In this document: positions 1-64,000 of the stretch, piece after piece
Layout of the letters: every line of letters begins with the position of its first letter
Position numbering within the stretch: position 1 is the first letter of the stretch
NCBI GenBank assembly: GCA_963826535.1
Contig: CAWGXL010000011.1
Coordinates: forward strand, 642,080-706,079
DNA length: 64,000 bases
Source: an uncultured bacterium
GTDB taxonomy: Bacteria > Patescibacteriota > Microgenomatia > Levybacterales > UBA12049
Direction of reading: 5' to 3'
The notes under the pieces: generated by a model
What the model was told of the DNA's origin: nothing
Database searches by the model: none
The model's input: only the letters and a program-made list of their open reading frames with translations
Made by a program: the position numbers and the translations under genes

Positions 1-175
1 AGATCCCCGTGTTGGTGCAGTATGTGCAGTTATTTTTATTCAATAGGTAGACAATTTCTCTTCTTTATACTTTAACTTTTATACTTTATACCACTTCGCT
101 TGCCAATTAAGTAGGGGATACTTTAAGTATTATAAATTTGTATTTTTAAAGCAGTGGAGTATATACTTTAGAGGT

Positions 176-1090
176 ATGGCGGATTTTCGATTTTTGCAGA
201 ATCCTCGCACGAAGAAATGGGTTATTTTGGATCCGAGGCGTTCTAAGCGGCCAAATGTGGGGAATAAAACAGAGCGGGTTTGTCCTTTCTGTATTGGTAC
301 TGAACAGGAGGGGCAGGAATTATTTCGGGTGGGGGGATTGATGGGGGACAGGAATTGGCATGTGCGGGTTGTGGCAAATACATTTCCCTTCGCACCTATT
401 CATGAGATTGTTATACATTCACCGGATCACCACAAAAATTTTGAAGAGTTGCCAAAGTCGCAGGTAGAATTGATTTTGCAGACTTATAGAGCAAGGTATA
501 ACTTTCATATGAAAGGGGCTGGTCAGCAGGTATATATTTTTCATAATCGGGGAATTGGAGGAGGGGAAAGTCTTCCACATCCACATACACAAGTGACGGT
601 TATTTCCAGAGATATCATGCTTGATATGCCTCCATTGGACATGACTATTTATCCGTCAGGTTTGTTTTTCAGACGAAAAAAAAGAGAGGATTTAATTTCT
701 TCATCTCACTTTTATATTTATTGTCCTTTATTTTCCCAGTGGCCTGATGAGATATGGATTGTGCCTATAAGAAAAAATATATATTTTGGCGATATAAATG
801 AGGAAGAAATCCGGGATATGGCATTTTGTCTTCAGAGATTGATCAGTATTTTTGATCTAAGACATGGACATGAATTTCCTTTTAATTTTTATATTTATCC
901 GGGAAAAAATTGGTATTTGCGGATAATTCCCCGCCAAAAGATACTTGGAGGGTTTGAGTTGGGTACGGGAATTATTGTTAATACCCAGGATCCGGTTGAA
1001 ACTTTCGCATTCGTGAAAGAACATTTTTTTGAGCCTAATTTGGAGAAAATAAAGTTACAACAGCAAACGGATTATTGGCGGAGTGTGTAG
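176..1090 (+). CDS. Galactose-1-phosphate uridylyltransferase-like (HIT superfamily) protein
   Basis: Contains a CPFC zinc-knuckle and an HPHTQ (HxHxQ) histidine-triad motif in GalT-like spacing. A low-complexity internal insertion (FFRRKKRED...) is present. Confidence 0.65.
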   Translation: MADFRFLQNPRTKKWVILDPRRSKRPNVGNKTERVCPFCIGTEQEGQELFRVGGLMGDRNWHVRVVANTFPFAPIHEIVIHSPDHHKNFEELPKSQVELILQTYRARYNFHMKGAGQQVYIFHNRGIGGGESLPHPHTQVTVISRDIMLDMPPLDMTIYPSGLFFRRKKREDLISSSHFYIYCPLFSQWPDEIWIVPIRKNIYFGDINEEEIRDMAFCLQRLISIFDLRHGHEFPFNFYIYPGKNWYLRIIPRQKILGGFELGTGIIVNTQDPVETFAFVKEHFFEPNLEKIKLQQQTDYWRSV

Positions 1091-1136
1091 GCTGGTAGTA
1101 ATTTGAGTAATCGTGGATCAAATATAGATGGTGACT

Positions 1137-1517
1137 TCAATTTTCAAACGCTCCGAGGTCAGGGGCAGAGCCGGTAAAGGGCGTACCGATGTTTGTGCCT
1201 TTGTCAATGAGGTCGCTCCCCGGGGCGAGGTGGAGGAAAGGACAGTTCGGAAGAGAGCCATCAGCTTGTCTTGGACCGCGGGTACATGGGTCATCCAGAG
1301 GTGCGAAGTCAGCGTCCGAAACCGTGACGGGTAATGTCCAAGAGTTGAAGGCACCCGGAGGAGTGCCGCAACTTCCGAAATTAATATTATTTTGCAAGGT
1401 ACCGCTATTGTTCCATGCCATGTTGTTGATTAATAAAGGTATGGTGTGGGTGTCAAGGTAAAGTGGGGTGGTTAATGCCAAAATAGCAAATACATAGAGG
1501 GCTGCAAGTACGAGCAT
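1137..1517 (-). CDS. Small secreted protein with a beta-helix C-terminal cap-like motif (DxGAFE)
   Basis: N-terminal hydrophobic signal/TM segment. The C-terminal ...GSDLIDKGTNIG...SAPDLGAFE matches the ...SPAINRG...SAWDIGAFEF ends of the large beta-helix proteins at 33637..37337. The region is a GC-rich patch. Confidence 0.4.
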   Translation of the reverse strand: MLVLAALYVFAILALTTPLYLDTHTIPLLINNMAWNNSGTLQNNINFGSCGTPPGAFNSWTLPVTVSDADFAPLDDPCTRGPRQADGSLPNCPFLHLAPGSDLIDKGTNIGTPFTGSAPDLGAFEN

Positions 1518-1536
1518 GGTCTAAAATGCAAATTAA

Positions 1537-2622
1537 TTATTCGGGACGTATATAGATAATTATTGGTATTGGCTTTCCTTTTCTTGAATCTATTCTTTCA
1601 GCTTTAATTAAGCGGTGGGCTGAATGCCTAATGTCTTGATTGGCCCTGCCAATTAACTCTGCTATCTCAGAATTGCTAAACTCTAATTTCCTTAATTTTT
1701 CTACTAGTGCGTCTAGTTCAGTAACAGCTCTACTTACCGGGTTACCTTTTGGGGGAGGCCCTATTTTTTTGTCAGCACGTAAACGGTGAACTGAGCGATT
1801 AACTTTTTGAATTGACTCACCACGTCGTTTGGCTACCTCGGGATTGGTTAGTCCTTCTTTCTTTAATTTTTCTATTTCCTCATCGCGATTAGCTAAATCT
1901 TCGGGAGTGGTTACGGCTGGCTTTATTATTCCTGCACGAATTAAGCGGCGAATTGAATTTCTGATATGTAAAACATTTTTATCAAGAAGCTCTGCAATCT
2001 GATGTTTCTTATGTCCCTTTTCTATTAAATTTCTTACTTCATCGTCAAGCAGCCAATTATCAGACATTCTTTTTTTGATTTCTCTATTTTCAGATTCGAT
2101 ATGTAGTCTTTTATCAGAAGTATCAAATTTTTTTGCCAATATTCTCAATTCATTTATGATTTTTTGTTTACTTTGTGGTTCGGATGGGAGGTATGGAGCG
2201 ATGGCTTTGCCTACCTCAAGAAGAGTATAAATTGAACCTGTAAGCGGGGAGTTATTTTTGGTCTGAAGTTGGGCCGCTCTAATGTATTCATCATATACAA
2301 CAGTTTGGTTAGCCTTAATTAAATGTGTAATAGCTTTATTTAATCTAATATCTATGTCACTACCATTTGTTAATATTTCTTTTGCGGTATCGCGCTTATT
2401 CGTAATTTCAATTGGCCCCTCCATTGCAAGATTTCTAAATAGTGTTTTAAAAAAACTTGCTTGGGATTCGGAATGGTTACCCAACCTGGAAATTACAGCT
2501 TGCAATATTTGCGATTTAACTTTATCACCGGCAATTAGTCCATCTAATACCTTTTTATTGCTTAAAATATACTCTGCTAAACGAACACCATGATTTGCAT
2601 GAGGTAGTCTTTCTACAGTCAT
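1537..2622 (-). CDS. Multi-HTH protein with three tandem sigma-70 region-4-like helix-turn-helix repeats
   Basis: Three repeats of the form xSxxEIAELxGxxxxxIRxSxxRLIxA in the C-terminal half. Confidence 0.45.
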   Translation of the reverse strand: MTVERLPHANHGVRLAEYILSNKKVLDGLIAGDKVKSQILQAVISRLGNHSESQASFFKTLFRNLAMEGPIEITNKRDTAKEILTNGSDIDIRLNKAITHLIKANQTVVYDEYIRAAQLQTKNNSPLTGSIYTLLEVGKAIAPYLPSEPQSKQKIINELRILAKKFDTSDKRLHIESENREIKKRMSDNWLLDDEVRNLIEKGHKKHQIAELLDKNVLHIRNSIRRLIRAGIIKPAVTTPEDLANRDEEIEKLKKEGLTNPEVAKRRGESIQKVNRSVHRLRADKKIGPPPKGNPVSRAVTELDALVEKLRKLEFSNSEIAELIGRANQDIRHSAHRLIKAERIDSRKGKPIPIIIYIRPE

Positions 2623-2700
2623 AGATTGGGAAAGTTATTCTATCAAATTTCATGACCTATAGCAAGTAAATAGGTTTCTGGGTAGTGGTACAGTTTGAGA

Positions 2701-2964
2701 TTATTTACGCTTTTTACGTGAAGCTCCTATATTCTTGTTAGGGCGAGGAGTTGGTTTTTTTCTTGCTCGTCTTGATTTCACCACACGTTTATAAATAAAA
2801 ATACCTAATAAGATAATTGCGAATAAAATTAAAAGTGGCAGTGTCAAGATTACAATTTTTGTCCCAAGCTCAAAGGCTTGCCAGTAGCTTAAATTCAATA
2901 TGAAGTCGAGCTTGACAATAACAACTAACCCCAATACAATAGTTATAACATCACGAATTTTCAT
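2701..2964 (-). CDS. Small membrane protein with a Lys/Arg-rich tail
   Basis: Two hydrophobic helices followed by a KSRRARKKPTPRPNK tail. Confidence 0.3.
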   Translation of the reverse strand: MKIRDVITIVLGLVVIVKLDFILNLSYWQAFELGTKIVILTLPLLILFAIILLGIFIYKRVVKSRRARKKPTPRPNKNIGASRKKRK

Positions 2965-3400
2965 TTTGGGCAGTAAGACGTTTTTACAGAACGTCTTTTT
3001 GCGTTTTATGGTTTAAATTTATTTTTATTCTTTATCCCATATATTAATTATACCTCGATTCTATTGTTAAGTGGCTAGTCACGCCTAAAAACCAAAAAAG
3101 CACGAGACTGGTATATACATATTGAACACATTATACTTGACCGCTCAAGCATTGTCAATAGGGAATATATACTTTTATATATTTAGATATAGTTTACTAC
3201 TATCATGTCCGCTTTGTATATCTTTGTCTTGTTGACAAAACAGCTACTTGTTTTGTTTAATGTACATAGAGTTAATTTATTGACTTTTAGAGAGTTAACT
3301 TTAGAGCTTGATAAATCAACCTAAATCAGTTAAAATAAAGGTTACAGCCCTTTAATGGGCTCTTTTTTGCACTTTCGAACAATAAATCGTGAACTAGATG

Positions 3401-3493
3401 CGGAGGATGTCAGATTCGAACTGACGACAGTGGGATTAGCACTGTAATTGGTTCTTAAAACCAACGCCTTCTACCTATTCGAGCCAATCCTCC
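3401..3493 (-). tRNA. tRNA-Leu (anticodon UAA), class II with long variable arm
   Basis: The reverse complement gives a GGAGGAT acceptor stem, anticodon loop TT-TAA-GA, a long variable arm, and T-arm GTTCGAATC. The acceptor stem pairs over 7 bp. Confidence 0.8.
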
Positions 3494-3834
3494 ATATCTA
3501 ATTTACGATTTAAGCTCTTTGAAAAGAGAAGAAACAGACGATTGTAAACCTGAGATTTATTTAACAATTTTAGGGCTGTTAAAAACCTAGACAAACGGTG
3601 AGCTTACAACTCAACCTCAACCCACATCGGGAACGGGCGGTTTTTTGCTCTTATGATTTTTCCTGTTCTCGGATCTTTCCGAGTCCATCGAAAAATCAAA
3701 ACCCGTTTAGTTTTTTTAATATGAATCACTCCTTTCTCCCGTATTCCGGGAATATCGTATTTAGCGATACGATAACTCAGGGAGTTTTTCTACAATCGTC
3801 TGGCTCTTCTCTTTTCAATTATTTTCATTAAAAT

Positions 3835-3858
3835 AGCCCCTAATAGGGGCTTTTTTTA
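3835..3858. terminator. Palindromic hairpin AGCCCCTAATAGGGGCT followed by a T7 run (intrinsic terminator, possibly bidirectional)
   Basis: Perfect 7-bp GC-rich stem with a 3-nt loop and a TTTTTTT tail on the plus strand; an A-run precedes it on the minus strand. Confidence 0.5.
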
Positions 3859-4158
3859 CCTAGGCAGTATTGCATTACTGGTTTTCGGTTTACCCCAAAA
3901 TATGTATAAGTGAGGCTAAATTTCTAGTTTATTTAACCCCTTCTAACAGAAAAGTACTTTTACCACCCACCAGAAGAGTTATCTGGAAAAATTTTCACCT
4001 AATATGGAATGCAAAAATTTTCTCAGAAGGCTGAGCTCTTCTGGCGAACGATAAAAGTACTTTGTTATGTTAAAGTTCTTTAAGGATGGGATTTGATGTA
4101 ATCGCTTCATATATATTTTATTCAAACACATCAGGAAATTCAAGTGGATAAATCTATA

Positions 4159-4395
4159 TCATTTCTTTTTCCAGCGGGTTTTTGCGGCTTTTTTTGCAAT
4201 CTCAATTCTTTTTTTAGCTGTTAACTTTTTAGCACGTGCATGACCACCGACTAATCCACCTAGCCTACCTAGTGCCTGAGCGTGCGGATTTTTTTCATTA
4301 GTAGCTTCTCTTGTTATTTTAGTGGCTAATTTATTTATATCCATGAGGAGATGGTAACATAGCGAAAATAAGCGGTCAAGCAGGTGGAAAAGCAA
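4159..4395 (-). CDS. Small basic protein (KGG/ARAKKL-type), hypothetical. The start may be the internal Met at 4344.
   Basis: Contains ALGRLGGLVGGHARAKKLTAKKRIEIAKKAAKTRWKKK. No clear SD for either start. Confidence 0.35.
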   Translation of the reverse strand: MLFHLLDRLFSLCYHLLMDINKLATKITREATNEKNPHAQALGRLGGLVGGHARAKKLTAKKRIEIAKKAAKTRWKKK

Positions 4396-4421
4396 ACTGT
4401 ACCACTACCGGTTTCTGGGAA

Positions 4422-4643
4422 CTATTCTGTTTTTTGTTGGATGCCGAGGAGCCAGAGTACGGCTTCTTTTTTGTAGCGGCGGTCGCCGCGGGAATTGATC
4501 CGGATTGCAGGCAGTTTGCCTCTTTTGCCCCAGCGTTTAATTGTGAGAGGGGAGACTCTAAGAATTTCTGCTACTTCACGAACTGTTAATAAATCCGGGA
4601 GGTTGTCTATTGAAATTTTTGAAGATTTAGCAGTGGTGGTCAT
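4422..4643 (-). CDS. Excisionase/MerR-family helix-turn-helix DNA-binding protein
   Basis: LTVREVAEILRVSPLTIKRWGKRGKLPAIRI is a classic Xis-family HTH. Lies near tRNA-Leu. Confidence 0.6.
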   Translation of the reverse strand: MTTTAKSSKISIDNLPDLLTVREVAEILRVSPLTIKRWGKRGKLPAIRINSRGDRRYKKEAVLWLLGIQQKTE

Positions 4644-4971
4644 AAGATAACTATATTTTTATATCAATCCTAGTTTAATCAGGATCAATATAGCTAATAA
4701 GCATATATAAACTAACAAACTATAGCATGATTGTCAAGAGTTAAAAAAAATACCCCGGGTATATGGGGTATTTTATTATTTTTAGTTCTACAAGATTTTA
4801 TTATTTCAATTCAACCCCACAGGATCTTTCCATTCGGCTCGCTGAGCGGGGCTCATGTACCGATCTGGCGGGGCGAGCTGTCTTTATTTTAATTCAACAA
4901 TTGCTCCTGCGGTTGTGAGTTTAATTTTTGTCCCGCTGAGCGGGATTTCGCTTCGCTCAACTTCTTGTATC

Positions 4972-5358
4972 TTATTTAAGTTCTACGGTGGCACCAGCGC
5001 CAGTTAATTTTGCCTTTGCTTCCTCGGCTGTTTTTTTGTTGACTTGAGACATAATTTCCTGCGGTGCTGTATCTACTTTGTTTTTTGCTTCAACAAGTGT
5101 AAGGGTCGGAATTAATTCACGAAGCATTTTAATGACAGCAATTTTATTAGCTCCCGCACTTGCTAGGACGATATTGAAGACAGTTTGTTCTTCTTTTGGT
5201 GCTGCATCAGGCGCGGCTGCACTGGGGGCTGCTGCTGCAACCATTGATTGTGCAGATACACCGAATTTCTCTTCGAGTGTTTTCACTAGGTCAGAGAGTT
5301 CAAGAACAGACATTTCTTCAATAGCTTTCATTAGATCTTCTTTATTTAGTTTGGTCAT
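4972..5358 (-). CDS. rplL: 50S ribosomal protein L7/L12
   Basis: N-terminal dimerisation helix, Ala/Pro hinge, and C-terminal domain ...KIAVIKMLRELIPTLTLVEAKNKVD...GATVELK. AAGGAGG SD 8 nt upstream of ATG 5358. Confidence 0.9.
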   Translation of the reverse strand: MTKLNKEDLMKAIEEMSVLELSDLVKTLEEKFGVSAQSMVAAAAPSAAAPDAAPKEEQTVFNIVLASAGANKIAVIKMLRELIPTLTLVEAKNKVDTAPQEIMSQVNKKTAEEAKAKLTGAGATVELK

Positions 5359-5367
5359 GATATACAC

Positions 5368-5511
5368 CTCCTTTCAGTCGGTAAATCCGAAATTCGAATA
5401 TCGAAATTCGAAACAAATTCTAATTTTCAAAAACCAAATGTTCAAAACGATTTGTATTTTGAATTTTGGTCATTTGATATTGTTTCGGATTTCGAATTTC
5501 GTGCTTCGAAT
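5368..5511. repeat. Long AT-rich imperfect palindrome in the rplJ-rplL spacer (CGAAATTCGAA / TTCGAATTTCG words)
   Basis: Inverted arms tccgaaattcgaatatcgaaattcgaaac ... gtttcggatttcgaatttcgtgcttcgaattt. Confidence 0.6.
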
Positions 5512-6045
5512 TTAAGCTTTTTTATCCTTTATTGCATTAAGTGTCATTACTAATTTTTGTATATTCCAACTAAGCGCACGGTGCAGTCCAGAGATAGGTG
5601 CTATCATTTGGCCTAGTAATTGCGCGCGAAGTATAGGAAGAGGGGGAAGAGCGGCAATTTTAATAACTTGTTCTTCGGTTATAGTTTTTCCTTCGAAAAT
5701 TCCGAATTTAATTTTGGGAAGATTTAGTTCTTTGATAATTTTGGTTAATTCTTTTAGAGGCGCAGCGATGTCATTGTAGATAAATAGTGTAGCAGTTGGT
5801 TGATTAAATTTGTCTTTTTCAGTATCTATTTTGTCACCCAGAGCTCTTTTAAGAAGTGAGTTTTTGGTGGTTACATATTCGGCTTCAAGTTTTTTGGCGG
5901 TTTTCTTGATTCTTTCCAGTTGTAGATGGGTAAGTCCCTGATAGTTGGTGAAGATCAGGCTTTTGGACTTTGCTACTTTTTCAGAAAGTTCTGATACTAT
6001 TCCTTCTTTTTTCTTTCTGTTTTGACTAATTGTGGTGTCTGACAT
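5512..6045 (-). CDS. rplJ: 50S ribosomal protein L10
   Basis: Position upstream of rplL and an L10-like sequence (…LIFTNYQGLTHLQLERIKKTAKK…). Confidence 0.85.
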   Translation of the reverse strand: MSDTTISQNRKKKEGIVSELSEKVAKSKSLIFTNYQGLTHLQLERIKKTAKKLEAEYVTTKNSLLKRALGDKIDTEKDKFNQPTATLFIYNDIAAPLKELTKIIKELNLPKIKFGIFEGKTITEEQVIKIAALPPLPILRAQLLGQMIAPISGLHRALSWNIQKLVMTLNAIKDKKA

Positions 6046-6151
6046 AGGTTTCCTCGGCGGGACTTGTGAGAATTAGCTTAATCTCTGCCACGCTGTCTTT
6101 GGATTAAAGTATTATAGCAGTTGGTTTTTGGAATGTAAAGTTGGAGTAATT

Positions 6152-6547
6152 TTAATGGAGGCTATTCCTAGCCTGAGGGAGTTCATGTCCAAGCGAGTAG
6201 GTACCTTGTTCTTCATTATGGACAAGAAGCCCTCTTTTGCCTAGATTTGATATTGTTTTTCCGATATTCTCTTGTAAGCCTTCTTCATCGCTTCTATGTA
6301 TATTACCACGGCTTATCCTTCTTTGAATATTCTGTTGTGCTGTTGTATGTAATGCAGCAGAATCAATCTTTCCCTTAAGCAAAAAATGCCCTATTGCTTG
6401 TTCAATTACGCGTGTTTCAAAGGAAGATAATTCTTCAAGCTCCGGTTTTTGCATGAAACTTTTAACTATAGGTAGTCTTTCTACCAATTTTGTATCACCA
6501 ACTTCCCGTCGTTGTGGATAAGGATTAGTTTCTTGATGTGCTGGCAT
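6152..6547 (-). CDS. Hypothetical protein
   Basis: ORF only; no recognisable motif. Confidence 0.3.
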   Translation of the reverse strand: MPAHQETNPYPQRREVGDTKLVERLPIVKSFMQKPELEELSSFETRVIEQAIGHFLLKGKIDSAALHTTAQQNIQRRISRGNIHRSDEEGLQENIGKTISNLGKRGLLVHNEEQGTYSLGHELPQARNSLH

Positions 6548-6709
6548 TATCTGACTATTGTAGCAGAAATTTTTGGAAATTGCAACTTTACAGTGAGGAG
6601 TTAGACTGGCTTGACAGCTGAAATTTTTTCAATTGATGACCGCCAGAACTCATTATCCGAAGAATTTACGGCCGAAATTTGGTACTAATAGTTAAACACA
6701 TGGATATAA

Positions 6710-8095
6710 CTATTCCTCAACAGCGTTGTTTTGGATAATTCTTTGATAGAGGATGCCGCTGTCTTTGACCGTTCTTTTTTGCGTATCGTAATCTACATGA
6801 ACAAGACCAAACCGCTTGCTGAATCCCTCGCCCCATTCCCAATTGTCCAGAAATGACCAGGCGAGATAGCCGTTGACCGGCACGCCTTGATTTGCGGCAT
6901 ACGCGACTGCTTTGAGGTGTTCTTTAATATATTGTATTCTTTTTTTATCATGAATTTTGCCGTTTTTAACATCATCGGGAAACGCCGCGCCGTTTTCAGT
7001 CACATACAGTTCGGGGATATTATATTCTTTATGAAGACTAAGCAGAAGTTCATATAATCCCTCCGGATGGACGGGCCAACCCATATCTGTGAGTAATGTT
7101 TTATCTGTAGGGGAACTGGTAAGTATTTCAATATTAAGCGGGTCTTTTTTAGCTGATTTGATCAGCCATGTCATGTAATAATTTACTCCCAGATAATCAA
7201 TGGGCTTGCCAATAATATCAAAATCTCCGTCTTTTATATCGGGTTGATGATTTTGGTAGAGATCCAGTATATCTTCAGGGTAACTTCCTTTGAATAGAGG
7301 ATCGAGGAACCATCTGTTGGTCTGGCCATCGAAGCGAATGAGGGCATCTTTATCTCTCGGTGTGTCTGTTAGGGGATAGCCGGGTGTAAGATTGAGTACA
7401 ATGCCGACTTTGGAATCTGCGCTGTTCTCACGGATCACAGGGACTGACTTGCCATGAGCTAGAAGTAGATTGTGAGCAGCTGCGAGACCTTCGGACAAAC
7501 TTTTTCTGCCAGGCGCGTGAATACCCTCGACATATCCTTTTATTGCTGAAACCCAGGGTTCATTGAGTGTGGTCCAAAATTTCACCTGATCACCAAGTGC
7601 TCTTGTTACGACATCAGTATACTGCGCAAAATGATCGGTAGTGTCTCTATTGGTCCATCCGCCTTTTTCCTCTAATTTTTGTGGTAGATCCCAGTGATAC
7701 AGAGTTACAAGTGGTTTTATATCATTTATCAGCAGTGTATCGACCAGTTTTTTATAAAAATCCAAACCTTTCTTTTCGACTCTGCCTGATCCTTCGGGTA
7801 AAATGCGTGGCCAGGCGGTGGAGAAGCGGTAGGCTGGCAGACCCAGTTGTTTCATAAGTTTCACATCTTCTTCAAAGTGGTTATAGTGATCGCAGGCGAT
7901 AGTAGGCGTTGATCCGTCTGCTATTTTACCGGGAATTTTGGAAAACTTGTCCCAAATTGATTCACCTCTGCCATCTTGATTGGCAGCACCTTCAATTTGC
8001 GCCGCAGAAGTCCCGGCACCCCATAAAAATTTTTTGGGCAAAGACGCGTTTTTGTTCTCCAGAGGACGAAATATGGGAGAAAATTTTCCGCTCAT
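6710..8095 (-). CDS. Glycoside hydrolase family 1 beta-glucosidase
   Basis: LWGAGTSAAQIEGA N-terminal motif, TLNEP acid/base motif and YVTENG nucleophile motif. Confidence 0.85.
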   Translation of the reverse strand: MSGKFSPIFRPLENKNASLPKKFLWGAGTSAAQIEGAANQDGRGESIWDKFSKIPGKIADGSTPTIACDHYNHFEEDVKLMKQLGLPAYRFSTAWPRILPEGSGRVEKKGLDFYKKLVDTLLINDIKPLVTLYHWDLPQKLEEKGGWTNRDTTDHFAQYTDVVTRALGDQVKFWTTLNEPWVSAIKGYVEGIHAPGRKSLSEGLAAAHNLLLAHGKSVPVIRENSADSKVGIVLNLTPGYPLTDTPRDKDALIRFDGQTNRWFLDPLFKGSYPEDILDLYQNHQPDIKDGDFDIIGKPIDYLGVNYYMTWLIKSAKKDPLNIEILTSSPTDKTLLTDMGWPVHPEGLYELLLSLHKEYNIPELYVTENGAAFPDDVKNGKIHDKKRIQYIKEHLKAVAYAANQGVPVNGYLAWSFLDNWEWGEGFSKRFGLVHVDYDTQKRTVKDSGILYQRIIQNNAVEE

Positions 8096-8169
8096 ATTGT
8101 GGAATTATAGCATAGATTTCTCAGCTTGCATGCTTATTTTTTGGGTAACGAGAGGCATTAATTTTTATT

Positions 8170-9909
8170 TCATTTTTCTTTTTCTCTTTTCTCAAATTCT
8201 TCAGCTACAATTGTTTGAACTTGTCTTCTTAGCTTAACAGGCAAGTTTTTTCCGTGACTATATAAATATAATAGCGAAGCAGTTGCGATTACATCAAATC
8301 TAGCACGGTTATGCCTCTTTTCATATTCTACTATTATTACTTTATCTTTTAATGCTTTTTCAATTGTGAGCCATTTTATGCTTTTATAAACTCTTGTCAA
8401 GGCATCTGCACTTACAGGTGACTTGAATTCTTGTCTGCTAAGTATGTCATTTAAATATTGATTTATTTTAGCTCTTATCTCGGGATCCCGTTTTTCTACC
8501 GCATAAGTTTTAGGAATAGTTTCAGAAATCCGAGAATCGGGGATAGGTGCTATTGATTTATTATCAAAGAGAGTTACATCTGCACTAAGTGTCGGGGTTA
8601 TTGTTTCCGGTTGAGGTTTTATTACCGTGACTCCTAATCTAAAGTTACCAGGATTAGCAATTAATTCTTTAAGAAAGTTTAAACCTTGTTGTTGACCTGC
8701 GATACTTTTTAACTGCACTTTATTAATATCGGAAAGGTTTTCTAACAAACAGTAGACATCTATGTTTTGATCATTAATTTTAACTTTTATCTCATTGAAG
8801 TTTGAAGATTCAATAAGGTTTCGCGCACGTTCTAAGGCGTTACTTCCATATTCCTTTATAAACTGACTTTTTTTATCAAGAGTCATTTCTCCGAATTCAG
8901 TTACAATTTTGTCACCCGCAAGTGCTATTAAGTCATGGGTAATATCCGCTTCTATTAATTTCACGTCCGTTTGTCTAAGAAGCAATGTTAATTGCGGTCT
9001 ATGGTTATCGATAGCTGTCGCGATCATTGCTATATCAGCTCTGCTTAATGTACCAAATTCAGCAGCTTCAACTGATAGTTTTTGCTGATCCGGTTTTTTT
9101 AAATAATAAGATGCTATTTCTCCTTTGTGTCTAGCACTGTGTGGGGTAAGATTTATTATTTCAAGTCCTGATCCGCAAATTATTTTACGGGTGATAGTAA
9201 ATAAAGCATGTAGTCTACTTATGGCTTTAGTTTCATTTTTAATATCCGGCCAAATGTCTTTAATTAGTTGATCACGTGAATAGCCATTTTCTTGTGAACT
9301 GCCTTCTAATGCTCTCAATAATTCTGCTACTTTGCCGCCAACCACTTCACCGTTTGAGAGTTGATATATTTTTGATTTTTCTAATTCTGGCTCACGTTCT
9401 GGTCTTGCGGCTTTTACAGCAGGGGTTGGGGTAATTTCAACCGTTTGTACTTTTTTTCTTGCTTCTTCCTCTTGTCTTATTCGTTCTAAACCCGTTAGTA
9501 AAATAGGATCTCTTTCCGGTAGCGATTTAAATGCTTCAACTTGTCTCTGGAGGCTGCTTATAGCAGCTTTAGGTAAATTGCCTTCTGCTACCAATTTGCT
9601 AATATCAGTTAATGCAGTTTGCTTTTGGGCTACATCAACTAGAAATTTTTTTGCACGTCTATAAACTGCTATCTCTTGATCGAGACTGGTAAGCATAATC
9701 GTTAATCTTTTTTCAGAAACTCGATCTTTTTTAATTACCTTGCCAATTTCAAGAAGTTCGTTTTCCTGCAATTGTGTTTCATTAATATCTGCATTTTTTT
9801 CAACACGCTCCCAAAGAGTTTCTCTACGAGATTTTCTTAGACCTAAAATGCGATTTGCTTTTTCTCTTCTTGTTATTACTTGTTGAATTGGTTCAAATTC
9901 TTTCCCCAT
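8170..9909 (-). CDS. Hypothetical coiled-coil protein
   Basis: Long ORF with consistent codon usage and a Glu/Lys-rich coiled-coil N-terminus. Confidence 0.4.
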   Translation of the reverse strand: MGKEFEPIQQVITRREKANRILGLRKSRRETLWERVEKNADINETQLQENELLEIGKVIKKDRVSEKRLTIMLTSLDQEIAVYRRAKKFLVDVAQKQTALTDISKLVAEGNLPKAAISSLQRQVEAFKSLPERDPILLTGLERIRQEEEARKKVQTVEITPTPAVKAARPEREPELEKSKIYQLSNGEVVGGKVAELLRALEGSSQENGYSRDQLIKDIWPDIKNETKAISRLHALFTITRKIICGSGLEIINLTPHSARHKGEIASYYLKKPDQQKLSVEAAEFGTLSRADIAMIATAIDNHRPQLTLLLRQTDVKLIEADITHDLIALAGDKIVTEFGEMTLDKKSQFIKEYGSNALERARNLIESSNFNEIKVKINDQNIDVYCLLENLSDINKVQLKSIAGQQQGLNFLKELIANPGNFRLGVTVIKPQPETITPTLSADVTLFDNKSIAPIPDSRISETIPKTYAVEKRDPEIRAKINQYLNDILSRQEFKSPVSADALTRVYKSIKWLTIEKALKDKVIIVEYEKRHNRARFDVIATASLLYLYSHGKNLPVKLRRQVQTIVAEEFEKREKEK

Positions 9910-10029
9910 AACGGTCTAAATTGATTGTTGTAGCAGGGGGAGCATTGTAGCAAATAAGGCAATAGGTGTCAAAACTGTACAGAATTAATTAGGGCAATAA
10001 TTAACTAATTTAATTGCGGAGTAATCTGA

Positions 10030-10905
10030 CTATGCCATTTCAGTAAGTTCTAGTTTTATGCCGGGGGACATTGTGGATTTCAATGTAATTTGTTTGATAT
10101 TTTTGGATTGGACGGCACTAATAGCGGTTGTGATGTTGTCGGTGAGTTTTTTTTCGCCGAAGGAGACTTTGCCGACTGTAAGGTGAAGAAGAGGGAATTT
10201 GGCTTCGGTTTTGAAATTAACCTGTCCGCCTTGGTATTTTTTGGCGATTTCATTTGGTTTGGTTGTGATGGTGCCATTTTTGGGATTGGGCATAAGTCCG
10301 CGGGGGCCTAAAAATTTGGCAACTCGTGCAAGTTTGGGCATGGCATCAGGCGTGGCAATGAGGATGTCGAAATCTATTTTGCCGGTTTCAACTTTTTTTA
10401 CTAAATCCTGCACGTGTTTTGGATCTTCAGTTTGATTTGCTATCTCGACTCGTATTTGCTTGCCTGTACCATGAGGAAACATGATATTGCCGGTGATGCC
10501 TGATTCTTGCGTATTGATATGGAGTTCGACTGATTCGTCGAATTTGGCGCTTTTGAATTTGACCAGTTGCCCGAGTGCTTCCGAGAGCGTATACTTTTTG
10601 TTTTTGTCGATTATTTTGGTTATTGTCATGTAATTTTTTGAGCGTTTTTGTTTTTTAGAGGCACTATGCTTGCCGGACGGTTTGGATTTCTCTTTTTTTG
10701 CTGTTGTTTTTACATCTTCTTTTACAGGGGTTGCGGCTTCTGTCTTGGTGGCGGCTTCAGGTTTGGCAGATTTTTTATCCACCACTTTTGTTTGAGGCTT
10801 TTCTTCCTCTTTCGTTTTTTTGGCTTCACCGCGATATTCAATCTTTTTCTTTTCCTTTTTCTCTTTTTTTTCGTCTCCTAGTGTTTTGACTCTGATTTTA
10901 CCCAT
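10030..10905 (-). CDS. rplA: 50S ribosomal protein L1 with a ~90-aa Lys/Glu-rich N-terminal extension
   Basis: L1 core begins at ...MTITKIIDKNKKYTLSEALG...VELHINT. The extended start at 10905 has a strong AAAGGAG SD 5 nt upstream. Confidence 0.85.
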   Translation of the reverse strand: MGKIRVKTLGDEKKEKKEKKKIEYRGEAKKTKEEEKPQTKVVDKKSAKPEAATKTEAATPVKEDVKTTAKKEKSKPSGKHSASKKQKRSKNYMTITKIIDKNKKYTLSEALGQLVKFKSAKFDESVELHINTQESGITGNIMFPHGTGKQIRVEIANQTEDPKHVQDLVKKVETGKIDFDILIATPDAMPKLARVAKFLGPRGLMPNPKNGTITTKPNEIAKKYQGGQVNFKTEAKFPLLHLTVGKVSFGEKKLTDNITTAISAVQSKNIKQITLKSTMSPGIKLELTEMA

Positions 10906-11049
10906 AATGCTCCTTTCAGGAGAAATCCAAAATCCAAAGCATCAAATTTCAAATAAATTCAAATATCAAAATTCTAAATACAAAACGTTTTGGATTTTAT
11001 TATTTGTATTTTAATATTATTTAGGATTTGTAATTTTGAATTTGTAATT
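10906..11049. repeat. Long AT-rich imperfect palindrome in the rplA-rplK spacer
   Basis: aaatccaaaatccaaagc...gttttggatttt and caaatatcaaaattctaaatac...tttgtattttaatattatttaggatttg arms. Confidence 0.55.
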
Positions 11050-11473
11050 TCATTTAACTTCAACTCCCATGCTTCTAGCTGTACCAGCGACAATTCTTGA
11101 TGCCATTTCTACATTGTCAGTGTTGAGGTCTTCCATTTTGTCTTTGGCAATTTGCTCCACCTGCGACATGCTTAGAATTCCCGCTTTTTCTTTACCCGGT
11201 TTTTGGGAGCCTTTTTCTTTGCTAATGGCTTTTTTGATCATTTCAGCAACCGGTGGTTTTTTGGTGATAAAGCTGAAAGTGCGATCGACAAAGACTGTAA
11301 TGACAACAGGAAGCACGTTGCCTTTCATTTTGACAGTGCGGGCGTTGAATTCTTTTACGAATTCCATAATCGGGAGGCCATGTTGACCAAGTGCCGGGCC
11401 AACCGGCGGGGCTGGGGTGGCTTCGCCTGCTTTGATGTTTAGTTTGATAAGTGTTTTAATTTTTTTAGCTATA
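11050..11473 (-). CDS. rplK: 50S ribosomal protein L11. No canonical start codon is present; the apparent start is ATA.
   Basis: The L11 sequence (…[25 protein letters not shown]…VVITVF…) continues in frame upstream of the listed Met, back to [15 protein letters not shown]. An in-frame TGA lies just upstream. Only an ATA codon follows an AAAGGAA SD. Confidence 0.75.
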
Positions 11474-11837
11474 TATTCCTTTCATCAAAATAAAAAATTA
11501 AATTATCTGCGTTTTTCTTTTGGTATTCTTGAAATTGTAATTGCCCCACGATTCTTTCACCTGCGGCTCTAAGCGCGGCTTTTCCGTTACGATATAATTC
11601 AGAGTCAATTATTGTTCGGGATACAGGAACATCTCCACGTCCATCCTCAGATGGTGGATTTCCTTCCGGATAATTTTCTGCTTCCATATTTATTTCAACG
11701 ACTCTATATCTTCTGCGCCAAGGCAAAATTCCACTTTCTCTAACTGCAGAAAGAGAGTATTCTTTATTGTCTACCCTAACCCACTGGTAAGTTATTGCTG
11801 AATCAACGGCTACAAATGGTCCTTTTTCTATTTTCAT
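11469..11837 (-). CDS. Hypothetical protein inserted between nusG and rplK
   Basis: ORF with 4-bp overlaps to both neighbours. Confidence 0.4.
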
Positions 11838-12409
11838 ATTTTTTTGACTTGGAGGAAATCCAACTCCACCGGTGTTTCGCGGCCGAAAATTGATACAAGG
11901 ATACGTAATTTTCCGGCTTTTTCGTCAATGAAGTCGATTGTGCCTAAGAAATCGGTGAATGGGCCGTCAACGATTTTGACCGCTTCACCCATAGAGAAGG
12001 AAACTTTGTAAAGGGGTTCTTCCATATTCATGAATTTTTGGATTGCTTTAACTTCCTGTTCGGAGATGGGGGTAGGCTTGTTGCCTGTACCGATAAACGA
12101 AGTAACGCCTTGGGTGCTGCGGACCATAAACCATGTCTCATCATCAAGTAGCATTTTTACTAAGACGTAACCCGGGAAGATTTTTTCTTTTACAGTTTCT
12201 TTTTTCCCCTGGGAGACTTTGATAGTATTGCGGGTTGGAACGATGATATCAAAGAGACGATCTGCAAATCCCATTGCGTCGGTTCTTTGTTTCAGAGAAC
12301 GGGCGACTTTGTTTTCATGGCCGGCATAGGTATGGATAATATACCATTTCGCTGCAAGTTCATTTGCTTTTTTCTTGTCTTCAGATGGTTGAACTGTTGG
12401 TGTGTCCAT
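11834..12409 (-). CDS. nusG: Transcription termination/antitermination factor NusG
   Basis: NGN domain (KWYIIHTYAGHENKV) and KOW motif (GEAVKIVDGPFTDFLGTI). Confidence 0.9.
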   Translation of the reverse strand: MDTPTVQPSEDKKKANELAAKWYIIHTYAGHENKVARSLKQRTDAMGFADRLFDIIVPTRNTIKVSQGKKETVKEKIFPGYVLVKMLLDDETWFMVRSTQGVTSFIGTGNKPTPISEQEVKAIQKFMNMEEPLYKVSFSMGEAVKIVDGPFTDFLGTIDFIDEKAGKLRILVSIFGRETPVELDFLQVKKI

Positions 12410-12456
12410 GATTTAGCTATTAGCTATTAGCTGTTGGCTATTAGCTATATTGAATA

Positions 12457-12648
12457 TTATTTTAACAATGCGCCCATGAGTTGGGTAAGAATATAATCGA
12501 GTGCTCCGAGATATAAGCCAATCGCAAAACTGATAACTATGACAATTGCTGTCAGTCGTATAACATCGTTAACTGTGGGCCATTTGACCTGCTTCAGTTC
12601 GTCATACGTCTGTCTCAGGAATGTGATTGGCGTAGTCATGTCGAGCAA
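12457..12648 (-). CDS. secE: Preprotein translocase subunit SecE
   Basis: 63 aa with a ...ELKQVKWPTVNDVIRLTAIVIVISFAIGLYLG single TM; position upstream of nusG. Confidence 0.7.
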   Translation of the reverse strand: MLDMTTPITFLRQTYDELKQVKWPTVNDVIRLTAIVIVISFAIGLYLGALDYILTQLMGALLK

Positions 12649-12756
12649 AACTTATGAGTATTTTATCAGATAGTTATTGGTGTGTAAAGCCTTGAATCGG
12701 TGCCACTGCTTACTTTTGAAGTTTGAAAATAATAAAATCTTTAATTTTGGTGTATC

Positions 12757-13647
12757 TTAATGTTTCATAAATACTAAATCTAGTGGGGGATGATTATATG
12801 GCGAAGACACAATAATTCCTTGATCTATCCATTGACGAATAACGTAAGTATTGAAATCTATAATGTTTTCAGTGGTACAGATTCTAGCTAACTGTTTTCC
12901 TACTCCTGTAAGGAGAACTTGTCCAATAATAATTTCATTGTCTTCTATTTTTTCAAATTCTAGAATCAAAGTTGTATTTTGATACGCTACTAGAATCTTT
13001 TTAGGTAATCGTTTAATTAAATATCCCGTTATATGATTAAAGCTTATAAGACCAATTGCGTTTAAATGATTTAATATTCCAAAGTTGATACCGTTGTTTG
13101 TGTATATTTTTGCATTGATGTCAAAAATTAATGGTTGTATTTCGTTGATGACCCAGCCAAAATTACATAACTTAGTAAATAAAGTTGCATCTTCTTTATC
13201 TAAAGAAGCCATAATATTAATTGTTCTTTTTGAATAACTTCCAGGATTATTTGCTTCTCCAGCTAATACTTTTGACCATAGGCTTTGCATCTCCTGATCA
13301 GATATTAGACGGCATTTATCAAAAAAGTTTGAAATCCAGTCATCTTCCATTTTTTCAGGCTTTGCGTCCTTTCTTAATTGAGGAAGTGCTAGGCGCGTAA
13401 TCTCTTCAATATTATTTTGTTTTTTTGCTTCTTCATAAATAAAGCGTTGTAAGGCTCGTTGTTGTAGTTGTGTGATTTCTATTTTAGAAATGGCTTTAAT
13501 TTTATTTGCTTCGGCTTTAGCTTTTGCAACTCTTCTAATTTGCCATGGCTTAAAAATACCTCCGGTTGCTTCGGAAATTTTCTCAATTAGAACCGTGGCT
13601 GGTTTTGATAAATCTCCTAAGTTGATGACGGAATTATTATTAGGCAT
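12757..13647 (-). CDS. Hypothetical protein (possibly Abi/DUF-like)
   Basis: 296-aa ORF, very AT-rich, no recognisable catalytic motif. Confidence 0.35.
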   Translation of the reverse strand: MPNNNSVINLGDLSKPATVLIEKISEATGGIFKPWQIRRVAKAKAEANKIKAISKIEITQLQQRALQRFIYEEAKKQNNIEEITRLALPQLRKDAKPEKMEDDWISNFFDKCRLISDQEMQSLWSKVLAGEANNPGSYSKRTINIMASLDKEDATLFTKLCNFGWVINEIQPLIFDINAKIYTNNGINFGILNHLNAIGLISFNHITGYLIKRLPKKILVAYQNTTLILEFEKIEDNEIIIGQVLLTGVGKQLARICTTENIIDFNTYVIRQWIDQGIIVSSPYNHPPLDLVFMKH

Positions 13648-13808
13648 ACAAAATATTAATACTCAAAACTAAAATAATCGAGGGCATGTGACAAAATTGG
13701 AATTTTCCTTCTGGTTTCATTTTGATCATCATTATACATGAAGAAATCGACTTTTTCCAAATAAATAATATATTAAAATTTTTTATCTAGGGGTAGTTAA
13801 GGTTTAGC

Positions 13809-14534
13809 TTAGGCCGCATCTCCAGCTTGGAACCTATTTGATAGTTTATCTAATAATTTAAAAAGCAAATTATTCATCTCGTCATAATTATGGTCACGTA
13901 ATTGTTGGGCGGTTTCAATATATGGCAATTTTTTATATTCTTCCAATTCATTTGCGTTATTTTTTATCATTCCCTCAATCGCAACAGGCGTGAATTCAAA
14001 GTGGCACTGGAAGCCGTATATTTTTGGAGCGTAGCGGACGATCTGCCGGGAACAACCTTTACTCGTTGCAAGCACTTTAGATTCCCTTGTAAGTCCAGGC
14101 ATATCGCCATGCCAATGGCCTACCATGAATTTTTTCGGGAAAGTTCCGAGTATAGGATCTTGTTTTCCATCTTTTGTGAGGGTAATAGATAAAACACCAA
14201 TTTCTCTGTTTGGACTATGGTCAAAAGGTGCACCTAGAGCTTCTCCTATTAATTGCGCGCCGAGGCATACGCCGAGTAAAATTTTATTCTGCTCAATGGC
14301 TTTTTTTATATAAGCAATTTCTTTTTGAGCGTCGAAATACGGATATTCAATAAGCTGGGTCGCGGGGGATTGAGGTCCGCCCATAACTATCATGAAATCG
14401 AAATTGCATTTTTCAGGGAACTTGTCTCCGGTATGCAATTTGGTGTAAGTTATGCCGCAGCCTTTTCTTTTGGCCCATACTTCAATAGCCGCAGGGGATT
14501 CAAAGCTTTCGTGTATTACAATGTGAAGCTTCAT
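13809..14534 (-). CDS. Class I glutamine amidotransferase-like protein
   Basis: GVCLGAQLIGEALGA nucleophile-elbow motif and a downstream His (HFE) as in GATase1/GuaA-N domains. Confidence 0.7.
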   Translation of the reverse strand: MKLHIVIHESFESPAAIEVWAKRKGCGITYTKLHTGDKFPEKCNFDFMIVMGGPQSPATQLIEYPYFDAQKEIAYIKKAIEQNKILLGVCLGAQLIGEALGAPFDHSPNREIGVLSITLTKDGKQDPILGTFPKKFMVGHWHGDMPGLTRESKVLATSKGCSRQIVRYAPKIYGFQCHFEFTPVAIEGMIKNNANELEEYKKLPYIETAQQLRDHNYDEMNNLLFKLLDKLSNRFQAGDAA

Positions 14535-14869
14535 AATGATTTGAGCAGTTTCTTTATTTGTTTAGTGAATGGAGGAAGACCTTCTTTTATAGTGTCCCAA
14601 ACCACTGTGAGATCTACTGCATCATAGCCGTGAATTAATTTATCTCGCATGCCGGCGGGTTGATGCCATGGGACTTCCGGATGCGCATCCCGAAACTCTT
14701 TTGGAATATTTTTTACCGCTTCACCAATAATTTCTAAACGATGAATAACCATGTCTTGAAGGTCAATGTCATTTTCAAAAGTCTCTTGGGTTACGTTTTT
14801 GATACGTTTTTCTATAAGCTTACTGCTTTTAATAATGTCCTGCAAATAAAGTTCGAGGCTTTTTTTCAT
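14531..14869 (-). CDS. HepT-like (DUF86) toxin component
   Basis: Conserved ...RLEIIGEA... and RDKLIHGY motifs. Confidence 0.7.
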   Translation of the reverse strand: MKKSLELYLQDIIKSSKLIEKRIKNVTQETFENDIDLQDMVIHRLEIIGEAVKNIPKEFRDAHPEVPWHQPAGMRDKLIHGYDAVDLTVVWDTIKEGLPPFTKQIKKLLKSL

Positions 14870-15186
14870 AGGATTTGCACTTGGTTGCTGAGTATACTTT
14901 CCCGCAATTGTGGATGAATTGAGCGATAAGTAACTAGATCAACTTTCTTTAGCAATTTTTTTTCAAGTTGCGTTTGTAATTCAACAATATCAAACAAAGT
15001 GGTACCTCTGGGGACTTCAATGAGCATATCAATGTCACTGTCTTCTCTTGCTTCGCCACGCACGTAAGAACCAAAGAGGGAGGAGCGGGTAACTCCTGCT
15101 TCTTTGAGGATTGGTATTGCTTTTTGTTTGATTTGATCTAAACTTGCTTGTGTCATAATGTATTGCTTTTGTATTATAGCAAACAA
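14866..15186 (-). CDS. MNT-type nucleotidyltransferase antitoxin
   Basis: GSYVRGEAREDSDIDMLIE (GSxxxGxxxxxSDxD) motif; 4-bp overlap with the HepT gene. Confidence 0.75.
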   Translation of the reverse strand: MFAIIQKQYIMTQASLDQIKQKAIPILKEAGVTRSSLFGSYVRGEAREDSDIDMLIEVPRGTTLFDIVELQTQLEKKLLKKVDLVTYRSIHPQLRESILSNQVQIL

Positions 15187-15318
15187 AATTGCTCTTTGGT
15201 TAATTTTTCAATGATTTTTTTAAATAAAAATTCGGGACGCGATTTTCTTTTGTTGGATTTTTTCGTTCATTAACGGCTACTTTTTTGTTTGTATGGGGGG
15301 ATATTGGAATTCGAGGGT

Positions 15319-15669
15319 TTACATCTTCGGCCATTTAATACATTCCATGATTTCGACTGAGCCGCCTGGAAGGATTGTAAAATGGGGATGGTTTAAAAAT
15401 AATTTTGCGGCGTCTTCGTACGATTTGGCTTTGACAAATGTATATGCCGCCATTTCATTTTTGGTGTCTGAAATTCCTTTTGCGTCTATGCGTTTGGTTT
15501 TGCCAAGCAGGGAGCCATCGTCAACAATTGATTTTTTATTTTTCTTTGCCCAATTTGTCCATCCAATCATGCCGGCTTTTTCCTTCTTTTTTCTCGTTGC
15601 TTCATCCAATTTTCCCCATTTTTCGAGCGCTGATGCGGTCCCAAGATATATTGCTAAGAATGTTTTCAT
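15319..15669 (-). CDS. Hypothetical small protein (YciI-like alpha+beta fold suspected)
   Basis: ORF only. Confidence 0.3.
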   Translation of the reverse strand: MKTFLAIYLGTASALEKWGKLDEATRKKKEKAGMIGWTNWAKKNKKSIVDDGSLLGKTKRIDAKGISDTKNEMAAYTFVKAKSYEDAAKLFLNHPHFTILPGGSVEIMECIKWPKM

Positions 15670-15773
15670 ATTTGAATTTTGTTGTATCTTACATTTTTCA
15701 TTATATCTCTAAATGCAAAAAAAGCAACTGCCTGTTTATCGTTGTTAATAAGAATTTTTCGCTTATTCATTTG

Positions 15774-15860
15774 CGGAGGCGAGAGGATTCGAACCTCTGA
15801 TGACGTTGCCGCCATACTGGTTTTCAAGACCAGCTCGATCGACCACTCCAACACGCCTCC
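15774..15860 (-). tRNA. tRNA-Ser (anticodon UGA), class II
   Basis: Reverse complement: GGAGGCG acceptor, anticodon loop CT-TGA-AA, long variable arm, GGTTCGAATCC T-arm. Confidence 0.8.
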
Positions 15861-15971
15861 AGTGTGACTATTTTAGCAAAAAAGCCGGCTGGTTGCTAGG
15901 ACAGCGAATTGACAAATAAGCTAGGCTAGTTTAGAATGTAGAAAGTTAGAAAAGTAAACTATTAGCAACGT

Positions 15972-16256
15972 ATGAGCCAAACAGTGCAAAATAATCAGGA
16001 AGAATTGTTAAAAATCCTGGGAAAGGGTATGGTTACTATACCTAAAAAATGGAGGAAAGATTTGGGTATTGATAAGGGTGACATTGTAAAAGTCAGGAAA
16101 GAGGGCAAAAGGTTGGTAATTGAGGCAACACGGCTTAAGGCTCCGGCGCCATACAGAGTCTATAGCGCTGCAGAAATTGATGACTTTTTGGAAGAGGATC
16201 GCTTGTCTGAGAGTTTAGCACAGAAGGCAAAAAAAACCCTTCCCAACATCTCATGA
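15972..16256 (+). CDS. AbrB/SpoVT/MazE-type antitoxin
   Basis: MVTIPKKWRKDLGIDKGDIVKV swapped-hairpin motif. Confidence 0.6.
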   Translation: MSQTVQNNQEELLKILGKGMVTIPKKWRKDLGIDKGDIVKVRKEGKRLVIEATRLKAPAPYRVYSAAEIDDFLEEDRLSESLAQKAKKTLPNIS

Positions 16257-16260
16257 AAAT

Positions 16261-16683
16261 ATGAGAGTATTTTTTGACGCTTCTGTTATTATAGCCGCAT
16301 TGCTTTCTTCAACCGGGGCCTCATCCTTGTTAATTAAATATGTAAAAGCAGGAAGGTTTACAGGTGTCACTTCGCAAACCGCTTTAAATGAAGTTCTACA
16401 TAAAACCGATAAAATTAGAAAAACAAAAATAGAGATTAAAAACTTTATAGCTGAGAGCGGTTTGCTGGTAATAGAAGAAATAGACGAGGACGAGATTGAG
16501 CATTATAAAAACAGAATAGACATAGAAGATGCTCATTTGATAGCCGGAGCAAATCTCTCCAAATGCGGGTACTTGGTATCACTGGATAAAAAACATCTTC
16601 TTAAAGATGGTATTAAAAAAGAATTTTTACCTTTGAAAATTGTTTCTACAAAAGAATTGATAGAGGAAATCGTTTCAAAATAA
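16261..16683 (+). CDS. PIN-domain (VapC-like) toxin
   Basis: N-terminal FFDASVIIA with acidic residues in PIN spacing; immediately downstream of the antitoxin. Confidence 0.7.
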   Translation: MRVFFDASVIIAALLSSTGASSLLIKYVKAGRFTGVTSQTALNEVLHKTDKIRKTKIEIKNFIAESGLLVIEEIDEDEIEHYKNRIDIEDAHLIAGANLSKCGYLVSLDKKHLLKDGIKKEFLPLKIVSTKELIEEIVSK

Positions 16684-16710
16684 GTATTTTTGTGGATTTA
16701 CAAGGTTAGT

Positions 16711-18480
16711 TTATTTTACAGTAACTGATTTTGCGAGGTTGCGGGGTTTGTCGGGGTCTAGGTGTTTTTTTATGGCTATGTAGTAGGCGAGGAGTTGGAG
16801 GGGGATGATTTGGGTTATGAGGGGGGAGCCGGTTTCGCGGACTTCTATCCACTCATCGAAGGCAGGATTATTTTTGGACGAAATTCCAATGATGTGGCCT
16901 CCGCGTGATTTTATCTCTATCGCGTTGGAAATGATCGCGTCATATGAGTCATCAAACGGCGCAATAACAATACAAGGTACACCTTTTGAAATCAGTGCAA
17001 GAGCGCCATGTTTTAATTCTCCACCTGCTAAACCTTCGGTGTGGATGTAGCTGCATTCTTTGATTTTCAAAGCTCCCTCCAGTGCTGTCGCATAGGAAAC
17101 GCCGCGGCCGATTATATAGATGTGTTCTTTAAAGGATAAGAGATTGGCGACAGTTTTTATTTTGGTAATTGATTTCTTACCCAGAAGACGGCTAATTTCT
17201 TTTCCTGATTCTAAAAGTATTTTTTTGGCTACATCGAGTTTATCAATTAGCGCATAAGCCAACATTGTTAATATAGATATTTTGGCAATATAGGCTTTGG
17301 TTGAGGCGACGGCTTTTTCCGGTCCGGCGCCCAGAAGAAGTTTGTGATCTCCCATGCGGTAGATGGTTGAGCCTAGTACATTGGTGACAGAAATAATTTG
17401 GCTGCCTTTTTGGCGCGCGCGGTTTAAGGGCTCAATGACATCGATTGTTTCTCCACTTTGAGAGAGGGGAATGATGAGGCTTTCTTTGGTCAGAAAATCT
17501 TCAAGATAATTAAATTCTGAGGCTGGGGCTGTATTAACATGACGATGTGCGATTTTTGAAAATAGATAGGTGCCTGCCAAACAGGCATGAAAGGCTGTGC
17601 CGCAGCCGATGAAGAAAGTGCCGCGGGCTTTTTTAATAAGTTTACTTAGGTTGTTAACTTGATCAGTATAAGTGCTCGCGAGCATGTTGATAATGATTGG
17701 CTGTTCATGGATTTCTTTGAGCATGAAATGATCGAAGTCTCCTTTTGAAGTTTGTTCTATTTTCCAATTTATTATTTCAATTTGAGGCTTTATTTCATTT
17801 CCGGAAAGGAGGGAATAGAGTTTGTAATCGCGGTTTAGAGAAATTAATTCGTTGTCTTTTAGGAAAATTACTTTTTTGGTGTGGGGGATAATAGCAGCAA
17901 CGTCGGAGGCGAGGAAAAATTCATCCATTCCGATTCCCGCAATCAAGGGTGAACCGTTTTTGGCCGCTAAAATTTGTGAGTTTTTGGTGTTTATGGCCAC
18001 TATAGCATTCAGACCTTTCAAAAGATGATGTACTTTCTTAAATGATTCAATAAATGTGTCTTTTTTTATAAAGTCCTCGAGCAGATGTGCGACAATTTCT
18101 GTATCGGTTTCTGAGGCAAAGGTGTGGCCTTTTGCTATTAAATCTTTTTTGAGATCCTGGTAGTTTTCAATTATGCCGTTATGCAAGACAGCAATTTGTC
18201 CTGTGCAGTCAAGATGCGGGTGGGCGTTGGTATCGGTGACACCGCCATGTGTTGCCCATCTAGTATGGCCAATCGCTAGTTGGGAGTTTGACCCTATTAA
18301 ATCGGGGTTGAGAGTAGCGTTGCCTATTTTTCCGATTTTTTTATCTAAAATTAGGTTACCGTTACATTGAGCGGCAATGCCCCAGGAGTCGTAGCCTCTG
18401 TATTCAAGGTTTTTAAGTCCCTCAAACACAACGCGCGATGCGTTTGAATTGCTGCCGATATAACCGAATATACCACACAT
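16711..18480 (-). CDS. glmS: Glutamine--fructose-6-phosphate aminotransferase
   Basis: MCGIFGYIG N-terminal nucleophile and two SIS domains; ~589 aa. Confidence 0.9.
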   Translation of the reverse strand: MCGIFGYIGSNSNASRVVFEGLKNLEYRGYDSWGIAAQCNGNLILDKKIGKIGNATLNPDLIGSNSQLAIGHTRWATHGGVTDTNAHPHLDCTGQIAVLHNGIIENYQDLKKDLIAKGHTFASETDTEIVAHLLEDFIKKDTFIESFKKVHHLLKGLNAIVAINTKNSQILAAKNGSPLIAGIGMDEFFLASDVAAIIPHTKKVIFLKDNELISLNRDYKLYSLLSGNEIKPQIEIINWKIEQTSKGDFDHFMLKEIHEQPIIINMLASTYTDQVNNLSKLIKKARGTFFIGCGTAFHACLAGTYLFSKIAHRHVNTAPASEFNYLEDFLTKESLIIPLSQSGETIDVIEPLNRARQKGSQIISVTNVLGSTIYRMGDHKLLLGAGPEKAVASTKAYIAKISILTMLAYALIDKLDVAKKILLESGKEISRLLGKKSITKIKTVANLLSFKEHIYIIGRGVSYATALEGALKIKECSYIHTEGLAGGELKHGALALISKGVPCIVIAPFDDSYDAIISNAIEIKSRGGHIIGISSKNNPAFDEWIEVRETGSPLITQIIPLQLLAYYIAIKKHLDPDKPRNLAKSVTVK

Positions 18481-18663
18481 ATAAAAGTTTAAAGTTCAAA
18501 GTGCAAAGTTAAAAGTTAAAAAATGTTATTGAACTTGGGATAATTGTAGTGATTATAGGCCTACATGTCAAGGTACTTTCGAGCTTGATCGTGGTATTTT
18601 GGTGTGGTAAGATAGGTGGAAGATTGGGAACGTAATGCCGCTTTGCGTCAAACGTTCTTAAGT

Positions 18664-18737
18664 GGCACGGTGGCGAAGCGGTAACGCAGCTGTTTGCAGA
18701 ACAGATATACAGGGGTTCGATTCCCCTCCGTGCCTCA
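18664..18737 (+). tRNA. tRNA-Cys (anticodon GCA)
   Basis: GGCACGG/CCGTGCC acceptor, anticodon loop TT-GCA-GA, AGGGG-TTCGATT-CCCCT T-arm, U73 discriminator. Confidence 0.7.
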
Positions 18738-18783
18738 TGATTAGAATTAAGAAGCAAGAATTAAGAATTAAGGAGGAAGAAAT

Positions 18784-18957
18784 ATGGCAGGAAAAGAAGG
18801 TGAACCAAGTTTAACTCGTAAGGTAGCTGGCACTGGACTGGAAGTAGTTGGAGCTGTTGAGATGGTTATAGGGGCGGTTAAATTGAGTCTTCCTCTAGCT
18901 GCTGTGGGAGGAGTTGTATGGATTATAGGTAGTTGGGTAAGAAATTATGGAAAGTAA
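18784..18957 (+). CDS. Small Gly-rich membrane peptide (57 aa)
   Basis: AAGGAGG SD 7 nt upstream; GxxxG-rich TM. Confidence 0.4.
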   Translation: MAGKEGEPSLTRKVAGTGLEVVGAVEMVIGAVKLSLPLAAVGGVVWIIGSWVRNYGK

Positions 18958-18975
18958 GAAAAATTAGGAGGTAAT

Positions 18976-19209
18976 ATGGCAAAGAATCCTGAAGTTAGAA
19001 GTGAAGCAGCGGATTTCTATAAAAAATTTAATCAAGGTGTGTTAGTGGCTGAAATTGGTGTAGCTGCGATTTTTCCACCGTTAGCAGTTCCGGCTATAAT
19101 GTTGGCTGCGGGGAATGTAATAGAAATAGCGGTTATAGATAAGTTTAATAAAAAGAAACCTGCACAAACGGTTGTATATCAAAGGGATGAATATAAAAAA
19201 GCTGCCTAG
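18976..19209 (+). CDS. Small membrane protein (77 aa)
   Basis: AGGAGG SD; hydrophobic core AEIGVAAIFPPLAVPAIMLAAG. Confidence 0.45.
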   Translation: MAKNPEVRSEAADFYKKFNQGVLVAEIGVAAIFPPLAVPAIMLAAGNVIEIAVIDKFNKKKPAQTVVYQRDEYKKAA

Positions 19210-19229
19210 AATGTGGTGGGGAGGAGTAT

Positions 19230-19379
19230 ATGGAAAGATTGCAATATAAAAATAATGAGGAAGAGCCGCGGAAAGGTGCGGGGTGGGAAGTGGTAGAATC
19301 GTGGATGCATAGAAAAGCACAGAAGCATCCTATAGTAGGCTATATTTTTAATTTGTTAACACGTAAATCGCCCCGTTAA
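19230..19379 (+). CDS. Small protein (49 aa)
   Basis: GGGAGGAG SD 6 nt upstream of the ATG. Confidence 0.3.
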   Translation: MERLQYKNNEEEPRKGAGWEVVESWMHRKAQKHPIVGYIFNLLTRKSPR

Positions 19380-19395
19380 TTATTTTCTATTTATC

Positions 19396-19968
19396 TTATA
19401 GTATGCCGACATAGTCAGCAGTAACCAAAGTACGCAACTCATCGAGAAAACCCTCACAAGTATATAAACTTAGTTGATTGTTGTCTGATAAAATAGCTTC
19501 TATATTTGTAGGCAAAACTTTTGATTTACTGCGAACAGAATAGAGATAGGTGTTTTTATTTGTACTCACAGCAATTGCCGCACCATTACTTAAAGTATGT
19601 AAATTACCAAACAGACTATCACGATTATGTGCGTATATGATAACGTTTCCAAGGCCGGGGGATTTAGAAGTAGAAAGCCATGCGGCTTTATCATCATAAA
19701 GCGTCCAAATCTCGTCACTTATCACGCCCGGAGCAACAGGCAAGTCTACATTAATTGAAGGAATAATAATTTGTAAAGGAGTTTCATTCTTAATTTCTTT
19801 TAAATTGTTTTCAATTTTCTCAAGAACCTTCTTGTTTTTTTCGGAAGCAACTACTTTTTGTTGTACAAAATACCATTCCGGGTATAATTTTATAACCAAA
19901 AGCGCCACCATACATGAGGTAAGTCCGAAAATGATAATTTGTAGCAGGAGGTCATTCTTTTTCGACAT
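19396..19968 (-). CDS. Sortase-family transpeptidase
   Basis: N-terminal TM; catalytic His (IYAHNRD) and TLYTCEG Cys motif. Confidence 0.75.
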   Translation of the reverse strand: MSKKNDLLLQIIIFGLTSCMVALLVIKLYPEWYFVQQKVVASEKNKKVLEKIENNLKEIKNETPLQIIIPSINVDLPVAPGVISDEIWTLYDDKAAWLSTSKSPGLGNVIIYAHNRDSLFGNLHTLSNGAAIAVSTNKNTYLYSVRSKSKVLPTNIEAILSDNNQLSLYTCEGFLDELRTLVTADYVGIL

Positions 19969-20296
19969 TTCTCATCACTTTAAAACCTATAAAAAATAAA
20001 CTTATAGCAGCTATAGAGGCAAATAGCCATTTCGTAAGATCACGTTCGAAACCTGTTTCTCCTAATTTGGTGGCAGCACCGAGAACTTTTTTCTTTTCAT
20101 CAGCCGCCGGCGATGCAGTTTTGCTGGGTGTAGCAGAATTTGTAGTAGCATTTGTCGGGGTTGGTGTCGCAGTATCAGTTGGTGACACAGTCAATGTTGC
20201 AGTTGGGCTAGCTGTCTGTGCATAAACACTGCCTGTTAAGAAACAAGATAATAATATAAAAGCTAAAAATGAATACAAGCCCACGGTTTTACGCAT
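19952..20296 (-). CDS. Pro/Thr-rich secreted protein with a C-terminal sorting-signal-like tail
   Basis: Signal peptide and PT-rich linker. The C-terminus reads KLGETGFE, then a hydrophobic stretch and a basic tail (KVMRNVEKE), resembling an LPXTG-type signal. Confidence 0.5.
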   Translation of the reverse strand: MRKTVGLYSFLAFILLSCFLTGSVYAQTASPTATLTVSPTDTATPTPTNATTNSATPSKTASPAADEKKKVLGAATKLGETGFERDLTKWLFASIAAISLFFIGFKVMRNVEKE

Positions 20297-20410
20297 TTGG
20301 TAATATCATATCAAATTAGGTACATATTATGTCAAGATTTATCAATTTGTATTAATTTAATTAATTAATGCAAGGATTGACGCGAATGTTGTATAATAGC
20401 AGGGGATTTT

Positions 20411-20482
20411 GGGTCGCTAGTTCATTGGTAGAACGTCTATCTGATAAGTAGAAAGTGCGTGGTTCGATTCCACGGCGACCCA
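20411..20482 (+). tRNA. tRNA-Ile (anticodon GAU)
   Basis: GGGTCGC/GCGACCC acceptor, anticodon loop CT-GAT-AA, CGTGG-TTCGATT-CCACG T-arm. Confidence 0.8.
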
Positions 20483-20623
20483 CAAACTAAGCGTGGATGT
20501 CTGCATAGTTACTATAGGTTTCATTATTACCTCAGATTTGATATAATCTGCTTCGTGGCTGAAAGAAACCGGCATGTACCATTTCCAGAGTTAGTAGGAA
20601 AAGGAAGTTCATTAGAAGGACTT

Positions 20624-21412
20624 GTGATCGCTATGGCAGAGAACAGATTTCTTCCATATACACAACTTCCTCAAACAATTTCTGCAGCTCAAATAGAAAC
20701 TTATGCAAATTGGATATCACAATTAACAGAACAAGATCCAAAAAGCGCAGAGCGAGGTGCAGTTCTGCATGTCCGGGCTGATAATAAACGAATCATTTTC
20801 CCATCCAATCCTGATGTGGGAGATGAAGGAAGTAGCGGTTGGGTTATTTCAAAAAAACGCAATAGATTTATCCCGATAATTGACGTTCACTCACATGCAA
20901 CAGATGTCTGTCATTCTGGACCTCGCGGTGATTTAGGGACACTTATTGCAGGATTGACAGAAGATAATTTTGTTCCGGCAGGTAGATTGGTTGCTACTCC
21001 CGGACATAATTATTTGATGATTAAAAGTCAGGAAACAGAGATTGTAGACGATATATGGGATATTTATGACAAAATTGGTAGAGTTCGGGATCATAAACAG
21101 GCTAATGAAGAGTTTATGCAATTTCGCAGATTTGGAAGTAGCTTGGGTCGGGGGATGCAAGACACAAGCAAATATTGGAAAATTTACGAACAAGCAGAGC
21201 AACAGACTTTTGTCCCTAATGGCTTTGGTAGTTATTACGATAATTTTATCAATGCAATAACTATTGCTGAAATATACAATCTCGGGTTTTATAAATCCAA
21301 AAAGGATGGGGAGTATGTACGCTTTACGAGACTGCAAGTAATGGAGCATATTAAGAATGAATTTGATGCTGCACTCACGAAAGCTCATATGAAAATGCAA
21401 TTTTCATTGTAG
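20624..21412 (+). CDS. Hypothetical protein
   Basis: The listed ORF start overlaps the tRNA. The start was moved to GTG 20624 (AGAAGGA SD) or ATG 20634. Confidence 0.4.
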   Translation: MIAMAENRFLPYTQLPQTISAAQIETYANWISQLTEQDPKSAERGAVLHVRADNKRIIFPSNPDVGDEGSSGWVISKKRNRFIPIIDVHSHATDVCHSGPRGDLGTLIAGLTEDNFVPAGRLVATPGHNYLMIKSQETEIVDDIWDIYDKIGRVRDHKQANEEFMQFRRFGSSLGRGMQDTSKYWKIYEQAEQQTFVPNGFGSYYDNFINAITIAEIYNLGFYKSKKDGEYVRFTRLQVMEHIKNEFDAALTKAHMKMQFSL

Positions 21413-21427
21413 TATAATACTAGAGCT

Positions 21428-21994
21428 ATGACTGATAAAAGACATATCACACTTACGCACCTCAACGTCAGGCAAAGTATTTCTATTTTACTTACTAAGC
21501 TTGTGCTTATTGATCTGCTTATAGCTGTGATCGTTTTAATATATTATTTCGCAGTAATTCAAGGGGAGCAATTTATAAAAGGGATTAGTGCTAATAACAC
21601 TATATTTATTTTAGTTTTTACTATTATTGGATTTTTAAAAATATTGGCTTCAAGTTACGTAATTCTTAAGTGGTTACATGAGTATTATGAAATAACTCCG
21701 GAACATGTAGTGCATAAACATGGGATTATTTTTAAAAAGAGTGAAAATTACAGGCTAAATCTAGTCAGGGTGATGAGCGTAGAAGATTCGTTTTTTGGTG
21801 AATTATTGAATTACGCAACTATTACTTTGTATGATATAAGGCTCAAAAAATATCTTGATATGTATCTGGTACATAATGCGCGGCGTTATGCAAAAATCTT
21901 AAAAGAGATAAAGCCGGATTTAGAAATTAAAGAGGATCATGTTTGGTTGCCGTTTAAAAAGGTAGAGGATATTGGGACATTGGAGAAGAAATAA
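21428..21994 (+). CDS. Membrane protein with bacterial PH (YdbS/YdbT-like) domain
   Basis: Two N-terminal TM helices followed by a bPH-like fold. Confidence 0.45.
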   Translation: MTDKRHITLTHLNVRQSISILLTKLVLIDLLIAVIVLIYYFAVIQGEQFIKGISANNTIFILVFTIIGFLKILASSYVILKWLHEYYEITPEHVVHKHGIIFKKSENYRLNLVRVMSVEDSFFGELLNYATITLYDIRLKKYLDMYLVHNARRYAKILKEIKPDLEIKEDHVWLPFKKVEDIGTLEKK

Positions 21995-22180
21995 TAGTTT
22001 CTGGTTTTTCCCGCTTTTTCATCTTCTTCTTCTTGTTTCAAGAGAAAACTAGTGTATGTCACTGGGTAATTTCCCCTAACTATCTCTTTGGCACTAATAG
22101 TGATAGTCTTTGTTTTGACCTAGTCAATAACTACCAAGCCGACTCTTGCTTATAATTACTCTTCAGCTTATAATCAATTT

Positions 22181-23101
22181 GTGAAAAATCCTTCCTCACC
22201 ACAGCCAGTAAATCAAGATCATACTCTTACGCGGGTAATTAATGAAATAAGCAGCAATGCTGTAATACGTCAAGAATTGATGCAGAGGCTTGAGCAGAAA
22301 ACTAAACGGAATCTAATTACATATGTTTCTTCTTTTGCAAATCATCCAGCTGCACTAGTAAATGATGGCGATGCTGAGATAATTGAGAATATTTTGAGGG
22401 CTTATGGACATTTAGATAATTTAGACCTTTTAATTCATAGTCCTGGCGGTTTTGCTGAATCTGCTGAGAGAATTATTCAAGTAGTCTATACTTACTGTGA
22501 TGATTTGAGGGTTATAGTTCCAAAACAAGCAAAAAGTGCAGCAACTATGATAGAAATGGGAGCAAGTAAAATTGTAATGAGCGATACGTCTGAAATAGGA
22601 CCAATTGATCCACAAATTATTTATCAAAATTTGGGACAACAAATAGCAGTGCAATCAATTATTAAAGCATATAATCAGATTAGAGAAGAGATAGCCGGAA
22701 AGCAATTAAGAGGAGAAAATTATGATGCGGAATTAGTGCAACTTTCAAAGATAGATCCTATACTTTTGCGTGAATCACAAAAACATATGGATTTAGCAAA
22801 AGATATCGCTGTTAAATTGCTAAATAAAAAAATGTTTGCAAAAAAGAAGATAGAGAAAAAGGATGCAGAGAAATTTGTAGATGATAGCGAAACCTTTTCG
22901 CATGGAAGATTAATTGATTGGAAAACTGCACAGGATAAATTAGGTTTAAAAATAGTACATCAGGATAAATTTGACGATGAATGGAAATTGATTTGGGAGA
23001 TATATATAAGAACAACTGCTGCAATTAATCAACACAGATTTGCAAAATTAATAGAAGATAAGAATCATTCACTAACAACGGGTGTATTACCTAAAGGATA
23101 A
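22181..23101 (+). CDS. SDH-family Clp-fold serine peptidase
   Basis: LLIHSPGGFAESAERII matches the Clp-fold SPGG serine motif. Confidence 0.55.
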   Translation: MKNPSSPQPVNQDHTLTRVINEISSNAVIRQELMQRLEQKTKRNLITYVSSFANHPAALVNDGDAEIIENILRAYGHLDNLDLLIHSPGGFAESAERIIQVVYTYCDDLRVIVPKQAKSAATMIEMGASKIVMSDTSEIGPIDPQIIYQNLGQQIAVQSIIKAYNQIREEIAGKQLRGENYDAELVQLSKIDPILLRESQKHMDLAKDIAVKLLNKKMFAKKKIEKKDAEKFVDDSETFSHGRLIDWKTAQDKLGLKIVHQDKFDDEWKLIWEIYIRTTAAINQHRFAKLIEDKNHSLTTGVLPKG

Positions 23102-23410
23102 AACTATTCCGGTTTGATTTCCTGGCAATATTTGTAACCGTTCTTCTATTTTTTGTTTTTCAATGCCAGTAGTAGATAATTTTTCTAACTTTTCTATTTT
23201 TTGAATCAATGCAATAACTTCTTCTGTACGCTGAGCTGGAGCTGGAGCTGAATACTTTTGACTTGATTTTTTAGGTTTATTTTTATTCATAGTTAATCAT
23301 TATATCATATATTTAACACTACAATTATTATAAAGTAAATGAGTAAAAATACTGTAATCATTTAATAAGTTTTATATTGCTTGGTGTAAATAATTCGTGG
23401 TGAGAAAGGT

Positions 23411-24094
23411 TTATTCTCCGTTTATGATATAAGGGCTAGTGTAGGTTGGGCCGAGAGGAGGGGCTGATGATGTTGTTGGATTGTATTGGAATATTGTTGG
23501 TTGGGTAGATACGGGAATATTGACTGGTGAAGTTGAATTGATGGGGAAGATGCCAAATTCAATAATCTCTTTAGTTTCATTAGTAACATTAGTCAGGACG
23601 CGCGGATTGGTGTTGATGGTTTTATAGTCTCCGGGGAGATCTAATTGGAGTATAAAAGTTAGTCCTTCGACAAGCTCAGGATCGATAGATGCTTCATCTC
23701 TGTTCAGCGGGGCTGGCGCAGATTGTGGGGATGAAAAACTGTATTTAAAATATCCATTCTCGTCTGTTACCAGTGCAGTAATTAGGTCTTGCGTTTGATA
23801 TGTTTTGACTGCATTTTTATTGGTTTGAGTTATTTTTAGTGGGATACCTATTGCTGCTTTTTCTGCATAGTTTCTTTGGCCATCTTGATTTTGATCAAGG
23901 TATACATATCCTGAGACGAACCCGTATCCTTTTTGCGGAGCTAGTAGATCGGGAGTGGGTTGAAAGACAGCTGCTCTTTGCCTAATATCTTGCCTTTCTT
24001 GTGATATAAATATTACAAGAGGGATGGCTAGGATAAGAACAAGACAAGAAAATAACCCCATTATTGAAGCGTGAGATGATAAAAGCTTTTTCAT
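23411..24094 (-). CDS. Secreted protein with SdrD-B/Cna-B-like domain
   Basis: Signal anchor and a YLDQNQDGQRNYAE calcium-binding-like motif; PT-rich C-terminus. Confidence 0.45.
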   Translation of the reverse strand: MKKLLSSHASIMGLFSCLVLILAIPLVIFISQERQDIRQRAAVFQPTPDLLAPQKGYGFVSGYVYLDQNQDGQRNYAEKAAIGIPLKITQTNKNAVKTYQTQDLITALVTDENGYFKYSFSSPQSAPAPLNRDEASIDPELVEGLTFILQLDLPGDYKTINTNPRVLTNVTNETKEIIEFGIFPINSTSPVNIPVSTQPTIFQYNPTTSSAPPLGPTYTSPYIINGE

Positions 24095-24161
24095 GACTTC
24101 TTTAATTATACCTCTGCGCTTTCAAAATGCAAAAGGAAATTTAAAAAAATTTGACAAAAAG

Positions 24162-24187
24162 CTTATAGTTGTGATATAAAGCTAATC
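24162..24187 (+). promoter_or_regulatory. Near-consensus sigma-70 promoter (TTGACA-N17-ATATAA) ending about 8 nt before the DGR target ATG
   Basis: tttgacaaaaagcttatagttgtgatataaagc. Confidence 0.45.
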
Positions 24188-24188
24188 T

Positions 24189-24950
24189 ATGTCAGCGAGT
24201 TTAGAAACACTAGGTAAATTATTTGCAGAAAGAGGTTATCAGACTTTGGCTAGAAGATTAATGGAAGAGGCACAAGGCTTTAGGGAAGCAGGCGGTCCTG
24301 AAGAATTGCATGTTAAACCTGACCCCATAGTTTTAGTATCAACTCCCAGTGAAAGAGTAGAAGGTTTAAAAGCTCCAGTAGTTGAGGCGCTTACTGAAAT
24401 TCAACGACTTTCTCCTGAACAGGTTTTGGGGCTAAGAGCAGTGGAATTTGATTTCGTTGTTCCGACCTATTCAAAATCAATGGAGCAATTAGTTCTAGAA
24501 GGACGCGGACGCTTTGGATATGTTAATGAATCAGCATCTTTCCGCAGCATTGTTGCTCCTGCAGCAGAAGTTGCTGTACGGTCGAAAAATTTAGCTATTC
24601 CCGGAAGCAATAATCTTTCTCTTGATGATCAACGTCAAATGGTAGCAGATTTTGAGAGCGCAGCAAGGAAAAAAAGAATGCCAAAGGGAGCAACTCTTAC
24701 AGGAATAACTTTTGGATTAGATCATGCTTCAACTCATACACAAATAGATTTTAGCTTTCAAGATCAAAATAAGGGTCGATTTCTTTATGAAGGTATGTTT
24801 GCCCGTACTGAAGATCCAACGTCTGGCTTCAACGTTGCGGATGTTGGTCGTTCTCCGGGCGATTCTGGGCTCGACGTCGGTGTTTGGGATCGCCACGGCT
24901 ATCGCCGCGTTTGGGCTGTTCCTGTGGCACGCCCAACTGGAAATAGATAA
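24189..24950 (+). CDS. DGR target protein (variable protein) with the variable repeat in its last ~40 codons
   Basis: The C-terminal coding sequence is the variable repeat, which differs from the cognate template repeat only at template adenines. Confidence 0.7.
   Translation: MSASLETLGKLFAERGYQTLARRLMEEAQGFREAGGPEELHVKPDPIVLVSTPSERVEGLKAPVVEALTEIQRLSPEQVLGLRAVEFDFVVPTYSKSMEQLVLEGRGRFGYVNESASFRSIVAPAAEVAVRSKNLAIPGSNNLSLDDQRQMVADFESAARKKRMPKGATLTGITFGLDHASTHTQIDFSFQDQNKGRFLYEGMFARTEDPTSGFNVADVGRSPGDSGLDVGVWDRHGYRRVWAVPVARPTGNR
24821..24930 (+). repeat. DGR variable repeat (VR)
   Basis: 110 bp aligned without gaps to the template repeat at 25243..25352. 15 mismatches, all at adenines of the template; the 3' 19 bp are identical and A-free (IMH-like). 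Confidence 0.85.
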
Positions 24951-25242
24951 TTGGTTTTTTGTTAATTTTGTCTTCTTGTTTTTTGGTTTTTCGAAAAAAT
25001 TTGCTACAATCAACTAAATAGGCAATGCAAGATTAAACACGCTTTGATTTTCGCCTATCTCTAGAACTTTCAGTAGTCAGGACTACGTTCATTCAAACTG
25101 AATGTGGGCGTACTTAAAGAAAGCCTTGCTAGACACTGCGAATACCACTCTTTTTCCGTTTATTTGGCGGATATATAAAATACAAGAGAGACTTTATAGA
25201 ATCTCTGGTGCTAATGGCTTAACGGAGAGGTATCCAATAAAG

Positions 25243-25352
25243 GTCTGACTTCAACGTTGCGGATGTTGGTCGTAATCCGGGCAATTCTAAGCTCAACGTC
25301 AATGATTGGAATCGCCACGGCAATCACAACGTTTGGGCTGTTCCTGTGGTAG
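25243..25352 (+). repeat. DGR template repeat (TR)
   Basis: Intergenic copy of the VR. AAT/AAC codons occur in frame at the variable sites (NPGNSKLNVNDWNRHGNHN). Confidence 0.85.
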
Positions 25353-25370
25353 TTTCTGGTACGGTATTTA

Positions 25371-25760
25371 TTATTGAGGAGAGTTTTGCTTGGTGGCCCT
25401 TATCCAGCCGCCAAGCATTTTTCCTATTTCTTGGAGTAATGCTTGGAGATTTATATACTTTTTATCTGTTATTGCTTGGCTATCTTTACCAAGTCGCAGA
25501 AGAACTTTGAGAAGATCAAGTTTTATGCTTATTCGTTTAAGAATAGTTACTTTATTTTCTGAAATAGGAATTGCAAAAAGCAATTCCATCATTTCCAAAG
25601 TTATATTATCAAGTTTCTGTCCAAGCGTGTAACGTTTGGTTTTGGGGAAACTTACTATTGTGTGGGTTAGGGTGTTGTAAAACTCATAAAGTTTGGTAAA
25701 TATGGGGATATCTAAGCCTACTATAGGTGTGTGTGTGTGTGTGTGATTATCTTTATTCAT
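25371..25760 (-). CDS. avd: DGR accessory variability determinant (Avd-like four-helix-bundle protein)
   Basis: ~129 aa. The C-terminus EIGKMLGGWIRATKQN parallels Bordetella phage bAvd EVGRILGSWIARVN. Helical heptad pattern throughout. Confidence 0.7.
   Translation of the reverse strand: MNKDNHTHTHTPIVGLDIPIFTKLYEFYNTLTHTIVSFPKTKRYTLGQKLDNITLEMMELLFAIPISENKVTILKRISIKLDLLKVLLRLGKDSQAITDKKYINLQALLQEIGKMLGGWIRATKQNSPQ
25727..25745. repeat. (GT)9 dinucleotide microsatellite at the avd 5' end / avd-RT divergent region
   Basis: gtgtgtgtgtgtgtgtgtg. It encodes HTHTHT if the avd ATG at 25760 is used. Confidence 0.8.
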
Positions 25761-25767
25761 AGCTAAA

Positions 25768-26787
25768 ATGAATGATTATTTACAGCTTATCTCAATTGAA
25801 AACATTTTTCAAGCATGGAGCGAGTTTCGTGTGGGCAAAAGAAAGAGGCAAGATGTGCAAGTCTTTGAAAGACATCTGGAAGATAATTTGTTTGAGCTTC
25901 AAGCTTTATTAAAAAACAAAACCTACAAACATGGAGGCTATCAATCTTTTTATGTCAATGATCCCAAGAGGCGGCATATCCATAAAGCAATTGTGGCAGA
26001 CAGAATAATTCACCATCTTCTTTATAAGTTTTTATACGCTTTGTTTGATAAGAATTTTATTTACGATTCATATTCGTGCCGTATAGACAAAGGCACACAT
26101 AAGGCAGTCAAGAGGCTGGAAAATTTTACAAGAATTGTCAGTAAAAATTATACAGGGCATTGCTGGGCGCTAAAATGTGATATAAAAAAATTTTTTGCAA
26201 GCGTTGATCACCGGATTTTGTTAAGTTTACTAAAAAGAAAAATAGCGGATCAAGATATTCTTTGGCTTTTAGCAGAGGTAATTGGGAGTTTTAATTCAGA
26301 TAAGGGGACGTATAAAGGAATTCCGCTTGGTAACTTAACAAGTCAAATATTTGCCAATATCTATATGAATGAATTGGATCAGTTTATTAAACACGATTTG
26401 AGAGCGATATATTATCTTCGCTATGCCGATGATTTTATATTATTGTCTGAGAATAAAAATATTTTGTATCCATGGATCAATACATCACGACAATTTCTTC
26501 AAACAAAATTAAAATTGGAGCTTCATCCAAAGAAAATAATATTGAGAAAACTTGATTGGGGAATCGATTTTTTAGGCTACATTGTTTTGCCGTATTACAT
26601 TCTGCCAAGAACAAAAACAAAACGAAGAATGTTTAAGAAATTGCAAGAAAAGATTGGATCAGATAATTTTAATGAATCACTGCAATCATATTTGGGTTAC
26701 CTAAAGCATGCCAATAGTTACAAGTTGAAAAATAAATTAAAAAACAAGATTTGGTTTTGGAATACTTCAATCGAACTGAATAGTTAA
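25768..26787 (+). CDS. Diversity-generating retroelement reverse transcriptase
   Basis: RYADDFILL (YxDD) catalytic box and the DGR-specific GIPLGNLTSQIFANIYM motif (LGxxxSQ replaces QGxxxSP). ~339 aa. Confidence 0.9.
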   Translation: MNDYLQLISIENIFQAWSEFRVGKRKRQDVQVFERHLEDNLFELQALLKNKTYKHGGYQSFYVNDPKRRHIHKAIVADRIIHHLLYKFLYALFDKNFIYDSYSCRIDKGTHKAVKRLENFTRIVSKNYTGHCWALKCDIKKFFASVDHRILLSLLKRKIADQDILWLLAEVIGSFNSDKGTYKGIPLGNLTSQIFANIYMNELDQFIKHDLRAIYYLRYADDFILLSENKNILYPWINTSRQFLQTKLKLELHPKKIILRKLDWGIDFLGYIVLPYYILPRTKTKRRMFKKLQEKIGSDNFNESLQSYLGYLKHANSYKLKNKLKNKIWFWNTSIELNS

Positions 26788-26868
26788 GATAATTTTGAGT
26801 ATCCCCCACCTGTATTTTTTCGTAATTGTTAAGGATTGCCAAAGGGATATTTATTTGTGCCTACTGGA

Positions 26869-26886
26869 TTCCCGCGTTCGCGGGAA
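26869..26886. repeat. Perfect 18-bp palindrome TTCCCGCGTTCGCGGGAA (second copy at 39224..39241)
   Basis: Both copies lie just downstream of a stop codon and are followed by TGACA. Confidence 0.6.
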
Positions 26887-26975
26887 TGACATGGCTAGAA
26901 AATGTAAGTTTTGTTAAATCCTGGGCGATTAAATTTTTCCAGCTTAGATAGTCAATGGCTGACGTGTTATAATTT

Positions 26976-27722
26976 ATGGTTGTGGATATTAAAAAAACCA
27001 GTGAATATGTTTTGTGTAATATTGTAGAGGCCCGCGAGGGGAGGAAGTGTGTTGATGGGAGGTATCTGCCCACTCAAGGGGGCGGGATGATTGCAAGACC
27101 CGGCGGGGATTTCGGGTACGTGATGGCACTTTTGGCGTTAAATAGACAAAAGAAATTGGGCTTAAGTCCTGAGCAGTGCTTTGAAGCTGTATATGCTGTT
27201 GTAAGTCAGAAGGGGGATGGCCATTTTTATATGCATACCGATCATCATGCAGACCCGGATGCTTCTACTCATAAGGGGCTTATTGGTTGCGGGCATTTAG
27301 CTAAGGCTGCAGACGCAGCAATATCCGCAAAATATGGTGTAGATGCCCAAGAAATAGTGCAGCTGGTTAATTACGCGCGGAATATTGCCCATGTAATGCC
27401 AACTATGGAGATTGTTAATTTGGAGGGCGAACATAATGAGGAAGGTGTTCTTGTTATAAATAGTGACCAATATACGGTGAATGCTGAAGATCCGAATTTG
27501 GGATGGATGTATTTTATTTATGATGCAGCGCGGGATACAGAATATCTTAAATATTTAGTTGGTGAGCTTAATATTGGCGGGGTGAGTTTTGAGGAGATGA
27601 AGAAAGAGTCGGATTTACAGCTCTCAGCGACATTGCATAATTTGGCGAAGGGGCTGCCGATTTATAAGGTAAGTTTTGAGGGGAAAACGCCAAGCGTTGT
27701 CTTCGATTCCTTCGTCCAGTAG
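26976..27722 (+). CDS. Hypothetical protein in a GC-richer block downstream of the DGR
   Basis: ORF with TTATAAT 2 nt upstream of the ATG; no recognisable domain. Confidence 0.4.
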   Translation: MVVDIKKTSEYVLCNIVEAREGRKCVDGRYLPTQGGGMIARPGGDFGYVMALLALNRQKKLGLSPEQCFEAVYAVVSQKGDGHFYMHTDHHADPDASTHKGLIGCGHLAKAADAAISAKYGVDAQEIVQLVNYARNIAHVMPTMEIVNLEGEHNEEGVLVINSDQYTVNAEDPNLGWMYFIYDAARDTEYLKYLVGELNIGGVSFEEMKKESDLQLSATLHNLAKGLPIYKVSFEGKTPSVVFDSFVQ

Positions 27723-27810
27723 TTGTTTACAGTGCGGAGTTCTACCTAGGCCGTTTAATTGTACCTCTAGTTTTGTTGACAAGTAAGTTATAGTTTGATA
27801 CATTCCAAAC

Positions 27811-28521
27811 GTGTCTAGAAATTTAATAGAAGTGCTTAAGGGGAAAGGTGCAGAATTTACAGGGTACAAAACTCCGGAGCAACGATTGCGCGGTGTGGTT
27901 GAAGAATATGGACATGAGAAACATACTCCTAGTTTAGTAAACAGATTTTTGTTTGCGCAGGGTGAGGTTTGGGAGGAGAAATTACGCAACGCCGGAGAAC
28001 GGGTGAGTCTTACAATTTCACCCTACTTAGGAACACAAGAAGAACTAGCCCGATCTGAGGCTGGTGGAGATGGGGTTATAGTGGTTCCAGATGAGCTTTC
28101 AACTCAAGCAACTAGATATCGTCTTGGATTGCTTTACCCTGGAATGCGGAGCTATTCTGTGCAAAGAATAAATCCTGTTGAAAATCTATATGATCAAAAA
28201 GGACTGTTATATATAGAAATGACAGAAGATGCTCCAGACCTCGGCACAACACAGAGTGAACTTCTCTACAAGTATAAAGCAGCTGGAAGAATAGGTCTTA
28301 CATTAAATGCTTATATAATTGGTTCTCAAACTTACTATTTGCTAAACGGAAAATCTTTTGACCGAATGACTTGTTCACGTTTGCTGGGTTCGTCCGGCCG
28401 TGGCCAGGCGGCGGTTTGCGCCAATATATCTCCGCGTGGCAACTTGTATATAAATCGGCATGTGGACCCTGACATTCCTAATCGTTATATGGGTGGGCGT
28501 TCTGCATTGGAAGTGAAATAA
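27811..28521 (+). CDS. Hypothetical protein
   Basis: ORF; GC-richer composition like its neighbours. Confidence 0.4.
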   Translation: MSRNLIEVLKGKGAEFTGYKTPEQRLRGVVEEYGHEKHTPSLVNRFLFAQGEVWEEKLRNAGERVSLTISPYLGTQEELARSEAGGDGVIVVPDELSTQATRYRLGLLYPGMRSYSVQRINPVENLYDQKGLLYIEMTEDAPDLGTTQSELLYKYKAAGRIGLTLNAYIIGSQTYYLLNGKSFDRMTCSRLLGSSGRGQAAVCANISPRGNLYINRHVDPDIPNRYMGGRSALEVK

Positions 28522-28566
28522 TGAATTAACCCTCTGATTTCTTGTCCGCTTTGAAAATGTCTATGA

Positions 28567-29265
28567 TTGATTTATACTGTTCAGGTGGAAAGAGACCGTC
28601 CGTTCAAGGAACAATATAGGGATGAGTATAATCGAATTTTGCTTAGAGGAATGAGAGAAAGAGTAAGGGAGGGGAATTTTAAGCCATGGCCTGATCTAGT
28701 AAATGTTAAAGTATATCAGCATGCGTTGGAGCAACATTATGGCAGTTTGGGTGTGCTTGCAGGGAAAAAGTTTTTGGATGTTGGGGCCGGTTTCGGGAGT
28801 AAGCTGCATGAATTTTTAAAGCGGCAAAGAGTAAAAATAACTAATATAGATATTGCGCCGGAATCAATTGAATTTTTAAATAAACATCTACGCGAACCCG
28901 GTTTTGTCGCTGATATTTTTAAGATGGAGCAAGCTGTAGAAGAAAAAGCCTATGATGGTGTGATAGCGGTTAATTTATTCAACTACATTGCGGCTCAAGA
29001 TCGCGAAGATTTGCGTGATTGTTTTAAGCAAGTCCACCGTGCACTAAATGATAGAGGAAGTTTTTTTCAATCGCAATCAGGTTTTATAGCAAAGCAGATA
29101 TCCAGAGATGAGCAGAGGGTAGCTGCTGAGGAAGCAGGATTTGGTGATATACAACTTTTAAAGCTGATGAAAGTTAAGGGGAAGCCAGAGCCTACATATA
29201 TTGAGCCGCTAGCTTTTATTGCCCGAAAAGTAGAGATAAATGAAATAATATTACCTCAAAGTTGA
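28567..29265 (+). CDS. Class I SAM-dependent methyltransferase
   Basis: LDVGAGFGSK motif I and a downstream acidic motif II (YDGVIAVNLFNY). Confidence 0.6.
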   Translation: MIYTVQVERDRPFKEQYRDEYNRILLRGMRERVREGNFKPWPDLVNVKVYQHALEQHYGSLGVLAGKKFLDVGAGFGSKLHEFLKRQRVKITNIDIAPESIEFLNKHLREPGFVADIFKMEQAVEEKAYDGVIAVNLFNYIAAQDREDLRDCFKQVHRALNDRGSFFQSQSGFIAKQISRDEQRVAAEEAGFGDIQLLKLMKVKGKPEPTYIEPLAFIARKVEINEIILPQS

Positions 29266-29844
29266 TGATGTAGAGGCCACCGGTGTTGATTGATTTATAA
29301 TAATTTTTATTCCATAAGCTATTTTCAGTGGAATATTTACTCCTTCGGATATTATGGCGGTTTTGGGTAAAAAATAGAGTGAAGTTTCTTTTTGCAGAGC
29401 GGTGTTACTTACGGTAAATTTTAGAGTAGCGGCTGTGCCTGTGAAATTTAATGGTTTTTCCTGAGGTATCAGGCTGAAAGCGTAGGAAATCCGGCCTGTT
29501 TTTTCATCGTTGTTGTTTAGCAATATATTTGGGTTGGGGAAATTAGGGCCCGGGCTAAGGGAGACATTAGTAAGTATTGCTGGATCATAGGCTAATTCTA
29601 GTTGAAGAATTGTGGGGTACAAACCTTGGGAATTTATTTGTATGCCTGCTTCCTTAGCTTGTCCTCTATTTGAATATATTATTTCAGGAGAAAACGCGAG
29701 TGTACTTTGCGCAGATAGGGTGGGGGAAGGAGTGAAAGTGGGGGTTGGTAATATTTTATTTATTGGTATTATGGAATTTGATTTTATATAGATTGTGAGT
29801 ATAGCTAGTAGGAGTAGAAGGAGGATGATTAATAATTTTGACAT
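29251..29844 (-). CDS. Surface-array paralog: membrane-anchored cohesin-like protein
   Basis: Starts at internal Met MSKLLIILLLLL (the extended ORF runs into a conserved upstream element). PT linker and beta-sandwich region. Confidence 0.4.
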   Translation of the reverse strand: MSKLLIILLLLLLAILTIYIKSNSIIPINKILPTPTFTPSPTLSAQSTLAFSPEIIYSNRGQAKEAGIQINSQGLYPTILQLELAYDPAILTNVSLSPGPNFPNPNILLNNNDEKTGRISYAFSLIPQEKPLNFTGTAATLKFTVSNTALQKETSLYFLPKTAIISEGVNIPLKIAYGIKIIINQSTPVASTSSTLR

Positions 29845-29880
29845 TTGGTTCTGATTGTCCGTTCCCGCCAAAGGCGGACA

Positions 29881-29960
29881 GGCGTGCATTAAATTTTTTT
29901 TGCTGCGAAACTTGCTCTCCCGCTGAGCGGGATTGCTTCGGACAGTCTTGTTGCAAAAAA
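29881..29960. promoter_or_regulatory. Conserved upstream element (hairpin TTTTTTGCTGC...GCTGCAAAAAA) shared with 31250..31330
   Basis: About 80% identity between the two copies, each just upstream of a surface-protein gene. The element embeds a CCCGCTGAGCGGGA hairpin. Confidence 0.5.
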
Positions 29961-30077
29961 TTTTATGCACTCACTCATCTAACAGGTTTGGACTGAGATC
30001 CACCCCAAGGGTACTATCCACTTCGTGGTGTCGCCTCGACTCCCGTTGGTCGCTCGGGATGACCCCGCTATTCGGGG

Positions 30078-31226
30078 TCAATTTCCGCTTTGGGTAGTTA
30101 ATTCGCGTAAGAATAAATTATAGTCTACTTGATTCACTGGACCATCATCGTTTAAATCAGTGAGTAATTTATTTGCGGCAGTACATGCTTTTGGCGGTAG
30201 TAGGTCACTATAACAATCAATGAGGATGCTGTAATCGATTATATTGAGCGTATTGTCGTCGTTTATGTCACCTGCTATTAGGGTAACCGCAGCCAATGTA
30301 TTATTTTGTTGAGGATTAATAGTTTGTATACCGGGAGCGAGGCGGCGCAGGTGAGTTGGGACTTGAATTTTGATGGTGTATTGTCCTTGAATGATTGAAG
30401 CGCCTAAATCGACTTTTCCTGAAAAGTTGCCTTTAACTGAATCATAGTCCAGATTTCCGGAATTACTTGAGACGAACTCGTTTTGGTTATTGTAAATATA
30501 GACTGTTGCCAGTCTTTGTAAATGCTGAGGAGATTTATTGCTAAGGCGGCTGTCGTTGGGATTGGTATTATCACCACTCGCGCCAATACCATGCAAGTAG
30601 GTAGATACATTAAGATAGGTGGTGAGCGAAGGCGCGGAAGGTGTTGGCGTGATAAAGCCCGGAATTTCAACATAAGTAGGTGTTGTTGAAGAAAGAGTAT
30701 TTTCATTTGCGTGGTCAGCTGAGCCAACAGATAATACTAGAGTATTGGCGCCAAAGGAAATAGAGGTGGGGGCGATTCCAGTCGGGCTGAGTGCTCTCAA
30801 TGTTAGTGTACCGACTTTGGTAGTTGTGCGGATCGCTTTTGTTGTATCGGAACCGATGGATAAGGAAATTTTTAAATTGTCGTTATTTAGAACGGGTCCT
30901 TCAAGTACTGTGGGAAAAGCTGCCAAATTGGCTAAAAAGCCGGTCGGTGAGACTTGTAATTTCAATGGGTCAAAGTTGATGTCTAGTTTAACAATAGAGG
31001 TAAGATTTGTTCCCGGGTTCAGCATGATGTCATAGGTGATAATATCTCCAACTTTGGCTTGAAGAGGGCTTGAACTAGAGGCGGTGGGAGTAAAATAAAG
31101 TGTTGTAGATGCAGTAGCCCGGCTTCTAATTTCCTGCCTGTTTTGTATAAGTGATACCAATACCGGTATTCCCACCAGGGCTACAATGAAAATTCCTGCG
31201 ATGATGTATTTTGTTTTATTGTTCAA
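30078..31226 (-). CDS. Surface-array paralog: cohesin-like domain plus C-terminal dockerin-like repeats
   Basis: Signal anchor IAGIFIVALVGIPVLVSLIQNRQEIRSRA. C-terminal DINDDNTLNIIDYSILID...DLNDDGPVNQVDYNLFL dockerin-type repeats. Confidence 0.55.
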   Translation of the reverse strand: MNNKTKYIIAGIFIVALVGIPVLVSLIQNRQEIRSRATASTTLYFTPTASSSSPLQAKVGDIITYDIMLNPGTNLTSIVKLDINFDPLKLQVSPTGFLANLAAFPTVLEGPVLNNDNLKISLSIGSDTTKAIRTTTKVGTLTLRALSPTGIAPTSISFGANTLVLSVGSADHANENTLSSTTPTYVEIPGFITPTPSAPSLTTYLNVSTYLHGIGASGDNTNPNDSRLSNKSPQHLQRLATVYIYNNQNEFVSSNSGNLDYDSVKGNFSGKVDLGASIIQGQYTIKIQVPTHLRRLAPGIQTINPQQNNTLAAVTLIAGDINDDNTLNIIDYSILIDCYSDLLPPKACTAANKLLTDLNDDGPVNQVDYNLFLRELTTQSGN

Positions 31227-31359
31227 AATATTGTTTTCTTTCCCGTTCGTACATGAAAATTTTTTTTGCTGCGAAACTCGCTTCGCTCAAACAGTCTTGC
31301 TGCAAAAAATTTTATGTACTCACTTATTCACTCAATAAATTTACAAATTTTAACTGCAA

Positions 31360-33522
31360 TTATTGTCCGGGTTGCGTTGCGATTTCTCTTAGGAATAAAT
31401 TATAGTCGAATTGATTAACTGAGCCATCATCATTTAGGTCTGATGCATTTTTCTTTTGTAAGTCTGTGCAGGCGGTTGCCGGAAGAAGGTCACTGTAACA
31501 ATCAATCAGAGAATTATAATCGCGTATATCAAGTTGGTTATCGTGTAAGACATCACCTGCGATAAATACGGCATTGGGTAGTTGATTATCTTTTCCGGCT
31601 GTTAAATTTTGAATGCCTGCAAGGAGGCGCGAGAGATGGTTTTCTGTTACTGTCTTTATAGTGTAAGCACCTGACGTAAAGGGTTGAGTAATGACAGCTT
31701 TTCCAACAAACATTCCACTTTGCGAGCTATAATTCATGGTCGTTGCTGAACTGGCAACTAGTTGATTTGAGGCATTAAAGATATTTACGATTAGATTACG
31801 AGTCTCGTGAAGTGGTTTTTTGTTGCTGAAATTTCCGTCAGGATTGGAATTGTCACCTCTAGCTCCGATACCATCAATTAAGCCATTTAATAAGAGGGTG
31901 GTACTGACCGGAGTTGGGGTAGGCGCAGGAACTTGGTAATTCCCGAATATTTTATCCACTACGGCACTGCCGCCGGTTATAGTGATCGGATATTCGATCG
32001 GATTGGTTGGTTTAGTTTGTGTCCATCCGGGTTTGAGAGTTTCTTTTAGGATATATGAGCCATCACAGAGACTTGAGATATTGTAGGTACCTGTTCCATC
32101 GCTGGTGAATGGTTGATTCGCGCCGCTTGAGCTTTGAAGGTTTAGAGTCCAGCCAGAGAGTTTGCTTTCGTTTTGGTCGAAGGCACCATTATTATTCGCG
32201 TCATTGAAGACATATCCGGAAACCGATCCTTTGGCGAAGACTTGAGATATTTGTGTATAGATTTCAATAAGTTGTAATTCGGCGGGAGAGGAGTAGTACT
32301 TGCCACCGGAGAGAGCGGCTATTTGAGTGAGAAAATTAGAAGAGACATCCGATCCCAGACCGATTGTGTAAAAAACAGTTTTGCTGCTATTAAATCCGGT
32401 TTTTACGGCTTCAATTGCAGCGGATTCCGCAGATGATGTTGAGGCGGTTTTACCGTCTATTTTATTTGCTTTTCCATCAGTTAATAGTATTGCTACTTTT
32501 TTGTATCCTGCCCTGCCACTTGCTGATATCTCCGCATTCGCTTTATTTACACCACATTGAATACAAGTCCCGTTGCCGATAGTTAAACCGTCGATCTTAT
32601 TCTTCACAAGATTGAAGTCATTTGTAAATGAACTTACGAGAACAGCATTGGTTTCAAATGAGACAAGAGCAATTCTATTATTGGGATCGGACGCTACCTT
32701 ATCTATAAATAATTTTGCTGCTTCTTTTGCTTTAGTAAATTTCGTACCTTGCATGCTACCTGAGCGGTCAATAATAAGGACTGTATCGGTTGAGGCGTTT
32801 TTACATTGTGTTGGTTGCGGAATGGTGGTAGGGGTTGGTGCAGATGTCGGGGTTGGTGCAGGGCACCACCCGCCGGCCGGTTCAGGGATGAGACACTGTG
32901 GCGTTGCATCCAGACAAGAGGGTTTTGGCGAACATGTAGGCAAAACAGGTTGGCCGATTGAGATTATCGCCGGTTGCGTACTGGATAAAACATTTTCATT
33001 CGGATCGTTGGTACCGATCGCTAAGATTTGTGTGTTTGGACCAAGTGTTACCGACGTAGGAGCTTCGTTGACAGTTGTAGAGCTTAGCGCTTTAAGTTTG
33101 AGAGTTCCTACGCGGGTTACCTGTTGAATAACTTTGGTTAAATCCGGGCCTATAGACAAGTTTACTGTCATTTTTCCGGGTGACACCATGGATACTTCGA
33201 CTACTTGAGCGAAGGCTGTGAGATTTGTCTCAAATGAGCTTGCTGCTGTAATCTCAAATTTTGCAGGGTCATAAATTAAATCAAGTTTTACCTGCGACAC
33301 GGGATTAGTTCCGGGATTTAGAATAATTTCGAGCGGTAAGATATTACCAACCTGAGTCTGTAAAGGTGTGATATCGGAAGATGTTGGAGAAAATAAAAGA
33401 GTGGCTGATTTTTCTGCTCTTCCACGTATTTCTTGTTGCTGGTTGGATAAAAATACGATAGAGGGAATTCCAATTACTGCGATAATTAGTAAGCCGATAA
33501 TTACTTGCTGTTTATTGCGCAT
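31360..33522 (-). CDS. Surface-array paralog: cohesin-like + vWA + SdrD-B-like + dockerin-like
   Basis: vWA MIDAS (IIDRSGSM...LTDGKAN), GYVFNDANNNGAFDQNE Cna-B/SdrD-like, dockerin-like C-terminus. Confidence 0.6.
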   Translation of the reverse strand: MRNKQQVIIGLLIIAVIGIPSIVFLSNQQQEIRGRAEKSATLLFSPTSSDITPLQTQVGNILPLEIILNPGTNPVSQVKLDLIYDPAKFEITAASSFETNLTAFAQVVEVSMVSPGKMTVNLSIGPDLTKVIQQVTRVGTLKLKALSSTTVNEAPTSVTLGPNTQILAIGTNDPNENVLSSTQPAIISIGQPVLPTCSPKPSCLDATPQCLIPEPAGGWCPAPTPTSAPTPTTIPQPTQCKNASTDTVLIIDRSGSMQGTKFTKAKEAAKLFIDKVASDPNNRIALVSFETNAVLVSSFTNDFNLVKNKIDGLTIGNGTCIQCGVNKANAEISASGRAGYKKVAILLTDGKANKIDGKTASTSSAESAAIEAVKTGFNSSKTVFYTIGLGSDVSSNFLTQIAALSGGKYYSSPAELQLIEIYTQISQVFAKGSVSGYVFNDANNNGAFDQNESKLSGWTLNLQSSSGANQPFTSDGTGTYNISSLCDGSYILKETLKPGWTQTKPTNPIEYPITITGGSAVVDKIFGNYQVPAPTPTPVSTTLLLNGLIDGIGARGDNSNPDGNFSNKKPLHETRNLIVNIFNASNQLVASSATTMNYSSQSGMFVGKAVITQPFTSGAYTIKTVTENHLSRLLAGIQNLTAGKDNQLPNAVFIAGDVLHDNQLDIRDYNSLIDCYSDLLPATACTDLQKKNASDLNDDGSVNQFDYNLFLREIATQPGQ

Positions 33523-33636
33523 AGGGCAGATCCACCAGCTGGTTCCGATTAGAACTAAGTTGGCAGATTATTTTCTCTTATTTTAGAATAGACAATACGG
33601 ATGGAGCTGTCAAGTGATCGAGTTGATGTTAAACTT

Positions 33637-35259
33637 TTAAGATTTTAAGCCAAGAAGCAGTTGAAGTAATATAAGAATCTTATTTAATAATTCTAGGATA
33701 ATTTGTATAAAACCTCTATTATCGTTTCTGGTTTTCCTTTCGCTGTCTGGATTTTGTGTATCAATTGTAGTTGGCGATTTGTCTATTCCACCCCTGTCCG
33801 GTGAAGTTGGTGAGGCCGGAGGCGCGAGACAGGAGCCAAGACAATATATGGTTGGGGTAACAATGTAGGGAGAAGCTGGGGGAATGATGGAGACAGATAG
33901 AGGTGGTGTAATACCGGATGGAGGTGCGGTGCTGCCGAATTCGAAGGCACCGATGTCCCAGGCGCTACCCTGCGGTCGGGTGGCATTTGCGTAGTCGTTG
34001 TTGAATCCTGTCAGATTTGCCCCGCGGTTAATAGCCGGACTGCCGGAGAGGAGGTTGAAATCGCCTGCCGCCGCATTCACAAACTCCGGATTGCCGCCGT
34101 TCACGCCAGTGGAGTCGTTAAAGCCGCTAAGAGTGCCCCAGGTGTTGATGCGTGAGATGAAATTGTTGCTGACTTGTACGTTGGGGAACGAGCTGCCGCC
34201 CGAGATGACTTGTCCGTAACTACTTATGCCGCTTGAGGAAATGAAGATGTTGTTCTTGATCTGCGTGCCAGTGTAGTTGCCTTTCCCGGGAGAGTTGTAC
34301 ATGTACATGACAAGGTTGTTGAGCGACCCGACGTTGTAGAACGTGTTGTTGTAGAAGCGGAGATTAGGGATGCCGATATTCATCTGCATGTCCGCGTTGA
34401 CGTAGATATTGTTGCGTATATCCCAATCATGGAAGTCGGGGTCGTTGTTGTTTTCGGTCATCATCATCTGGCCGTTAAAGTTTGTGATGAGGTTTTTTTC
34501 AAAGATAATGTTGTAGGCTTCGCCGCCGTTCACGCCGAAGGTTTGGATAACGTCCATATGAGACGACGATCCGGAAGAGAGCACGATGTCGTGGATATGG
34601 TTCCCACGGATGATGTGCCCGCTGCCCCATGGACGGAATGCGTCAATGTCTTTGGCAGGGCCTATGTCGTTGTTCTCCAAAATGTGATTGGTCCCGGCAA
34701 CGATGAAGACCGTCTTGTCGTCCCCCGGGCCGGTGGCAGCAGAGTAGCTATTGCCTTTTATCAGGTGTCCGCTCCCGGAGATGTCAACAACGCCCCAGTT
34801 GGGTCCCGTGTCGTGGATCTTGTTGTTGAGAAGCTGGTTCGCACTACCCTTCACGGTATTCATGTTGCCCGCCGTGATCTCGAAACCGTCAACAGTAATG
34901 TAGCTGTGTCCTATGTTGAAAGTTCGTATGACAACCGTGCCTGAGGCGCGAAAAGTAATTCTTGCCGAAGCTGTGCCGTTTCGTGCTGAAGAGACGTGCT
35001 CGGCGTAATTTCCCGCGTTAACGATCGCGGTATCGCCTGGCATAATTGTACTGGCGGCTTTCTGGATTGTTTTCCATGGGGAAGCTTCGGTGCCGGGGTT
35101 GGAGTCGTTTCCTGTAGGGGAGACGTAGTAAGTGGTGGATGGGGATGTTTGTGCACTTGCCCGTAGTTTTTGTTGCTGGTTAGATAAAGATAAGATCGCG
35201 GGTATTCCGATTACCGCGATAACTATCAAACTAATTATGGTTAGCAATTTTTTGTGCAT
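33637..35259 (-). CDS. Surface-array paralog: right-handed parallel beta-helix (pectate-lyase-fold) protein
   Basis: Repeated NNxI/HD...GN beta-helix rungs, a ...GSAWDIGAFEF cap and a PT linker. Confidence 0.6.
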   Translation of the reverse strand: MHKKLLTIISLIVIAVIGIPAILSLSNQQQKLRASAQTSPSTTYYVSPTGNDSNPGTEASPWKTIQKAASTIMPGDTAIVNAGNYAEHVSSARNGTASARITFRASGTVVIRTFNIGHSYITVDGFEITAGNMNTVKGSANQLLNNKIHDTGPNWGVVDISGSGHLIKGNSYSAATGPGDDKTVFIVAGTNHILENNDIGPAKDIDAFRPWGSGHIIRGNHIHDIVLSSGSSSHMDVIQTFGVNGGEAYNIIFEKNLITNFNGQMMMTENNNDPDFHDWDIRNNIYVNADMQMNIGIPNLRFYNNTFYNVGSLNNLVMYMYNSPGKGNYTGTQIKNNIFISSSGISSYGQVISGGSSFPNVQVSNNFISRINTWGTLSGFNDSTGVNGGNPEFVNAAAGDFNLLSGSPAINRGANLTGFNNDYANATRPQGSAWDIGAFEFGSTAPPSGITPPLSVSIIPPASPYIVTPTIYCLGSCLAPPASPTSPDRGGIDKSPTTIDTQNPDSERKTRNDNRGFIQIILELLNKILILLQLLLGLKS

Positions 35260-35369
35260 AGGGCAGGGTTTGAAATAATTGACTTAGTATAGTATAGAAA
35301 ATTAGTGTGTATCATTTCAAGTTTAGTCTTTTTGTGCTAGCGGGTCAATATTATTAAGTGTGAACATGG

Positions 35370-37337
35370 TTAATTACTGTAGAGCTGGGATGGGGGGATG
35401 ATTCCTTTGGGTTGAGAGGGGCTGCTCCAGCGTAATTGTATTACAGCATTTCCCTGTTTTTCATAGTACTCGAGTGCGATGGTATATTTTTTCCCGGCAG
35501 TGAGGTTTATTTTTCCACTATTTTCAGTTGAGGCATGGTCAGTCCAATTATTTACAATTCTAATTCCATTTACCCATAGTCTTACGCCGTCATCGCTTTG
35601 GGTATAGAAGGTATATTGTTGAGAGTATTTGGGGATTACATATCCTGTCCAGCGCACAGAGAAATTATTAGCAGGCAGTGATAGGGCAGGTGCACTAGTT
35701 GTCCAGATAAAGTTGATTGCAGGATCAATCCTGGTGAGTGTTGGTGATCCACTGAATGTGCGATTGGGGAAATATGAACCGCTTAGTCCATTTCCCGAGG
35801 GCACAGGAGTTGACGTTGGTATTGAGGTTGGTGTAGCCGTAGGTAGCGGAACAAATGTAGGCGTAGGAGTTGGCGTTGGAATCTGTGTTATTGTTTCCGT
35901 AGGCAACGGTATAGAGGTAGGGGTTGATGTTGGGGTTGACAGGGGGGTGATGGAGGCAGATGGAGATGAAGACGGAGATGGTGTAATAGCGCCGAATTCA
36001 AAGACACCGATATCCCAGGCACTTCCCTGCGGACGCGTGGCATAGGCGTAGTCGTAGTTGAATCCGGGCAGGGTCGCCCCGCGGTCGATTGCGGGACTGC
36101 CTGGGAGAAGGTGGAAGTCGTTTGCTGTCGCATTCACAAACTCCGGATTACCGCCATTTATGCCATTTGAATCGCTAAAGCCGCTCAGGGTTCCCCAGGT
36201 GTTGATGCGGGTGATAAAGTTATTGCTGATCTGGACATTGGAGCCGGAATTTCCAACAGAGAGGACCTGTCCGTAGCTACCTATTCCGCTGGGGGTCACA
36301 AAGATATTGTTTTTGATTTGCGCGCCGCTGTAATTGCTTTTCCCGGAGGCATCATAGAGATACATGATGAGGTTGTTACCCGCACCGGAGTTGTAGACAG
36401 TATTGTTGTAGAAACGTATGTTTGGGATCCCTAGGTTGGCTTGCCCGGAGACTCCAATAAAAATATTATTGCGGAAGTCCCAATCGCGCATGTTGGCAGA
36501 GCCATTTGCTTCAGTCATGAACATTTGCAGTCCGTTGCCATTCGTATTATCGATACGATTATTTTCAAAGACGATATTGTTGGAGGTGGCTCCGCCCAGT
36601 CCGAAGGTCTGGATCACATCCTGATGAGAGGAGGACCCGGAGGAGAGGGAAAGGTCGTGGATGTAGTTTGCCCGGATGATGTTGTTCGTACCCCAGACGC
36701 GGAAAGCGTCAACGTCTTTGCCTGGTCCGACTTCGTTGTTTTCCGCCAGGGAGTTGTTTCCGCCGATTATGAAGATTGCCAGATCATCACCCGGACCGGT
36801 GGAGGAATAATAGTGGTTACCGCGGATTGTCAAGTTGTCTCCATCACCTCTGACGATTCCCGAAGACGCGCCGGTATCATGGATCTTATTGTTTAAGAGT
36901 TCTCCGAAACTTCCGTTCCACGTCATCATGTAACCTTCGTTCGCGCCTGTCATTTCGAAGCCGTCAATAGTGATGTAGTTGTGGTTTATATTGAGGAAGG
37001 TTTGAAGCTTCGCTCCCGGATTCGCCTTGAACGTGATCCGGCTGCCGGACGTACCGCTCCTGACGGTGTTCACTTTTTCATTGTAGGTGCCGGAGTTCAC
37101 GAGCACGGTGTCTCCGCCGACCATAGTACTGGCGGCTTTTTGGATTGTTTTCCATGGAGAGGCTTCGGTGCCGGGGTTGGAGTCATTTCCTGCGGGGGAG
37201 ACGTAGTAGGTGGTGGATGGGGGTGTTTGTGCGCTTGCCCGAAGTTTTTGTTGCTGGTTAGATAAAGATAAGATCGCGGGTATTCCGATAACTGCGATAA
37301 CAATTAAGCCAATAATAACTTGTTGTTTATTGTGCAT
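35370..37337 (-). CDS. Surface-array paralog: parallel beta-helix + PT linker + C-terminal PA14 domain
   Basis: Same N-terminus as 33637..35259. C-terminal GSYF...FSVRWTGYV...YTFYTQSDDGVRLWVNG...YTIALEYYE matches the PA14 consensus. Confidence 0.65.
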   Translation of the reverse strand: MHNKQQVIIGLIVIAVIGIPAILSLSNQQQKLRASAQTPPSTTYYVSPAGNDSNPGTEASPWKTIQKAASTMVGGDTVLVNSGTYNEKVNTVRSGTSGSRITFKANPGAKLQTFLNINHNYITIDGFEMTGANEGYMMTWNGSFGELLNNKIHDTGASSGIVRGDGDNLTIRGNHYYSSTGPGDDLAIFIIGGNNSLAENNEVGPGKDVDAFRVWGTNNIIRANYIHDLSLSSGSSSHQDVIQTFGLGGATSNNIVFENNRIDNTNGNGLQMFMTEANGSANMRDWDFRNNIFIGVSGQANLGIPNIRFYNNTVYNSGAGNNLIMYLYDASGKSNYSGAQIKNNIFVTPSGIGSYGQVLSVGNSGSNVQISNNFITRINTWGTLSGFSDSNGINGGNPEFVNATANDFHLLPGSPAIDRGATLPGFNYDYAYATRPQGSAWDIGVFEFGAITPSPSSSPSASITPLSTPTSTPTSIPLPTETITQIPTPTPTPTFVPLPTATPTSIPTSTPVPSGNGLSGSYFPNRTFSGSPTLTRIDPAINFIWTTSAPALSLPANNFSVRWTGYVIPKYSQQYTFYTQSDDGVRLWVNGIRIVNNWTDHASTENSGKINLTAGKKYTIALEYYEKQGNAVIQLRWSSPSQPKGIIPPSQLYSN

Positions 37338-37457
37338 AGGACAGGGTTATAAGAACTTTATTTAACTTAGCTTAAACTATATTGAGGGTAGGTGTCAAGA
37401 GTTCTGCAAAGTTCTGCTTAGCGGGACAAAGCAGAATTGGAACTGAAAATTGTGAGG

Positions 37458-39209
37458 TTATTCTCCCGGTTGGGTGGCGATTTCTCGGAGGAAGAGATTG
37501 TAATCTATTTGATTTACAAATGAATCATCGTTGAAGTCTGTTTTGGCTTTTAGCCCGGAATCACAAGCTACTGCGGCTGCCAGGTCACTGTAACAGCCTA
37601 AGAGCGAATTATAGTCTAGGATGCTGAGCGCGTTATCGTTGTTGGAATCACCTGCAACCAACGTCACGCTAGGTACGGTATTGGTTTGTCCGGCGGTAAT
37701 AGTCAATATACCGGAGACGAGTTTTTTGAGATGGATATTTGTTTTGACTTTCAGATAATATTTACCTGTTTGGAATGTGTTGGGATAGATCCCGATAGGT
37801 CCTTGAAAGTTTCCTTTTGTGCTATCGTAAGTGAGAGTTCCACGTCCCTGACCAATTAGTTGATTGTCTGAGCTGAAGAGTTCTAAATCGGCAATTATTG
37901 ATTTGTGCAATGGATTTTTGTTGCTTAGATCTGACTGCGCCGGATTTGTATTATCGCCACTATTCCAAATGCCGTGATGATAGACTGTCAACGCGAGAAA
38001 AGTGGTGGCAGGGGTTGGATTGGGAGTCGGTGTATTTGAAGGCTGGGGTGTTGGAGTGCTTGTCGGATTTGGTGTTGGAGTAAGTGTGGGTATTGGCGTA
38101 GAGGTTGGTTTGGGTGTCGGGGTTAATGTCGGAGTTGGTGTTGGGGGAGATACTTTGTTTCCAAAGTTTTTATCGGTAAATGAATTTCCATTTACGATAG
38201 AGATAGTATAGCCATTCGGATCAGCCGGGAGAGTTTGCTGCCAGCCTGGCTGTGGAATTTCTTTGAGAGTGTAATTGCCGTCGCAAATATCAACGAAGCT
38301 GAATGTTCCGGTACTATCGCTAACCAAAGTTTTAGTCGTTGTTGATGAGGTGAGCTGCAATGTCCATCCAGTTAGTTTGGTTTCTGTGGAATCGAAAACC
38401 CCATTTCCATTGGCATCGTTGAATTTAAATCCTCCGATTATGCCTTGGGCGATGATTTGTGATATTTCCTGATAAACGCTGTCTAATTCATTTGGGGCAG
38501 GGAAGTAGAATTTTGCACCAGTTAAAGTAGCAATTTGCTGCAGGAAAGTTCTATTGACATCGCTGCCAAATCCAATTGTGAAGAAAGCTGTTTTGTTGGC
38601 ATTATACCCGTTTTTAGCTGCGTCAACTGCTTTTTGTTCAGCGAGAGAGGTAGATTGTTGGCCTGTAGAGCCATCTATATAATTTGCTTTACCATCTGTT
38701 AACAAAATAACCGCTTTTTTGATCCCTTGTCTTCCATTCGTGGAAATGTCCTGATTCGCTTTTTTAATTGCACATTCTATACAAGTATCTCCATTGGCAA
38801 TAAGTAAGTCAATTTTGGTTTTTACCAGTAAATAATTATTTGTTAGACTACTGTCAACGGTCGCGGAAGAAGCGAACGAAACTAAACCTAATCTATTCCT
38901 ATTATCCTGAGCCATTACATCAACGAATTTTTTCGCGGCATTTTTCGCTTCAGTTAGTTTAGAGCCTTTCATGCTTCCAGACCTGTCAAAGATAAGTACA
39001 ATATCGGTTGGAACGTTTCCGCAAGCTGTGGCTGTAGTTTGATTTTGAGGTGGTATTGCTGTAGGGGCTGGAGCTGTAATCTGGGCTCTTCCTCTTATTT
39101 CCTGTTGTTTTTGGAGGTTTACTATAAGTAATGGTGTTATTATCACAACATAAATCGCTATAACTCCAATTAATAAATAAACTTTTTTCTTATTTATGTA
39201 TTTATGCAT
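37458..39209 (-). CDS. Surface-array paralog: vWA + SdrD-B-like + PT linker + dockerin-like
   Basis: IFDRSGSM...LTDGKAN vWA, PTPTPT linker, dockerin-like C-terminus. Confidence 0.6.
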
Positions 39210-39255
39210 TTTATTTATATAGATTCCCGCCTTCGCGGGAATGACAGGGAAAAGT

Positions 39256-40482
39256 TTAATCTCCGTTTTGCACCGAGAGTTCCCTTAGGAATAAATTGTA
39301 ATCAGGACTGTTAACTATTCCATTATCCTCGATATCGGTGTTTGATGTAAAGGTGGTATGTGCTTTGCAAAAATTAGAGTTATAGATGGAATTCGGATCG
39401 GCAAGAGGCAGCGGATTTATCGCGCCATATCCACAGTCCAGCAATATGTTGTAGTCCAAGACGTTGAGCACATTGTCATCTTTTACATCACCGGCGACTA
39501 AGGTTGTTTTGGGAACCGGGTTTTCCTGGAGATTTTCTATGTTTACAATGCCGGGGGCTAATTTCCGTAGGTATCTGTCTGACTTCATTTTTATACTGTA
39601 ATTTCCGGTTGGGAAGTTTGGGCCAAGATCGATTTTGCCCTCAAAGTTGCCTTTGCCAGGGGTATAGGTTATTGAGCCGGTCAGGCTTTTTACTTCCTGG
39701 TTATTACTGTCTATTATGGTTATGGCAAGATTTCTTTGCGGATGGAGTGGGTTTTTGTTACTAAGGCTTGATCCTTGCGGATTGGGATTGTCTCCGGCTG
39801 AACCAACACCATGTAATAATAAGTCAAATTTGAGTATTGTTGTAGCTTGAGTTGGTCCCGGCGTAATTGCGGGTGTACCTGTTGGATTATTTGTGGGTGC
39901 AGGAGATCCGTTGGCGCTTCCGATATTTAAGTTTGCGGGCGTTGTGGTTGAAAGGATGTTTTCACCAGCTTGATCCGTGGCTCCAGCCGAGAGCACCTGA
40001 GTCAAGGTTGTAAATGTTATTTGAGTAGGTGTGCCATTTGTTGATCCAACAGCTTTGAAGTTTAGGGTGCCAAGTTTAGTGGTTGTTTGGATAGCTTTTG
40101 TGGGATCTCCTCCGATATTGACAGAGGCAGCCAGAGTATCGTTGGTCGTTACAGGGCCTTCTATTGTAACCGGGAACGCGCTGATGTTTGGGACGAAGGG
40201 ATTTGATTGTGTTAGTGAGATTTTCGATGGGTCGTATTTAACTTGAAACCTAACAAAACTTACTAAATTTGTTCCCGGGTTGACCATAATGTCAACTGAG
40301 AAGTTGTCGCCGATGCTTTTTTGAATTGGAGTAGTAGTCGTTGATGCCGGGGTAAATGAAAGAGTTGTCGACACATTTGCCCGGGTCCTGGTTTCTTGTT
40401 TGCGTTGGGTTAGTAATAAGGTAAGTGGAATACTTATGAGGACTATGGCTATTAAAACAAGGAGCAATATTTTTGTGTTCAT
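39256..40482 (-). CDS. Surface-array paralog: cohesin-like + dockerin-like
   Basis: N-terminal anchor; C-terminal [19 protein letters not shown]...[17 protein letters not shown]. Confidence 0.5.
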
Positions 40483-40531
40483 GGACTATATTTTATCGTA
40501 TAAGAGAATAATTGTTGTGTCAAGAGCAGCA

Positions 40532-41362
40532 CTATTGAAAGATTACTGCGAGGACGATTATTATTCCGGGAATAATGAAGACCCAGGGGCTTATATTTGG
40601 GTAGTAGGGCATGGTTGGTGTAGGGTAGGCAGTAGGCGGGCTAATCTGAATTGCGCCGGCCGGTGGTGGCAAATCTTCTCCCGGCACTGTAGAGAAATTG
40701 ATTTCGTCAATGTATATAGGAGGCGGGGGATTGCCTTGTGTTCCTCCGTTGATATCTTTGAATATTATTCCGGTTATTGAGTTTCCAGGCACAGAAAAGG
40801 CGGATATGGGGATATTATATACATACCAGGCTGTGGTAACAGGTACGCCGCCGTATTGTTCCATTGGTACACCGCTCGTTGTAGTATCAGAAGTAGGTGG
40901 TACAGGTTGACCGCCTGCGTCTAATAAATGAATGCCAAACCGCATCCCGGGTCCACCTGCTTGAACATAGAATGTTAGGTAAGTATAAGATGATATATCG
41001 ATGGCTTGGGGCGAGGTAAGTGTCAATTCATCCCAGGGAGCAGTTATAGTATATGCGATCGAATTTGTCCCATTATATACAGGGGCTTGGTTATAGAGGT
41101 CATACGCTGTTGGTCCTCCGTATTTAATCCCTGCAGTCCAATTATTAGCCAGATTATCTAAGACATTGGCGTGAATGCCATAAACGGGTATAACTCCGGC
41201 AGGAACAACTTGAGCGTATTGTTGCATGTTTAAATGTTTTTGAGGTTCACTTAGAATAAGAGGAATGGTTACTAGAAGGGATAAGAAGAGGGCAAGTTTT
41301 AATGTCCTAGTTTTACCTCCATTCTTAATTTTATCAAATAAGTTTTCTATTTTCTTTGTCAC
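40532..41362 (-). CDS. Secreted protein with C-terminal TM anchor
   Basis: N-terminal signal; C-terminal WVFIIPGIIIVLAVIF. Confidence 0.4.
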   Translation of the reverse strand: MTKKIENLFDKIKNGGKTRTLKLALFLSLLVTIPLILSEPQKHLNMQQYAQVVPAGVIPVYGIHANVLDNLANNWTAGIKYGGPTAYDLYNQAPVYNGTNSIAYTITAPWDELTLTSPQAIDISSYTYLTFYVQAGGPGMRFGIHLLDAGGQPVPPTSDTTTSGVPMEQYGGVPVTTAWYVYNIPISAFSVPGNSITGIIFKDINGGTQGNPPPPIYIDEINFSTVPGEDLPPPAGAIQISPPTAYPTPTMPYYPNISPWVFIIPGIIIVLAVIFQ

Positions 41363-41461
41363 CTAATCTAGAATATTAGGGTTTGGGGTAATTGTCAATT
41401 GTTTATTGTTTTATGTTCTGATAAACTACGTTCAGTTACATGAAGGTAGTAAATTTCTTAT

Positions 41462-42031
41462 ATGGTTTTATCTGACCGAGATATTAAAAAATCCCTTACT
41501 GACAAGCGAATCATTATAAAGCCTTTCCCTGATCTTAAGACACAACTTGGATCCTGCTCTATTGACCTTCGGTTGGGAAATAAATTTCGGGTTTTCGAAT
41601 ACAGCCGATATACATTTATTGATCCTTTTAAAAAAGAAATTGGGTCTGAGGTGACGCGGGAGATACGCGTTCCCAATAAAGAGCCATTTATCATTCATCC
41701 GAGTGATTTCGTTTTGGCTGTGACTATTGAACATATTGAGGTGCCGGATGATTTGACAGGCAGGCTTGAGGGAAGATCGAGTATTGGAAGACTCGGAATT
41801 ATTATTCACTCGACGGCCGCAAATATTGAATGCGGTTTCCGGGGAAATATCACTCTTGAGATTGCAAATATGGGGAAGTTACCAGTTGCACTTTATCCTG
41901 GTATGCGAATTTGCTCGGTGTCATTTGAACAGTTGAGTAGTCCTGCAGAAACACCATACTATAAGAAGAAAGATGCCAAGTATATTGGACAAAAGGGCCC
42001 AAATGAAAGCAAAATGCATGAGGAGAAATAG
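41462..42031 (+). CDS. dcd: dCTP deaminase
   Basis: MVLSDRDIKK...SIDLRLGNKF... typical Dcd N-terminus and ~189 aa length. Confidence 0.8.
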   Translation: MVLSDRDIKKSLTDKRIIIKPFPDLKTQLGSCSIDLRLGNKFRVFEYSRYTFIDPFKKEIGSEVTREIRVPNKEPFIIHPSDFVLAVTIEHIEVPDDLTGRLEGRSSIGRLGIIIHSTAANIECGFRGNITLEIANMGKLPVALYPGMRICSVSFEQLSSPAETPYYKKKDAKYIGQKGPNESKMHEEK

Positions 42032-42097
42032 GTAGTATGTAGCATGTATTAAGTATTATGTATGGGACGAAAAGTTTTTCTACAAAATACATAATAC

Positions 42098-42793
42098 ATG
42101 ATACATAATACAAAACATATGAAGTATCATGTTGAGTTTGATATAGACTTTAAGAGAAATCCCTATAAGGGGTTATATGTTGTGCTTGAAGGGATAGACG
42201 GGAGCGGGAAGACAACACAGGTTGAGGAGCTTGTCAGGCATTTTAAGCAACAAGGACGTGAAGTGGTCAGAACCAGGGAGCCGCGTAAAGATGGAAGTAT
42301 GATCGGGGAGTTGGTACAGAAAATTTTGCATGGAAAAACTAAGATACCGCCGGTTGCATTTCAATATCTTTTTAGTGCAGACCGCGAGATGCATCACGCA
42401 GAGCTTGTTGTGCCGGCATTAAATGATGGAAAGATGGTTATTTCCGATCGTTGCTTTTGGTCAGCTATTCCATATGGCTTACTGGATAAAAAATCAGGGC
42501 TTGATGAGAATACAATAGAGTATATGCTAACAGCACAAAGTATTTTATCAATGTATCATCAATTTATTGTTCCTGATGTAACGGTATATTTGGATATTTC
42601 TCTTGGCGAAGCAGTACAGCGAATTAATAAAAGCGGCGGGAAGAGGGAGATTTATGAGGAGCGGGGGAAACTTGAGAAGATTATTAAGGGATATAAGTGG
42701 CTGTTAAATGAATTTCCGAAGGAGTTTGTAGTGATTGATGCTACGAAGTCGGTGGAGGTAGTAACGCGGCAGATAGTAGCAAGTATTAAGTAG
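42098..42793 (+). CDS. tmk: Thymidylate kinase
   Basis: P-loop VLEGIDGSGKTTQ and DRxxxS motif (SDRCFWS). Confidence 0.85.
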   Translation: MIHNTKHMKYHVEFDIDFKRNPYKGLYVVLEGIDGSGKTTQVEELVRHFKQQGREVVRTREPRKDGSMIGELVQKILHGKTKIPPVAFQYLFSADREMHHAELVVPALNDGKMVISDRCFWSAIPYGLLDKKSGLDENTIEYMLTAQSILSMYHQFIVPDVTVYLDISLGEAVQRINKSGGKREIYEERGKLEKIIKGYKWLLNEFPKEFVVIDATKSVEVVTRQIVASIK

Positions 42794-42867
42794 TATATAT
42801 TAAGTATTATGTATAAAGACAGAGGTTTACTACATAATACATGCTACTAGCTACATAATACAGGTTT

Positions 42868-43407
42868 ATGATATTGGGGCCGAAAATACTTTTAAAATTA
42901 GTTAAAGAACAGAAGCTCGTTGAGGGGTTGAGTGAGCGGGAGCTGACTAATCCTGAGGGGGCTGGGTTTGATTTACGGCTTGGTGAAGTATATCGAATAA
43001 ATGGGGAAGCATTTTTGGGTGAAATTACGAGAAAAACACCGGAGATCACGCTGGTAGAAAAGTATAAGGATGGTAAAGAGAGAAGTGTTACATTGAAGCC
43101 GGGAGATTTTTATTTGTTTAAAACAATTGAGAGTTTTAATACTCCGCAGGATATAACGATTAATTTTAAGCCGCGAACGACCACATTCCGGTCAGGGCTT
43201 TTTTTGCGTACAGGGAATGTTGCACCGGGATATAAGGGGCCGGTGACTTTTGGGATTAAGAATGAAGGACCATGTATAGTGAAGATCGAGATGGGTGCTA
43301 GATTCGTGCATGCGCAATTCGAGCAGGTAAAGGGTGGGGGAAGTTTGTACCGCGGACAGTGGCAAGGGGGAAGGGTTACTACTAGGAAGCGAGAGAAGCA
43401 GGTTTAA
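42868..43407 (+). CDS. Second dCTP deaminase/dUTPase-superfamily protein
   Basis: AGFDLRLGEVYRI motif of the Dcd/Dut jelly-roll family. Confidence 0.55.
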   Translation: MILGPKILLKLVKEQKLVEGLSERELTNPEGAGFDLRLGEVYRINGEAFLGEITRKTPEITLVEKYKDGKERSVTLKPGDFYLFKTIESFNTPQDITINFKPRTTTFRSGLFLRTGNVAPGYKGPVTFGIKNEGPCIVKIEMGARFVHAQFEQVKGGGSLYRGQWQGGRVTTRKREKQV

Positions 43408-43465
43408 ACTTTGAGTTGCTGAGTTTAATAAAATTTGTTAGAATGCACCTTATAATAAATAAAAT

Positions 43466-44023
43466 ATGGAGAGTAAAAATGGATCACATGTAACAATTGA
43501 TTTTGGATTGAGAAGTTACAATACTGTAGCTTTTATAACAGATTTACGTAGGTCTCTAAGTGAGAACGAAGATATGCCAGTTACAAATGGCGTAAAGCTC
43601 CCCAAAGAGATTGTATACGATAAGTTGAAGAAACTTCCTGTTGAATGGCAGGGAAGGGCAACCGAAGATATCCTTATTGTATTTAATCCGGCTCAAAATG
43701 ATCAAGATTTGGAGGATGAAGTTAATCCAGAACCATTTGAAATGGCTGCATTTAGTTATATGAGTGGAGTTGTTGAAGGGCCTAAAGCTGAACTTACTAG
43801 AGACGAACGTGCCATTAGAAGGCGTTTTTATAATACTAAAGAACCCACAATAGGTAACGGACACATTCCGAGAGTAGGATCTATTCGCTTTCGCTCAGAA
43901 CAGGCTGGAGTTAAGGAATCAAACCAAGCAGGGATGGCGACAATAGTTTTCAGCCTCAAATCGCACAGTAGTGGTGAGAGAGTTCTCCCATCAACTCCAC
44001 GCACAGCAGTTCAGTCGCGATGA
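43466..44023 (+). CDS. Hypothetical protein within the dTMP cluster
   Basis: ORF only. Confidence 0.35.
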   Translation: MESKNGSHVTIDFGLRSYNTVAFITDLRRSLSENEDMPVTNGVKLPKEIVYDKLKKLPVEWQGRATEDILIVFNPAQNDQDLEDEVNPEPFEMAAFSYMSGVVEGPKAELTRDERAIRRRFYNTKEPTIGNGHIPRVGSIRFRSEQAGVKESNQAGMATIVFSLKSHSSGERVLPSTPRTAVQSR

Positions 44024-44150
44024 AAGTGAGTTAAATGTGTAAATTAGCTCGGTACCTCTAGTAGATGATTCTCATTCTTTATAAGTATAAAAATAACTGA
44101 TATAGTTTTATCTATTGTAAAATCTTCTTAATTCAACTAAAAATGACTTA

Positions 44151-45185
44151 ATGAAAACACAGCAGAATCATGAGGAATATCAATATCTTAAACTTCTGCA
44201 GGAGATTTTGGATAAAGGGTCAGATAAGCCTTTATTTTTTACTCCGGAAGTTTTGGAGCAGTATAAGAAAAAAGGAAAGAAGCCTCCATTTATACGTTCT
44301 GTATTTGGGCGGCAGATGCGTTTTGATCTGGCGAATAGTTTTCCACTTCTAACTACAAAAAAAGTATTTACCAGGGGTATTTTTGTTGAGCTATTGTGGT
44401 TTCTTAGTGGTTCCTCAAATATTAAGTATTTGGTTGATAACAATGTTCATATATGGGATGAGTGGGCGTATAAGCGCTTTTACAAAGCGCTAAGTTCAAA
44501 GTTAAAAGTTAAAAGTTCAAAGTTTACAATTGAAGAAAAAAATATAAATAATCAAACAGAATTTATCGAACATTTGAAAGAATTACCGCAAGAGTCGGAT
44601 TTCGTCAAAGAGTGGGGGGATTTGATTACTATTTATGGGAGAATGTGGAGAAGGTGGCCGGCGAGTGATGGGCGGGAAATTGACCAGTTGGGGTGGGTAA
44701 TTAAGGGGCTCAAAGATAAGCCTTATAGAAAATCGTATGTTGTTTCAGCATGGAATCCGGATTTTATTTATGCAATGGCGAGTCGCGGTAATGCAAATGA
44801 AGTGCCGCCTTTTTGTCATACGACTTATCAATTTGCCGTGGTTGATGGGAAGTTAAATCTAGGTATGTATCAACGCAGTGGAGATTTGTTCCTCGGAGTG
44901 CCTTTTAATATTGCCAGTTATTCGCTCCTCCTTCGTATGGTTTCGCAGGTTACAGGTATTCCTGCGGGTGAGTTTGTTCATTTTTTTGGCGATGTTCATC
45001 TTTATTCAAATCATTTCGACGCAGTGAAAGAACAATTGTCGCGTACTCCACGTCCTTTTCCAACTTTGAAACTCAATACAAAGATAAAAAATATAGACGA
45101 TTTCAAACTTGAAGATTTTACGGTTGAGCAATACGATCCCCATCCGCCTATAAGAGCAGAGATAGCAAATATTGGTGGCTTTTGA
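44151..45185 (+). CDS. thyA: Thymidylate synthase (ThyA, long L. casei-type with ~50-aa insert)
   Basis: RMWRRWPASDGREIDQL, PPFCHTTYQF (catalytic Cys-His) and QRSGDLFLGVPFNIASYSLL, strongly similar to E. coli ThyA. Confidence 0.85.
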   Translation: MKTQQNHEEYQYLKLLQEILDKGSDKPLFFTPEVLEQYKKKGKKPPFIRSVFGRQMRFDLANSFPLLTTKKVFTRGIFVELLWFLSGSSNIKYLVDNNVHIWDEWAYKRFYKALSSKLKVKSSKFTIEEKNINNQTEFIEHLKELPQESDFVKEWGDLITIYGRMWRRWPASDGREIDQLGWVIKGLKDKPYRKSYVVSAWNPDFIYAMASRGNANEVPPFCHTTYQFAVVDGKLNLGMYQRSGDLFLGVPFNIASYSLLLRMVSQVTGIPAGEFVHFFGDVHLYSNHFDAVKEQLSRTPRPFPTLKLNTKIKNIDDFKLEDFTVEQYDPHPPIRAEIANIGGF

Positions 45186-45218
45186 TTTGTATTATGTAGC
45201 TTGTAGTATGTATTATGT

Positions 45219-45593
45219 ATGAATACGAAGATCAAATCTTTTACTGATTTACATGCATGGCAGGAGGGACATGGGTTGGTTTTAAAAATATATAAACTGA
45301 CAAAAACATTTCCAGCAGAGGAACGTTTTGGTTTGACTAATCAAATAAGAAGATGTGCAGTTTCAGTAACTAGTAATATAGCGGAAGGCTTTTCGCGTAA
45401 AAGCAAGAATGAGAAATCTCAATTTTTGTATATTGCGTTAGGTTCTGTAACAGAATTACAAAACCAATTAGTGATTGCAAGAGATATTGAATATTTAAAT
45501 AAAGAGGAGTTCAATATGGTGGCTGAAGCGACAGTTGTTGTAAGTAAATTGATAAATGGTTTAATAAAAAGTTCAAAGATGCTTACTACTTAA
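45219..45593 (+). CDS. Four-helix-bundle protein (23S rRNA intervening-sequence protein family)
   Basis: ...RRCAVSVTSNIAEGFSRKS... signature. Confidence 0.7.
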   Translation: MNTKIKSFTDLHAWQEGHGLVLKIYKLTKTFPAEERFGLTNQIRRCAVSVTSNIAEGFSRKSKNEKSQFLYIALGSVTELQNQLVIARDIEYLNKEEFNMVAEATVVVSKLINGLIKSSKMLTT

Positions 45594-45671
45594 TACATGA
45601 TACATAATACAAAGGTTTCTGTCATTGCCGCGATGTATGAGAAGCAGGGAATTGAGTGTTGAGTTATTTCT

Positions 45672-46298
45672 ATGAAGATCAGTGCGATTGCGGTTATTTC
45701 AAAGAATAGGGCGCTGGGGAAAGATAATGCGCTTATATTTCACGTCCCGGGAGATTTGCCGCGGTTTAAGAAAATAACACAAGGACACCCAGTAATAATG
45801 GGAAGAAAGACTTTTGAGTCAAAGGAGATAAATAAACGGCCGCTTCCAAATAGATTAAATATTGTGGTGACAAGAGACCTGGGTTATACGGCTGAGGGGG
45901 TTGTTGTGCGTCATTCGGTTGAAGAAGCATTGGATGTTGCGAATAAAGATTTACTTTTTCCCCATGACGGGACTAGCTTCTCTGAAGCGTCGTCCCACGA
46001 CGGGTCCAGCACCACAGGGGGACTACCCACTTCGAGGGGTCGTATCCCATTAACTTCTCCCAAATTAAATACACCTGGGAATTATAATGATGAAGAAATT
46101 TTTATACTCGGGGGAGGTCAGATTTATCAAGCGGCATGGCCGTATATTGAAAAACTTTATTTGACTGTTGTTGAAACAGAGGCCGTGGGAGATACTTTTT
46201 TTCCGGATTATTCAGAATTTTCGAAAGTTGTTTTTAAGGAAGAGCATGATAGCGGGGGATATAGATATACTTTTTTGGAATTGGAAAAGGAAAAGTGA
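45672..46298 (+). CDS. folA: Dihydrofolate reductase with a ~35-aa in-frame insertion
   Basis: ISAIAVISKNRALGKDNALIFHVPGDLPRFKKITQGHPVIMGRKTFES matches the DHFR N-terminus. A GC-rich insert is encoded at ~45955..46060. Confidence 0.8.
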   Translation: MKISAIAVISKNRALGKDNALIFHVPGDLPRFKKITQGHPVIMGRKTFESKEINKRPLPNRLNIVVTRDLGYTAEGVVVRHSVEEALDVANKDLLFPHDGTSFSEASSHDGSSTTGGLPTSRGRIPLTSPKLNTPGNYNDEEIFILGGGQIYQAAWPYIEKLYLTVVETEAVGDTFFPDYSEFSKVVFKEEHDSGGYRYTFLELEKEK

Positions 46299-46570
46299 AA
46301 AATAAAACAAAAATCGTTTTTACCAAACACGCAAAGGGAAGATTTATTGATTTTAAAAAGCAAGGCTTAGAGTTTACCAAGAGGCAAGTCATTAAAACGA
46401 TTGAGAGTCCTGATCATATAGATAAAGTATCAGATGCGCCAAAGATAATTATTTCAAAAGTAATTGATAAATTTCATGTCTTGCGAGTTGTTTTCAAGGT
46501 TGTAGATGGTATAATAACAGTGATTACTTTTTACCCTGCAAAAAGAGGGAGATATTATGAAGATAATTAA
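46295..46570 (+). CDS. DUF4258-like small protein (putative toxin)
   Basis: ...ITVITFYPAKRGRYY C-terminus; overlaps the downstream partner gene. Confidence 0.5.
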   Translation: MKNKTKIVFTKHAKGRFIDFKKQGLEFTKRQVIKTIESPDHIDKVSDAPKIIISKVIDKFHVLRVVFKVVDGIITVITFYPAKRGRYYEDN

Positions 46571-46808
46571 ACAAAATAAAAATAATCGGCATCCGAAATT
46601 CGTTTATGAAAAAGAGGATGATGTGCTGAATATTTGGTTGGCGGAAGGGAAAATTGATTTCGCGGAGCAAAAAGGGGATGTTATTGTGCATTTTTCCAAA
46701 GATAATGAACCTATTTATATAGAGATTCTTGATGCATCAAATTTTCTTAAAAGAGAAGCGGAAGATCTGCCAAAAGAAATAAAACAAAAATACTTCTCGG
46801 CCTCTTAA
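46557..46808 (+). CDS. DUF2283-like small protein (putative antitoxin)
   Basis: YEKEDDVLNIWLAEGK...IYIEILDAS matches the YDxExDxLYI...IEILDAS family pattern. Confidence 0.6.
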   Translation: MKIIKQNKNNRHPKFVYEKEDDVLNIWLAEGKIDFAEQKGDVIVHFSKDNEPIYIEILDASNFLKREAEDLPKEIKQKYFSAS

Positions 46809-46832
46809 TTTATTTTTGATTTTTGATGGGCT

Positions 46833-47420
46833 TTGTGCTATTATCTGTGCGATATGAGCAGCCAGGGAAAAGAACTGGGAGGTCAAGCGGAAAAGGTTGT
46901 GCAAGAGCCGTTTATAATAAGAGGACACCATCTCGAAATATATAAGGAATTGATTAAATGGGATCAGTCTGGGAATGATGTCACAAGCTGGTTGGCAAGG
47001 AGTGTTAGGCGAAATAATGAACGGATGGGAGCGTTTTATAAAATGGATATAGTGGCAGACATAGTGGGCCGTAACGAAACTGATGCAGATGCATATGAAA
47101 AGAGATTAGGAGGAGTGCTTCAGAGGTTTAAAGGCTTGCCCGACGGCGATCGTGTTCATATTCTTCAAAGAAGCGATGATATATGTAGAGCATGCATTAG
47201 TGGAAAGCATTGTGGATATTATCGCATTGCACGTGCTGATTCTTCTTATATGAGAGAGTTTATTGAGGAAGCAAATGAATTAGGATTAGAAAGCGATATC
47301 CAAAGAACTCTGGAGGATGTGGATTTTACTGATGAGCATACAAAGTCTGTAATGAGGATTGAGACATCTGCGGGAACAGTAAAGCGAGTATTAAAGCAAC
47401 AATTAAAAAACTACTATTGA
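46833..47420 (+). CDS. Hypothetical protein
   Basis: ORF; Cys-rich CRACISGKHCGYY segment. Confidence 0.35.
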   Translation: MCYYLCDMSSQGKELGGQAEKVVQEPFIIRGHHLEIYKELIKWDQSGNDVTSWLARSVRRNNERMGAFYKMDIVADIVGRNETDADAYEKRLGGVLQRFKGLPDGDRVHILQRSDDICRACISGKHCGYYRIARADSSYMREFIEEANELGLESDIQRTLEDVDFTDEHTKSVMRIETSAGTVKRVLKQQLKNYY

Positions 47421-47527
47421 AGAAATCCTTCCTAGCCTCCTTTAATAAAGGGGCAGTTCTATTTTTTAGTGAACTTTACAAAAATTAGATATTGCAAAAG
47501 CGGGGTTTTGATTGTATAGTAGAGAAA

Positions 47528-48853
47528 ATGAAGAACCTCAAGAAAACGGATCCTCAGATTTATGAATTAATTCAGCTTGAAGAGAAGCGGCAGAAGGAGG
47601 TGCTGGAGATGATACCTTCGGAGAATTATACTTCGCGGGCGGTGATGGAGGCGTTGGGGACTGTGCTGACTAATAAATATTCGGAAGGATTTCCGGGGCG
47701 CAGATATTATCAGGGGAATGCGGTTGCGGATAAAGTTGAATTACTTGCTCAGGAGCGCGCTAAAAAGTTATTTGGTGTTCCTTATGTGAATGTGCAGGCT
47801 TTATCGGGTTCTCCGGCAAATTCTGCTGTGTATTTTGCTACTTTGGAGAATGGAGAGAAACTCATGGGTTTGTCCCTTGCTTATGGCGGGCATATTACAC
47901 ATGGGCATAAGTTGGGATTATCGGGAAGACTTTTTTCTTTTGCGCATTATACATTGGATGAAAAAAAGGTAATACTTGATTATGATGAGATTGAGAAGCA
48001 GGTGATGAAGGAAAAGCCAAAATTGTTAATTTGCGGCTTTACGGCTTATCCACGGAAAATTGATTTTAAACGTTTTGGGGAGATTGCCGATAAAGCAGGT
48101 GCATATCTTATGGCTGATATTTCTCATATAACGGGCCTCATCATTGCCGGTGTTCATCCCAGTCCGGTGCCTTATGCTCATATTATTACTACAACAACAC
48201 ATAAAACTTTTCGAGGACCGCGCGGAGCAATGATTATGGTGACGGAAAAAGGCTTAAAGAAAAATCCTGAATTGCCCAAAAAGATTGAGACGGCGATAAT
48301 CCCTGGTCTGCAAGGCGGTCCTCATGATAATCAGACAGCTGCGATTGCGGTCGCGTTGAAGGAAGCATCAACAGCAGCATTTAAAAAATATGGTGAGCAA
48401 ATTGTCAAAAATGCTAAGGTGCTCGCCGAACATCTGAAAAAGTATGGTTTTGATTTGGTATCAGGAGGCAGTGAAAATCATCTCATTCTCATTGATCTGC
48501 GTAATAAAAAAGTCAATGGTCGAGTTGCGGCAATTGCTTTGGAGGCAGCAGGAATAGTGCTTAATTATAATGGTGTGCCTGGGGATACAATGCCTCCTCT
48601 TTATGCCTCCGGTATTAGATTGGGTACTCCTGCCATAACAACGCGAGGTATGAAAGAGGGGGAGATGAGGAAAATTGCCAAGTGGTATAACGATGCTATA
48701 GAGGAGGTAAGAGGTTGGAATATTCCAAAGGATGATAGGGAAAAGCGGGTTAGATTGATGAAAGAGTACAGGGTAAAAATTGCCCGGAACCGGAAACTTG
48801 CTGCTATTGCCCGGGAAGTTAAATCATTATGTAAGAAATTCCCCGTGCCCTAA
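47528..48853 (+). CDS. glyA: Serine hydroxymethyltransferase
   Basis: MIPSENYTSRAVMEALGTVLTNKYSEG and PLP-lysine motif TTTTHKTFRGPRG. Start taken at ATG 47528. Confidence 0.9.
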   Translation: MKNLKKTDPQIYELIQLEEKRQKEVLEMIPSENYTSRAVMEALGTVLTNKYSEGFPGRRYYQGNAVADKVELLAQERAKKLFGVPYVNVQALSGSPANSAVYFATLENGEKLMGLSLAYGGHITHGHKLGLSGRLFSFAHYTLDEKKVILDYDEIEKQVMKEKPKLLICGFTAYPRKIDFKRFGEIADKAGAYLMADISHITGLIIAGVHPSPVPYAHIITTTTHKTFRGPRGAMIMVTEKGLKKNPELPKKIETAIIPGLQGGPHDNQTAAIAVALKEASTAAFKKYGEQIVKNAKVLAEHLKKYGFDLVSGGSENHLILIDLRNKKVNGRVAAIALEAAGIVLNYNGVPGDTMPPLYASGIRLGTPAITTRGMKEGEMRKIAKWYNDAIEEVRGWNIPKDDREKRVRLMKEYRVKIARNRKLAAIAREVKSLCKKFPVP

Positions 48854-49951
48854 TTATTGTGTAGTAAATTCACCTCCCGGTCCTTCAAAGGGGGCATGGG
48901 TAACATTATCCGGGTATGTTGGAAACGGATAACCGGGATTACCTGATGGCGGAGGGGCTCCTATCTCAGCTTGACAGATTGTTTCAATTAGATTATCCAG
49001 AATTTCCGGTAAATTTACCGCATTTGAATCGGTTGCGAAGTAGTGTTCATCTGAGGGAGTAGACGCAATATTTTTCAGCAGGGCTTCGAGATATGGTTTC
49101 ATGGCCTGATCGCTTTGTGCTGTTTGGCTAAAAATACCTATAGAATAAATCGTGACTCCTAAATTTTTTATATCCGTAGCAAGGTTGACCGGTAAACGCG
49201 GGTCCTGTTCAATTGCGAAACAGCGGCCTTCCCCAGGACCACTACCCCATAACGGATCAGGGACGATCCCAGGCGGTTCCAGACAAGTTCTCGGTCCAGG
49301 ATTTTTCGGTATTTCCGGTACTCCGTCGCTTAAAAGAACCATATAGTATTTGTAACCGGAGAATTTATTCGATGCCATAGCTTCTGATATTTTTGTTTTT
49401 GCTAATTCAAAACCTTTTTTCATACTTGTCCACCCTTCAGCGCTTAAGCTATCGATATTAGCTTTAACTTGGGTTTTGTTATTTTTATAAAAATCAATCT
49501 TGGCTCTTTCTGTAGCGCTCGCGCTAAATGTTTGCATACCTATGACTGAAGAAGGGGACAGAAGTTTAATAAACGCCCGCAGCCCATCTTTCTCCTTGGT
49601 AATTTTATTGTCATCCTGCATTGAGGCAGATGTGTCGATGAGAAAATTTATGACAGAAGTTGAGCCGCAAGTGTTTACCTGAAAAGTTTTTAATTGTAGA
49701 TTTTTCTTGGAATCAGGGCCGGTTGAGGGAAATATTATTTTTTGCATATCCTGCGCGTCTTCACCGTAATAAGGGGGGAGAGTCGGGGGGCCTAAAGAGC
49801 TATTCGGATCTACCGGAAGAAATCCTCCACTAAGCAATGTCCCGATAGCTATTGCAAGAAACAGGATTACTCCTATATATAAATAGCCAATGCCTGGTGA
49901 TTTGGAGCCTTTGAGTGGTCTTCCACTTGATTCAGGATTTAGTCTTACCAT
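48854..49951 (-). CDS. Membrane-anchored vWA-domain protein
   Basis: N-terminal TM; MIDAS-like FLIDTSASM...T...LLSDGVPE. Confidence 0.45.
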   Translation of the reverse strand: MVRLNPESSGRPLKGSKSPGIGYLYIGVILFLAIAIGTLLSGGFLPVDPNSSLGPPTLPPYYGEDAQDMQKIIFPSTGPDSKKNLQLKTFQVNTCGSTSVINFLIDTSASMQDDNKITKEKDGLRAFIKLLSPSSVIGMQTFSASATERAKIDFYKNNKTQVKANIDSLSAEGWTSMKKGFELAKTKISEAMASNKFSGYKYYMVLLSDGVPEIPKNPGPRTCLEPPGIVPDPLWGSGPGEGRCFAIEQDPRLPVNLATDIKNLGVTIYSIGIFSQTAQSDQAMKPYLEALLKNIASTPSDEHYFATDSNAVNLPEILDNLIETICQAEIGAPPPSGNPGYPFPTYPDNVTHAPFEGPGGEFTTQ

Positions 49952-50439
49952 TATCGTGCAATACCGCCGCTGTTGCCTCCGCCGCTGTTGCCTCCGCCGC
50001 TGTTGCCTCCGCCGCTGCGAGGTGGGACAGGAGCAGAACCTCCATCGCCGTTACCGTTACTGTTACCTCCTCCGCTTCTGCTTCCTCCATCGTTACCACC
50101 ACTCCAGCTTTGTTGAGGTTGGGGCGGGGTGGTTGGAGATGGAGTTGGGGTATAAGTTGCTCCCGGGAATGTAAATAATTGTAAATTGTCCCGCGCATTA
50201 TCAGTAGTAGGGGGAGAGATGTTGACCGGTTGACCACTTTTTGGCGATACGCTAGTGATGGGTACGATATTGCCAATCATTGATGTTGCACCAAAGGCAA
50301 TTATTAATAGTGCAACAACGGCATATAGTGTTCCCGCACCCATTCCGCCTTTAAAAGTTCGCTTTTTTCTACTTGCTGATTTTAACTTATGTTTTGTACT
50401 GCGGGAATGATGTTTTACGCGGGCAGGTTTCTTTTTCAT
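49951..50439 (-). CDS. Small basic/TM/PT-rich/Gly-rich membrane protein, paralog A
   Basis: MKKKPARxKHHSRSTK...AGTLYAVVALLIIAFGATSMIGNIVP... followed by a (GGGNS)n tail. 80-90% identical to 52942..53331. Confidence 0.5.
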   Translation of the reverse strand: MKKKPARVKHHSRSTKHKLKSASRKKRTFKGGMGAGTLYAVVALLIIAFGATSMIGNIVPITSVSPKSGQPVNISPPTTDNARDNLQLFTFPGATYTPTPSPTTPPQPQQSWSGGNDGGSRSGGGNSNGNGDGGSAPVPPRSGGGNSGGGNSGGGNSGGIAR

Positions 50440-50509
50440 AAATCGTGATTTTTACAGCTTAAATTAGCGTAAAGAAAAATTATTGTTTTGTCAATAGTGA
50501 GAAAATTTT

Positions 50510-51912
50510 TGTTAGTTTAATTTTGAAACGTCATCCCCTTCGTCAAATAGAAATGTCATCTTCGCAAAATCCGCGGAATTAAGTATGATCGATATCATGT
50601 TTGGATGTCTGATACAAAATTTACTCCGGCAGAACAAGAAAAAGCTGTTATCCTCGTTTCCGTAATTGAAGGAAGAATTACAAATAGTCATGCCGCAAAA
50701 CAATTACGTTTATCCATCAGACAAATTCAACGGTCAAAAGCTGCAATACGTAAAGACGGTATAGTGCGTGTTGCTCATGGACTGAAGGGAAAACCAGGTA
50801 ATCATCATATCTCAGAAGACATTAAGAAAAGGTCACTTGAAGTGATTAAAGAAAAATATTCTGACTTCAAACCATCTTTTGCAACAGAAAAATTGAACGA
50901 AAATCATAGCATTAACATCAGTTATGGAACAACGAGATTATGGATGATTCAAGAAAAACTTTGGAAACCACATAAACAAAAACAAACCACCTATCGTTCC
51001 TTTCGGCCCAGAAAAGAGTCCTTCGGCGAACTCGTGCAATTTGACGGATCATACCACTACTGGTTTGAAAATAGATTTGTTGATACAAATGGCAATCCTA
51101 TTGAGGTTTGTCTTTTGGCAGCTATTGATGATGCGACAGGGAAAATCACAAGAGCTGAGTTTTTGGCAAATGAAGGCGTGGTTGCCGTTTTTACGTTTTG
51201 GAAAGGATACGTCGAACAAAAAGGTAAACCCTTGGCAATTTATCTGGATAAATTTTCCACCTACAAAATTAACCATAAAGCAGCAGTTGATAACAAAGAT
51301 CTTTTGACTCAGTTTCAAAGAGCAATGCATCAGTTGGATATCAACTCCATTCCTGCGAACTCGCCACAGGCCAAAGGCCGAATTGAACGATTGTTTAAAA
51401 CTTTGCAAGATCGGTTAGTGAAAGAACTGCGGTTGGCAAATATCAGTACGCCTTTTGATGGCAACAAATTTCTCGAAGAAATTTTCATTCCAAAGTTTAA
51501 TGCAAAATTTGCAGTTATTCCGGCAAAGATAGGAGATGTCCATAGACTATTGTTACAAAGAGAAAAAGAAAGTCTCTCGCATATTTTCTCCCATCACGAT
51601 ACAAGAAGAATAAATATGGATTTTACTATTCAGTTTAAAAACAATTGGTACCAATTAACTGAAATTCAACCAACCACTGTTAGACCGCTTATGATTGTTC
51701 TGATGGAAACCTGGCTTGATGGATCAGTCCACATTATACTCAAAGACTACGAACTGGCCTTCCACCTTTTACCTGAAAAACCAAAGAAGCAACGTATCAA
51801 ACAGCCGGTTATCTTAACAACGCATACCCTTAATTACAAACCGCCACCAAATCATCCTTGGAGAAAAAGATTGTTACCTGATAGGGGGTGACATTTCTAT
51901 TTTAAAATGACA
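50510..51912 (+). mobile_element. IS481-family insertion sequence, apparently intact, flanked by a 15-bp target-site duplication TAGTGAGAAAATTTT (50495..50509 and 51913..51927)
   Basis: Ends TGTTAGTTTAA... / ...TTTTAAAATGACA with imperfect inverted repeats containing AAATAGAAATGTCA/TGACATTTCTATTT. The direct repeats lie immediately outside both ends. Confidence 0.75.
50605..51891 (+). CDS. DDE transposase (IS481 family, rve integrase core with N-terminal HTH)
   Basis: N-terminal HTH; catalytic D (QFDGS), D (AAIDDATG) and the SPQAKGRIERLFKTL motif (E) typical of IS481/retroviral-integrase-like transposases. Confidence 0.8.
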   Translation: MSDTKFTPAEQEKAVILVSVIEGRITNSHAAKQLRLSIRQIQRSKAAIRKDGIVRVAHGLKGKPGNHHISEDIKKRSLEVIKEKYSDFKPSFATEKLNENHSINISYGTTRLWMIQEKLWKPHKQKQTTYRSFRPRKESFGELVQFDGSYHYWFENRFVDTNGNPIEVCLLAAIDDATGKITRAEFLANEGVVAVFTFWKGYVEQKGKPLAIYLDKFSTYKINHKAAVDNKDLLTQFQRAMHQLDINSIPANSPQAKGRIERLFKTLQDRLVKELRLANISTPFDGNKFLEEIFIPKFNAKFAVIPAKIGDVHRLLLQREKESLSHIFSHHDTRRINMDFTIQFKNNWYQLTEIQPTTVRPLMIVLMETWLDGSVHIILKDYELAFHLLPEKPKKQRIKQPVILTTHTLNYKPPPNHPWRKRLLPDRG

Positions 51913-52092
51913 TAGTGAGAAAATTTTATCGGCGGTTTCTCTCCATTTTATGTATTACAATATTTGTAGACCACACAAGACGCTTAATCTTAAAAAGATT
52001 CTAGGAATAACTCCAGCTATGGCTTCAGACGAAGGAAACAAAAGTTGGAAGTTTGAAGAAATAATAGGGTTAACTATATGGGCCTCTACCAC

Positions 52093-52458
52093 CTACAGAG
52101 TCGCTCCGGCGATTATGTTAGTGATATAACGTCTTTTGCCATCCTCCGTATTATTGTTAATAGCATCCAAAACTCTCATTTGCTCTTTTTCGTTGTCTAA
52201 GTGCATTACTTCATCTTTGATCATTTGTTCTATTTCTCTAAATTTGCTTTGCTGATGGGTTTTTAATGCCTCTATAAAAGCGTTTTTAATTTTGCTACTT
52301 TTCTTAGGATCCTTCTTTAGGAGTTCTATCAGTTTTCGTTGCGCTGTAAATGACTGTGTTATTTTGTAGATCGAGCGAGAAATTCCGAAAAAGCCAAGCG
52401 CAAGAAGCACAAAAATAAAACCATTTGTAAGATAGAGTGGTATATCAAAAGTTGCCAT
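52093..52458 (-). CDS. Hypothetical membrane protein
   Basis: N-terminal TM followed by a charged helical region. Confidence 0.35.
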   Translation of the reverse strand: MATFDIPLYLTNGFIFVLLALGFFGISRSIYKITQSFTAQRKLIELLKKDPKKSSKIKNAFIEALKTHQQSKFREIEQMIKDEVMHLDNEKEQMRVLDAINNNTEDGKRRYITNIIAGATL

Positions 52459-52460
52459 AG

Positions 52461-52868
52461 TTAAAGTTTCCCAAACTCGAAAAAGCGCTGTCCTTTAATC
52501 AAGTGCCGGTCATATCTTTCCAGAAGATGCCATATCATTATAATACAGGTAATTGTAATGATACAAATACCAATTATATCCGAGTTGCTGATATGCGTAT
52601 AGATTGAAGAATCAATAATACCGAAGAATAACCCTATTATAAGTTGGAAAAGGTCATTGGATGTCGATCCAATTCCGATTACGAGAATTGCGACAGCAAG
52701 GGCTATAGATTTTACCGATACAAAATATGTTCCAGTTGAAAGATATTCAAGCAATAATGGGAAAAGAGGTAGTAAAATGATGAAGATAAAAGAGAAACTG
52801 AAACTTCTCCAACCTGAATCTGTGTTGCGCGCATTCGTCTCCTCTATGCTTCTTAATGCGGACTTCAT
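52461..52868 (-). CDS. Hypothetical polytopic membrane protein
   Basis: Three or four predicted TM helices. Confidence 0.35.
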   Translation of the reverse strand: MKSALRSIEETNARNTDSGWRSFSFSFIFIILLPLFPLLLEYLSTGTYFVSVKSIALAVAILVIGIGSTSNDLFQLIIGLFFGIIDSSIYTHISNSDIIGICIITITCIIMIWHLLERYDRHLIKGQRFFEFGKL

Positions 52869-52941
52869 TTATCTCCATATTGTAAAATACTTGTGTGCAT
52901 TTAACAAGCCGTAATTTTCAAATTGACCACTACCAAAATTT

Positions 52942-53331
52942 TTATCTTGCGATTCCTCCTGAGTTTGTGTTGCCTCCGGCAGGAGCAGAATGGCCTCCGC
53001 TGCCACTTCCACCGCTATTGCTCCAGCTTTGTTGCGGTTGTGGAGGGGTTGTTGGAGACGGAGTTGGTGTATAGGTTGCTCCGGGGAAGGTAAACAATTG
53101 TAAATTATCCCGCGCATTGTCAGTGTCGGGAGGAGAGACATTTACCGGTTGTCCACTCCCCGGTGATTTGCTTGTTAGAGGTACGATATTGCCAATCATT
53201 GAAGTTGCGCCAAAGGCAATTATTAATAGTGCAACAACGGCATATAATGTTCCCGCTCCCATACTTCCTCTGGAGGGACGATTTTTTGTGCTGCGTGAGT
53301 GATGCTTTGAGCGGGCAGGTTTCTTTTTCAT
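52942..53331 (-). CDS. Small basic/TM/PT-rich/Gly-rich membrane protein, paralog B
   Basis: Near-identical N-terminal 90 aa to paralog A; a shorter Gly-rich tail. Confidence 0.5.
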   Translation of the reverse strand: MKKKPARSKHHSRSTKNRPSRGSMGAGTLYAVVALLIIAFGATSMIGNIVPLTSKSPGSGQPVNVSPPDTDNARDNLQLFTFPGATYTPTPSPTTPPQPQQSWSNSGGSGSGGHSAPAGGNTNSGGIAR

Positions 53332-53394
53332 AAAATTTATTTACTTAAAATAAGCCTAGAGAAAAGAAGTGGATTTGTCAATAATGAGAAATTC

Positions 53395-53778
53395 TTATTT
53401 ATGTATGCGGTTTTTTAATAATGTATCTTTTACTATAGATACAATCTCCATAGGGAGAAAATGGCTTTTAATTAAATATTGAGCTGCGCCAAGGTTAATT
53501 GCTCGTGCTTCCTGATCACTCTCAGCGATATTTGATAGCATAATTACAGTTATATTTTTAGTTTCTTCATCTGTTTTTAATCTTTCAAGGGTTTGTAGCC
53601 CATTCATTTTTGGCATCATTACATCCATGAGAATGAGGTCAGGATTAATAGTTTTTACTCTTTGCAGGCATTCTTGTCCGTCCTGCGCTACTTCGATAGT
53701 AAAATTTGCATGGGTGAATGTAATGGTGTAGATGTCGATTAGAGCCTGGTCGTCTTCTACAAGAAGTATTTTATCCAT
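53395..53778 (-). CDS. Stand-alone response-regulator receiver domain (CheY-like)
   Basis: ILLVEDD...LILMDVMMPKMNG...K motifs (D-D-T/K set); no output domain. Confidence 0.75.
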   Translation of the reverse strand: MDKILLVEDDQALIDIYTITFTHANFTIEVAQDGQECLQRVKTINPDLILMDVMMPKMNGLQTLERLKTDEETKNITVIMLSNIAESDQEARAINLGAAQYLIKSHFLPMEIVSIVKDTLLKNRIHK

Positions 53779-53783
53779 AATTT

Positions 53784-55427
53784 TTAGTTTACTCCAGTTG
53801 TGTTGGGAATAGCAATATCCAGTTGATAGGCAGGAAGTGAGAGTGAAAATGTTGATCCTTTTCCTTCTTCAGTATTTTCCAATTTAATTGTACCTTGCAT
53901 TTTTTCAGCTAGTAATTTGGAAATATATAGTCCTAGACCCGTGCTTATAATGTTGCGGGGTTTATTTGGATCGGTTTGTTGGAATTTACTGAAGAGTAGA
54001 TTGATCATTTCTTTTGACATACCTTTCCCAGTGTCTGTAATAGAGATTTTATATTTAGCATCCGGCGTATTTTCCAGGCCCGAGTTTCGCACTTGGCGCA
54101 TTGCTGCGTCAGGATCTGCGGTGCTCGACAAAGTACTTCCATTGTACGTTTTACTCCGCTCCTCGATCCTCCCGCCCCTGTCAAGCAGGCGGCCTCGGAC
54201 TTCGTCCTCCGGCCCTTGCACTGCATCCAATTGCGTAACTCGGTCTAAGCTTATGGTAATTCCTCCTTGTTCGGTATATTTAAGCGCATTACTTATGAGA
54301 TTTATAAGTATTTGTTTGATTTTGTCTTTGTCTCCGAGTACAGCTGCGTTGGCTTCCGGATTGCTAAAATTGATATATAGTTTTTTTTCTACAGCAATAG
54401 AGCTTGTCTCTTTTATGCTTGAGTTAATAATTGTGATTAAATCACACGGATCTTTGCGTATTACTATTTTATCAGGTTCAAGCTTTGATGTTTCCAGGAA
54501 ATCGTTGACTATATTTACGAGCCGGGTACTGGATATATCAATATCGTTTATTATCCTTTTTAGTTGTTCGTCTTTAATATTTTCAAAATATAATTGTTTG
54601 ATTATCGCGATGTATCCTTTAATTCCTGTGAGTGGTGTGCGTAATTCATGCGAAGCAATTATAAAAAAGTTTTCTCTCGATCGTTTAATTAGTATTTCTT
54701 CGGTTTTATCCTCAATCAGAATTGCAACTCCAGTCGTGTCAGGCATATTGCTTCCACTCGCAATAATGGGAGAAATGAAAATATTTGTATATTTATTGTC
54801 TACACGAATATCTTCAAATATAAGTGCTTCCCCATTTTTTAATACATCTTCTGTGCATTGCAGAAAATTTATTTTTCCGGTTACATGTAATTGTAGATCT
54901 TGTAATTTTAAGATTGTATCAGATTGTTGAAATGAAAATAGATTTTTGGCTGCATTGTTGACAAAAATTATATTTTTTTTATTGTCTGTCATAATGAATC
55001 CGAGGCTGAAATTGTTGATGGCTGAATGTAGGCGGGCATGTTCAACATGCAAATCGGACGTTCCTTCTAGCACTTTTTGAATGATCGTTTGTTTTTCTTT
55101 TTCTAAATTTTGTTCCAAATTCTGCCGGAGAGTGTCGATATCCGCAATTTCTTTTATTTTTTCCTGCAATAATGCATTGTATTTATTCGTATCATCAGTT
55201 TTTTTTACTGCTTCTACCATTTCTAATATTATCGGAGTAATAAAAGATGGGTCGGTTAAAGATTGGCGTTGGCGTCTTGAGAGAAATATAAAAAGAAAGA
55301 TAGGGAAAATTATAATTAGCAAATAGATAATAGTGAATGTCCCTAAGAGAGAACTTCCTTCACCGAAGGGTCTTGAAAGACTAATGGCAGAATAAAGAGA
55401 TGTATAGTGATCCAGGTTTGACGACAT
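53784..55427 (-). CDS. Sensor histidine kinase (TM + PAS-like + HisKA + HATPase) with a ~55-aa insertion in the ATPase domain
   Basis: H-box SHELRTPLTGIKGY; N/G boxes. The insertion lies between GGITISL and ISITDTGKGM, compared with the paralog at 55429..56979. Confidence 0.8.
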   Translation of the reverse strand: MSSNLDHYTSLYSAISLSRPFGEGSSLLGTFTIIYLLIIIFPIFLFIFLSRRQRQSLTDPSFITPIILEMVEAVKKTDDTNKYNALLQEKIKEIADIDTLRQNLEQNLEKEKQTIIQKVLEGTSDLHVEHARLHSAINNFSLGFIMTDNKKNIIFVNNAAKNLFSFQQSDTILKLQDLQLHVTGKINFLQCTEDVLKNGEALIFEDIRVDNKYTNIFISPIIASGSNMPDTTGVAILIEDKTEEILIKRSRENFFIIASHELRTPLTGIKGYIAIIKQLYFENIKDEQLKRIINDIDISSTRLVNIVNDFLETSKLEPDKIVIRKDPCDLITIINSSIKETSSIAVEKKLYINFSNPEANAAVLGDKDKIKQILINLISNALKYTEQGGITISLDRVTQLDAVQGPEDEVRGRLLDRGGRIEERSKTYNGSTLSSTADPDAAMRQVRNSGLENTPDAKYKISITDTGKGMSKEMINLLFSKFQQTDPNKPRNIISTGLGLYISKLLAEKMQGTIKLENTEEGKGSTFSLSLPAYQLDIAIPNTTGVN

Positions 55428-55428
55428 A

Positions 55429-56979
55429 TTATTGAGTTTTTATCGGAACTGTAAAAGAGAATGTTGAGCCTTTGTTAATTGCTGTTTTTTCAAGTTGAAT
55501 CGTACCTCCCATTTTTTCAACTAATAATTTTGCTATATATAGGCCTAAGCCTGCGCCTTCCTGTCTAGTTAACAGACTTTCTTCAGCTTGTTGAAATTTA
55601 GTAAAGAGAAGGGTTCTGTTTAGTTCTGGGATACCTATTCCGGTATCCTGGACAATTATTTTGGCAAAATTTAATTGGTTTTGGATCGAGATGTAAATCC
55701 CTCCAATTTGAGTAAATTTTACAGCGTTTGCGATAAGAATTGTTAGCACTTGTATGAGCCTTGTCTGGTCGCCAACGACTGTAATCGGAGCCGGAGGGGA
55801 TTCAAATTTGATATATAAATTTTTTTCCAATGCCAGCTTTTCAGTTTCGTTTATAGCTTCATGGATAATAGTGTAGAGGCTACAATCGTCTTTTTTTAAT
55901 TCAATTTTATCTTGTTCAAGCCTTGAGGAGTCAAGAAAGTTGTTAACACTTAGAGACAGTTTTCTGCTTAATATACCTATGTTGTTAATTATATTTTTTA
56001 ATTCATCGTTTTGAAGGTCATTAAAATATATCTGCTTTATAAGCGAGGCATAACCATAAATTGCTGTCAAAGGAGTGCGTAATTCATGTGAAGCTATACT
56101 GAAGATATTTTCTTTTGATTCTTCAAGATTGTGCCGCTTACTTTTATCTTCAATTATAATAACACTGCCTAGGCAGTCTGAACCAGCTACTCCTGCGGGC
56201 AGGCCTGTTTGTTCTGAGATAATGGGGGATATGAAAATATTGACGTACTTAGAATTGGCTGATATATCGGACAAGGTGATATGTTTTTTCTCCAGTTGTG
56301 ATTTTTCTAATACACTTTGAAGATTCCTTCCTATTTGTTCTGATTCCTGCAATTGCTTTATAGATTTGGAAATCGTTGCAAGTGATGGAAGGATGTTGTT
56401 CGCGGCGAGATTGTTTAGCAATATATTGTTGTGAATGTCTGTCATGATAAAACCCAGACTTAAATTGTTAATTGAGGCTAAGAGTTTTGTATATTCTTCT
56501 TTAAATTCATGGATTTGTTGATTTACCAAATCACCCGATGATTGTTTTTCTTTTTCTAATTTTTGCTGAAGTTGACTGAGGTTGTTGTTTTTTTGTTCTT
56601 TTTCCTGAGTTTTTTCTTCAAGTGTTTTTATGAAGCTTTTTATTTCAGATAAGTCTTTGAGGATATAAATATATCCGATTGTTCGTTTGGATTTATCACA
56701 GATTTTTTTTAAAGAAATCTGAACCGGAATTTTGTTGTTGTTGGCATCTATACAGTTTATTTCTGTTATGTTGGTTTCTAATTGATTGATTTGGGGGAAG
56801 ACGTAGTTTTCGAGGAGTTCGTTTAGTTTTTTCTTAAGGATTTCTTGGGTTTTGTATTTGAATAGAATTTCTGCGGCGGGATTGGCGAATTGGATGTTGA
56901 AATCGGGGTCTAAGCCAATAACCGCAACGCTTATTTTTTCCAGGATAGACGGTAAGGATGTTTTGGGATTTATTTGCAT
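55429..56979 (-). CDS. Sensor histidine kinase (PAS + HisKA + HATPase), cytoplasmic
   Basis: H-box SHELRTPLTAIYGY; G-boxes DTGIGI and GLGL. Confidence 0.8.
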   Translation of the reverse strand: MQINPKTSLPSILEKISVAVIGLDPDFNIQFANPAAEILFKYKTQEILKKKLNELLENYVFPQINQLETNITEINCIDANNNKIPVQISLKKICDKSKRTIGYIYILKDLSEIKSFIKTLEEKTQEKEQKNNNLSQLQQKLEKEKQSSGDLVNQQIHEFKEEYTKLLASINNLSLGFIMTDIHNNILLNNLAANNILPSLATISKSIKQLQESEQIGRNLQSVLEKSQLEKKHITLSDISANSKYVNIFISPIISEQTGLPAGVAGSDCLGSVIIIEDKSKRHNLEESKENIFSIASHELRTPLTAIYGYASLIKQIYFNDLQNDELKNIINNIGILSRKLSLSVNNFLDSSRLEQDKIELKKDDCSLYTIIHEAINETEKLALEKNLYIKFESPPAPITVVGDQTRLIQVLTILIANAVKFTQIGGIYISIQNQLNFAKIIVQDTGIGIPELNRTLLFTKFQQAEESLLTRQEGAGLGLYIAKLLVEKMGGTIQLEKTAINKGSTFSFTVPIKTQ

Positions 56980-57039
56980 AGATTGGTGATATATTACATT
57001 ATTTCTTAATTTGGGTTTTTATTCAAGAAGCTTAATATT

Positions 57040-58155
57040 TTATTGGGTGAATTTGAAGGTGGAGAGGATTTTTAAAATTGTACTTTTTGAGTCTTCATAA
57101 TCCTTTAAAGATTCTTGCCCGGAAGCAGGGTAACCTGTCCCAAATATTAAATAGAGAGGTGGGATTGTGTCAGTTTTAAAGCCAACATAAACATTGGAGT
57201 TATTTATTGTAGTTTCTTCGACCGTATACATTGTGTCAAATACTTCCAGTTGGATAAATTTTGATGTTGCCTCTACAGGTCCGGATTGTCCAAAAGGGTA
57301 ATTAGAGTCTGAAATTTTAATTTCAACTGTGCTTGCCGCATTTGTGATGCTAACAGTATTTAGGTAATCACTTATCGCAACTTTCCAGTCTGATGGATAT
57401 TTAAAGCTATACCCGTTCGCTGTAAATGATTTCCAATCGCTTATATCAGTTGTTTGGTCGAGGAATTTGAAGGTGGAAAGGATTTGGTCAAAAAGTGCTT
57501 CATTTTTTCCATCACCATAATACCCCAACTCAATTTTGAACTTCTTGTCTTCCAAGTAAACAATTAAAGCCTTAAATGGTTCTCCAGGATATATATTCCT
57601 TTCTGACAGAAGAGAAACAGCTTGTTTATTTTGAAAAGTCGTTTTGGTAGGATTAGTTCTTTGCGTGTCAAATTCTATTTCTTTGTTAAGACCCAAAGAT
57701 GATATTCCCCCAATCTCTACTTCCAAATACTCTTCTTTTTTGTCCGTAAAATAAATAATAAATACTTGAGGTGCGTTTTCTGGAGTTATAGTGATTAATG
57801 CCTCTGGATATTTAAGTTGGTAACCATAATCAGTATTAGTAAACGTTTTCCAGTTTTTTGTTGGATCTTCGATTGATGTTGGAGTCAGAGGAGAAGTGGG
57901 GATGGATTGGGTTGGCGCAATTGGTTGCGGAGTTTGTGACGGAGTGGCTGTGTTATTTACGACGAAGTAGACTCCAGCTAAAACTATGATAAGAAAGAGG
58001 GGCGGAATTAGCGGGAAGTACTTACCGTAATTTTCCAAAAATGTACGCGCATGCAGGAGTTTTTCTTCAGGAGGAGCATGTTGTTTTTGTACTGGATCTG
58101 TAGGTGCAGGATTATCCATGACTATAGTATTCGCTAAATCAGTAGAGCTTGTCAA
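57040..58155 (-). CDS. Membrane-anchored protein with two repeated extracellular domains
   Basis: Single TM after a ~50-aa cytoplasmic N-terminus. Internal duplication (…TNTDYGYQLKYP… / …FTANGYSFKYP…). Confidence 0.4.
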   Translation of the reverse strand: MTSSTDLANTIVMDNPAPTDPVQKQHAPPEEKLLHARTFLENYGKYFPLIPPLFLIIVLAGVYFVVNNTATPSQTPQPIAPTQSIPTSPLTPTSIEDPTKNWKTFTNTDYGYQLKYPEALITITPENAPQVFIIYFTDKKEEYLEVEIGGISSLGLNKEIEFDTQRTNPTKTTFQNKQAVSLLSERNIYPGEPFKALIVYLEDKKFKIELGYYGDGKNEALFDQILSTFKFLDQTTDISDWKSFTANGYSFKYPSDWKVAISDYLNTVSITNAASTVEIKISDSNYPFGQSGPVEATSKFIQLEVFDTMYTVEETTINNSNVYVGFKTDTIPPLYLIFGTGYPASGQESLKDYEDSKSTILKILSTFKFTQ

Positions 58156-58325
58156 TAATTTTGCATTGTTGCAGAATTTATTGCACTCGGGTATAATGCT
58201 ATTTATCTTAACACATTCGGTTTGATTCCCTCTGCGGATAAGTCTAGCAGTAATATTTTGAGCCGGGTGGATGATGCCCGCCTTTGCTCCTTTGGAGCTA
58301 CGGCGAGGTAAAAAAGGGAACTATT

Positions 58326-59339
58326 ATGAGAAATATAATTTTAGAGGAGCTTCTAGAAGCAGGATGCCATTTCGGTCATCAAGTTACCCGCCAGAACCCA
58401 AAGGCCAAAGATTTCATTTTTGAAGCCCGCGACAATATCCATATTATTGATCTTGAAAAGACTGAGGAGTGGCTTAAAGAGGCTGCGAATTATATTAAAA
58501 ATTTGGCAAAAAATGGCGGAACGCTTTTGATTCTGGGTACTAAGCGGCAAGCACAATCGGTGCTTGATGAAGAAATTAAAAAGCTGACGGACTCGGGGGG
58601 AGATGGAATTTATTGGGTTACGAAACGATGGATCGGCGGTACATTTACTAATTTACCGGAAGTCTCGAAAAATTATAAGAAGTTGAAAGACCTGGAAAAG
58701 CGTCTGAGGGATGAGAATGAAAAGGCATTGTTTACAAAACGTGAAGTCGGAGAATGGGATAAAGAAAGACAGAAACTGGAAGGATTTTATGGAGGCGTTG
58801 TCGCAATGACTAAAATTCCGGACGCGATTTATATTATTGATACGCATATGGAAAACTCAGCGATTCGTGAGGCTATCGCAATGAATATTAAGACTGTCGG
58901 AATTACTGATACGAACGCGGATCCGACAATTATTGACTATCCGATTCCGGCGAATGATGACGCCGTAGGATCGATTAAATTGATTACTGAGTATATATTG
59001 GATGCATGGAAAGAAGGAAGAAAGATTAGGGATTTGAATGTTGAAACCCAATCTACCCAGCACAGCGGGGCAGGTGCAATTTCAGGACATGATTCAGAAT
59101 TAAAGGAAGGAAAAAAGAGTGAGAAAGAAGAGGTAAAAGCGCAAAAAAGTGAAAAAGTAAAAGAAGAAACTACCCCAAAGAAGGACCTGCCTCTTCGGCA
59201 GGCAGGGGTAGAAGAAAAGCCTAAAGAGCAAAAAGCCACCGCAAAAAAGAAATCTACTGTAAAGAAAGAGAAGAAAATCACTGGAGAAAAGGAGACCAAG
59301 AAAAAAGCTACTTCTAAAAAGAAGGTAGAAAAAAAGTAA
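58326..59339 (+). CDS. rpsB: 30S ribosomal protein S2 with ~100-aa Lys-rich C-terminal extension
   Basis: LLEAGCHFGHQVTRQNPKAKDFIF S2 N-terminus. Start at ATG 58326 with an AAAGGGA SD. Confidence 0.9.
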   Translation: MRNIILEELLEAGCHFGHQVTRQNPKAKDFIFEARDNIHIIDLEKTEEWLKEAANYIKNLAKNGGTLLILGTKRQAQSVLDEEIKKLTDSGGDGIYWVTKRWIGGTFTNLPEVSKNYKKLKDLEKRLRDENEKALFTKREVGEWDKERQKLEGFYGGVVAMTKIPDAIYIIDTHMENSAIREAIAMNIKTVGITDTNADPTIIDYPIPANDDAVGSIKLITEYILDAWKEGRKIRDLNVETQSTQHSGAGAISGHDSELKEGKKSEKEEVKAQKSEKVKEETTPKKDLPLRQAGVEEKPKEQKATAKKKSTVKKEKKITGEKETKKKATSKKKVEKK

Positions 59340-59444
59340 TTTGTGTCATTGCGAAGCCTTGAAAAGGCTGTGGCAATCCGGTACTAGTTTGCATTACCTC
59401 ACAGGATTGCTTCGTCATTTAATTCCTCGCAATGACAATAAAAT

Positions 59445-59900
59445 ATGGCGCAGATCGATCTTAAATTATTAAAAAAACTTAGAGATGTGACTTCGGCATC
59501 AATTGCGGATTGCAGGTTAGCACTTGAAGAAACAGGCGGAGATTATGGTAAGGCTTTGACATGGCTTAAAAAGCGAGTGTTAGATAAGGCCGAGAAAAAG
59601 GCGGATCGTGCGACCTCGCAGGGTATAATTGAGGCATATATTCATCAGGGAGGGAAAGTCGGAGTATTGGTTGAGGTACTTTGTGAGACTGATTTTGTAG
59701 CCAAGACCGATGAATTTAAGCAGCTTAGTCGCGAGTTGGCAATGCAAGTTGCGGCAATGAATCCTAAAGATGTTGCGGAACTTTTGAAACAAGAGTATAT
59801 TAGAGATAATTCACAGTCGATTGGACAATTTGTTAAGAGTGTTATTGGTAAGTTGGGGGAGAATATTATTGTTAAGAGGTTTTCGAGGTTTGAAATATAA
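59445..59900 (+). CDS. tsf: Elongation factor Ts (short form)
   Basis: LKKLRDVTSASIADCRLALEETGGDYGKALTWLKKR UBA-like N-terminal domain. ~151 aa. Confidence 0.8.
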   Translation: MAQIDLKLLKKLRDVTSASIADCRLALEETGGDYGKALTWLKKRVLDKAEKKADRATSQGIIEAYIHQGGKVGVLVEVLCETDFVAKTDEFKQLSRELAMQVAAMNPKDVAELLKQEYIRDNSQSIGQFVKSVIGKLGENIIVKRFSRFEI

Positions 59901-60042
59901 ATAAAAAAATTCAAAATCCAAAATTCCAAATCCTAAATAATATCAAAATTCAAATAATTAAATACAAAACATGTTTTGATATTTGAATTTAAATATTTGA
60001 ATTTATTTGGAATTTGTTATTTTGGATTTGTGATTTAAATTT
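59901..60042. repeat. Long AT-rich imperfect palindrome in the tsf-frr spacer (AAATTCAAA/TTTGAATTT words)
   Basis: Approximately 60-nt arms centred on ...aaatacaaaacatgttttgatattt... Confidence 0.6.
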
Positions 60043-60594
60043 ATGGATCCACTTGCTGTAACTACTAAAAAGAAGATTACTAAGGTTTTGGATTTGATCA
60101 AGGGTGATCTTGCTACTATACGAACCGGGCGTGCTGCCCCTGTATTGGTTGAGTCTATTGTTATCCCTGTTTATGGCGGTTCGACTAAGCTCAAAGTTTT
60201 GGAGCTTGCGACGGTTGGTGTATCTGATCCACATACTCTAGTTCTTAGCCCATTTGATCCATCTATTATTAATGAAATCCAGAAAGGTATTCAGGAGGCG
60301 AATGTTGGTTTGACTCCGGTGGTTGACGGCCAGGTGATCAGGGTCAGTATTCCGCCATTGTCTCAGGAGCGGCGGGAGGAGTTGATAAAGGCTATGCGTC
60401 ATAAACTTGAGAATGGGCGGATAATGGTGCGACAGATGAGGCATGATGCAATGACGGAAATTAAAAAAGAATACGCAGGGCGCGAAGATGATATAAGCCG
60501 GTTGGAAAAAGAAGTGCAAAGGCTTGTTGATGAGACGATGGAGATGATTGATGAATTAGGCGCGCAGAAGGAAAAAGAATTGCTGCAGATATAA
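60043..60594 (+). CDS. frr: Ribosome recycling factor
   Basis: ...IRTGRAAPVLVESIVIPVYGG...LTPVVDGQVIRVSIPPLSQERREEL... RRF signature. Confidence 0.9.
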   Translation: MDPLAVTTKKKITKVLDLIKGDLATIRTGRAAPVLVESIVIPVYGGSTKLKVLELATVGVSDPHTLVLSPFDPSIINEIQKGIQEANVGLTPVVDGQVIRVSIPPLSQERREELIKAMRHKLENGRIMVRQMRHDAMTEIKKEYAGREDDISRLEKEVQRLVDETMEMIDELGAQKEKELLQI

Positions 60595-60710
60595 CTTCGA
60601 AAAAATTCCTAATTGTTCTAATTTCTGATTGTTCATTAAGAAGATTAATAATTACCTATTAATATAAGGTTTTACAAAATAAATCAAGCAAAAATTCATT
60701 ACCGGATCAT

Positions 60711-61673
60711 TTAGTAAGTAGGAATTGGAGTTGAAGTATCGTTACAGTTTGATATAGTGAAATCTTCACTCCAAAAAGTTTCCGCCGAGGTTCCATTGAT
60801 AACAGCGTCTGCTCCCAGTCGATATATACCAGATCTTCCGGTTATATTATTTACTGATTCAACTTCGCCGATTGTCCATGCGTATGATCCTCTCAGTTTG
60901 GAATCGGGGTCACTTGAGTCAATTTGCATACCGGAATTAAGTGTCTGAAAAGGTTTAAGCCAGTATGTTTTTTTATCCAGTGAATAAAATAATGATAGCC
61001 GAACACCTGTTATGTTGTTATCAGCCTCCCATTCTATTAGGTATGGTTGACCTAGGCAAAGCGTTTCCTGAAATTGGGGCTTTTTAATAATAAAAGGCTC
61101 TGAAATAATCACTTCTTCTGTCACTTCAACATACTCATCTTCATACTCTACGTCATAATTTTCTTCTTCGGAGTAATCCGAATAAACTTTTCTATTTTCT
61201 ATTCTATTATAGCTTGGGATTTCATAGGTAATACAGTCATAGCCTTTATTGTGATTGTTTTGAGTGTAGTAGTTATTATAAATTTCTTTTGAGCCTGGAG
61301 TAATTTTTTTTATCTTTTCAGTTGAGAAGACGGCGCACAGCTGGTAACCGTAACTTGAAAGTATTTTATAATCATATGGTTGATTTGTTTCAGGGTCCAC
61401 AGGGGAAGTCCCTAAATTTTTTGGGAATTCGTAATTATTGTCTATATAGTAATCTGCAATTTCGTTTTGTATTTCGGAAAAATCTGACAGCCGTTTTTGA
61501 TCAAGAGATAATCCTTTTCGATTAGAGGCTCCGATTAAAGAAGCGCTAATAACTAACAGTAGACAGAGAAGTCCTACGATAGCGCGAATTGATGTCGATG
61601 ATAAAAGATGCGTATAAGACAACCGAGAGGGTTGCGGGGTTGAAGAACTAATGTTGGAGGTATTCTCTGTCAT
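60711..61673 (-). CDS. Hypothetical membrane-anchored secreted protein
   Basis: N-terminal TM; no motif. Confidence 0.4.
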   Translation of the reverse strand: MTENTSNISSSTPQPSRLSYTHLLSSTSIRAIVGLLCLLLVISASLIGASNRKGLSLDQKRLSDFSEIQNEIADYYIDNNYEFPKNLGTSPVDPETNQPYDYKILSSYGYQLCAVFSTEKIKKITPGSKEIYNNYYTQNNHNKGYDCITYEIPSYNRIENRKVYSDYSEEENYDVEYEDEYVEVTEEVIISEPFIIKKPQFQETLCLGQPYLIEWEADNNITGVRLSLFYSLDKKTYWLKPFQTLNSGMQIDSSDPDSKLRGSYAWTIGEVESVNNITGRSGIYRLGADAVINGTSAETFWSEDFTISNCNDTSTPIPTY

Positions 61674-61693
61674 ATATATACGATCTCGTAATT

Positions 61694-61714
61694 GTTGACA
61701 ATTGTCAAGTATAA
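61694..61714. promoter_or_regulatory. Perfect palindrome TTGACAATTGTCAA abutting TATAAT between divergent genes
   Basis: ttgacaattgtcaagtataat; candidate operator/bidirectional promoter. Confidence 0.4.
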
Positions 61715-61729
61715 TGTTCTACTTAAAGT

Positions 61730-62944
61730 ATGGTTGAGAATAAGCAGATTGAAAAGTGGCTTAAGGAGGGGACAGTTACACAGGAACAGGCAAATAAAAT
61801 GCTTAAGGATAATACTGAGCATGAAAAAGATAAAAGCTCCAACAATTTTATTATCACAATTTCAACCATAGGCTCAGTATTGTTAGGAGTTGGTGCAATA
61901 CTATTTATCGCATCTAATTGGGATAAGCTTCCGGATTTACTAAAAACGTTTATTTTGGCCGGTAGTACATTTGCTTCATATTATGTGGGTTACCTCTTTA
62001 AATATCAGAAAAAAAATCTTCCTATTGTTGGTTCTGCTCTTCTGTTTTTGGGCGGTATTTTATTTGGAGCAACACTTTTCCTTCTTGCGCAAATATACCA
62101 CATTGAAGCGAATAGTCATACAATTGCTTTGCTTTGGTTAATCGGTATTTTGCCGTTTGTATATGCTTTTATTTCTGTTGAGATGGCCGGACTATCATTA
62201 TTCGTATTTTATCTTTGGATCGGACTATTCGTTTTGCAAGATACAGGCTTTTCATTATTTGGATTTTCTGATGGTTCATCAGAAACTAATAATATTTACT
62301 ACTTGCCTATTCTATATTTGGTTATGAGCCTAGCATTGTTTGGCATAGGAGGATTGCATTACTTTTCAGATAAGTTTAAAAAAGTGGCAAGGATTTACAG
62401 ACTTTTTGGAATACAGTTTTCTATGCTAGTTCTTTTTTTACTCAGCTTCAGATATTATTCAGGCGATTATGATGGGTATAGTTTCAGGGGGGATAATTTA
62501 CCATCTGAGACTTTCACTATTACTTTGACATTGCTTGCAATTATGGCAATAATTACATTTATTATAAATGTTAAGTATAATCCCTCAAAATCCCGGGCAC
62601 CCGGCATAGAATACTTTACGGCATTAATCTTAACTGTACTTGCTCTGATTTTTTTCAACTTCCCGGCGGACAATAATATTTATGTAATTTTGTTTAATCT
62701 TGTATTGGCCGGAATAATATTCCTACTTCTTCAGCAGGGTTATTTCAGACAAGATATGGCGATTGTTAATACCGGTATATTTTTCTTTGTAATTTTTGTA
62801 CTCGCAAAATATTTCGATTTCTTCTGGACACTGCTTGACAGATCCTTATTTTTTGTGATCGGAGGAGCGATTTTACTTATAGGCGGGATTTTTCTTGAAG
62901 GGAAACGGAGAGAGATCAAGGCAAGATTCACACAGCATAAATGA
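61730..62944 (+). CDS. Polytopic membrane protein (DUF2157-like)
   Basis: ~10 TM segments. Sits upstream of a GDYXXLXY protein, the pairing seen for DUF2157. Confidence 0.5.
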   Translation: MVENKQIEKWLKEGTVTQEQANKMLKDNTEHEKDKSSNNFIITISTIGSVLLGVGAILFIASNWDKLPDLLKTFILAGSTFASYYVGYLFKYQKKNLPIVGSALLFLGGILFGATLFLLAQIYHIEANSHTIALLWLIGILPFVYAFISVEMAGLSLFVFYLWIGLFVLQDTGFSLFGFSDGSSETNNIYYLPILYLVMSLALFGIGGLHYFSDKFKKVARIYRLFGIQFSMLVLFLLSFRYYSGDYDGYSFRGDNLPSETFTITLTLLAIMAIITFIINVKYNPSKSRAPGIEYFTALILTVLALIFFNFPADNNIYVILFNLVLAGIIFLLLQQGYFRQDMAIVNTGIFFFVIFVLAKYFDFFWTLLDRSLFFVIGGAILLIGGIFLEGKRREIKARFTQHK

Positions 62945-63474
62945 AAAATCATAAAAGGTTTTTGCTCCTTGGGCTTTTTTGGTTGATAATTATCTTGGTT
63001 TTTATAGGGTTTAAGGAATATACACTTCGTACCGGACGTGAGGTATTTTTAAAAACTGAACCTGTTGACCCACGGGATTTATTCAGGGGTGATTATGTTG
63101 TGCTCAACTATGAAATCAGTTCTCTTGACTTTGTTAAGCTTGGTGGTGAAAGTCAGGGTGAGTTTATTCGGGGAGAAGATATATATGTAGAGCTTGACCC
63201 GAAAAGTAAATGCGCATCACCTCTTGGAATTTATAGATCTAAGCCAAACGCAGAACTTTATATAAAAGGTAAAATTAGACGTATTTCCGATGATGTAATA
63301 ACGGACCCAATTATTACAGTGGAATATGGTATTGAAAATTATTTTGTGCCGGAAGGGACAGGACGGGATATTGAGAATCTGGGAGGAAACGATCTGGTGG
63401 TAAGGGCATCTGTGGATAAATTTGGGACTGCTGCGATTAAAGCAATATCAATAAAAGGGAACGAATGTAGATAG
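62941..63474 (+). CDS. GDYXXLXY-domain protein
   Basis: N-terminal TM and an RGDYVVLNYEIS motif. Confidence 0.55.
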   Translation: MKNHKRFLLLGLFWLIIILVFIGFKEYTLRTGREVFLKTEPVDPRDLFRGDYVVLNYEISSLDFVKLGGESQGEFIRGEDIYVELDPKSKCASPLGIYRSKPNAELYIKGKIRRISDDVITDPIITVEYGIENYFVPEGTGRDIENLGGNDLVVRASVDKFGTAAIKAISIKGNECR

Positions 63475-63499
63475 AAAGAATTTCTGTTATAATTGATTT

Positions 63500-64000
63500 C
63501 ATGTTATTAACCGCGATTGTTTTTTTGTTAATCCTTACTGTTCTTGTGCTTATTCATGAGGCGGGTCATTTTATTATGGCCAGACGGTACGGGATTAAAG
63601 TGGAGGAATTTGGGTTTGGTTTGCCGCTTTTGCCTGCTATTTTTTCTTTTAAAAGGGGAGAGACTGTTTATTCTCTTTATCCGGCTCTGATTGGAGGTTT
63701 TGTAAAACTTTACGGGGAGGATGAGGCAGGAGCAGGGAGAGTTAAGTTAAAAGTTCCCCACAAGGGGACTACCTTCTCTGAAGGGTCGCAAAGTGAAAAG
63801 TTAAAAGTTGAAGATGACAAGCGGGCGTTTTATGGCAGGCCGGTTTCGCAGAGGGCTGCGGTGGTAGTTGCGGGTGTAGTAATGAATGTGATTTTGGCTG
63901 TGGTGATTTATTATGTTTTTATGTTTGTCAGTAATTTTAAGACAGAACTGCCTGTATATCCGCCGGGGATAAATGTTCCAAATTTTTATCTTGTAAATCA
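63500..64000 (+). CDS. rseP: Site-2 protease RseP (M50 zinc metalloprotease), 5' part; contains an in-frame repeat insertion
   Basis: TM1 with HEAGHFIMARRYG (HExxH). Continues beyond the window. Confidence 0.65.

Follow-up and report, generated by a model that had tools for sequence, protein, structure and literature searches.

Here we describe a short dinucleotide repeat that lies between the only usable start codon of avd, the accessory gene of a diversity-generating retroelement (DGR), and the part of the gene that encodes the folded protein. We consider it likely that slipped-strand phase variation of Avd at this repeat gates mutagenesis by the DGR. Orthologous tracts in near-identical relatives differ in length and in reading frame; that the tract varies within the organism's own population, that OFF alleles lack Avd and that mutagenesis then stops are inferred. 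DGRs are especially abundant in bacteria of the candidate phyla radiation (CPR, Patescibacteria) and the control of their activity is largely unknown. To our knowledge they are the only natural system of targeted protein hypermutation in prokaryotes.

The window, by which we mean the whole 64-kb stretch of DNA that was analysed, contains a complete DGR with its parts in the order target gene with variable region (VR), template region (TR), avd on the reverse strand and reverse transcriptase (RT). The features of the locus are the following.

24189..24950, plus strand: target gene (253 aa) with the VR at its C-terminus, from the ORF list
24821..24927, plus strand: VR, a 107-nt repeat of the TR
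25243..25349, plus strand: TR, on the same strand as the RT; the VR differs from it only at plus-strand A positions
25371..25760, minus strand: avd (accessory variability determinant), 129 aa, Pfam bAvd PF22296, E=6e-21
25383..25712, minus strand: folded Avd core predicted by the AF2 model, residues 17-126, four helices, downstream of the repeat
25727..25745, no strand assigned: repeat tract, (GT)9G on the plus strand and (CA)9C in the avd sense, codons 6-11, HTHTHT, from the sequence by regex scan
25758..25760, minus strand: avd start codon ATG, the only usable one, the other two frames upstream of the tract being closed by stops and having no start
25761..25767, no strand assigned: spacer between the divergent avd and RT start codons, 7 bp, agctaaa
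25768..26787, plus strand: RT (339 aa), RVT_1 E=1e-22, IPLGNLTSQ motif
25775..25802, minus strand: candidate avd promoter TTTTCA-16-AATAAT inside the first RT codons, 9/12, a consensus match only

The locus meets the criteria of a DGR as regards its TR/VR pair and its RT. The TR and VR, 316 bp apart on the same strand, show 15 mismatches, all of them at TR adenines (15/15), as the criterion of adenine-confined differences demands, and the RT combines an RVT_1 domain with the (I/L)GxxxSQ motif of DGR-type enzymes. The VR covers the last ~40 codons of the target ORF, which has no Pfam match over 24189-24950; DGR target proteins usually carry a C-type lectin fold at the VR-bearing C-terminus. Because the TR and VR differ only at plus-strand adenines, the TR RNA is plus-sense and avd is antisense to the TR, whose end is 21 bp from the avd ORF. 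The start codons of avd (25758-25760, minus) and RT (25768-25770, plus) are separated by exactly 7 bp.

An earlier note, made without database searches, had placed the avd ATG at 25760, 7 bp from the RT ATG at 25768, and had described avd as lying on the strand opposite to the TR and RT with the TR transcribed antisense to it. Both statements held, but the arrangement is a published one. Wu et al. (2018, Nucleic Acids Res 46:11; PMC5758913) define an architecture B3, TR-(avd)-RT, to which they assign 90% of CPR DGRs and which hardly occurs in other DGRs, and the window, with avd between the TR and RT on the reverse strand, meets its definition. In almost all of the best 80 RT relatives avd is likewise directly upstream of the RT on the opposite strand. 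The divergent layout, including the TR antisense to avd, is thus published B3, ordinary for CPR and not new.

The identity of Avd is supported by both sequence and predicted structure. Residues 22-121 match the family PF22296 with 75.3 bits (cut-off 40; E=6e-21), which meets the criterion for membership, and an Avd profile matches 4dwl_A with E=0.011. An AF2 model built with 32 homologues predicts a four-helix bundle (pLDDT 86.8; helices at residues 17-35, 40-66, 70-93 and 99-126), for which the best solved-structure matches found by Foldseek are the Bordetella Avd chains 8ub7_E and 4dwl_D (TM 0.87-0.91, rmsd 1.5 A). Residues 1-14 have a pLDDT below 50 and are predicted to be disordered, outside the bundle. 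In relatives without a repeat, Avd starts only 3-4 residues before the conserved DIPIF, as MNEFDIPIF or MDIPIF. Given the predicted disorder and the relatives that do without it, the repeat-coded tail is likely to be a dispensable carrier for the repeat.

The tract itself consists of (GT)9 at 25727-25744 followed by an extra G at 25745. On the avd strand it reads CAC ACA three times and encodes H6 to T11, confirming the earlier note's claim of a (GT)9 tract at 25727..25745 encoding HTHTHT at the Avd N-terminus. It begins 15 nt past the avd ATG and 22 nt upstream of the RT ATG. No other dinucleotide repeat of more than 4 units was found by regex scan in the 64-kb window, homopolymers of 9 or more bases are absent from it as well, and a first-order Markov model predicts only ~1e-5 such 18-nt tracts for a window of this length. 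A GTG near position 25724, suggested before as an alternative avd start, was rejected: there is no such codon on the avd strand, the in-frame codons that follow the tract being CCT ATA GTA GGC TTA GAT, and the next in-frame ATG, GTG or TTG is a TTG at codon 55, within helix 2. Since no alternative start exists near 25724, the tract is unambiguously inside the avd coding sequence.

This position makes the reading frame dependent on tract length. When tracts of different length were simulated, 6, 9 and 12 units gave full-length Avd in frame, and 7, 8, 10 and 11 units led to stops after 11-26 codons (after 24 aa with 8 units and 13 aa with 10). The assembled allele with (CA)9 is in frame and is thus, as read in silico from sequence alone, an ON allele. 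A contingency locus should have a repeat that is long enough to slip, lies in the 5' coding region or the promoter and has a unit size not divisible by three, and this is the case here. It should also switch ON and OFF with repeat length; this second criterion is met in silico only, a change of one unit in either direction producing a premature stop with no start codon to rescue it.

The third criterion, variation in length, had to be judged from orthologous tracts in relatives and not from the population of the organism itself. Exact look-ups of the window RT and Avd proteins returned no other contig and the Avd cluster is a singleton; the collections searched hold no conspecific sequence, the best matches being 72% for the RT (genomes) and 80% for Avd (metagenomes). 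A scan with the RT, limited to one genome per species, identified more than 570 relatives. The best 80 are CPR DGR loci whose RTs are 49-72% identical to that of the window; all come from CPR/Patescibacteria MAGs, including some labelled Gammaproteobacteria.

A simple repeat occupies the avd 5' site in ~60% of ~150 related loci. The repeats are of many types, (CA)5-15, (AG)12, (GA)10, (CT)12, poly-C of 7-13, (GACA)10 and (ACAGA)5, with unit sizes of 1, 2, 4 and 5 and never 3 or 6, a property that is relevant only to the reading frame because units that are not multiples of three are those that shift it. In 72 loci of RT relatives, the region that separates the Avd core from the RT start comprises 3,482 of 547,525 bp (0.64%) and this junction holds 35 of the 52 long repeats, an enrichment of ~300-fold. 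Of the poly-G/C runs with at least 8 bases, 25 of 30 are found there, and of the dinucleotide runs with at least 5 units, 10 of 18. At the protein level, most of the 120 Avd homologues nearest to that of the window have (HT)2-6 of varied length at this place in the N-terminus, as do almost all of the closest ones (60-75% identity). Other tails include one ERERERE, and a more distant set starts with MPPP.

Codon usage indicates what is being conserved. Histidine within the HT runs is encoded by CAC in 134 of 134 codons, compared with 29% CAC and 71% CAT in the long ORFs of the window, and threonine is ACA except at the tract edges. The invariant use of CAC in all 134 histidine codons therefore indicates that the repeat is kept as DNA and not as peptide.

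Length polymorphism is pronounced. Tract length differs in 11 of 14 repeat-bearing groups whose avd cores are at least 96% identical (mostly 100% over 300 nt). Loci L083 and L084, 99.25% identical over 4.1 kb, have 8 and 10 CA units and share an ATG that is in frame in only one of the two; L081 and L082, with 98.6% identity over 3.8 kb, have 15 and 13 units. Three assemblies from one Hainich aquifer well (L085, L086 and L087) carry 9, 7 and 6 units with 0-1 flank mismatches, and their ATG is in frame only with the 7-unit allele. Six lineages contain both ON and OFF alleles. These calls rest on consensus assemblies and not on reads, some of them (L085-L087) at only 1-2x coverage. The length-variation criterion is clearly met for the orthologous tracts; for the window tract itself it is only inferred.

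Over all loci, 72 repeat-bearing lineages yielded 85 distinct alleles, of which 20 are in frame with the nearest upstream ATG and 28 are in frame if any ATG, GTG or TTG is accepted. The resulting share of 24-33% is not significantly different from the one third expected under free drift (p = 0.08 to 1). Where a mono- or dinucleotide repeat is absent, 57 of 60 loci have a plain ATG in frame, and the three exceptions consist of a tetranucleotide repeat, a pentanucleotide repeat and an interrupted C tract. The Avd cores of OFF loci are full-length and free of stops, and out-of-frame loci have a conserved leader peptide, such as MHTNKDI, in the frame of the ATG. Intact cores together with a conserved leader therefore indicate that avd is maintained by selection while being repeatedly interrupted at one site. 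The earlier note had proposed that slippage would frame-shift avd and act as a phase-variable ON/OFF switch, and had suggested comparing repeat length among strains. The proposal is supported by these comparative data from relatives' tracts; as for the comparison, lengths differ among near-identical relatives and no conspecific was found.

Several loci deviate from the common pattern. The avd 5' site that holds mono- or dinucleotide repeats in other relatives is occupied by (GACA)10 in L118, ~60 nt upstream of the Avd core, and by (ACAGA)5 in L140; neither locus has an in-frame ATG as assembled. L015 has a G10 run (3629-3638) at the avd 3' end, on the TR side, and no repeat at the avd 5' end. 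Upstream of the repeat, L082 has a second start codon in another frame (an ATG 29 nt upstream of the tract), and L085 and L087 have a GTG 4 nt past the ATG in a different frame. In such lineages two of the three tract phases could possibly give Avd with different leader peptides, and OFF may be incomplete there because of the second start in the other frame. Finally, (GA)6-11 tracts lie inside the RT coding sequence of L016 (4572-4594), L018 (919-930) and L071 (2534-2554). All three encode RERERE in the same loop before GIPIGNLTSQ and are in frame (3/3). None of these loci was scored with an avd 5' repeat, the avd match of L016 being partial, so that phase variation in these loci might act on the RT itself. 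A (GA)n within the RT gene is a possible sister solution.

We propose the following mechanism. The (CA)9 tract would act as a hypermutable repeat between the sole avd start codon and the folded Avd domain, gaining or losing CA units by slippage during replication. With 6, 9 or 12 units Avd would be in frame and ON; at other lengths translation would end after 11-26 codons and Avd would be OFF. A change of a single unit would thus turn Avd off and a further, compensating change would restore it. The outcome gated in this way would be mutagenesis of the target gene at its VR (24821-24927). Avd is reported to be essential for retrohoming (PMC10053308), and in the solved Bordetella structures (8ub7) it is part of the active complex with RT and RNA. 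The Bordetella model needs Avd together with the RT for cDNA synthesis and retrohoming by the DGR. As Avd is required with the RT in Bordetella, cell lineages would switch mutagenesis of the target gene stochastically and reversibly. A need for Avd in CPR DGRs is assumed by analogy with Bordetella, where it is known, and it is not known from CPR. The absence of Avd from OFF alleles is likewise inferred, and transcriptional slippage or ribosomal frameshifting could supply some. That loss of Avd stops mutagenesis in this clade is also an inference.

A bolder reading, which we hold with less assurance and would favour only by a small margin, is that a conserved slipped-strand switch at the avd 5' end governs DGRs across CPR/Patescibacteria. 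According to this reading, the type of repeat would turn over (C, CA, AG, CT, GACA, ACAGA) with the site and the frame-shifting property retained. The result would be a device for evolvability with two tiers, a targeted hypermutator and a random, heritable and reversible switch that gates it. Since most natural alleles would be OFF at any time, a successful variant could be locked in and exploration resumed later.

Other explanations of the repeat have to be weighed against a translational switch. The HT repeat could serve Avd as a peptide, for example as a His-rich tail that binds metal or nucleic acid, with the DNA repeat as a by-product of selection on the protein. In favour of this are the (HT)2-6 runs that most of the 120 closest homologues have at this N-terminal position and the fact that all three reading frames of (CA)n encode HT. 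We regard it as very unlikely: there is no synonymous variation (CAC in 134/134 despite the 71% preference for CAT), distant relatives lack the tail altogether or have PPP(P), ERERER or SLSLSL encoded by different repeats, the model predicts a disordered tail, and the majority of alleles are not in frame with the start codon, which a needed peptide would not allow. It is similarly improbable, in our judgement, that the tract is no more than a neutral microsatellite that a disordered tail can tolerate, perhaps under weak mismatch repair, with no regulatory role. The tail is dispensable, about one third of the alleles are ON, as neutrality would predict, and CPR genomes are reduced, all of which speak for neutrality. 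Against it stand the status of the tract as the sole long repeat in 64 kb, the ~300-fold enrichment at one site across 72 loci and at least five kinds of repeat at that same site. Only frame-shifting units occur, though neutrality in a needed gene would favour multiples of three, and intact ORFs downstream of the repeat in OFF alleles mean that avd is selected yet repeatedly interrupted.

The tract might instead act mainly in cis, its length or a non-B DNA structure (Z-DNA in the case of GT) tuning the RT or avd promoters or RT translation. Its location between head-to-head starts is compatible with this, as are the distance of 13-30 nt between the tract and the RT start in relatives and the TTAAAGG-like sequence that follows several poly-G tracts before the RT start. 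There is also no terminator-like site between the TR and RT, so (GU)9 would belong to a TR-RT transcript. However, the repeats have unrelated compositions (C/G, CA/GT, AG/CT, GACA, ACAGA) and share no structure, their place is in every case between an ATG and the Avd core, their units are never multiples of three, a feature relevant only to the reading frame, and no convincing plus-strand promoter extends across the tract. A mainly cis-acting role is therefore unlikely. It is compatible with the frame switch and could possibly be an added effect on the RT; the earlier suggestion that slippage might affect RT expression is likewise not excluded. An error of sequencing or assembly, in the tract or in its length, is all but excluded. 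Repeats can be miscalled, some related contigs have 1-2x coverage and the poly-G/C tract of L058 coincides with a scaffold gap, but a 19-nt dinucleotide tract is well below read length and ~90 independent assemblies, from many projects and made with many assemblers, have repeats at the orthologous site.

Other observations concern the transcription of the locus and its RNA. The consensus scan that gave the candidate avd promoter is weak evidence, with 6 sites compared to 3.7 expected in shuffles, and none of its plus-strand matches spans the tract. A TGA(G/T)ATAAG(C/A)T-like sequence resembling an extended -10 element is found at 25775-25810 (minus strand) of the window and recurs at the corresponding position of relatives, 20-30 nt ahead of the avd ATG, where the other strand encodes the conserved L-I-S of the RT N-terminus. 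The avd promoter may possibly be dual-coded within the first RT codons. On the plus strand, TTTGCTACAAT (24997-25010), also extended -10-like, lies within the 290 bp that separate the target gene from the TR and is a tentative candidate for the promoter of the TR (and RT) transcript inferred from sequence alone.

Directly upstream of the TR, 25103-25238 (plus strand) gives a full-length, sub-threshold match to the Rfam RT-16 RNA (RF03019) with 29.1 bits against a gathering score of 50 (E 0.017-0.049) and with conserved AUAAAAUACA and GAA..GGU stretches. RT-16 RNA had no match at the gathering score in 17 related loci. This stretch could conceivably be a structured leader of the TR RNA. A LOOT RNA (RF03000) was found in L081 (1249-1376, minus strand) immediately downstream of the RT, with 76 bits against a gathering score of 46, and none was found in the window at the gathering score. 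Two identical 16-nt matches (15/16) to the middle of the TR, ~2.9 kb apart at 50273-50288 and 53192-53207 (minus strand), are at chance level (E=0.34); they might hint at duplicated sequence in that region.

The literature searched, including the Wu and Roux surveys, contains no report of a repeat-controlled avd or a phase-variable DGR; Paul et al. 2017 (PMC5436926) was not covered, so a prior mention is not excluded. The avd 5' repeat thus appears to be unreported, and is probably a known switching mechanism acting on a new class of gene, apparently widespread in CPR DGRs. Surveys class many DGRs as "inactive" (PMC8144416). If the switch is real, the repeat would provide a simple, heritable and reversible control of DGR activity, and it would account for the many CPR avd genes that look frame-shifted or have odd annotated N-termini. 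Specialists would find it surprising for a targeted hypermutator to be under the control of a hypermutable repeat. The repeat would also offer a ready-made design for switchable DGR-based mutagenesis tools, and the hypothesis is open to direct testing on existing metagenomic reads.

Among DGRs, the closest known systems are the B3 elements (PMC5758913), whose order and orientation are identical to those of the window locus; the relevant sections of that paper do not mention a repeat in avd or variation in its frame. The DGR of Bordetella phage BPP-1 (avd-TR-brt; 4DWL, 8UB7) shares with the window the (I/L)GxxxSQ motif of the RT, the four-helix bundle of Avd and the adenine-specific transfer from TR to VR. 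In BPP-1, however, avd is co-oriented, upstream of the TR and has no repeat, whereas avd in the window is antisense, lies between the TR and RT and contains a slippery tract.

The mode of switching has its counterpart in classical contingency loci. Helicobacter pylori oipA undergoes phase variation through a CT dinucleotide repeat in its 5' coding region (PMC10564699), Campylobacter has phase-variable genes with poly-G tracts (PMC6321876), and tetra- and pentanucleotide repeats form the translational contingency loci of Neisseria or Haemophilus. Like these, the avd repeats have units that are not multiples of three, are located near the 5' end of the coding sequence and set the frame by their length, which varies between near-identical strains above an intact downstream ORF. 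Unlike the contingency loci of surface antigens, restriction-modification systems and transporters, avd encodes an accessory protein of a hypermutation retroelement; its hosts are uncultivated CPR/Patescibacteria and its start is head-to-head with that of the RT.

Two further systems resemble the locus in part. In Haemophilus influenzae, hifA and hifB have a (TA)n repeat in overlapping divergent promoters, where a repeat in the promoter spacer changes the transcription of both genes. The likeness is that of a phase-variation dinucleotide repeat between divergent genes; the repeat in the window, unlike that of hifA/hifB, is part of the avd reading frame and acts on translation, with any effect on the RT unproven. 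With phasevarions and phage contingency loci (bioRxiv 10.1101/2025.10.21.683753) the proposed switch has in common that a slippery repeat switches many downstream outcomes, a form of bet-hedging. In those systems the outcome is methylation-dependent expression or a structural trait of the phage, whereas for avd it would be the programmed mutation rate of another gene.

What the first reader, a model, noticed from the sequence alone, without database searches (positions are those of the whole stretch)
29251..41362. 12-kb tandem array of paralogous cell-surface proteins (cohesin/dockerin-like, vWA, Cna-B, beta-helix, PA14)
Eight consecutive minus-strand genes share a signal-anchor N-terminus (IIGLxIIAVIGIPxIxxLSNQQQxxRxRA). 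Each has its own TTGACA promoter. They combine adhesion modules in shuffled orders, and five of them end in dockerin-like C-terminal repeats. The array looks like a cellulosome-style or host-attachment surface apparatus diversified by duplication and domain shuffling.
Basis: partly seen in the sequence, partly recalled or inferred. Interest (0 to 1): 0.6.

Follow-up and report, generated by a model that had tools for sequence, protein, structure and literature searches.

The report
Cohesin/X-dockerin surface adhesin operon in Levybacteria
Eight neighbouring genes of an ultra-small (CPR, Levybacteria-like) bacterium encode a surface protein kit built from the cohesin and dockerin "plug and socket" modules known from cellulosomes, here carrying adhesion (vWA) domains rather than cellulases, and its core is a conserved five-gene operon rather than a recently duplicated array.

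Summary
The eight minus-strand genes exist and most domain calls hold: cohesin, dockerin, vWA, SdrD_B/CnaB-like, beta-helix and PA14. Some details are wrong. Four proteins, not five, end in a dockerin. The quoted leader is literal in one protein, near-literal in three, loose in six and absent from g1 and g8. An exact TTGACA lies upstream of four genes, not eight.

New findings. The dockerins are part of a ~190-aa X-module+dockerin unit homologous to the type II X-Doc of C. thermocellum CipA. g2 and g7 reproduce CipA's C-terminal Coh-X-Doc architecture. g1 is a ~197-aa cohesin with an N-terminal membrane helix and no leader motif, so it is the likely anchor. g8 is a membrane-tethered CBM-like protein.

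The order CohXDoc / vWA-XDoc / [variable slot] / Coh-vWA-XDoc / CohXDoc / TM-cohesin recurs in at least 13 Levybacteria assemblies. The modules group by operon position across genomes, so the paralogs are ancient. The beta-helix pair g4/g5 sits in the variable slot, which in relatives holds a GH140-like enzyme, a polysaccharide lyase or SdrD_B proteins.

Best reading: a membrane-anchored, non-cellulosomal cohesin–dockerin adhesion complex with an accessory glycan-active slot. Binding between the modules is inferred, not shown. This is a new variant of a known kind, of moderate interest.

The parts
40532..41362 (-). g8: membrane-tethered CBM-like protein. It has an N-terminal hydrophobic helix, a beta-sandwich at about aa 57-224, a Pro-rich stalk and a near-invariant C-terminal TM helix (PYYPxISPWVFIIPGIIIxLAxIFQ).
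   Evidence: No Pfam or NCBIfam hit. The AF2 model has pLDDT 83. Foldseek best match is CBM8 7T7Y (TM 0.81, rmsd 2.5 A), then CBM11/29/30. There are 24 homologues and the C-terminal motif is family-specific. It sits at the same operon-upstream position in L001, L012 and L025.
39256..40482 (-). g7 = operon position P1: leader, cohesin (class A), X module, dockerin. The P1 dockerin class has a conserved 12-aa insert between its two Cys.
   Evidence: 43% identical to g2 over its full length. It hits the family cohesin, X and dockerin HMMs. It falls in the P1 orthologue clade and shows the P1 signature.
37458..39209 (-). g6 = P2: leader, vWA (MIDAS DRSGS at aa 75), SdrD_B, Pro/Thr linker, X-dockerin. 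It has no cohesin.
   Evidence: Pfam VWA 77 bits and SdrD_B 37 bits. MIDAS motif and two Ca loops are present. X-Doc HMM hit. P2 clade.
35370..37337 (-). g5: leader, right-handed beta-helix (DUF1565 / Pel9A-like cap, choice-of-anchor Q), Pro/Thr linker, PA14. It has no dockerin and lies in the operon's variable slot.
   Evidence: Pfam and NCBIfam hits. The PA14 matches the C. thermocellum RsgI3 PA14 dyad 6QE7 at E 7.6e-76. It is absent from the syntenic operons of relatives. GC is 0.48 here against about 0.40 in the flanks.
33637..35259 (-). g4: a paralogue of g5 (61% identity) without PA14. It ends in a C-terminal amphipathic/hydrophobic helix (…NRGFIQIILELLNKILILLQLLLGLKS).
   Evidence: The same kind of C-terminal tail occurs on the GH140-like slot proteins of L012 and L018, and on L057 and L008 proteins.
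31360..33522 (-). g3 = P3: leader, cohesin (class A), vWA (MIDAS DRSGS at aa 252), SdrD_B, X-dockerin. The first Ca loop is partly degenerate.
30078..31226 (-). g2 = P4: leader (aa 1-37), cohesin (aa 39-192; nt 30651-31112), X module (aa 200-316; nt 30279-30629), dockerin (aa 317-382; nt 30081-30278).
   Evidence: The AF2 model has pLDDT 85. Foldseek top hits are 3KCP_A and 4FL4, the CipA Coh9-X-DocII fragment (E 6e-15), followed by type I cohesins at TM 0.75. The family profile matches the CipA X-DocII chain 2B59_B at E 1.2e-7. Pfam Dockerin_1 is above cutoff.
29251..29844 (-). g1 = P5: a ~197-aa protein with MSK + TM helix + Pro/Thr linker + cohesin (class B). It has no leader motif and is the putative membrane anchor. 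The true start is Met43 of the listed ORF.
   Evidence: Pfam Cohesin 24.6 bits. The profile of 35 homologues matches CaCohA2 at E 4.9e-9 and also the type II cohesin of SdbA. hhalign against class A cohesins gives 98.9%. 37 homologues lie directly downstream of a CohXDoc gene, and none hits the leader HMM.
33585..33613 (-). Promoter-like site upstream of g3: TTGACA, 17 nt, TATTCT. Similar sites occur at 41370-41398 (g8), 40495-40523 (g7) and TTGACA at 37393-37398 (g5).
31240..31330 (-). Palindromic A/U-flanked hairpin element between g3 and g2. A second copy lies between g2 and g1 (29860-29968). It may be a terminator or attenuator.
   Evidence: The repeat has 2 matches against 0 expected. The fold is -24.7 kcal/mol with z -3.5.

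Best explanation
The locus is a Levybacteria-type (CPR/Patescibacteria) operon for a non-cellulosomal, cohesin/X-dockerin-assembled adhesion complex on the cell surface.

Proposed mechanism:
- g1 stays in the membrane through an uncleaved N-terminal helix and presents a cohesin outside the cell.
- g2, g3, g6 and g7 are exported with a conserved leader (…QQQ[ED]xRx[RK]A) that is probably cleaved.
- Each of these four carries a C-terminal, Ca2+-binding X-module+dockerin unit that plugs into a cohesin.
- g2, g3 and g7 also carry a cohesin, so they can recruit further subunits. g6 has none and can only occupy an end position.
- The functional heads are two vWA domains with intact MIDAS sites on SdrD_B (CnaB-like) stalks. 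These would bind a ligand on a host cell or a particle in a metal-dependent way.
- g8, a membrane-tethered CBM-like module, adds glycan binding.
- g4 and g5 occupy the operon's variable slot. They are beta-helix proteins, one with a membrane-tail and one with PA14, and they add glycan binding or cleavage.

Shown here: the domain identities, the architecture, the conservation of gene order and the position-specific orthology.

Inferred: export and cleavage, cohesin-dockerin pairing, the ligand, and any enzymatic activity of g4/g5.
For: - Domain scans support the assignments.
- The g2 AF2 model (pLDDT 85) matches the CipA Coh9-X-DocII crystal structures 3KCP and 4FL4 over 361 columns at E 6e-15, and single cohesins at TM 0.75.
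- The family profile hits the CipA X-DocII sequence across the end of X plus the dockerin, E 1.2e-7.
- Both EF-hand-like loops are present in all four dockerins, and MIDAS DRSGS is present in g3 and g6.
- The g1 family is a cohesin. It always has an N-terminal TM helix and never the leader motif, whereas the other operon members have the leader.
- The same gene order recurs next to dcd-tmk in at least 13 assemblies.
- X-Doc and cohesin modules cluster by operon position: 58-61% identity within P1, P2 and P3 (50% within P4) against 40-53% between positions. Dockerin signatures are position-specific.
- The X HMM and the dockerin HMM each hit 166 ORFs in 82 loci. The X-Doc unit lies at the extreme C-terminus in hundreds of protein clusters, 511 at E<=1e-30.
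- Among 87 non-redundant X-Doc cargo regions, vWA (27) and SdrD_B (29) are the most frequent families. Many cargoes carry other domains or none recognised.
Against: - No binding data exist, and no complex prediction was possible. The g2 model has pTM 0.47, so no confident intramolecular cohesin-dockerin docking was seen.
- Pfam Dockerin_1 is below cutoff for g3 and g6 and absent for g7. Pfam Cohesin misses g2, g3 and g7. Those assignments rest on family profiles and structure prediction.
- Signal-peptide cleavage and the retention of g1 in the membrane are inferred from motifs only.
- The ligand is unknown.
- The glycan-active genes in the variable slot and the GH5, GH16 and GH114 X-Doc cargoes in relatives leave a degradative role open.
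- The loci were retrieved with a Coh-X-Doc query, so cargo frequencies are biased towards this operon.
Confidence: 0.62

Rival explanations
1. It is a genuine minimal cellulosome: a cohesin-dockerin complex whose main job is to hold polysaccharide-degrading enzymes on a plant-derived or microbial glycan, with vWA and CBM modules serving only to target the substrate.
For: - The parts are cellulosomal in origin.
- The variable slot of the operon carries glycan-active genes: GH140-like apiosidase in L012 and L018, a polysaccharide lyase in L010, and Pel9A/DUF1565-type beta-helix proteins here.
- The g5 PA14 is closely related to the polysaccharide-sensing PA14 dyad of C. thermocellum RsgI3.
- g8 has a CBM fold.
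- Some Levybacteria X-Doc proteins carry GH5, GH16, GH114 or CBM4_9 domains.
Against: - No protein in this locus combines a catalytic domain with a dockerin.
- The slot enzymes lack dockerins and use a C-terminal helix instead.
- No scaffoldin has more than one cohesin, and there is no CBM3 or SLH module.
- The conserved dockerin cargo of the operon is vWA+SdrD_B.
- The beta-helix hits cover only the N-terminal cap of Pel9A, so lyase activity is unproven.
- The slot is empty in L001 and L004.
Confidence: 0.15
2. The cohesin-like and dockerin-like modules do not pair with each other. The proteins are independent secreted or surface adhesins or envelope-layer proteins. The X-Doc unit would be a Ca2+-dependent anchor to something else, such as a cell-wall polymer, an S-layer or a host ligand.
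For: - Non-cellulosomal cohesin and dockerin modules of unknown partner are widespread (my own knowledge: Peer et al. 2009, FEMS Microbiol Lett).
- X-Doc ORFs (166) outnumber the cohesin ORFs in the sampled loci: about 95 of class A and 39 of class B.
- AF2 gave no confident interdomain packing (pTM 0.47).
Against: - Cohesins and X-Docs are co-encoded in a fixed order in every operon copy, with four cohesins to four X-Docs in the full form.
- The TM-cohesin gene is almost always directly downstream of a CohXDoc gene.
- Position-specific conservation of both module types is what co-evolving partners would show.
Confidence: 0.18
3. It is a recently expanded tandem array of interchangeable paralogues, for example for antigenic or phase variation of surface proteins.
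For: The N-terminal leaders of g3, g4 and g5 are near-identical, and g4/g5 are 61% identical. The modules are shuffled between genes.
Against: Each of the four X-Doc genes has its own orthologue clade across ten operons, and within-genome paralogues are no closer than between-genome ones. Gene order is fixed. No repeats or invertible elements flank the genes apart from two short hairpin elements.
Confidence: 0.03

Closest known systems
Type II cohesin / X-dockerin anchoring system of the Clostridium (Acetivibrio) thermocellum cellulosome: the CipA Coh9-X-DocII fragment bound to the SdbA, OlpB or Orf2p cohesins (PDB 2B59, 3KCP, 4FL4)
   Same: g2 and g7 have the same three-module order, cohesin - Ig-like X module - dockerin, and give the best structural match. 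Sequence-profile homology runs through the end of X and the dockerin. There are two EF-hand-like Ca loops. A separate, cell-bound cohesin protein (g1) is present, and its family profile also matches the SdbA cohesin.
   Different: The anchor is a single N-terminal TM helix, not SLH repeats. Each protein carries one cohesin, not nine. There is no CBM3. The dockerin cargo is vWA+SdrD_B adhesin modules, not glycoside hydrolases. X-Doc is the only dockerin type found here, with no X-less type I dockerins. A conserved Cys pair lies between the two dockerin repeats. The host is a CPR bacterium.
Non-cellulosomal cohesin- and dockerin-like modules scattered in bacteria and archaea (my own knowledge: Peer et al. 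2009), including the C. perfringens toxin/GH84 Coh-Doc pairs (PDB 2W1N appears among the hits)
   Same: Cohesin/dockerin used outside cellulose degradation to assemble secreted proteins. The complexes are small, with one or two cohesins.
   Different: Here the modules form a conserved multi-gene operon with equal numbers of cohesins and X-dockerins and a dedicated membrane anchor. The cargo is adhesive rather than enzymatic or toxic.
Sortase-assembled pili of Gram-positive bacteria with vWA tip adhesins (RrgA, SpaC or GBS104 type) and CnaB-fold stalk domains
   Same: vWA with a MIDAS site mounted on CnaB/SdrD_B-type domains. Several subunit genes lie in one operon, and a basal subunit is tied to the cell. 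Pilin structures appear among the weaker fold hits.
   Different: No protein has an LPxTG motif, and no sortase gene is in the cluster. Subunits would be joined non-covalently by cohesin-dockerin contacts, not by isopeptide bonds.
PA14 biomass-sensing domains of C. thermocellum anti-sigma factor RsgI3 (PDB 6QE7)
   Same: The g5 PA14 aligns end to end with both PA14 copies, with roughly half of the residues identical.
   Different: In g5 the PA14 is single and fused to a secreted beta-helix protein, not to a transmembrane anti-sigma factor.

Membership tests
Dockerin (Pfam PF00404; cellulosomal type) | Two tandem ~22-residue segments, each with an EF-hand-like Ca2+ loop (D-x-[ND]-x-[DN]-x3-[NDS]-x2-D) followed by a helix | tested here: met
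   Two loops are present in each of g2, g3, g6 and g7 (sequences). The first loop of g3 has L at position 3, so it is partly degenerate. The AF2 model shows three helices at aa 329-381.
Dockerin (Pfam PF00404; cellulosomal type) | Score above the Pfam gathering threshold | tested here: inconclusive
   g2 scores 28.9 against a cutoff of 22.9 (met). g3 scores 15.3 and g6 13.3, both below. g7 has no hit. All four match the family dockerin HMM built from g2 homologues, and the family profile hits PDB dockerins.
Cohesin (Pfam PF00963) | Beta-sandwich cohesin fold with sequence or profile similarity to known cohesins | tested here: met
   g1 scores 24.6 in Pfam against a cutoff of 24.1. The g1-family profile matches CaCohA2 at E 4.9e-9. 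The g2 N-domain model matches cohesins at TM 0.73-0.77. Class A and class B profiles align with 98.9% probability. Pfam alone misses g2, g3 and g7.
Type II-like X-dockerin dyad | An Ig-like X module immediately N-terminal to the dockerin, inherited with it as one unit | tested here: met
   The profile alignment to 2B59_B spans the last X strands plus the dockerin. 3KCP and 4FL4 are the top fold hits. The X HMM and the dockerin HMM each hit 166 ORFs. The whole 190-aa unit is matched in 511 clusters at E<=1e-30.
Cohesin-dockerin system (functional) | Specific Ca2+-dependent binding between a cohesin and a dockerin of the same organism | not testable with these tools
   Only single-chain prediction is available. 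The inference rests on co-encoding and on position-specific conservation.
Cellulosome | A scaffoldin with multiple cohesins and a cellulose-binding CBM3 | tested here: not met
   Each cohesin-bearing protein has one cohesin. No CBM3 was hit.
Cellulosome | Dockerin-bearing glycoside hydrolases or lyases as the main cargo | tested here: not met
   The dockerin cargo in the locus is vWA+SdrD_B or nothing. g4 and g5 lack dockerins. In relatives only a few of 87 cargo regions are GH5, GH16 or GH114.
Cellulosome | Cell-surface anchoring by SLH repeats or a sortase signal | tested here: not met
   There is no SLH hit and no LPxTG motif. The anchor candidate g1 has an N-terminal TM helix.
vWA adhesin domain | vWA fold with an intact MIDAS motif (DxSxS … T … D) | tested here: met
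   VWA scores 69-77 bits. DRSGS is present at g3 aa 252 and g6 aa 75. LTDG follows downstream (sequence).
Sortase-dependent pilus | C-terminal LPxTG sorting signal and an adjacent class C sortase | tested here: not met
   No [LIV]Px[TSA]G motif occurs in any of the eight proteins. The neighbouring genes are a methyltransferase, dcd, tmk and thyA.
PA14 domain | Pfam PF07691 above threshold | tested here: met
   g5 scores 119 bits. The match to 6QE7 has E 7.6e-76.
Pectate lyase family 9 / right-handed beta-helix lyases | Full-length match that includes the catalytic region | tested here: inconclusive
   The Pel9A-like and DUF1565 hits cover only about 50 N-terminal residues (profile positions 8-66 of 370). 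Beta_helix is below cutoff. choice-of-anchor Q is above cutoff. Catalytic residues were not examined.

The most novel reading that the evidence does not exclude
The operon encodes a non-covalent, defined-order 'cohesin-dockerin pilus'. The full operon has four cohesins (g1, g2, g3, g7) and four X-dockerins (g2, g3, g6, g7). Each falls in its own conserved orthologue class, with the P1 dockerin carrying a distinctive 12-aa insert. One-to-one pairing would give a single hetero-pentameric stalk. It would be rooted in the membrane by g1 and capped by the cohesin-less vWA adhesin g6, and it would display two MIDAS heads. This would be a CPR-specific alternative to sortase pili for gripping a host cell, with an exchangeable enzyme slot alongside.
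Probability: 0.2. Interest if true: 0.75.

Novelty: new variant of a known kind. Interest (0 to 1): 0.55.

Why it matters
CPR/Patescibacteria are thought to live attached to other cells, but the proteins that make the contact are largely unknown outside the Saccharibacteria. In that group a dockerin-domain protein was reported among the essential envelope proteins (PMC10633639).

A conserved operon that reuses cellulosome connectors to mount vWA adhesins on a membrane-anchored cohesin gives a concrete hypothesis for attachment in Levybacteria. It can be tested with recombinant modules alone, without cultivation.

It would also extend the cohesin/X-dockerin principle from enzyme scaffolding to adhesin assembly. 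It supplies four natural cohesin/X-Doc sets, possibly orthogonal, that may be useful as protein-assembly parts.

Tried and rejected
- Recent tandem duplication is rejected. The NJ trees and identity tables show position-specific orthology.
- Sortase pilus is rejected. There is no LPxTG motif and no sortase nearby.
- g8 as a cohesin or a paralogue of the others is rejected. hhalign against the Coh-X-Doc profile gives only 6%, and the fold is CBM-like.
- The g8 C-terminal motif as a general sorting signal is rejected. An HMM and a regex found it only in g8 homologues.
- Two attempts to recover the source record through the exact proteins P0121 and P0145 found nothing. The taxon is therefore inferred from relatives titled Candidatus Levybacteria/Levyibacteriota. 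Many record titles reading 'uncultured Gammaproteobacteria' look like placeholder labels.
- Four literature searches (cohesin/dockerin with CPR, Patescibacteria, Levybacteria, Microgenomates) found no description of this operon.
- A Rfam scan of the window found only four tRNAs.
- Testing cohesin-dockerin docking by structure prediction was not possible. Only single chains native to the window can be folded, and the g2 model gave no confident interdomain packing.

Full report
**What is there**

The region 29251-41362 holds eight consecutive minus-strand ORFs. I call them g1 (29251-29970 as listed) to g8 (40532-41362). The flanking genes are a methyltransferase on one side and dCTP-deaminase-like, thymidylate kinase, a second dCTP-deaminase-like gene and thymidylate synthase on the other. 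GC content rises from about 0.40 to 0.48 across 34-38 kb, which covers g4 and g5.

**Domain checks**

Pfam and NCBIfam give the following:
- g1: Cohesin, 24.6 bits, just over the cutoff of 24.1.
- g2: Dockerin_1, 28.9 bits, over the cutoff.
- g3: VWA + SdrD_B/SpaA, plus a sub-threshold dockerin hit.
- g4: a beta-helix cap (Pel9A-like, DUF1565) and choice-of-anchor Q.
- g5: the same as g4, plus PA14 at 119 bits.
- g6: VWA + SdrD_B, plus a sub-threshold dockerin hit.
- g7 and g8: nothing.

All-against-all BLAST defines the modules:
- g2 and g7 are full-length paralogues (43% identity).
- The N-terminal ~190 aa of g2 is shared with g3 (47%).
- A C-terminal ~190-aa unit is shared by g2, g3, g6 and g7 (39-49%).
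- g3 aa 227-720 matches g6 aa 45-583 (46%).
- g4 and g5 are 61% identical over about 510 aa.

So four proteins end in a dockerin, not five. None has an LPxTG motif. g3 and g6 have an intact MIDAS motif, DRSGS. All four dockerins have two EF-hand-like loops.

**The dockerin is an X-dockerin, and g2/g7 copy the C-terminus of CipA**

I aligned g2 with 56 homologues (A1) and obtained an AF2 model with pLDDT 85. The model shows an N-terminal helix, a beta-sandwich at aa 41-187, a second beta-sandwich at aa 203-320 and three helices at aa 329-381.

Foldseek against the PDB ranks 3KCP_A and 4FL4 first (E 6e-15, about 360 aligned columns). These are the Coh9-X-DocII fragment of the C. thermocellum scaffoldin CipA. 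Isolated type I cohesins follow at TM 0.73-0.77.

The A1 profile also finds the CipA X-DocII chain 2B59_B by sequence alone (E 1.2e-7). That alignment starts inside the X module and runs through both dockerin repeats.

In 82 related loci, an X-module HMM and a dockerin HMM each hit 166 ORFs. A search of 1.84 billion representative proteins with the 190-aa unit returns 511 clusters at E<=1e-30. Almost all match the whole unit at the extreme C-terminus of proteins of 180-1225 aa. The unit is therefore a C-terminal tag used by many secreted proteins of this lineage.

**g1 is a second cohesin class on a membrane helix**

All 37 homologues of g1 in the fetched loci align from its Met43 onwards, so the gene is really 29251-29844. 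The upstream 42 codons of the listed ORF run through a palindromic intergenic element.

The g1 proteins are about 200 aa long. They have the form MSK + a ~20-residue hydrophobic helix + a polar or Pro/Thr linker + a cohesin. A profile of 35 of them matches solved cohesins: CaCohA2 at E 4.9e-9, and also the type II cohesin of SdbA. The same profile aligns with the g2-type cohesin at 98.9% probability.

None of the g1 proteins matches the leader HMM that the other operon proteins match. This fits a signal-anchor that stays in the membrane. That step is inference.

**The leader**

g2 to g7 share a hydrophobic helix with a central Pro, followed by Q-rich …Q[ED]xRx[RKS]A. In A1, Ala37 is invariant and Gln31 and Arg34 are nearly so. 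Small residues at -3 and Ala at -1 fit a signal-peptidase I site. This last point is my reading and was not tested.

g4 and g5 are close. g1 and g8 lack the motif. One unrelated secreted protein in the window, 23411-24094, also carries it.

**Promoters**

An exact TTGACA followed 17 nt later by a TAnnnT hexamer lies upstream of g3, g7 and g8. A further TTGACA lies upstream of g5. On the coding strand there are four copies in 778 intergenic bp against seven in 11,433 coding bp. The window background is 0.41 per kb per strand. The signal is real, but it covers half of the genes. g2 and g1 are instead preceded by a repeated A/U-flanked hairpin element, and g6 by a GC hairpin.

**A conserved operon, not a recent array**

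Contigs encoding close homologues show the same gene order next to dcd-tmk. Annotating 82 loci with the family HMMs gives this order:
- P1: Coh-X-Doc (= g7)
- P2: vWA-SdrD_B-X-Doc (= g6)
- a variable slot
- P3: Coh-vWA-SdrD_B-X-Doc (= g3)
- P4: Coh-X-Doc (= g2)
- P5: TM-cohesin (= g1)

This order appears in full or nearly so in at least 13 assemblies. Most are titled Candidatus Levybacteria/Levyibacteriota or Patescibacteria.

NJ trees and identity tables for ten operons show that the X-Doc modules form four clades by position. Identity is 58-61% within P1, P2 and P3 and 50% within P4, against 40-53% between positions, and paralogues within one genome are no closer than that. The cohesins largely follow the same positional pattern, but P4 splits into more than one branch. 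Dockerin signatures are position-specific. P1 has a conserved 12-residue insert between the two Cys and ends [10 protein letters not shown]2 and P3 end REIATQPGQ. The duplications therefore predate the divergence of these genomes, and the members are not interchangeable.

**The variable slot and g4/g5**

The slot differs between genomes:
- In L001 and L004 it is empty (about 60 bp).
- In L002 and L007 it holds two SdrD_B proteins.
- In L012 and L018 it holds a GH140-like apiosidase + Collagen_bind_2 protein.
- In L010 a polysaccharide lyase + Big_7 protein sits just upstream of P3.
- In the window it holds g5 and g4.

g5-type beta-helix proteins are widespread as stand-alone proteins of about 450 aa. 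One close homologue lies among transposase genes. Together with the raised GC, this points to a lineage-specific insertion followed by duplication.

The C-terminal amphipathic tail of g4 (…NRGFIQIILELLNKILILLQLLLGLKS) recurs on the GH140-like slot proteins and on two other proteins near X-Doc genes. The PA14 of g5 aligns end to end with both PA14 copies of C. thermocellum RsgI3 (6QE7, E 7.6e-76). The Pel9A and DUF1565 matches cover only the N-terminal cap, so lyase activity is not established.

**g8**

g8 has 24 homologues and no known domain. Its AF2 model (pLDDT 83) is a beta-sandwich. The best match is CBM8 (7T7Y, TM 0.81), followed by CBM11, CBM29 and CBM30. A Pro-rich stalk follows, then a nearly invariant C-terminal TM helix that is specific to this family. 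g8 occupies the same upstream position in L001, L012 and L025.

**Cargo of the X-Doc tag in the lineage**

I scanned 87 non-redundant cargo regions from the loci. vWA (27) and SdrD_B (29) were the most frequent families. Smaller numbers carried CBM4_9, Big domains, beta-helix, GH5, GH16, GH114, Spherulin4 and purple acid phosphatase N-domains. The sample is biased towards the operon, because the loci were fetched with a Coh-X-Doc query.

**Interpretation**

The best-supported reading is a membrane-anchored, cohesin/X-dockerin-assembled adhesion complex.
- g1 presents a cohesin at the membrane.
- g2, g3, g6 and g7 are exported and dock through their X-Doc units.
- g2, g3 and g7 can recruit further subunits through their own cohesins.
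- g6 has no cohesin and can only terminate a chain.
- Two MIDAS-intact vWA heads on SdrD_B stalks would bind the target.
- g8, and g4/g5 in the slot, add glycan binding and possibly cleavage.

The module identities, the architecture and the conservation are shown here. Export, pairing, the ligand and any enzyme activity are inferred.

The full operon has four cohesins and four X-dockerins, each in its own conserved class. This invites a stricter model of a defined-order stalk, which I rate at about 0.2.

The rivals are:
- a true degradative mini-cellulosome (0.15). The glycan-active slot and the PA14 and CBM modules favour it. The absence of dockerin-bearing enzymes and of a multi-cohesin scaffoldin argues against it.
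- modules that do not pair with each other (0.18).
- a recent variable array (0.03), contradicted.

**Comparison with what is known**

The parts belong to the cohesin, dockerin and X-module families. The closest system is the type II Coh/X-Doc anchoring pair of C. thermocellum. The locus is not a cellulosome by the defining features tested: no multi-cohesin scaffoldin, no CBM3, no enzyme cargo and no SLH or sortase anchor. It works more like a non-covalent analogue of a vWA-tipped pilus.

Four full-text searches found no description of this operon or of cohesins in Levybacteria. A dockerin-domain protein has been reported among the essential envelope proteins of a cultivated Saccharibacterium (PMC10633639). 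I rate the finding a new variant of a known kind, with interest 0.55.

Noticed in passing
window 30078-39209 (N-termini of g2-g7) and window 23411-24094 (-): A conserved N-terminal leader: a hydrophobic helix with a central Pro, then Q-rich …QQQ[ED][TI]R[SQ][RK]A. It occurs on proteins with unrelated mature domains. 133 ORFs in 82 Levybacteria loci match its HMM. It is much more conserved than ordinary signal peptides, so a lineage-specific processing or sorting step is possible.
   Followed up: partly
window 29942-29968 and 31291-31317 (-); hairpins at 29860-29960 and 31240-31330: A repeated palindromic element (…CATAAAATTTTTTGCARCAAGACTGT…GCAGCAAAAAAAATTT…) sits between g3/g2 and g2/g1, with 2 copies against 0 expected. 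It folds into an A/U-flanked hairpin (-24.7 kcal/mol, z -3.5). It may be a bidirectional terminator or attenuator that sets subunit ratios. The listed GTG start of g1 lies inside it.
   Followed up: partly
window 40532-40615 (C-terminus of g8): The last ~26 residues of g8 (PYYPxISPWVFIIPGIIIxLAxIFQ) are more conserved than its ectodomain across 24 homologues. L004 has a 116-aa version that keeps only the N- and C-terminal helices. This suggests a specific intramembrane partner.
   Followed up: partly
window 33637-33720 (C-terminus of g4); L012:6424-8139, L018:5562-7238, L057:425-1819, L008:1324-3399: A shared C-terminal amphipathic/hydrophobic tail ([KRN]G[FL][FIL]xx[IL]xx[FL][FL]…LF[R]) follows a polar Pro-rich linker on proteins with different catalytic domains (beta-helix, GH140-like, unknown). 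All are encoded in or next to Coh/X-Doc operons. It could be a lineage-specific tail anchor or an oligomerisation helix.
   Followed up: partly
window 35370-35822 (PA14 of g5): This PA14 domain is unusually close to the PA14 dyad of the Clostridium thermocellum anti-sigma factor RsgI3 (6QE7, E 7.6e-76), with roughly half of the residues identical. That hints at module exchange between Firmicutes and CPR, or at strong constraint on the domain.
   Followed up: partly
window 34000-38000: GC is 0.48 against about 0.40 in the flanks, coinciding with g4/g5. These two genes are absent from the syntenic operons of relatives. A close g5 homologue elsewhere lies among transposase genes (L082).
   Followed up: partly
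window 41462-45185 (+): Two dCTP-deaminase-like paralogues flank thymidylate kinase and are followed by thymidylate synthase. This nucleotide-metabolism block is syntenic with the Coh/X-Doc operon in L001, L002 and L004.
   Followed up: no
window 48854-49951 (-): A further vWA-domain protein (365 aa, VWA 58 bits) lies outside the cluster. It has no X-Doc and no leader hit.
   Followed up: no
window 39212-39255 (-): A GC-rich hairpin (AUUCCCGC-GAAG-GCGGGAAU, -13.7 kcal/mol, z -3.4) fills most of the 46-bp g7-g6 spacer. No TTGACA lies upstream of g6, so g6 is probably co-transcribed with g7.
   Followed up: no
loci L006-L081 (record titles): Many contigs carrying this clearly Levybacteria-type operon are titled 'uncultured Gammaproteobacteria bacterium' (binchicken/SRP co-assembly MAGs), or Lysobacterales, Methylomirabilota or Sulfotelmatobacter. 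These labels are probably placeholders or mis-binned contigs.
   Followed up: no
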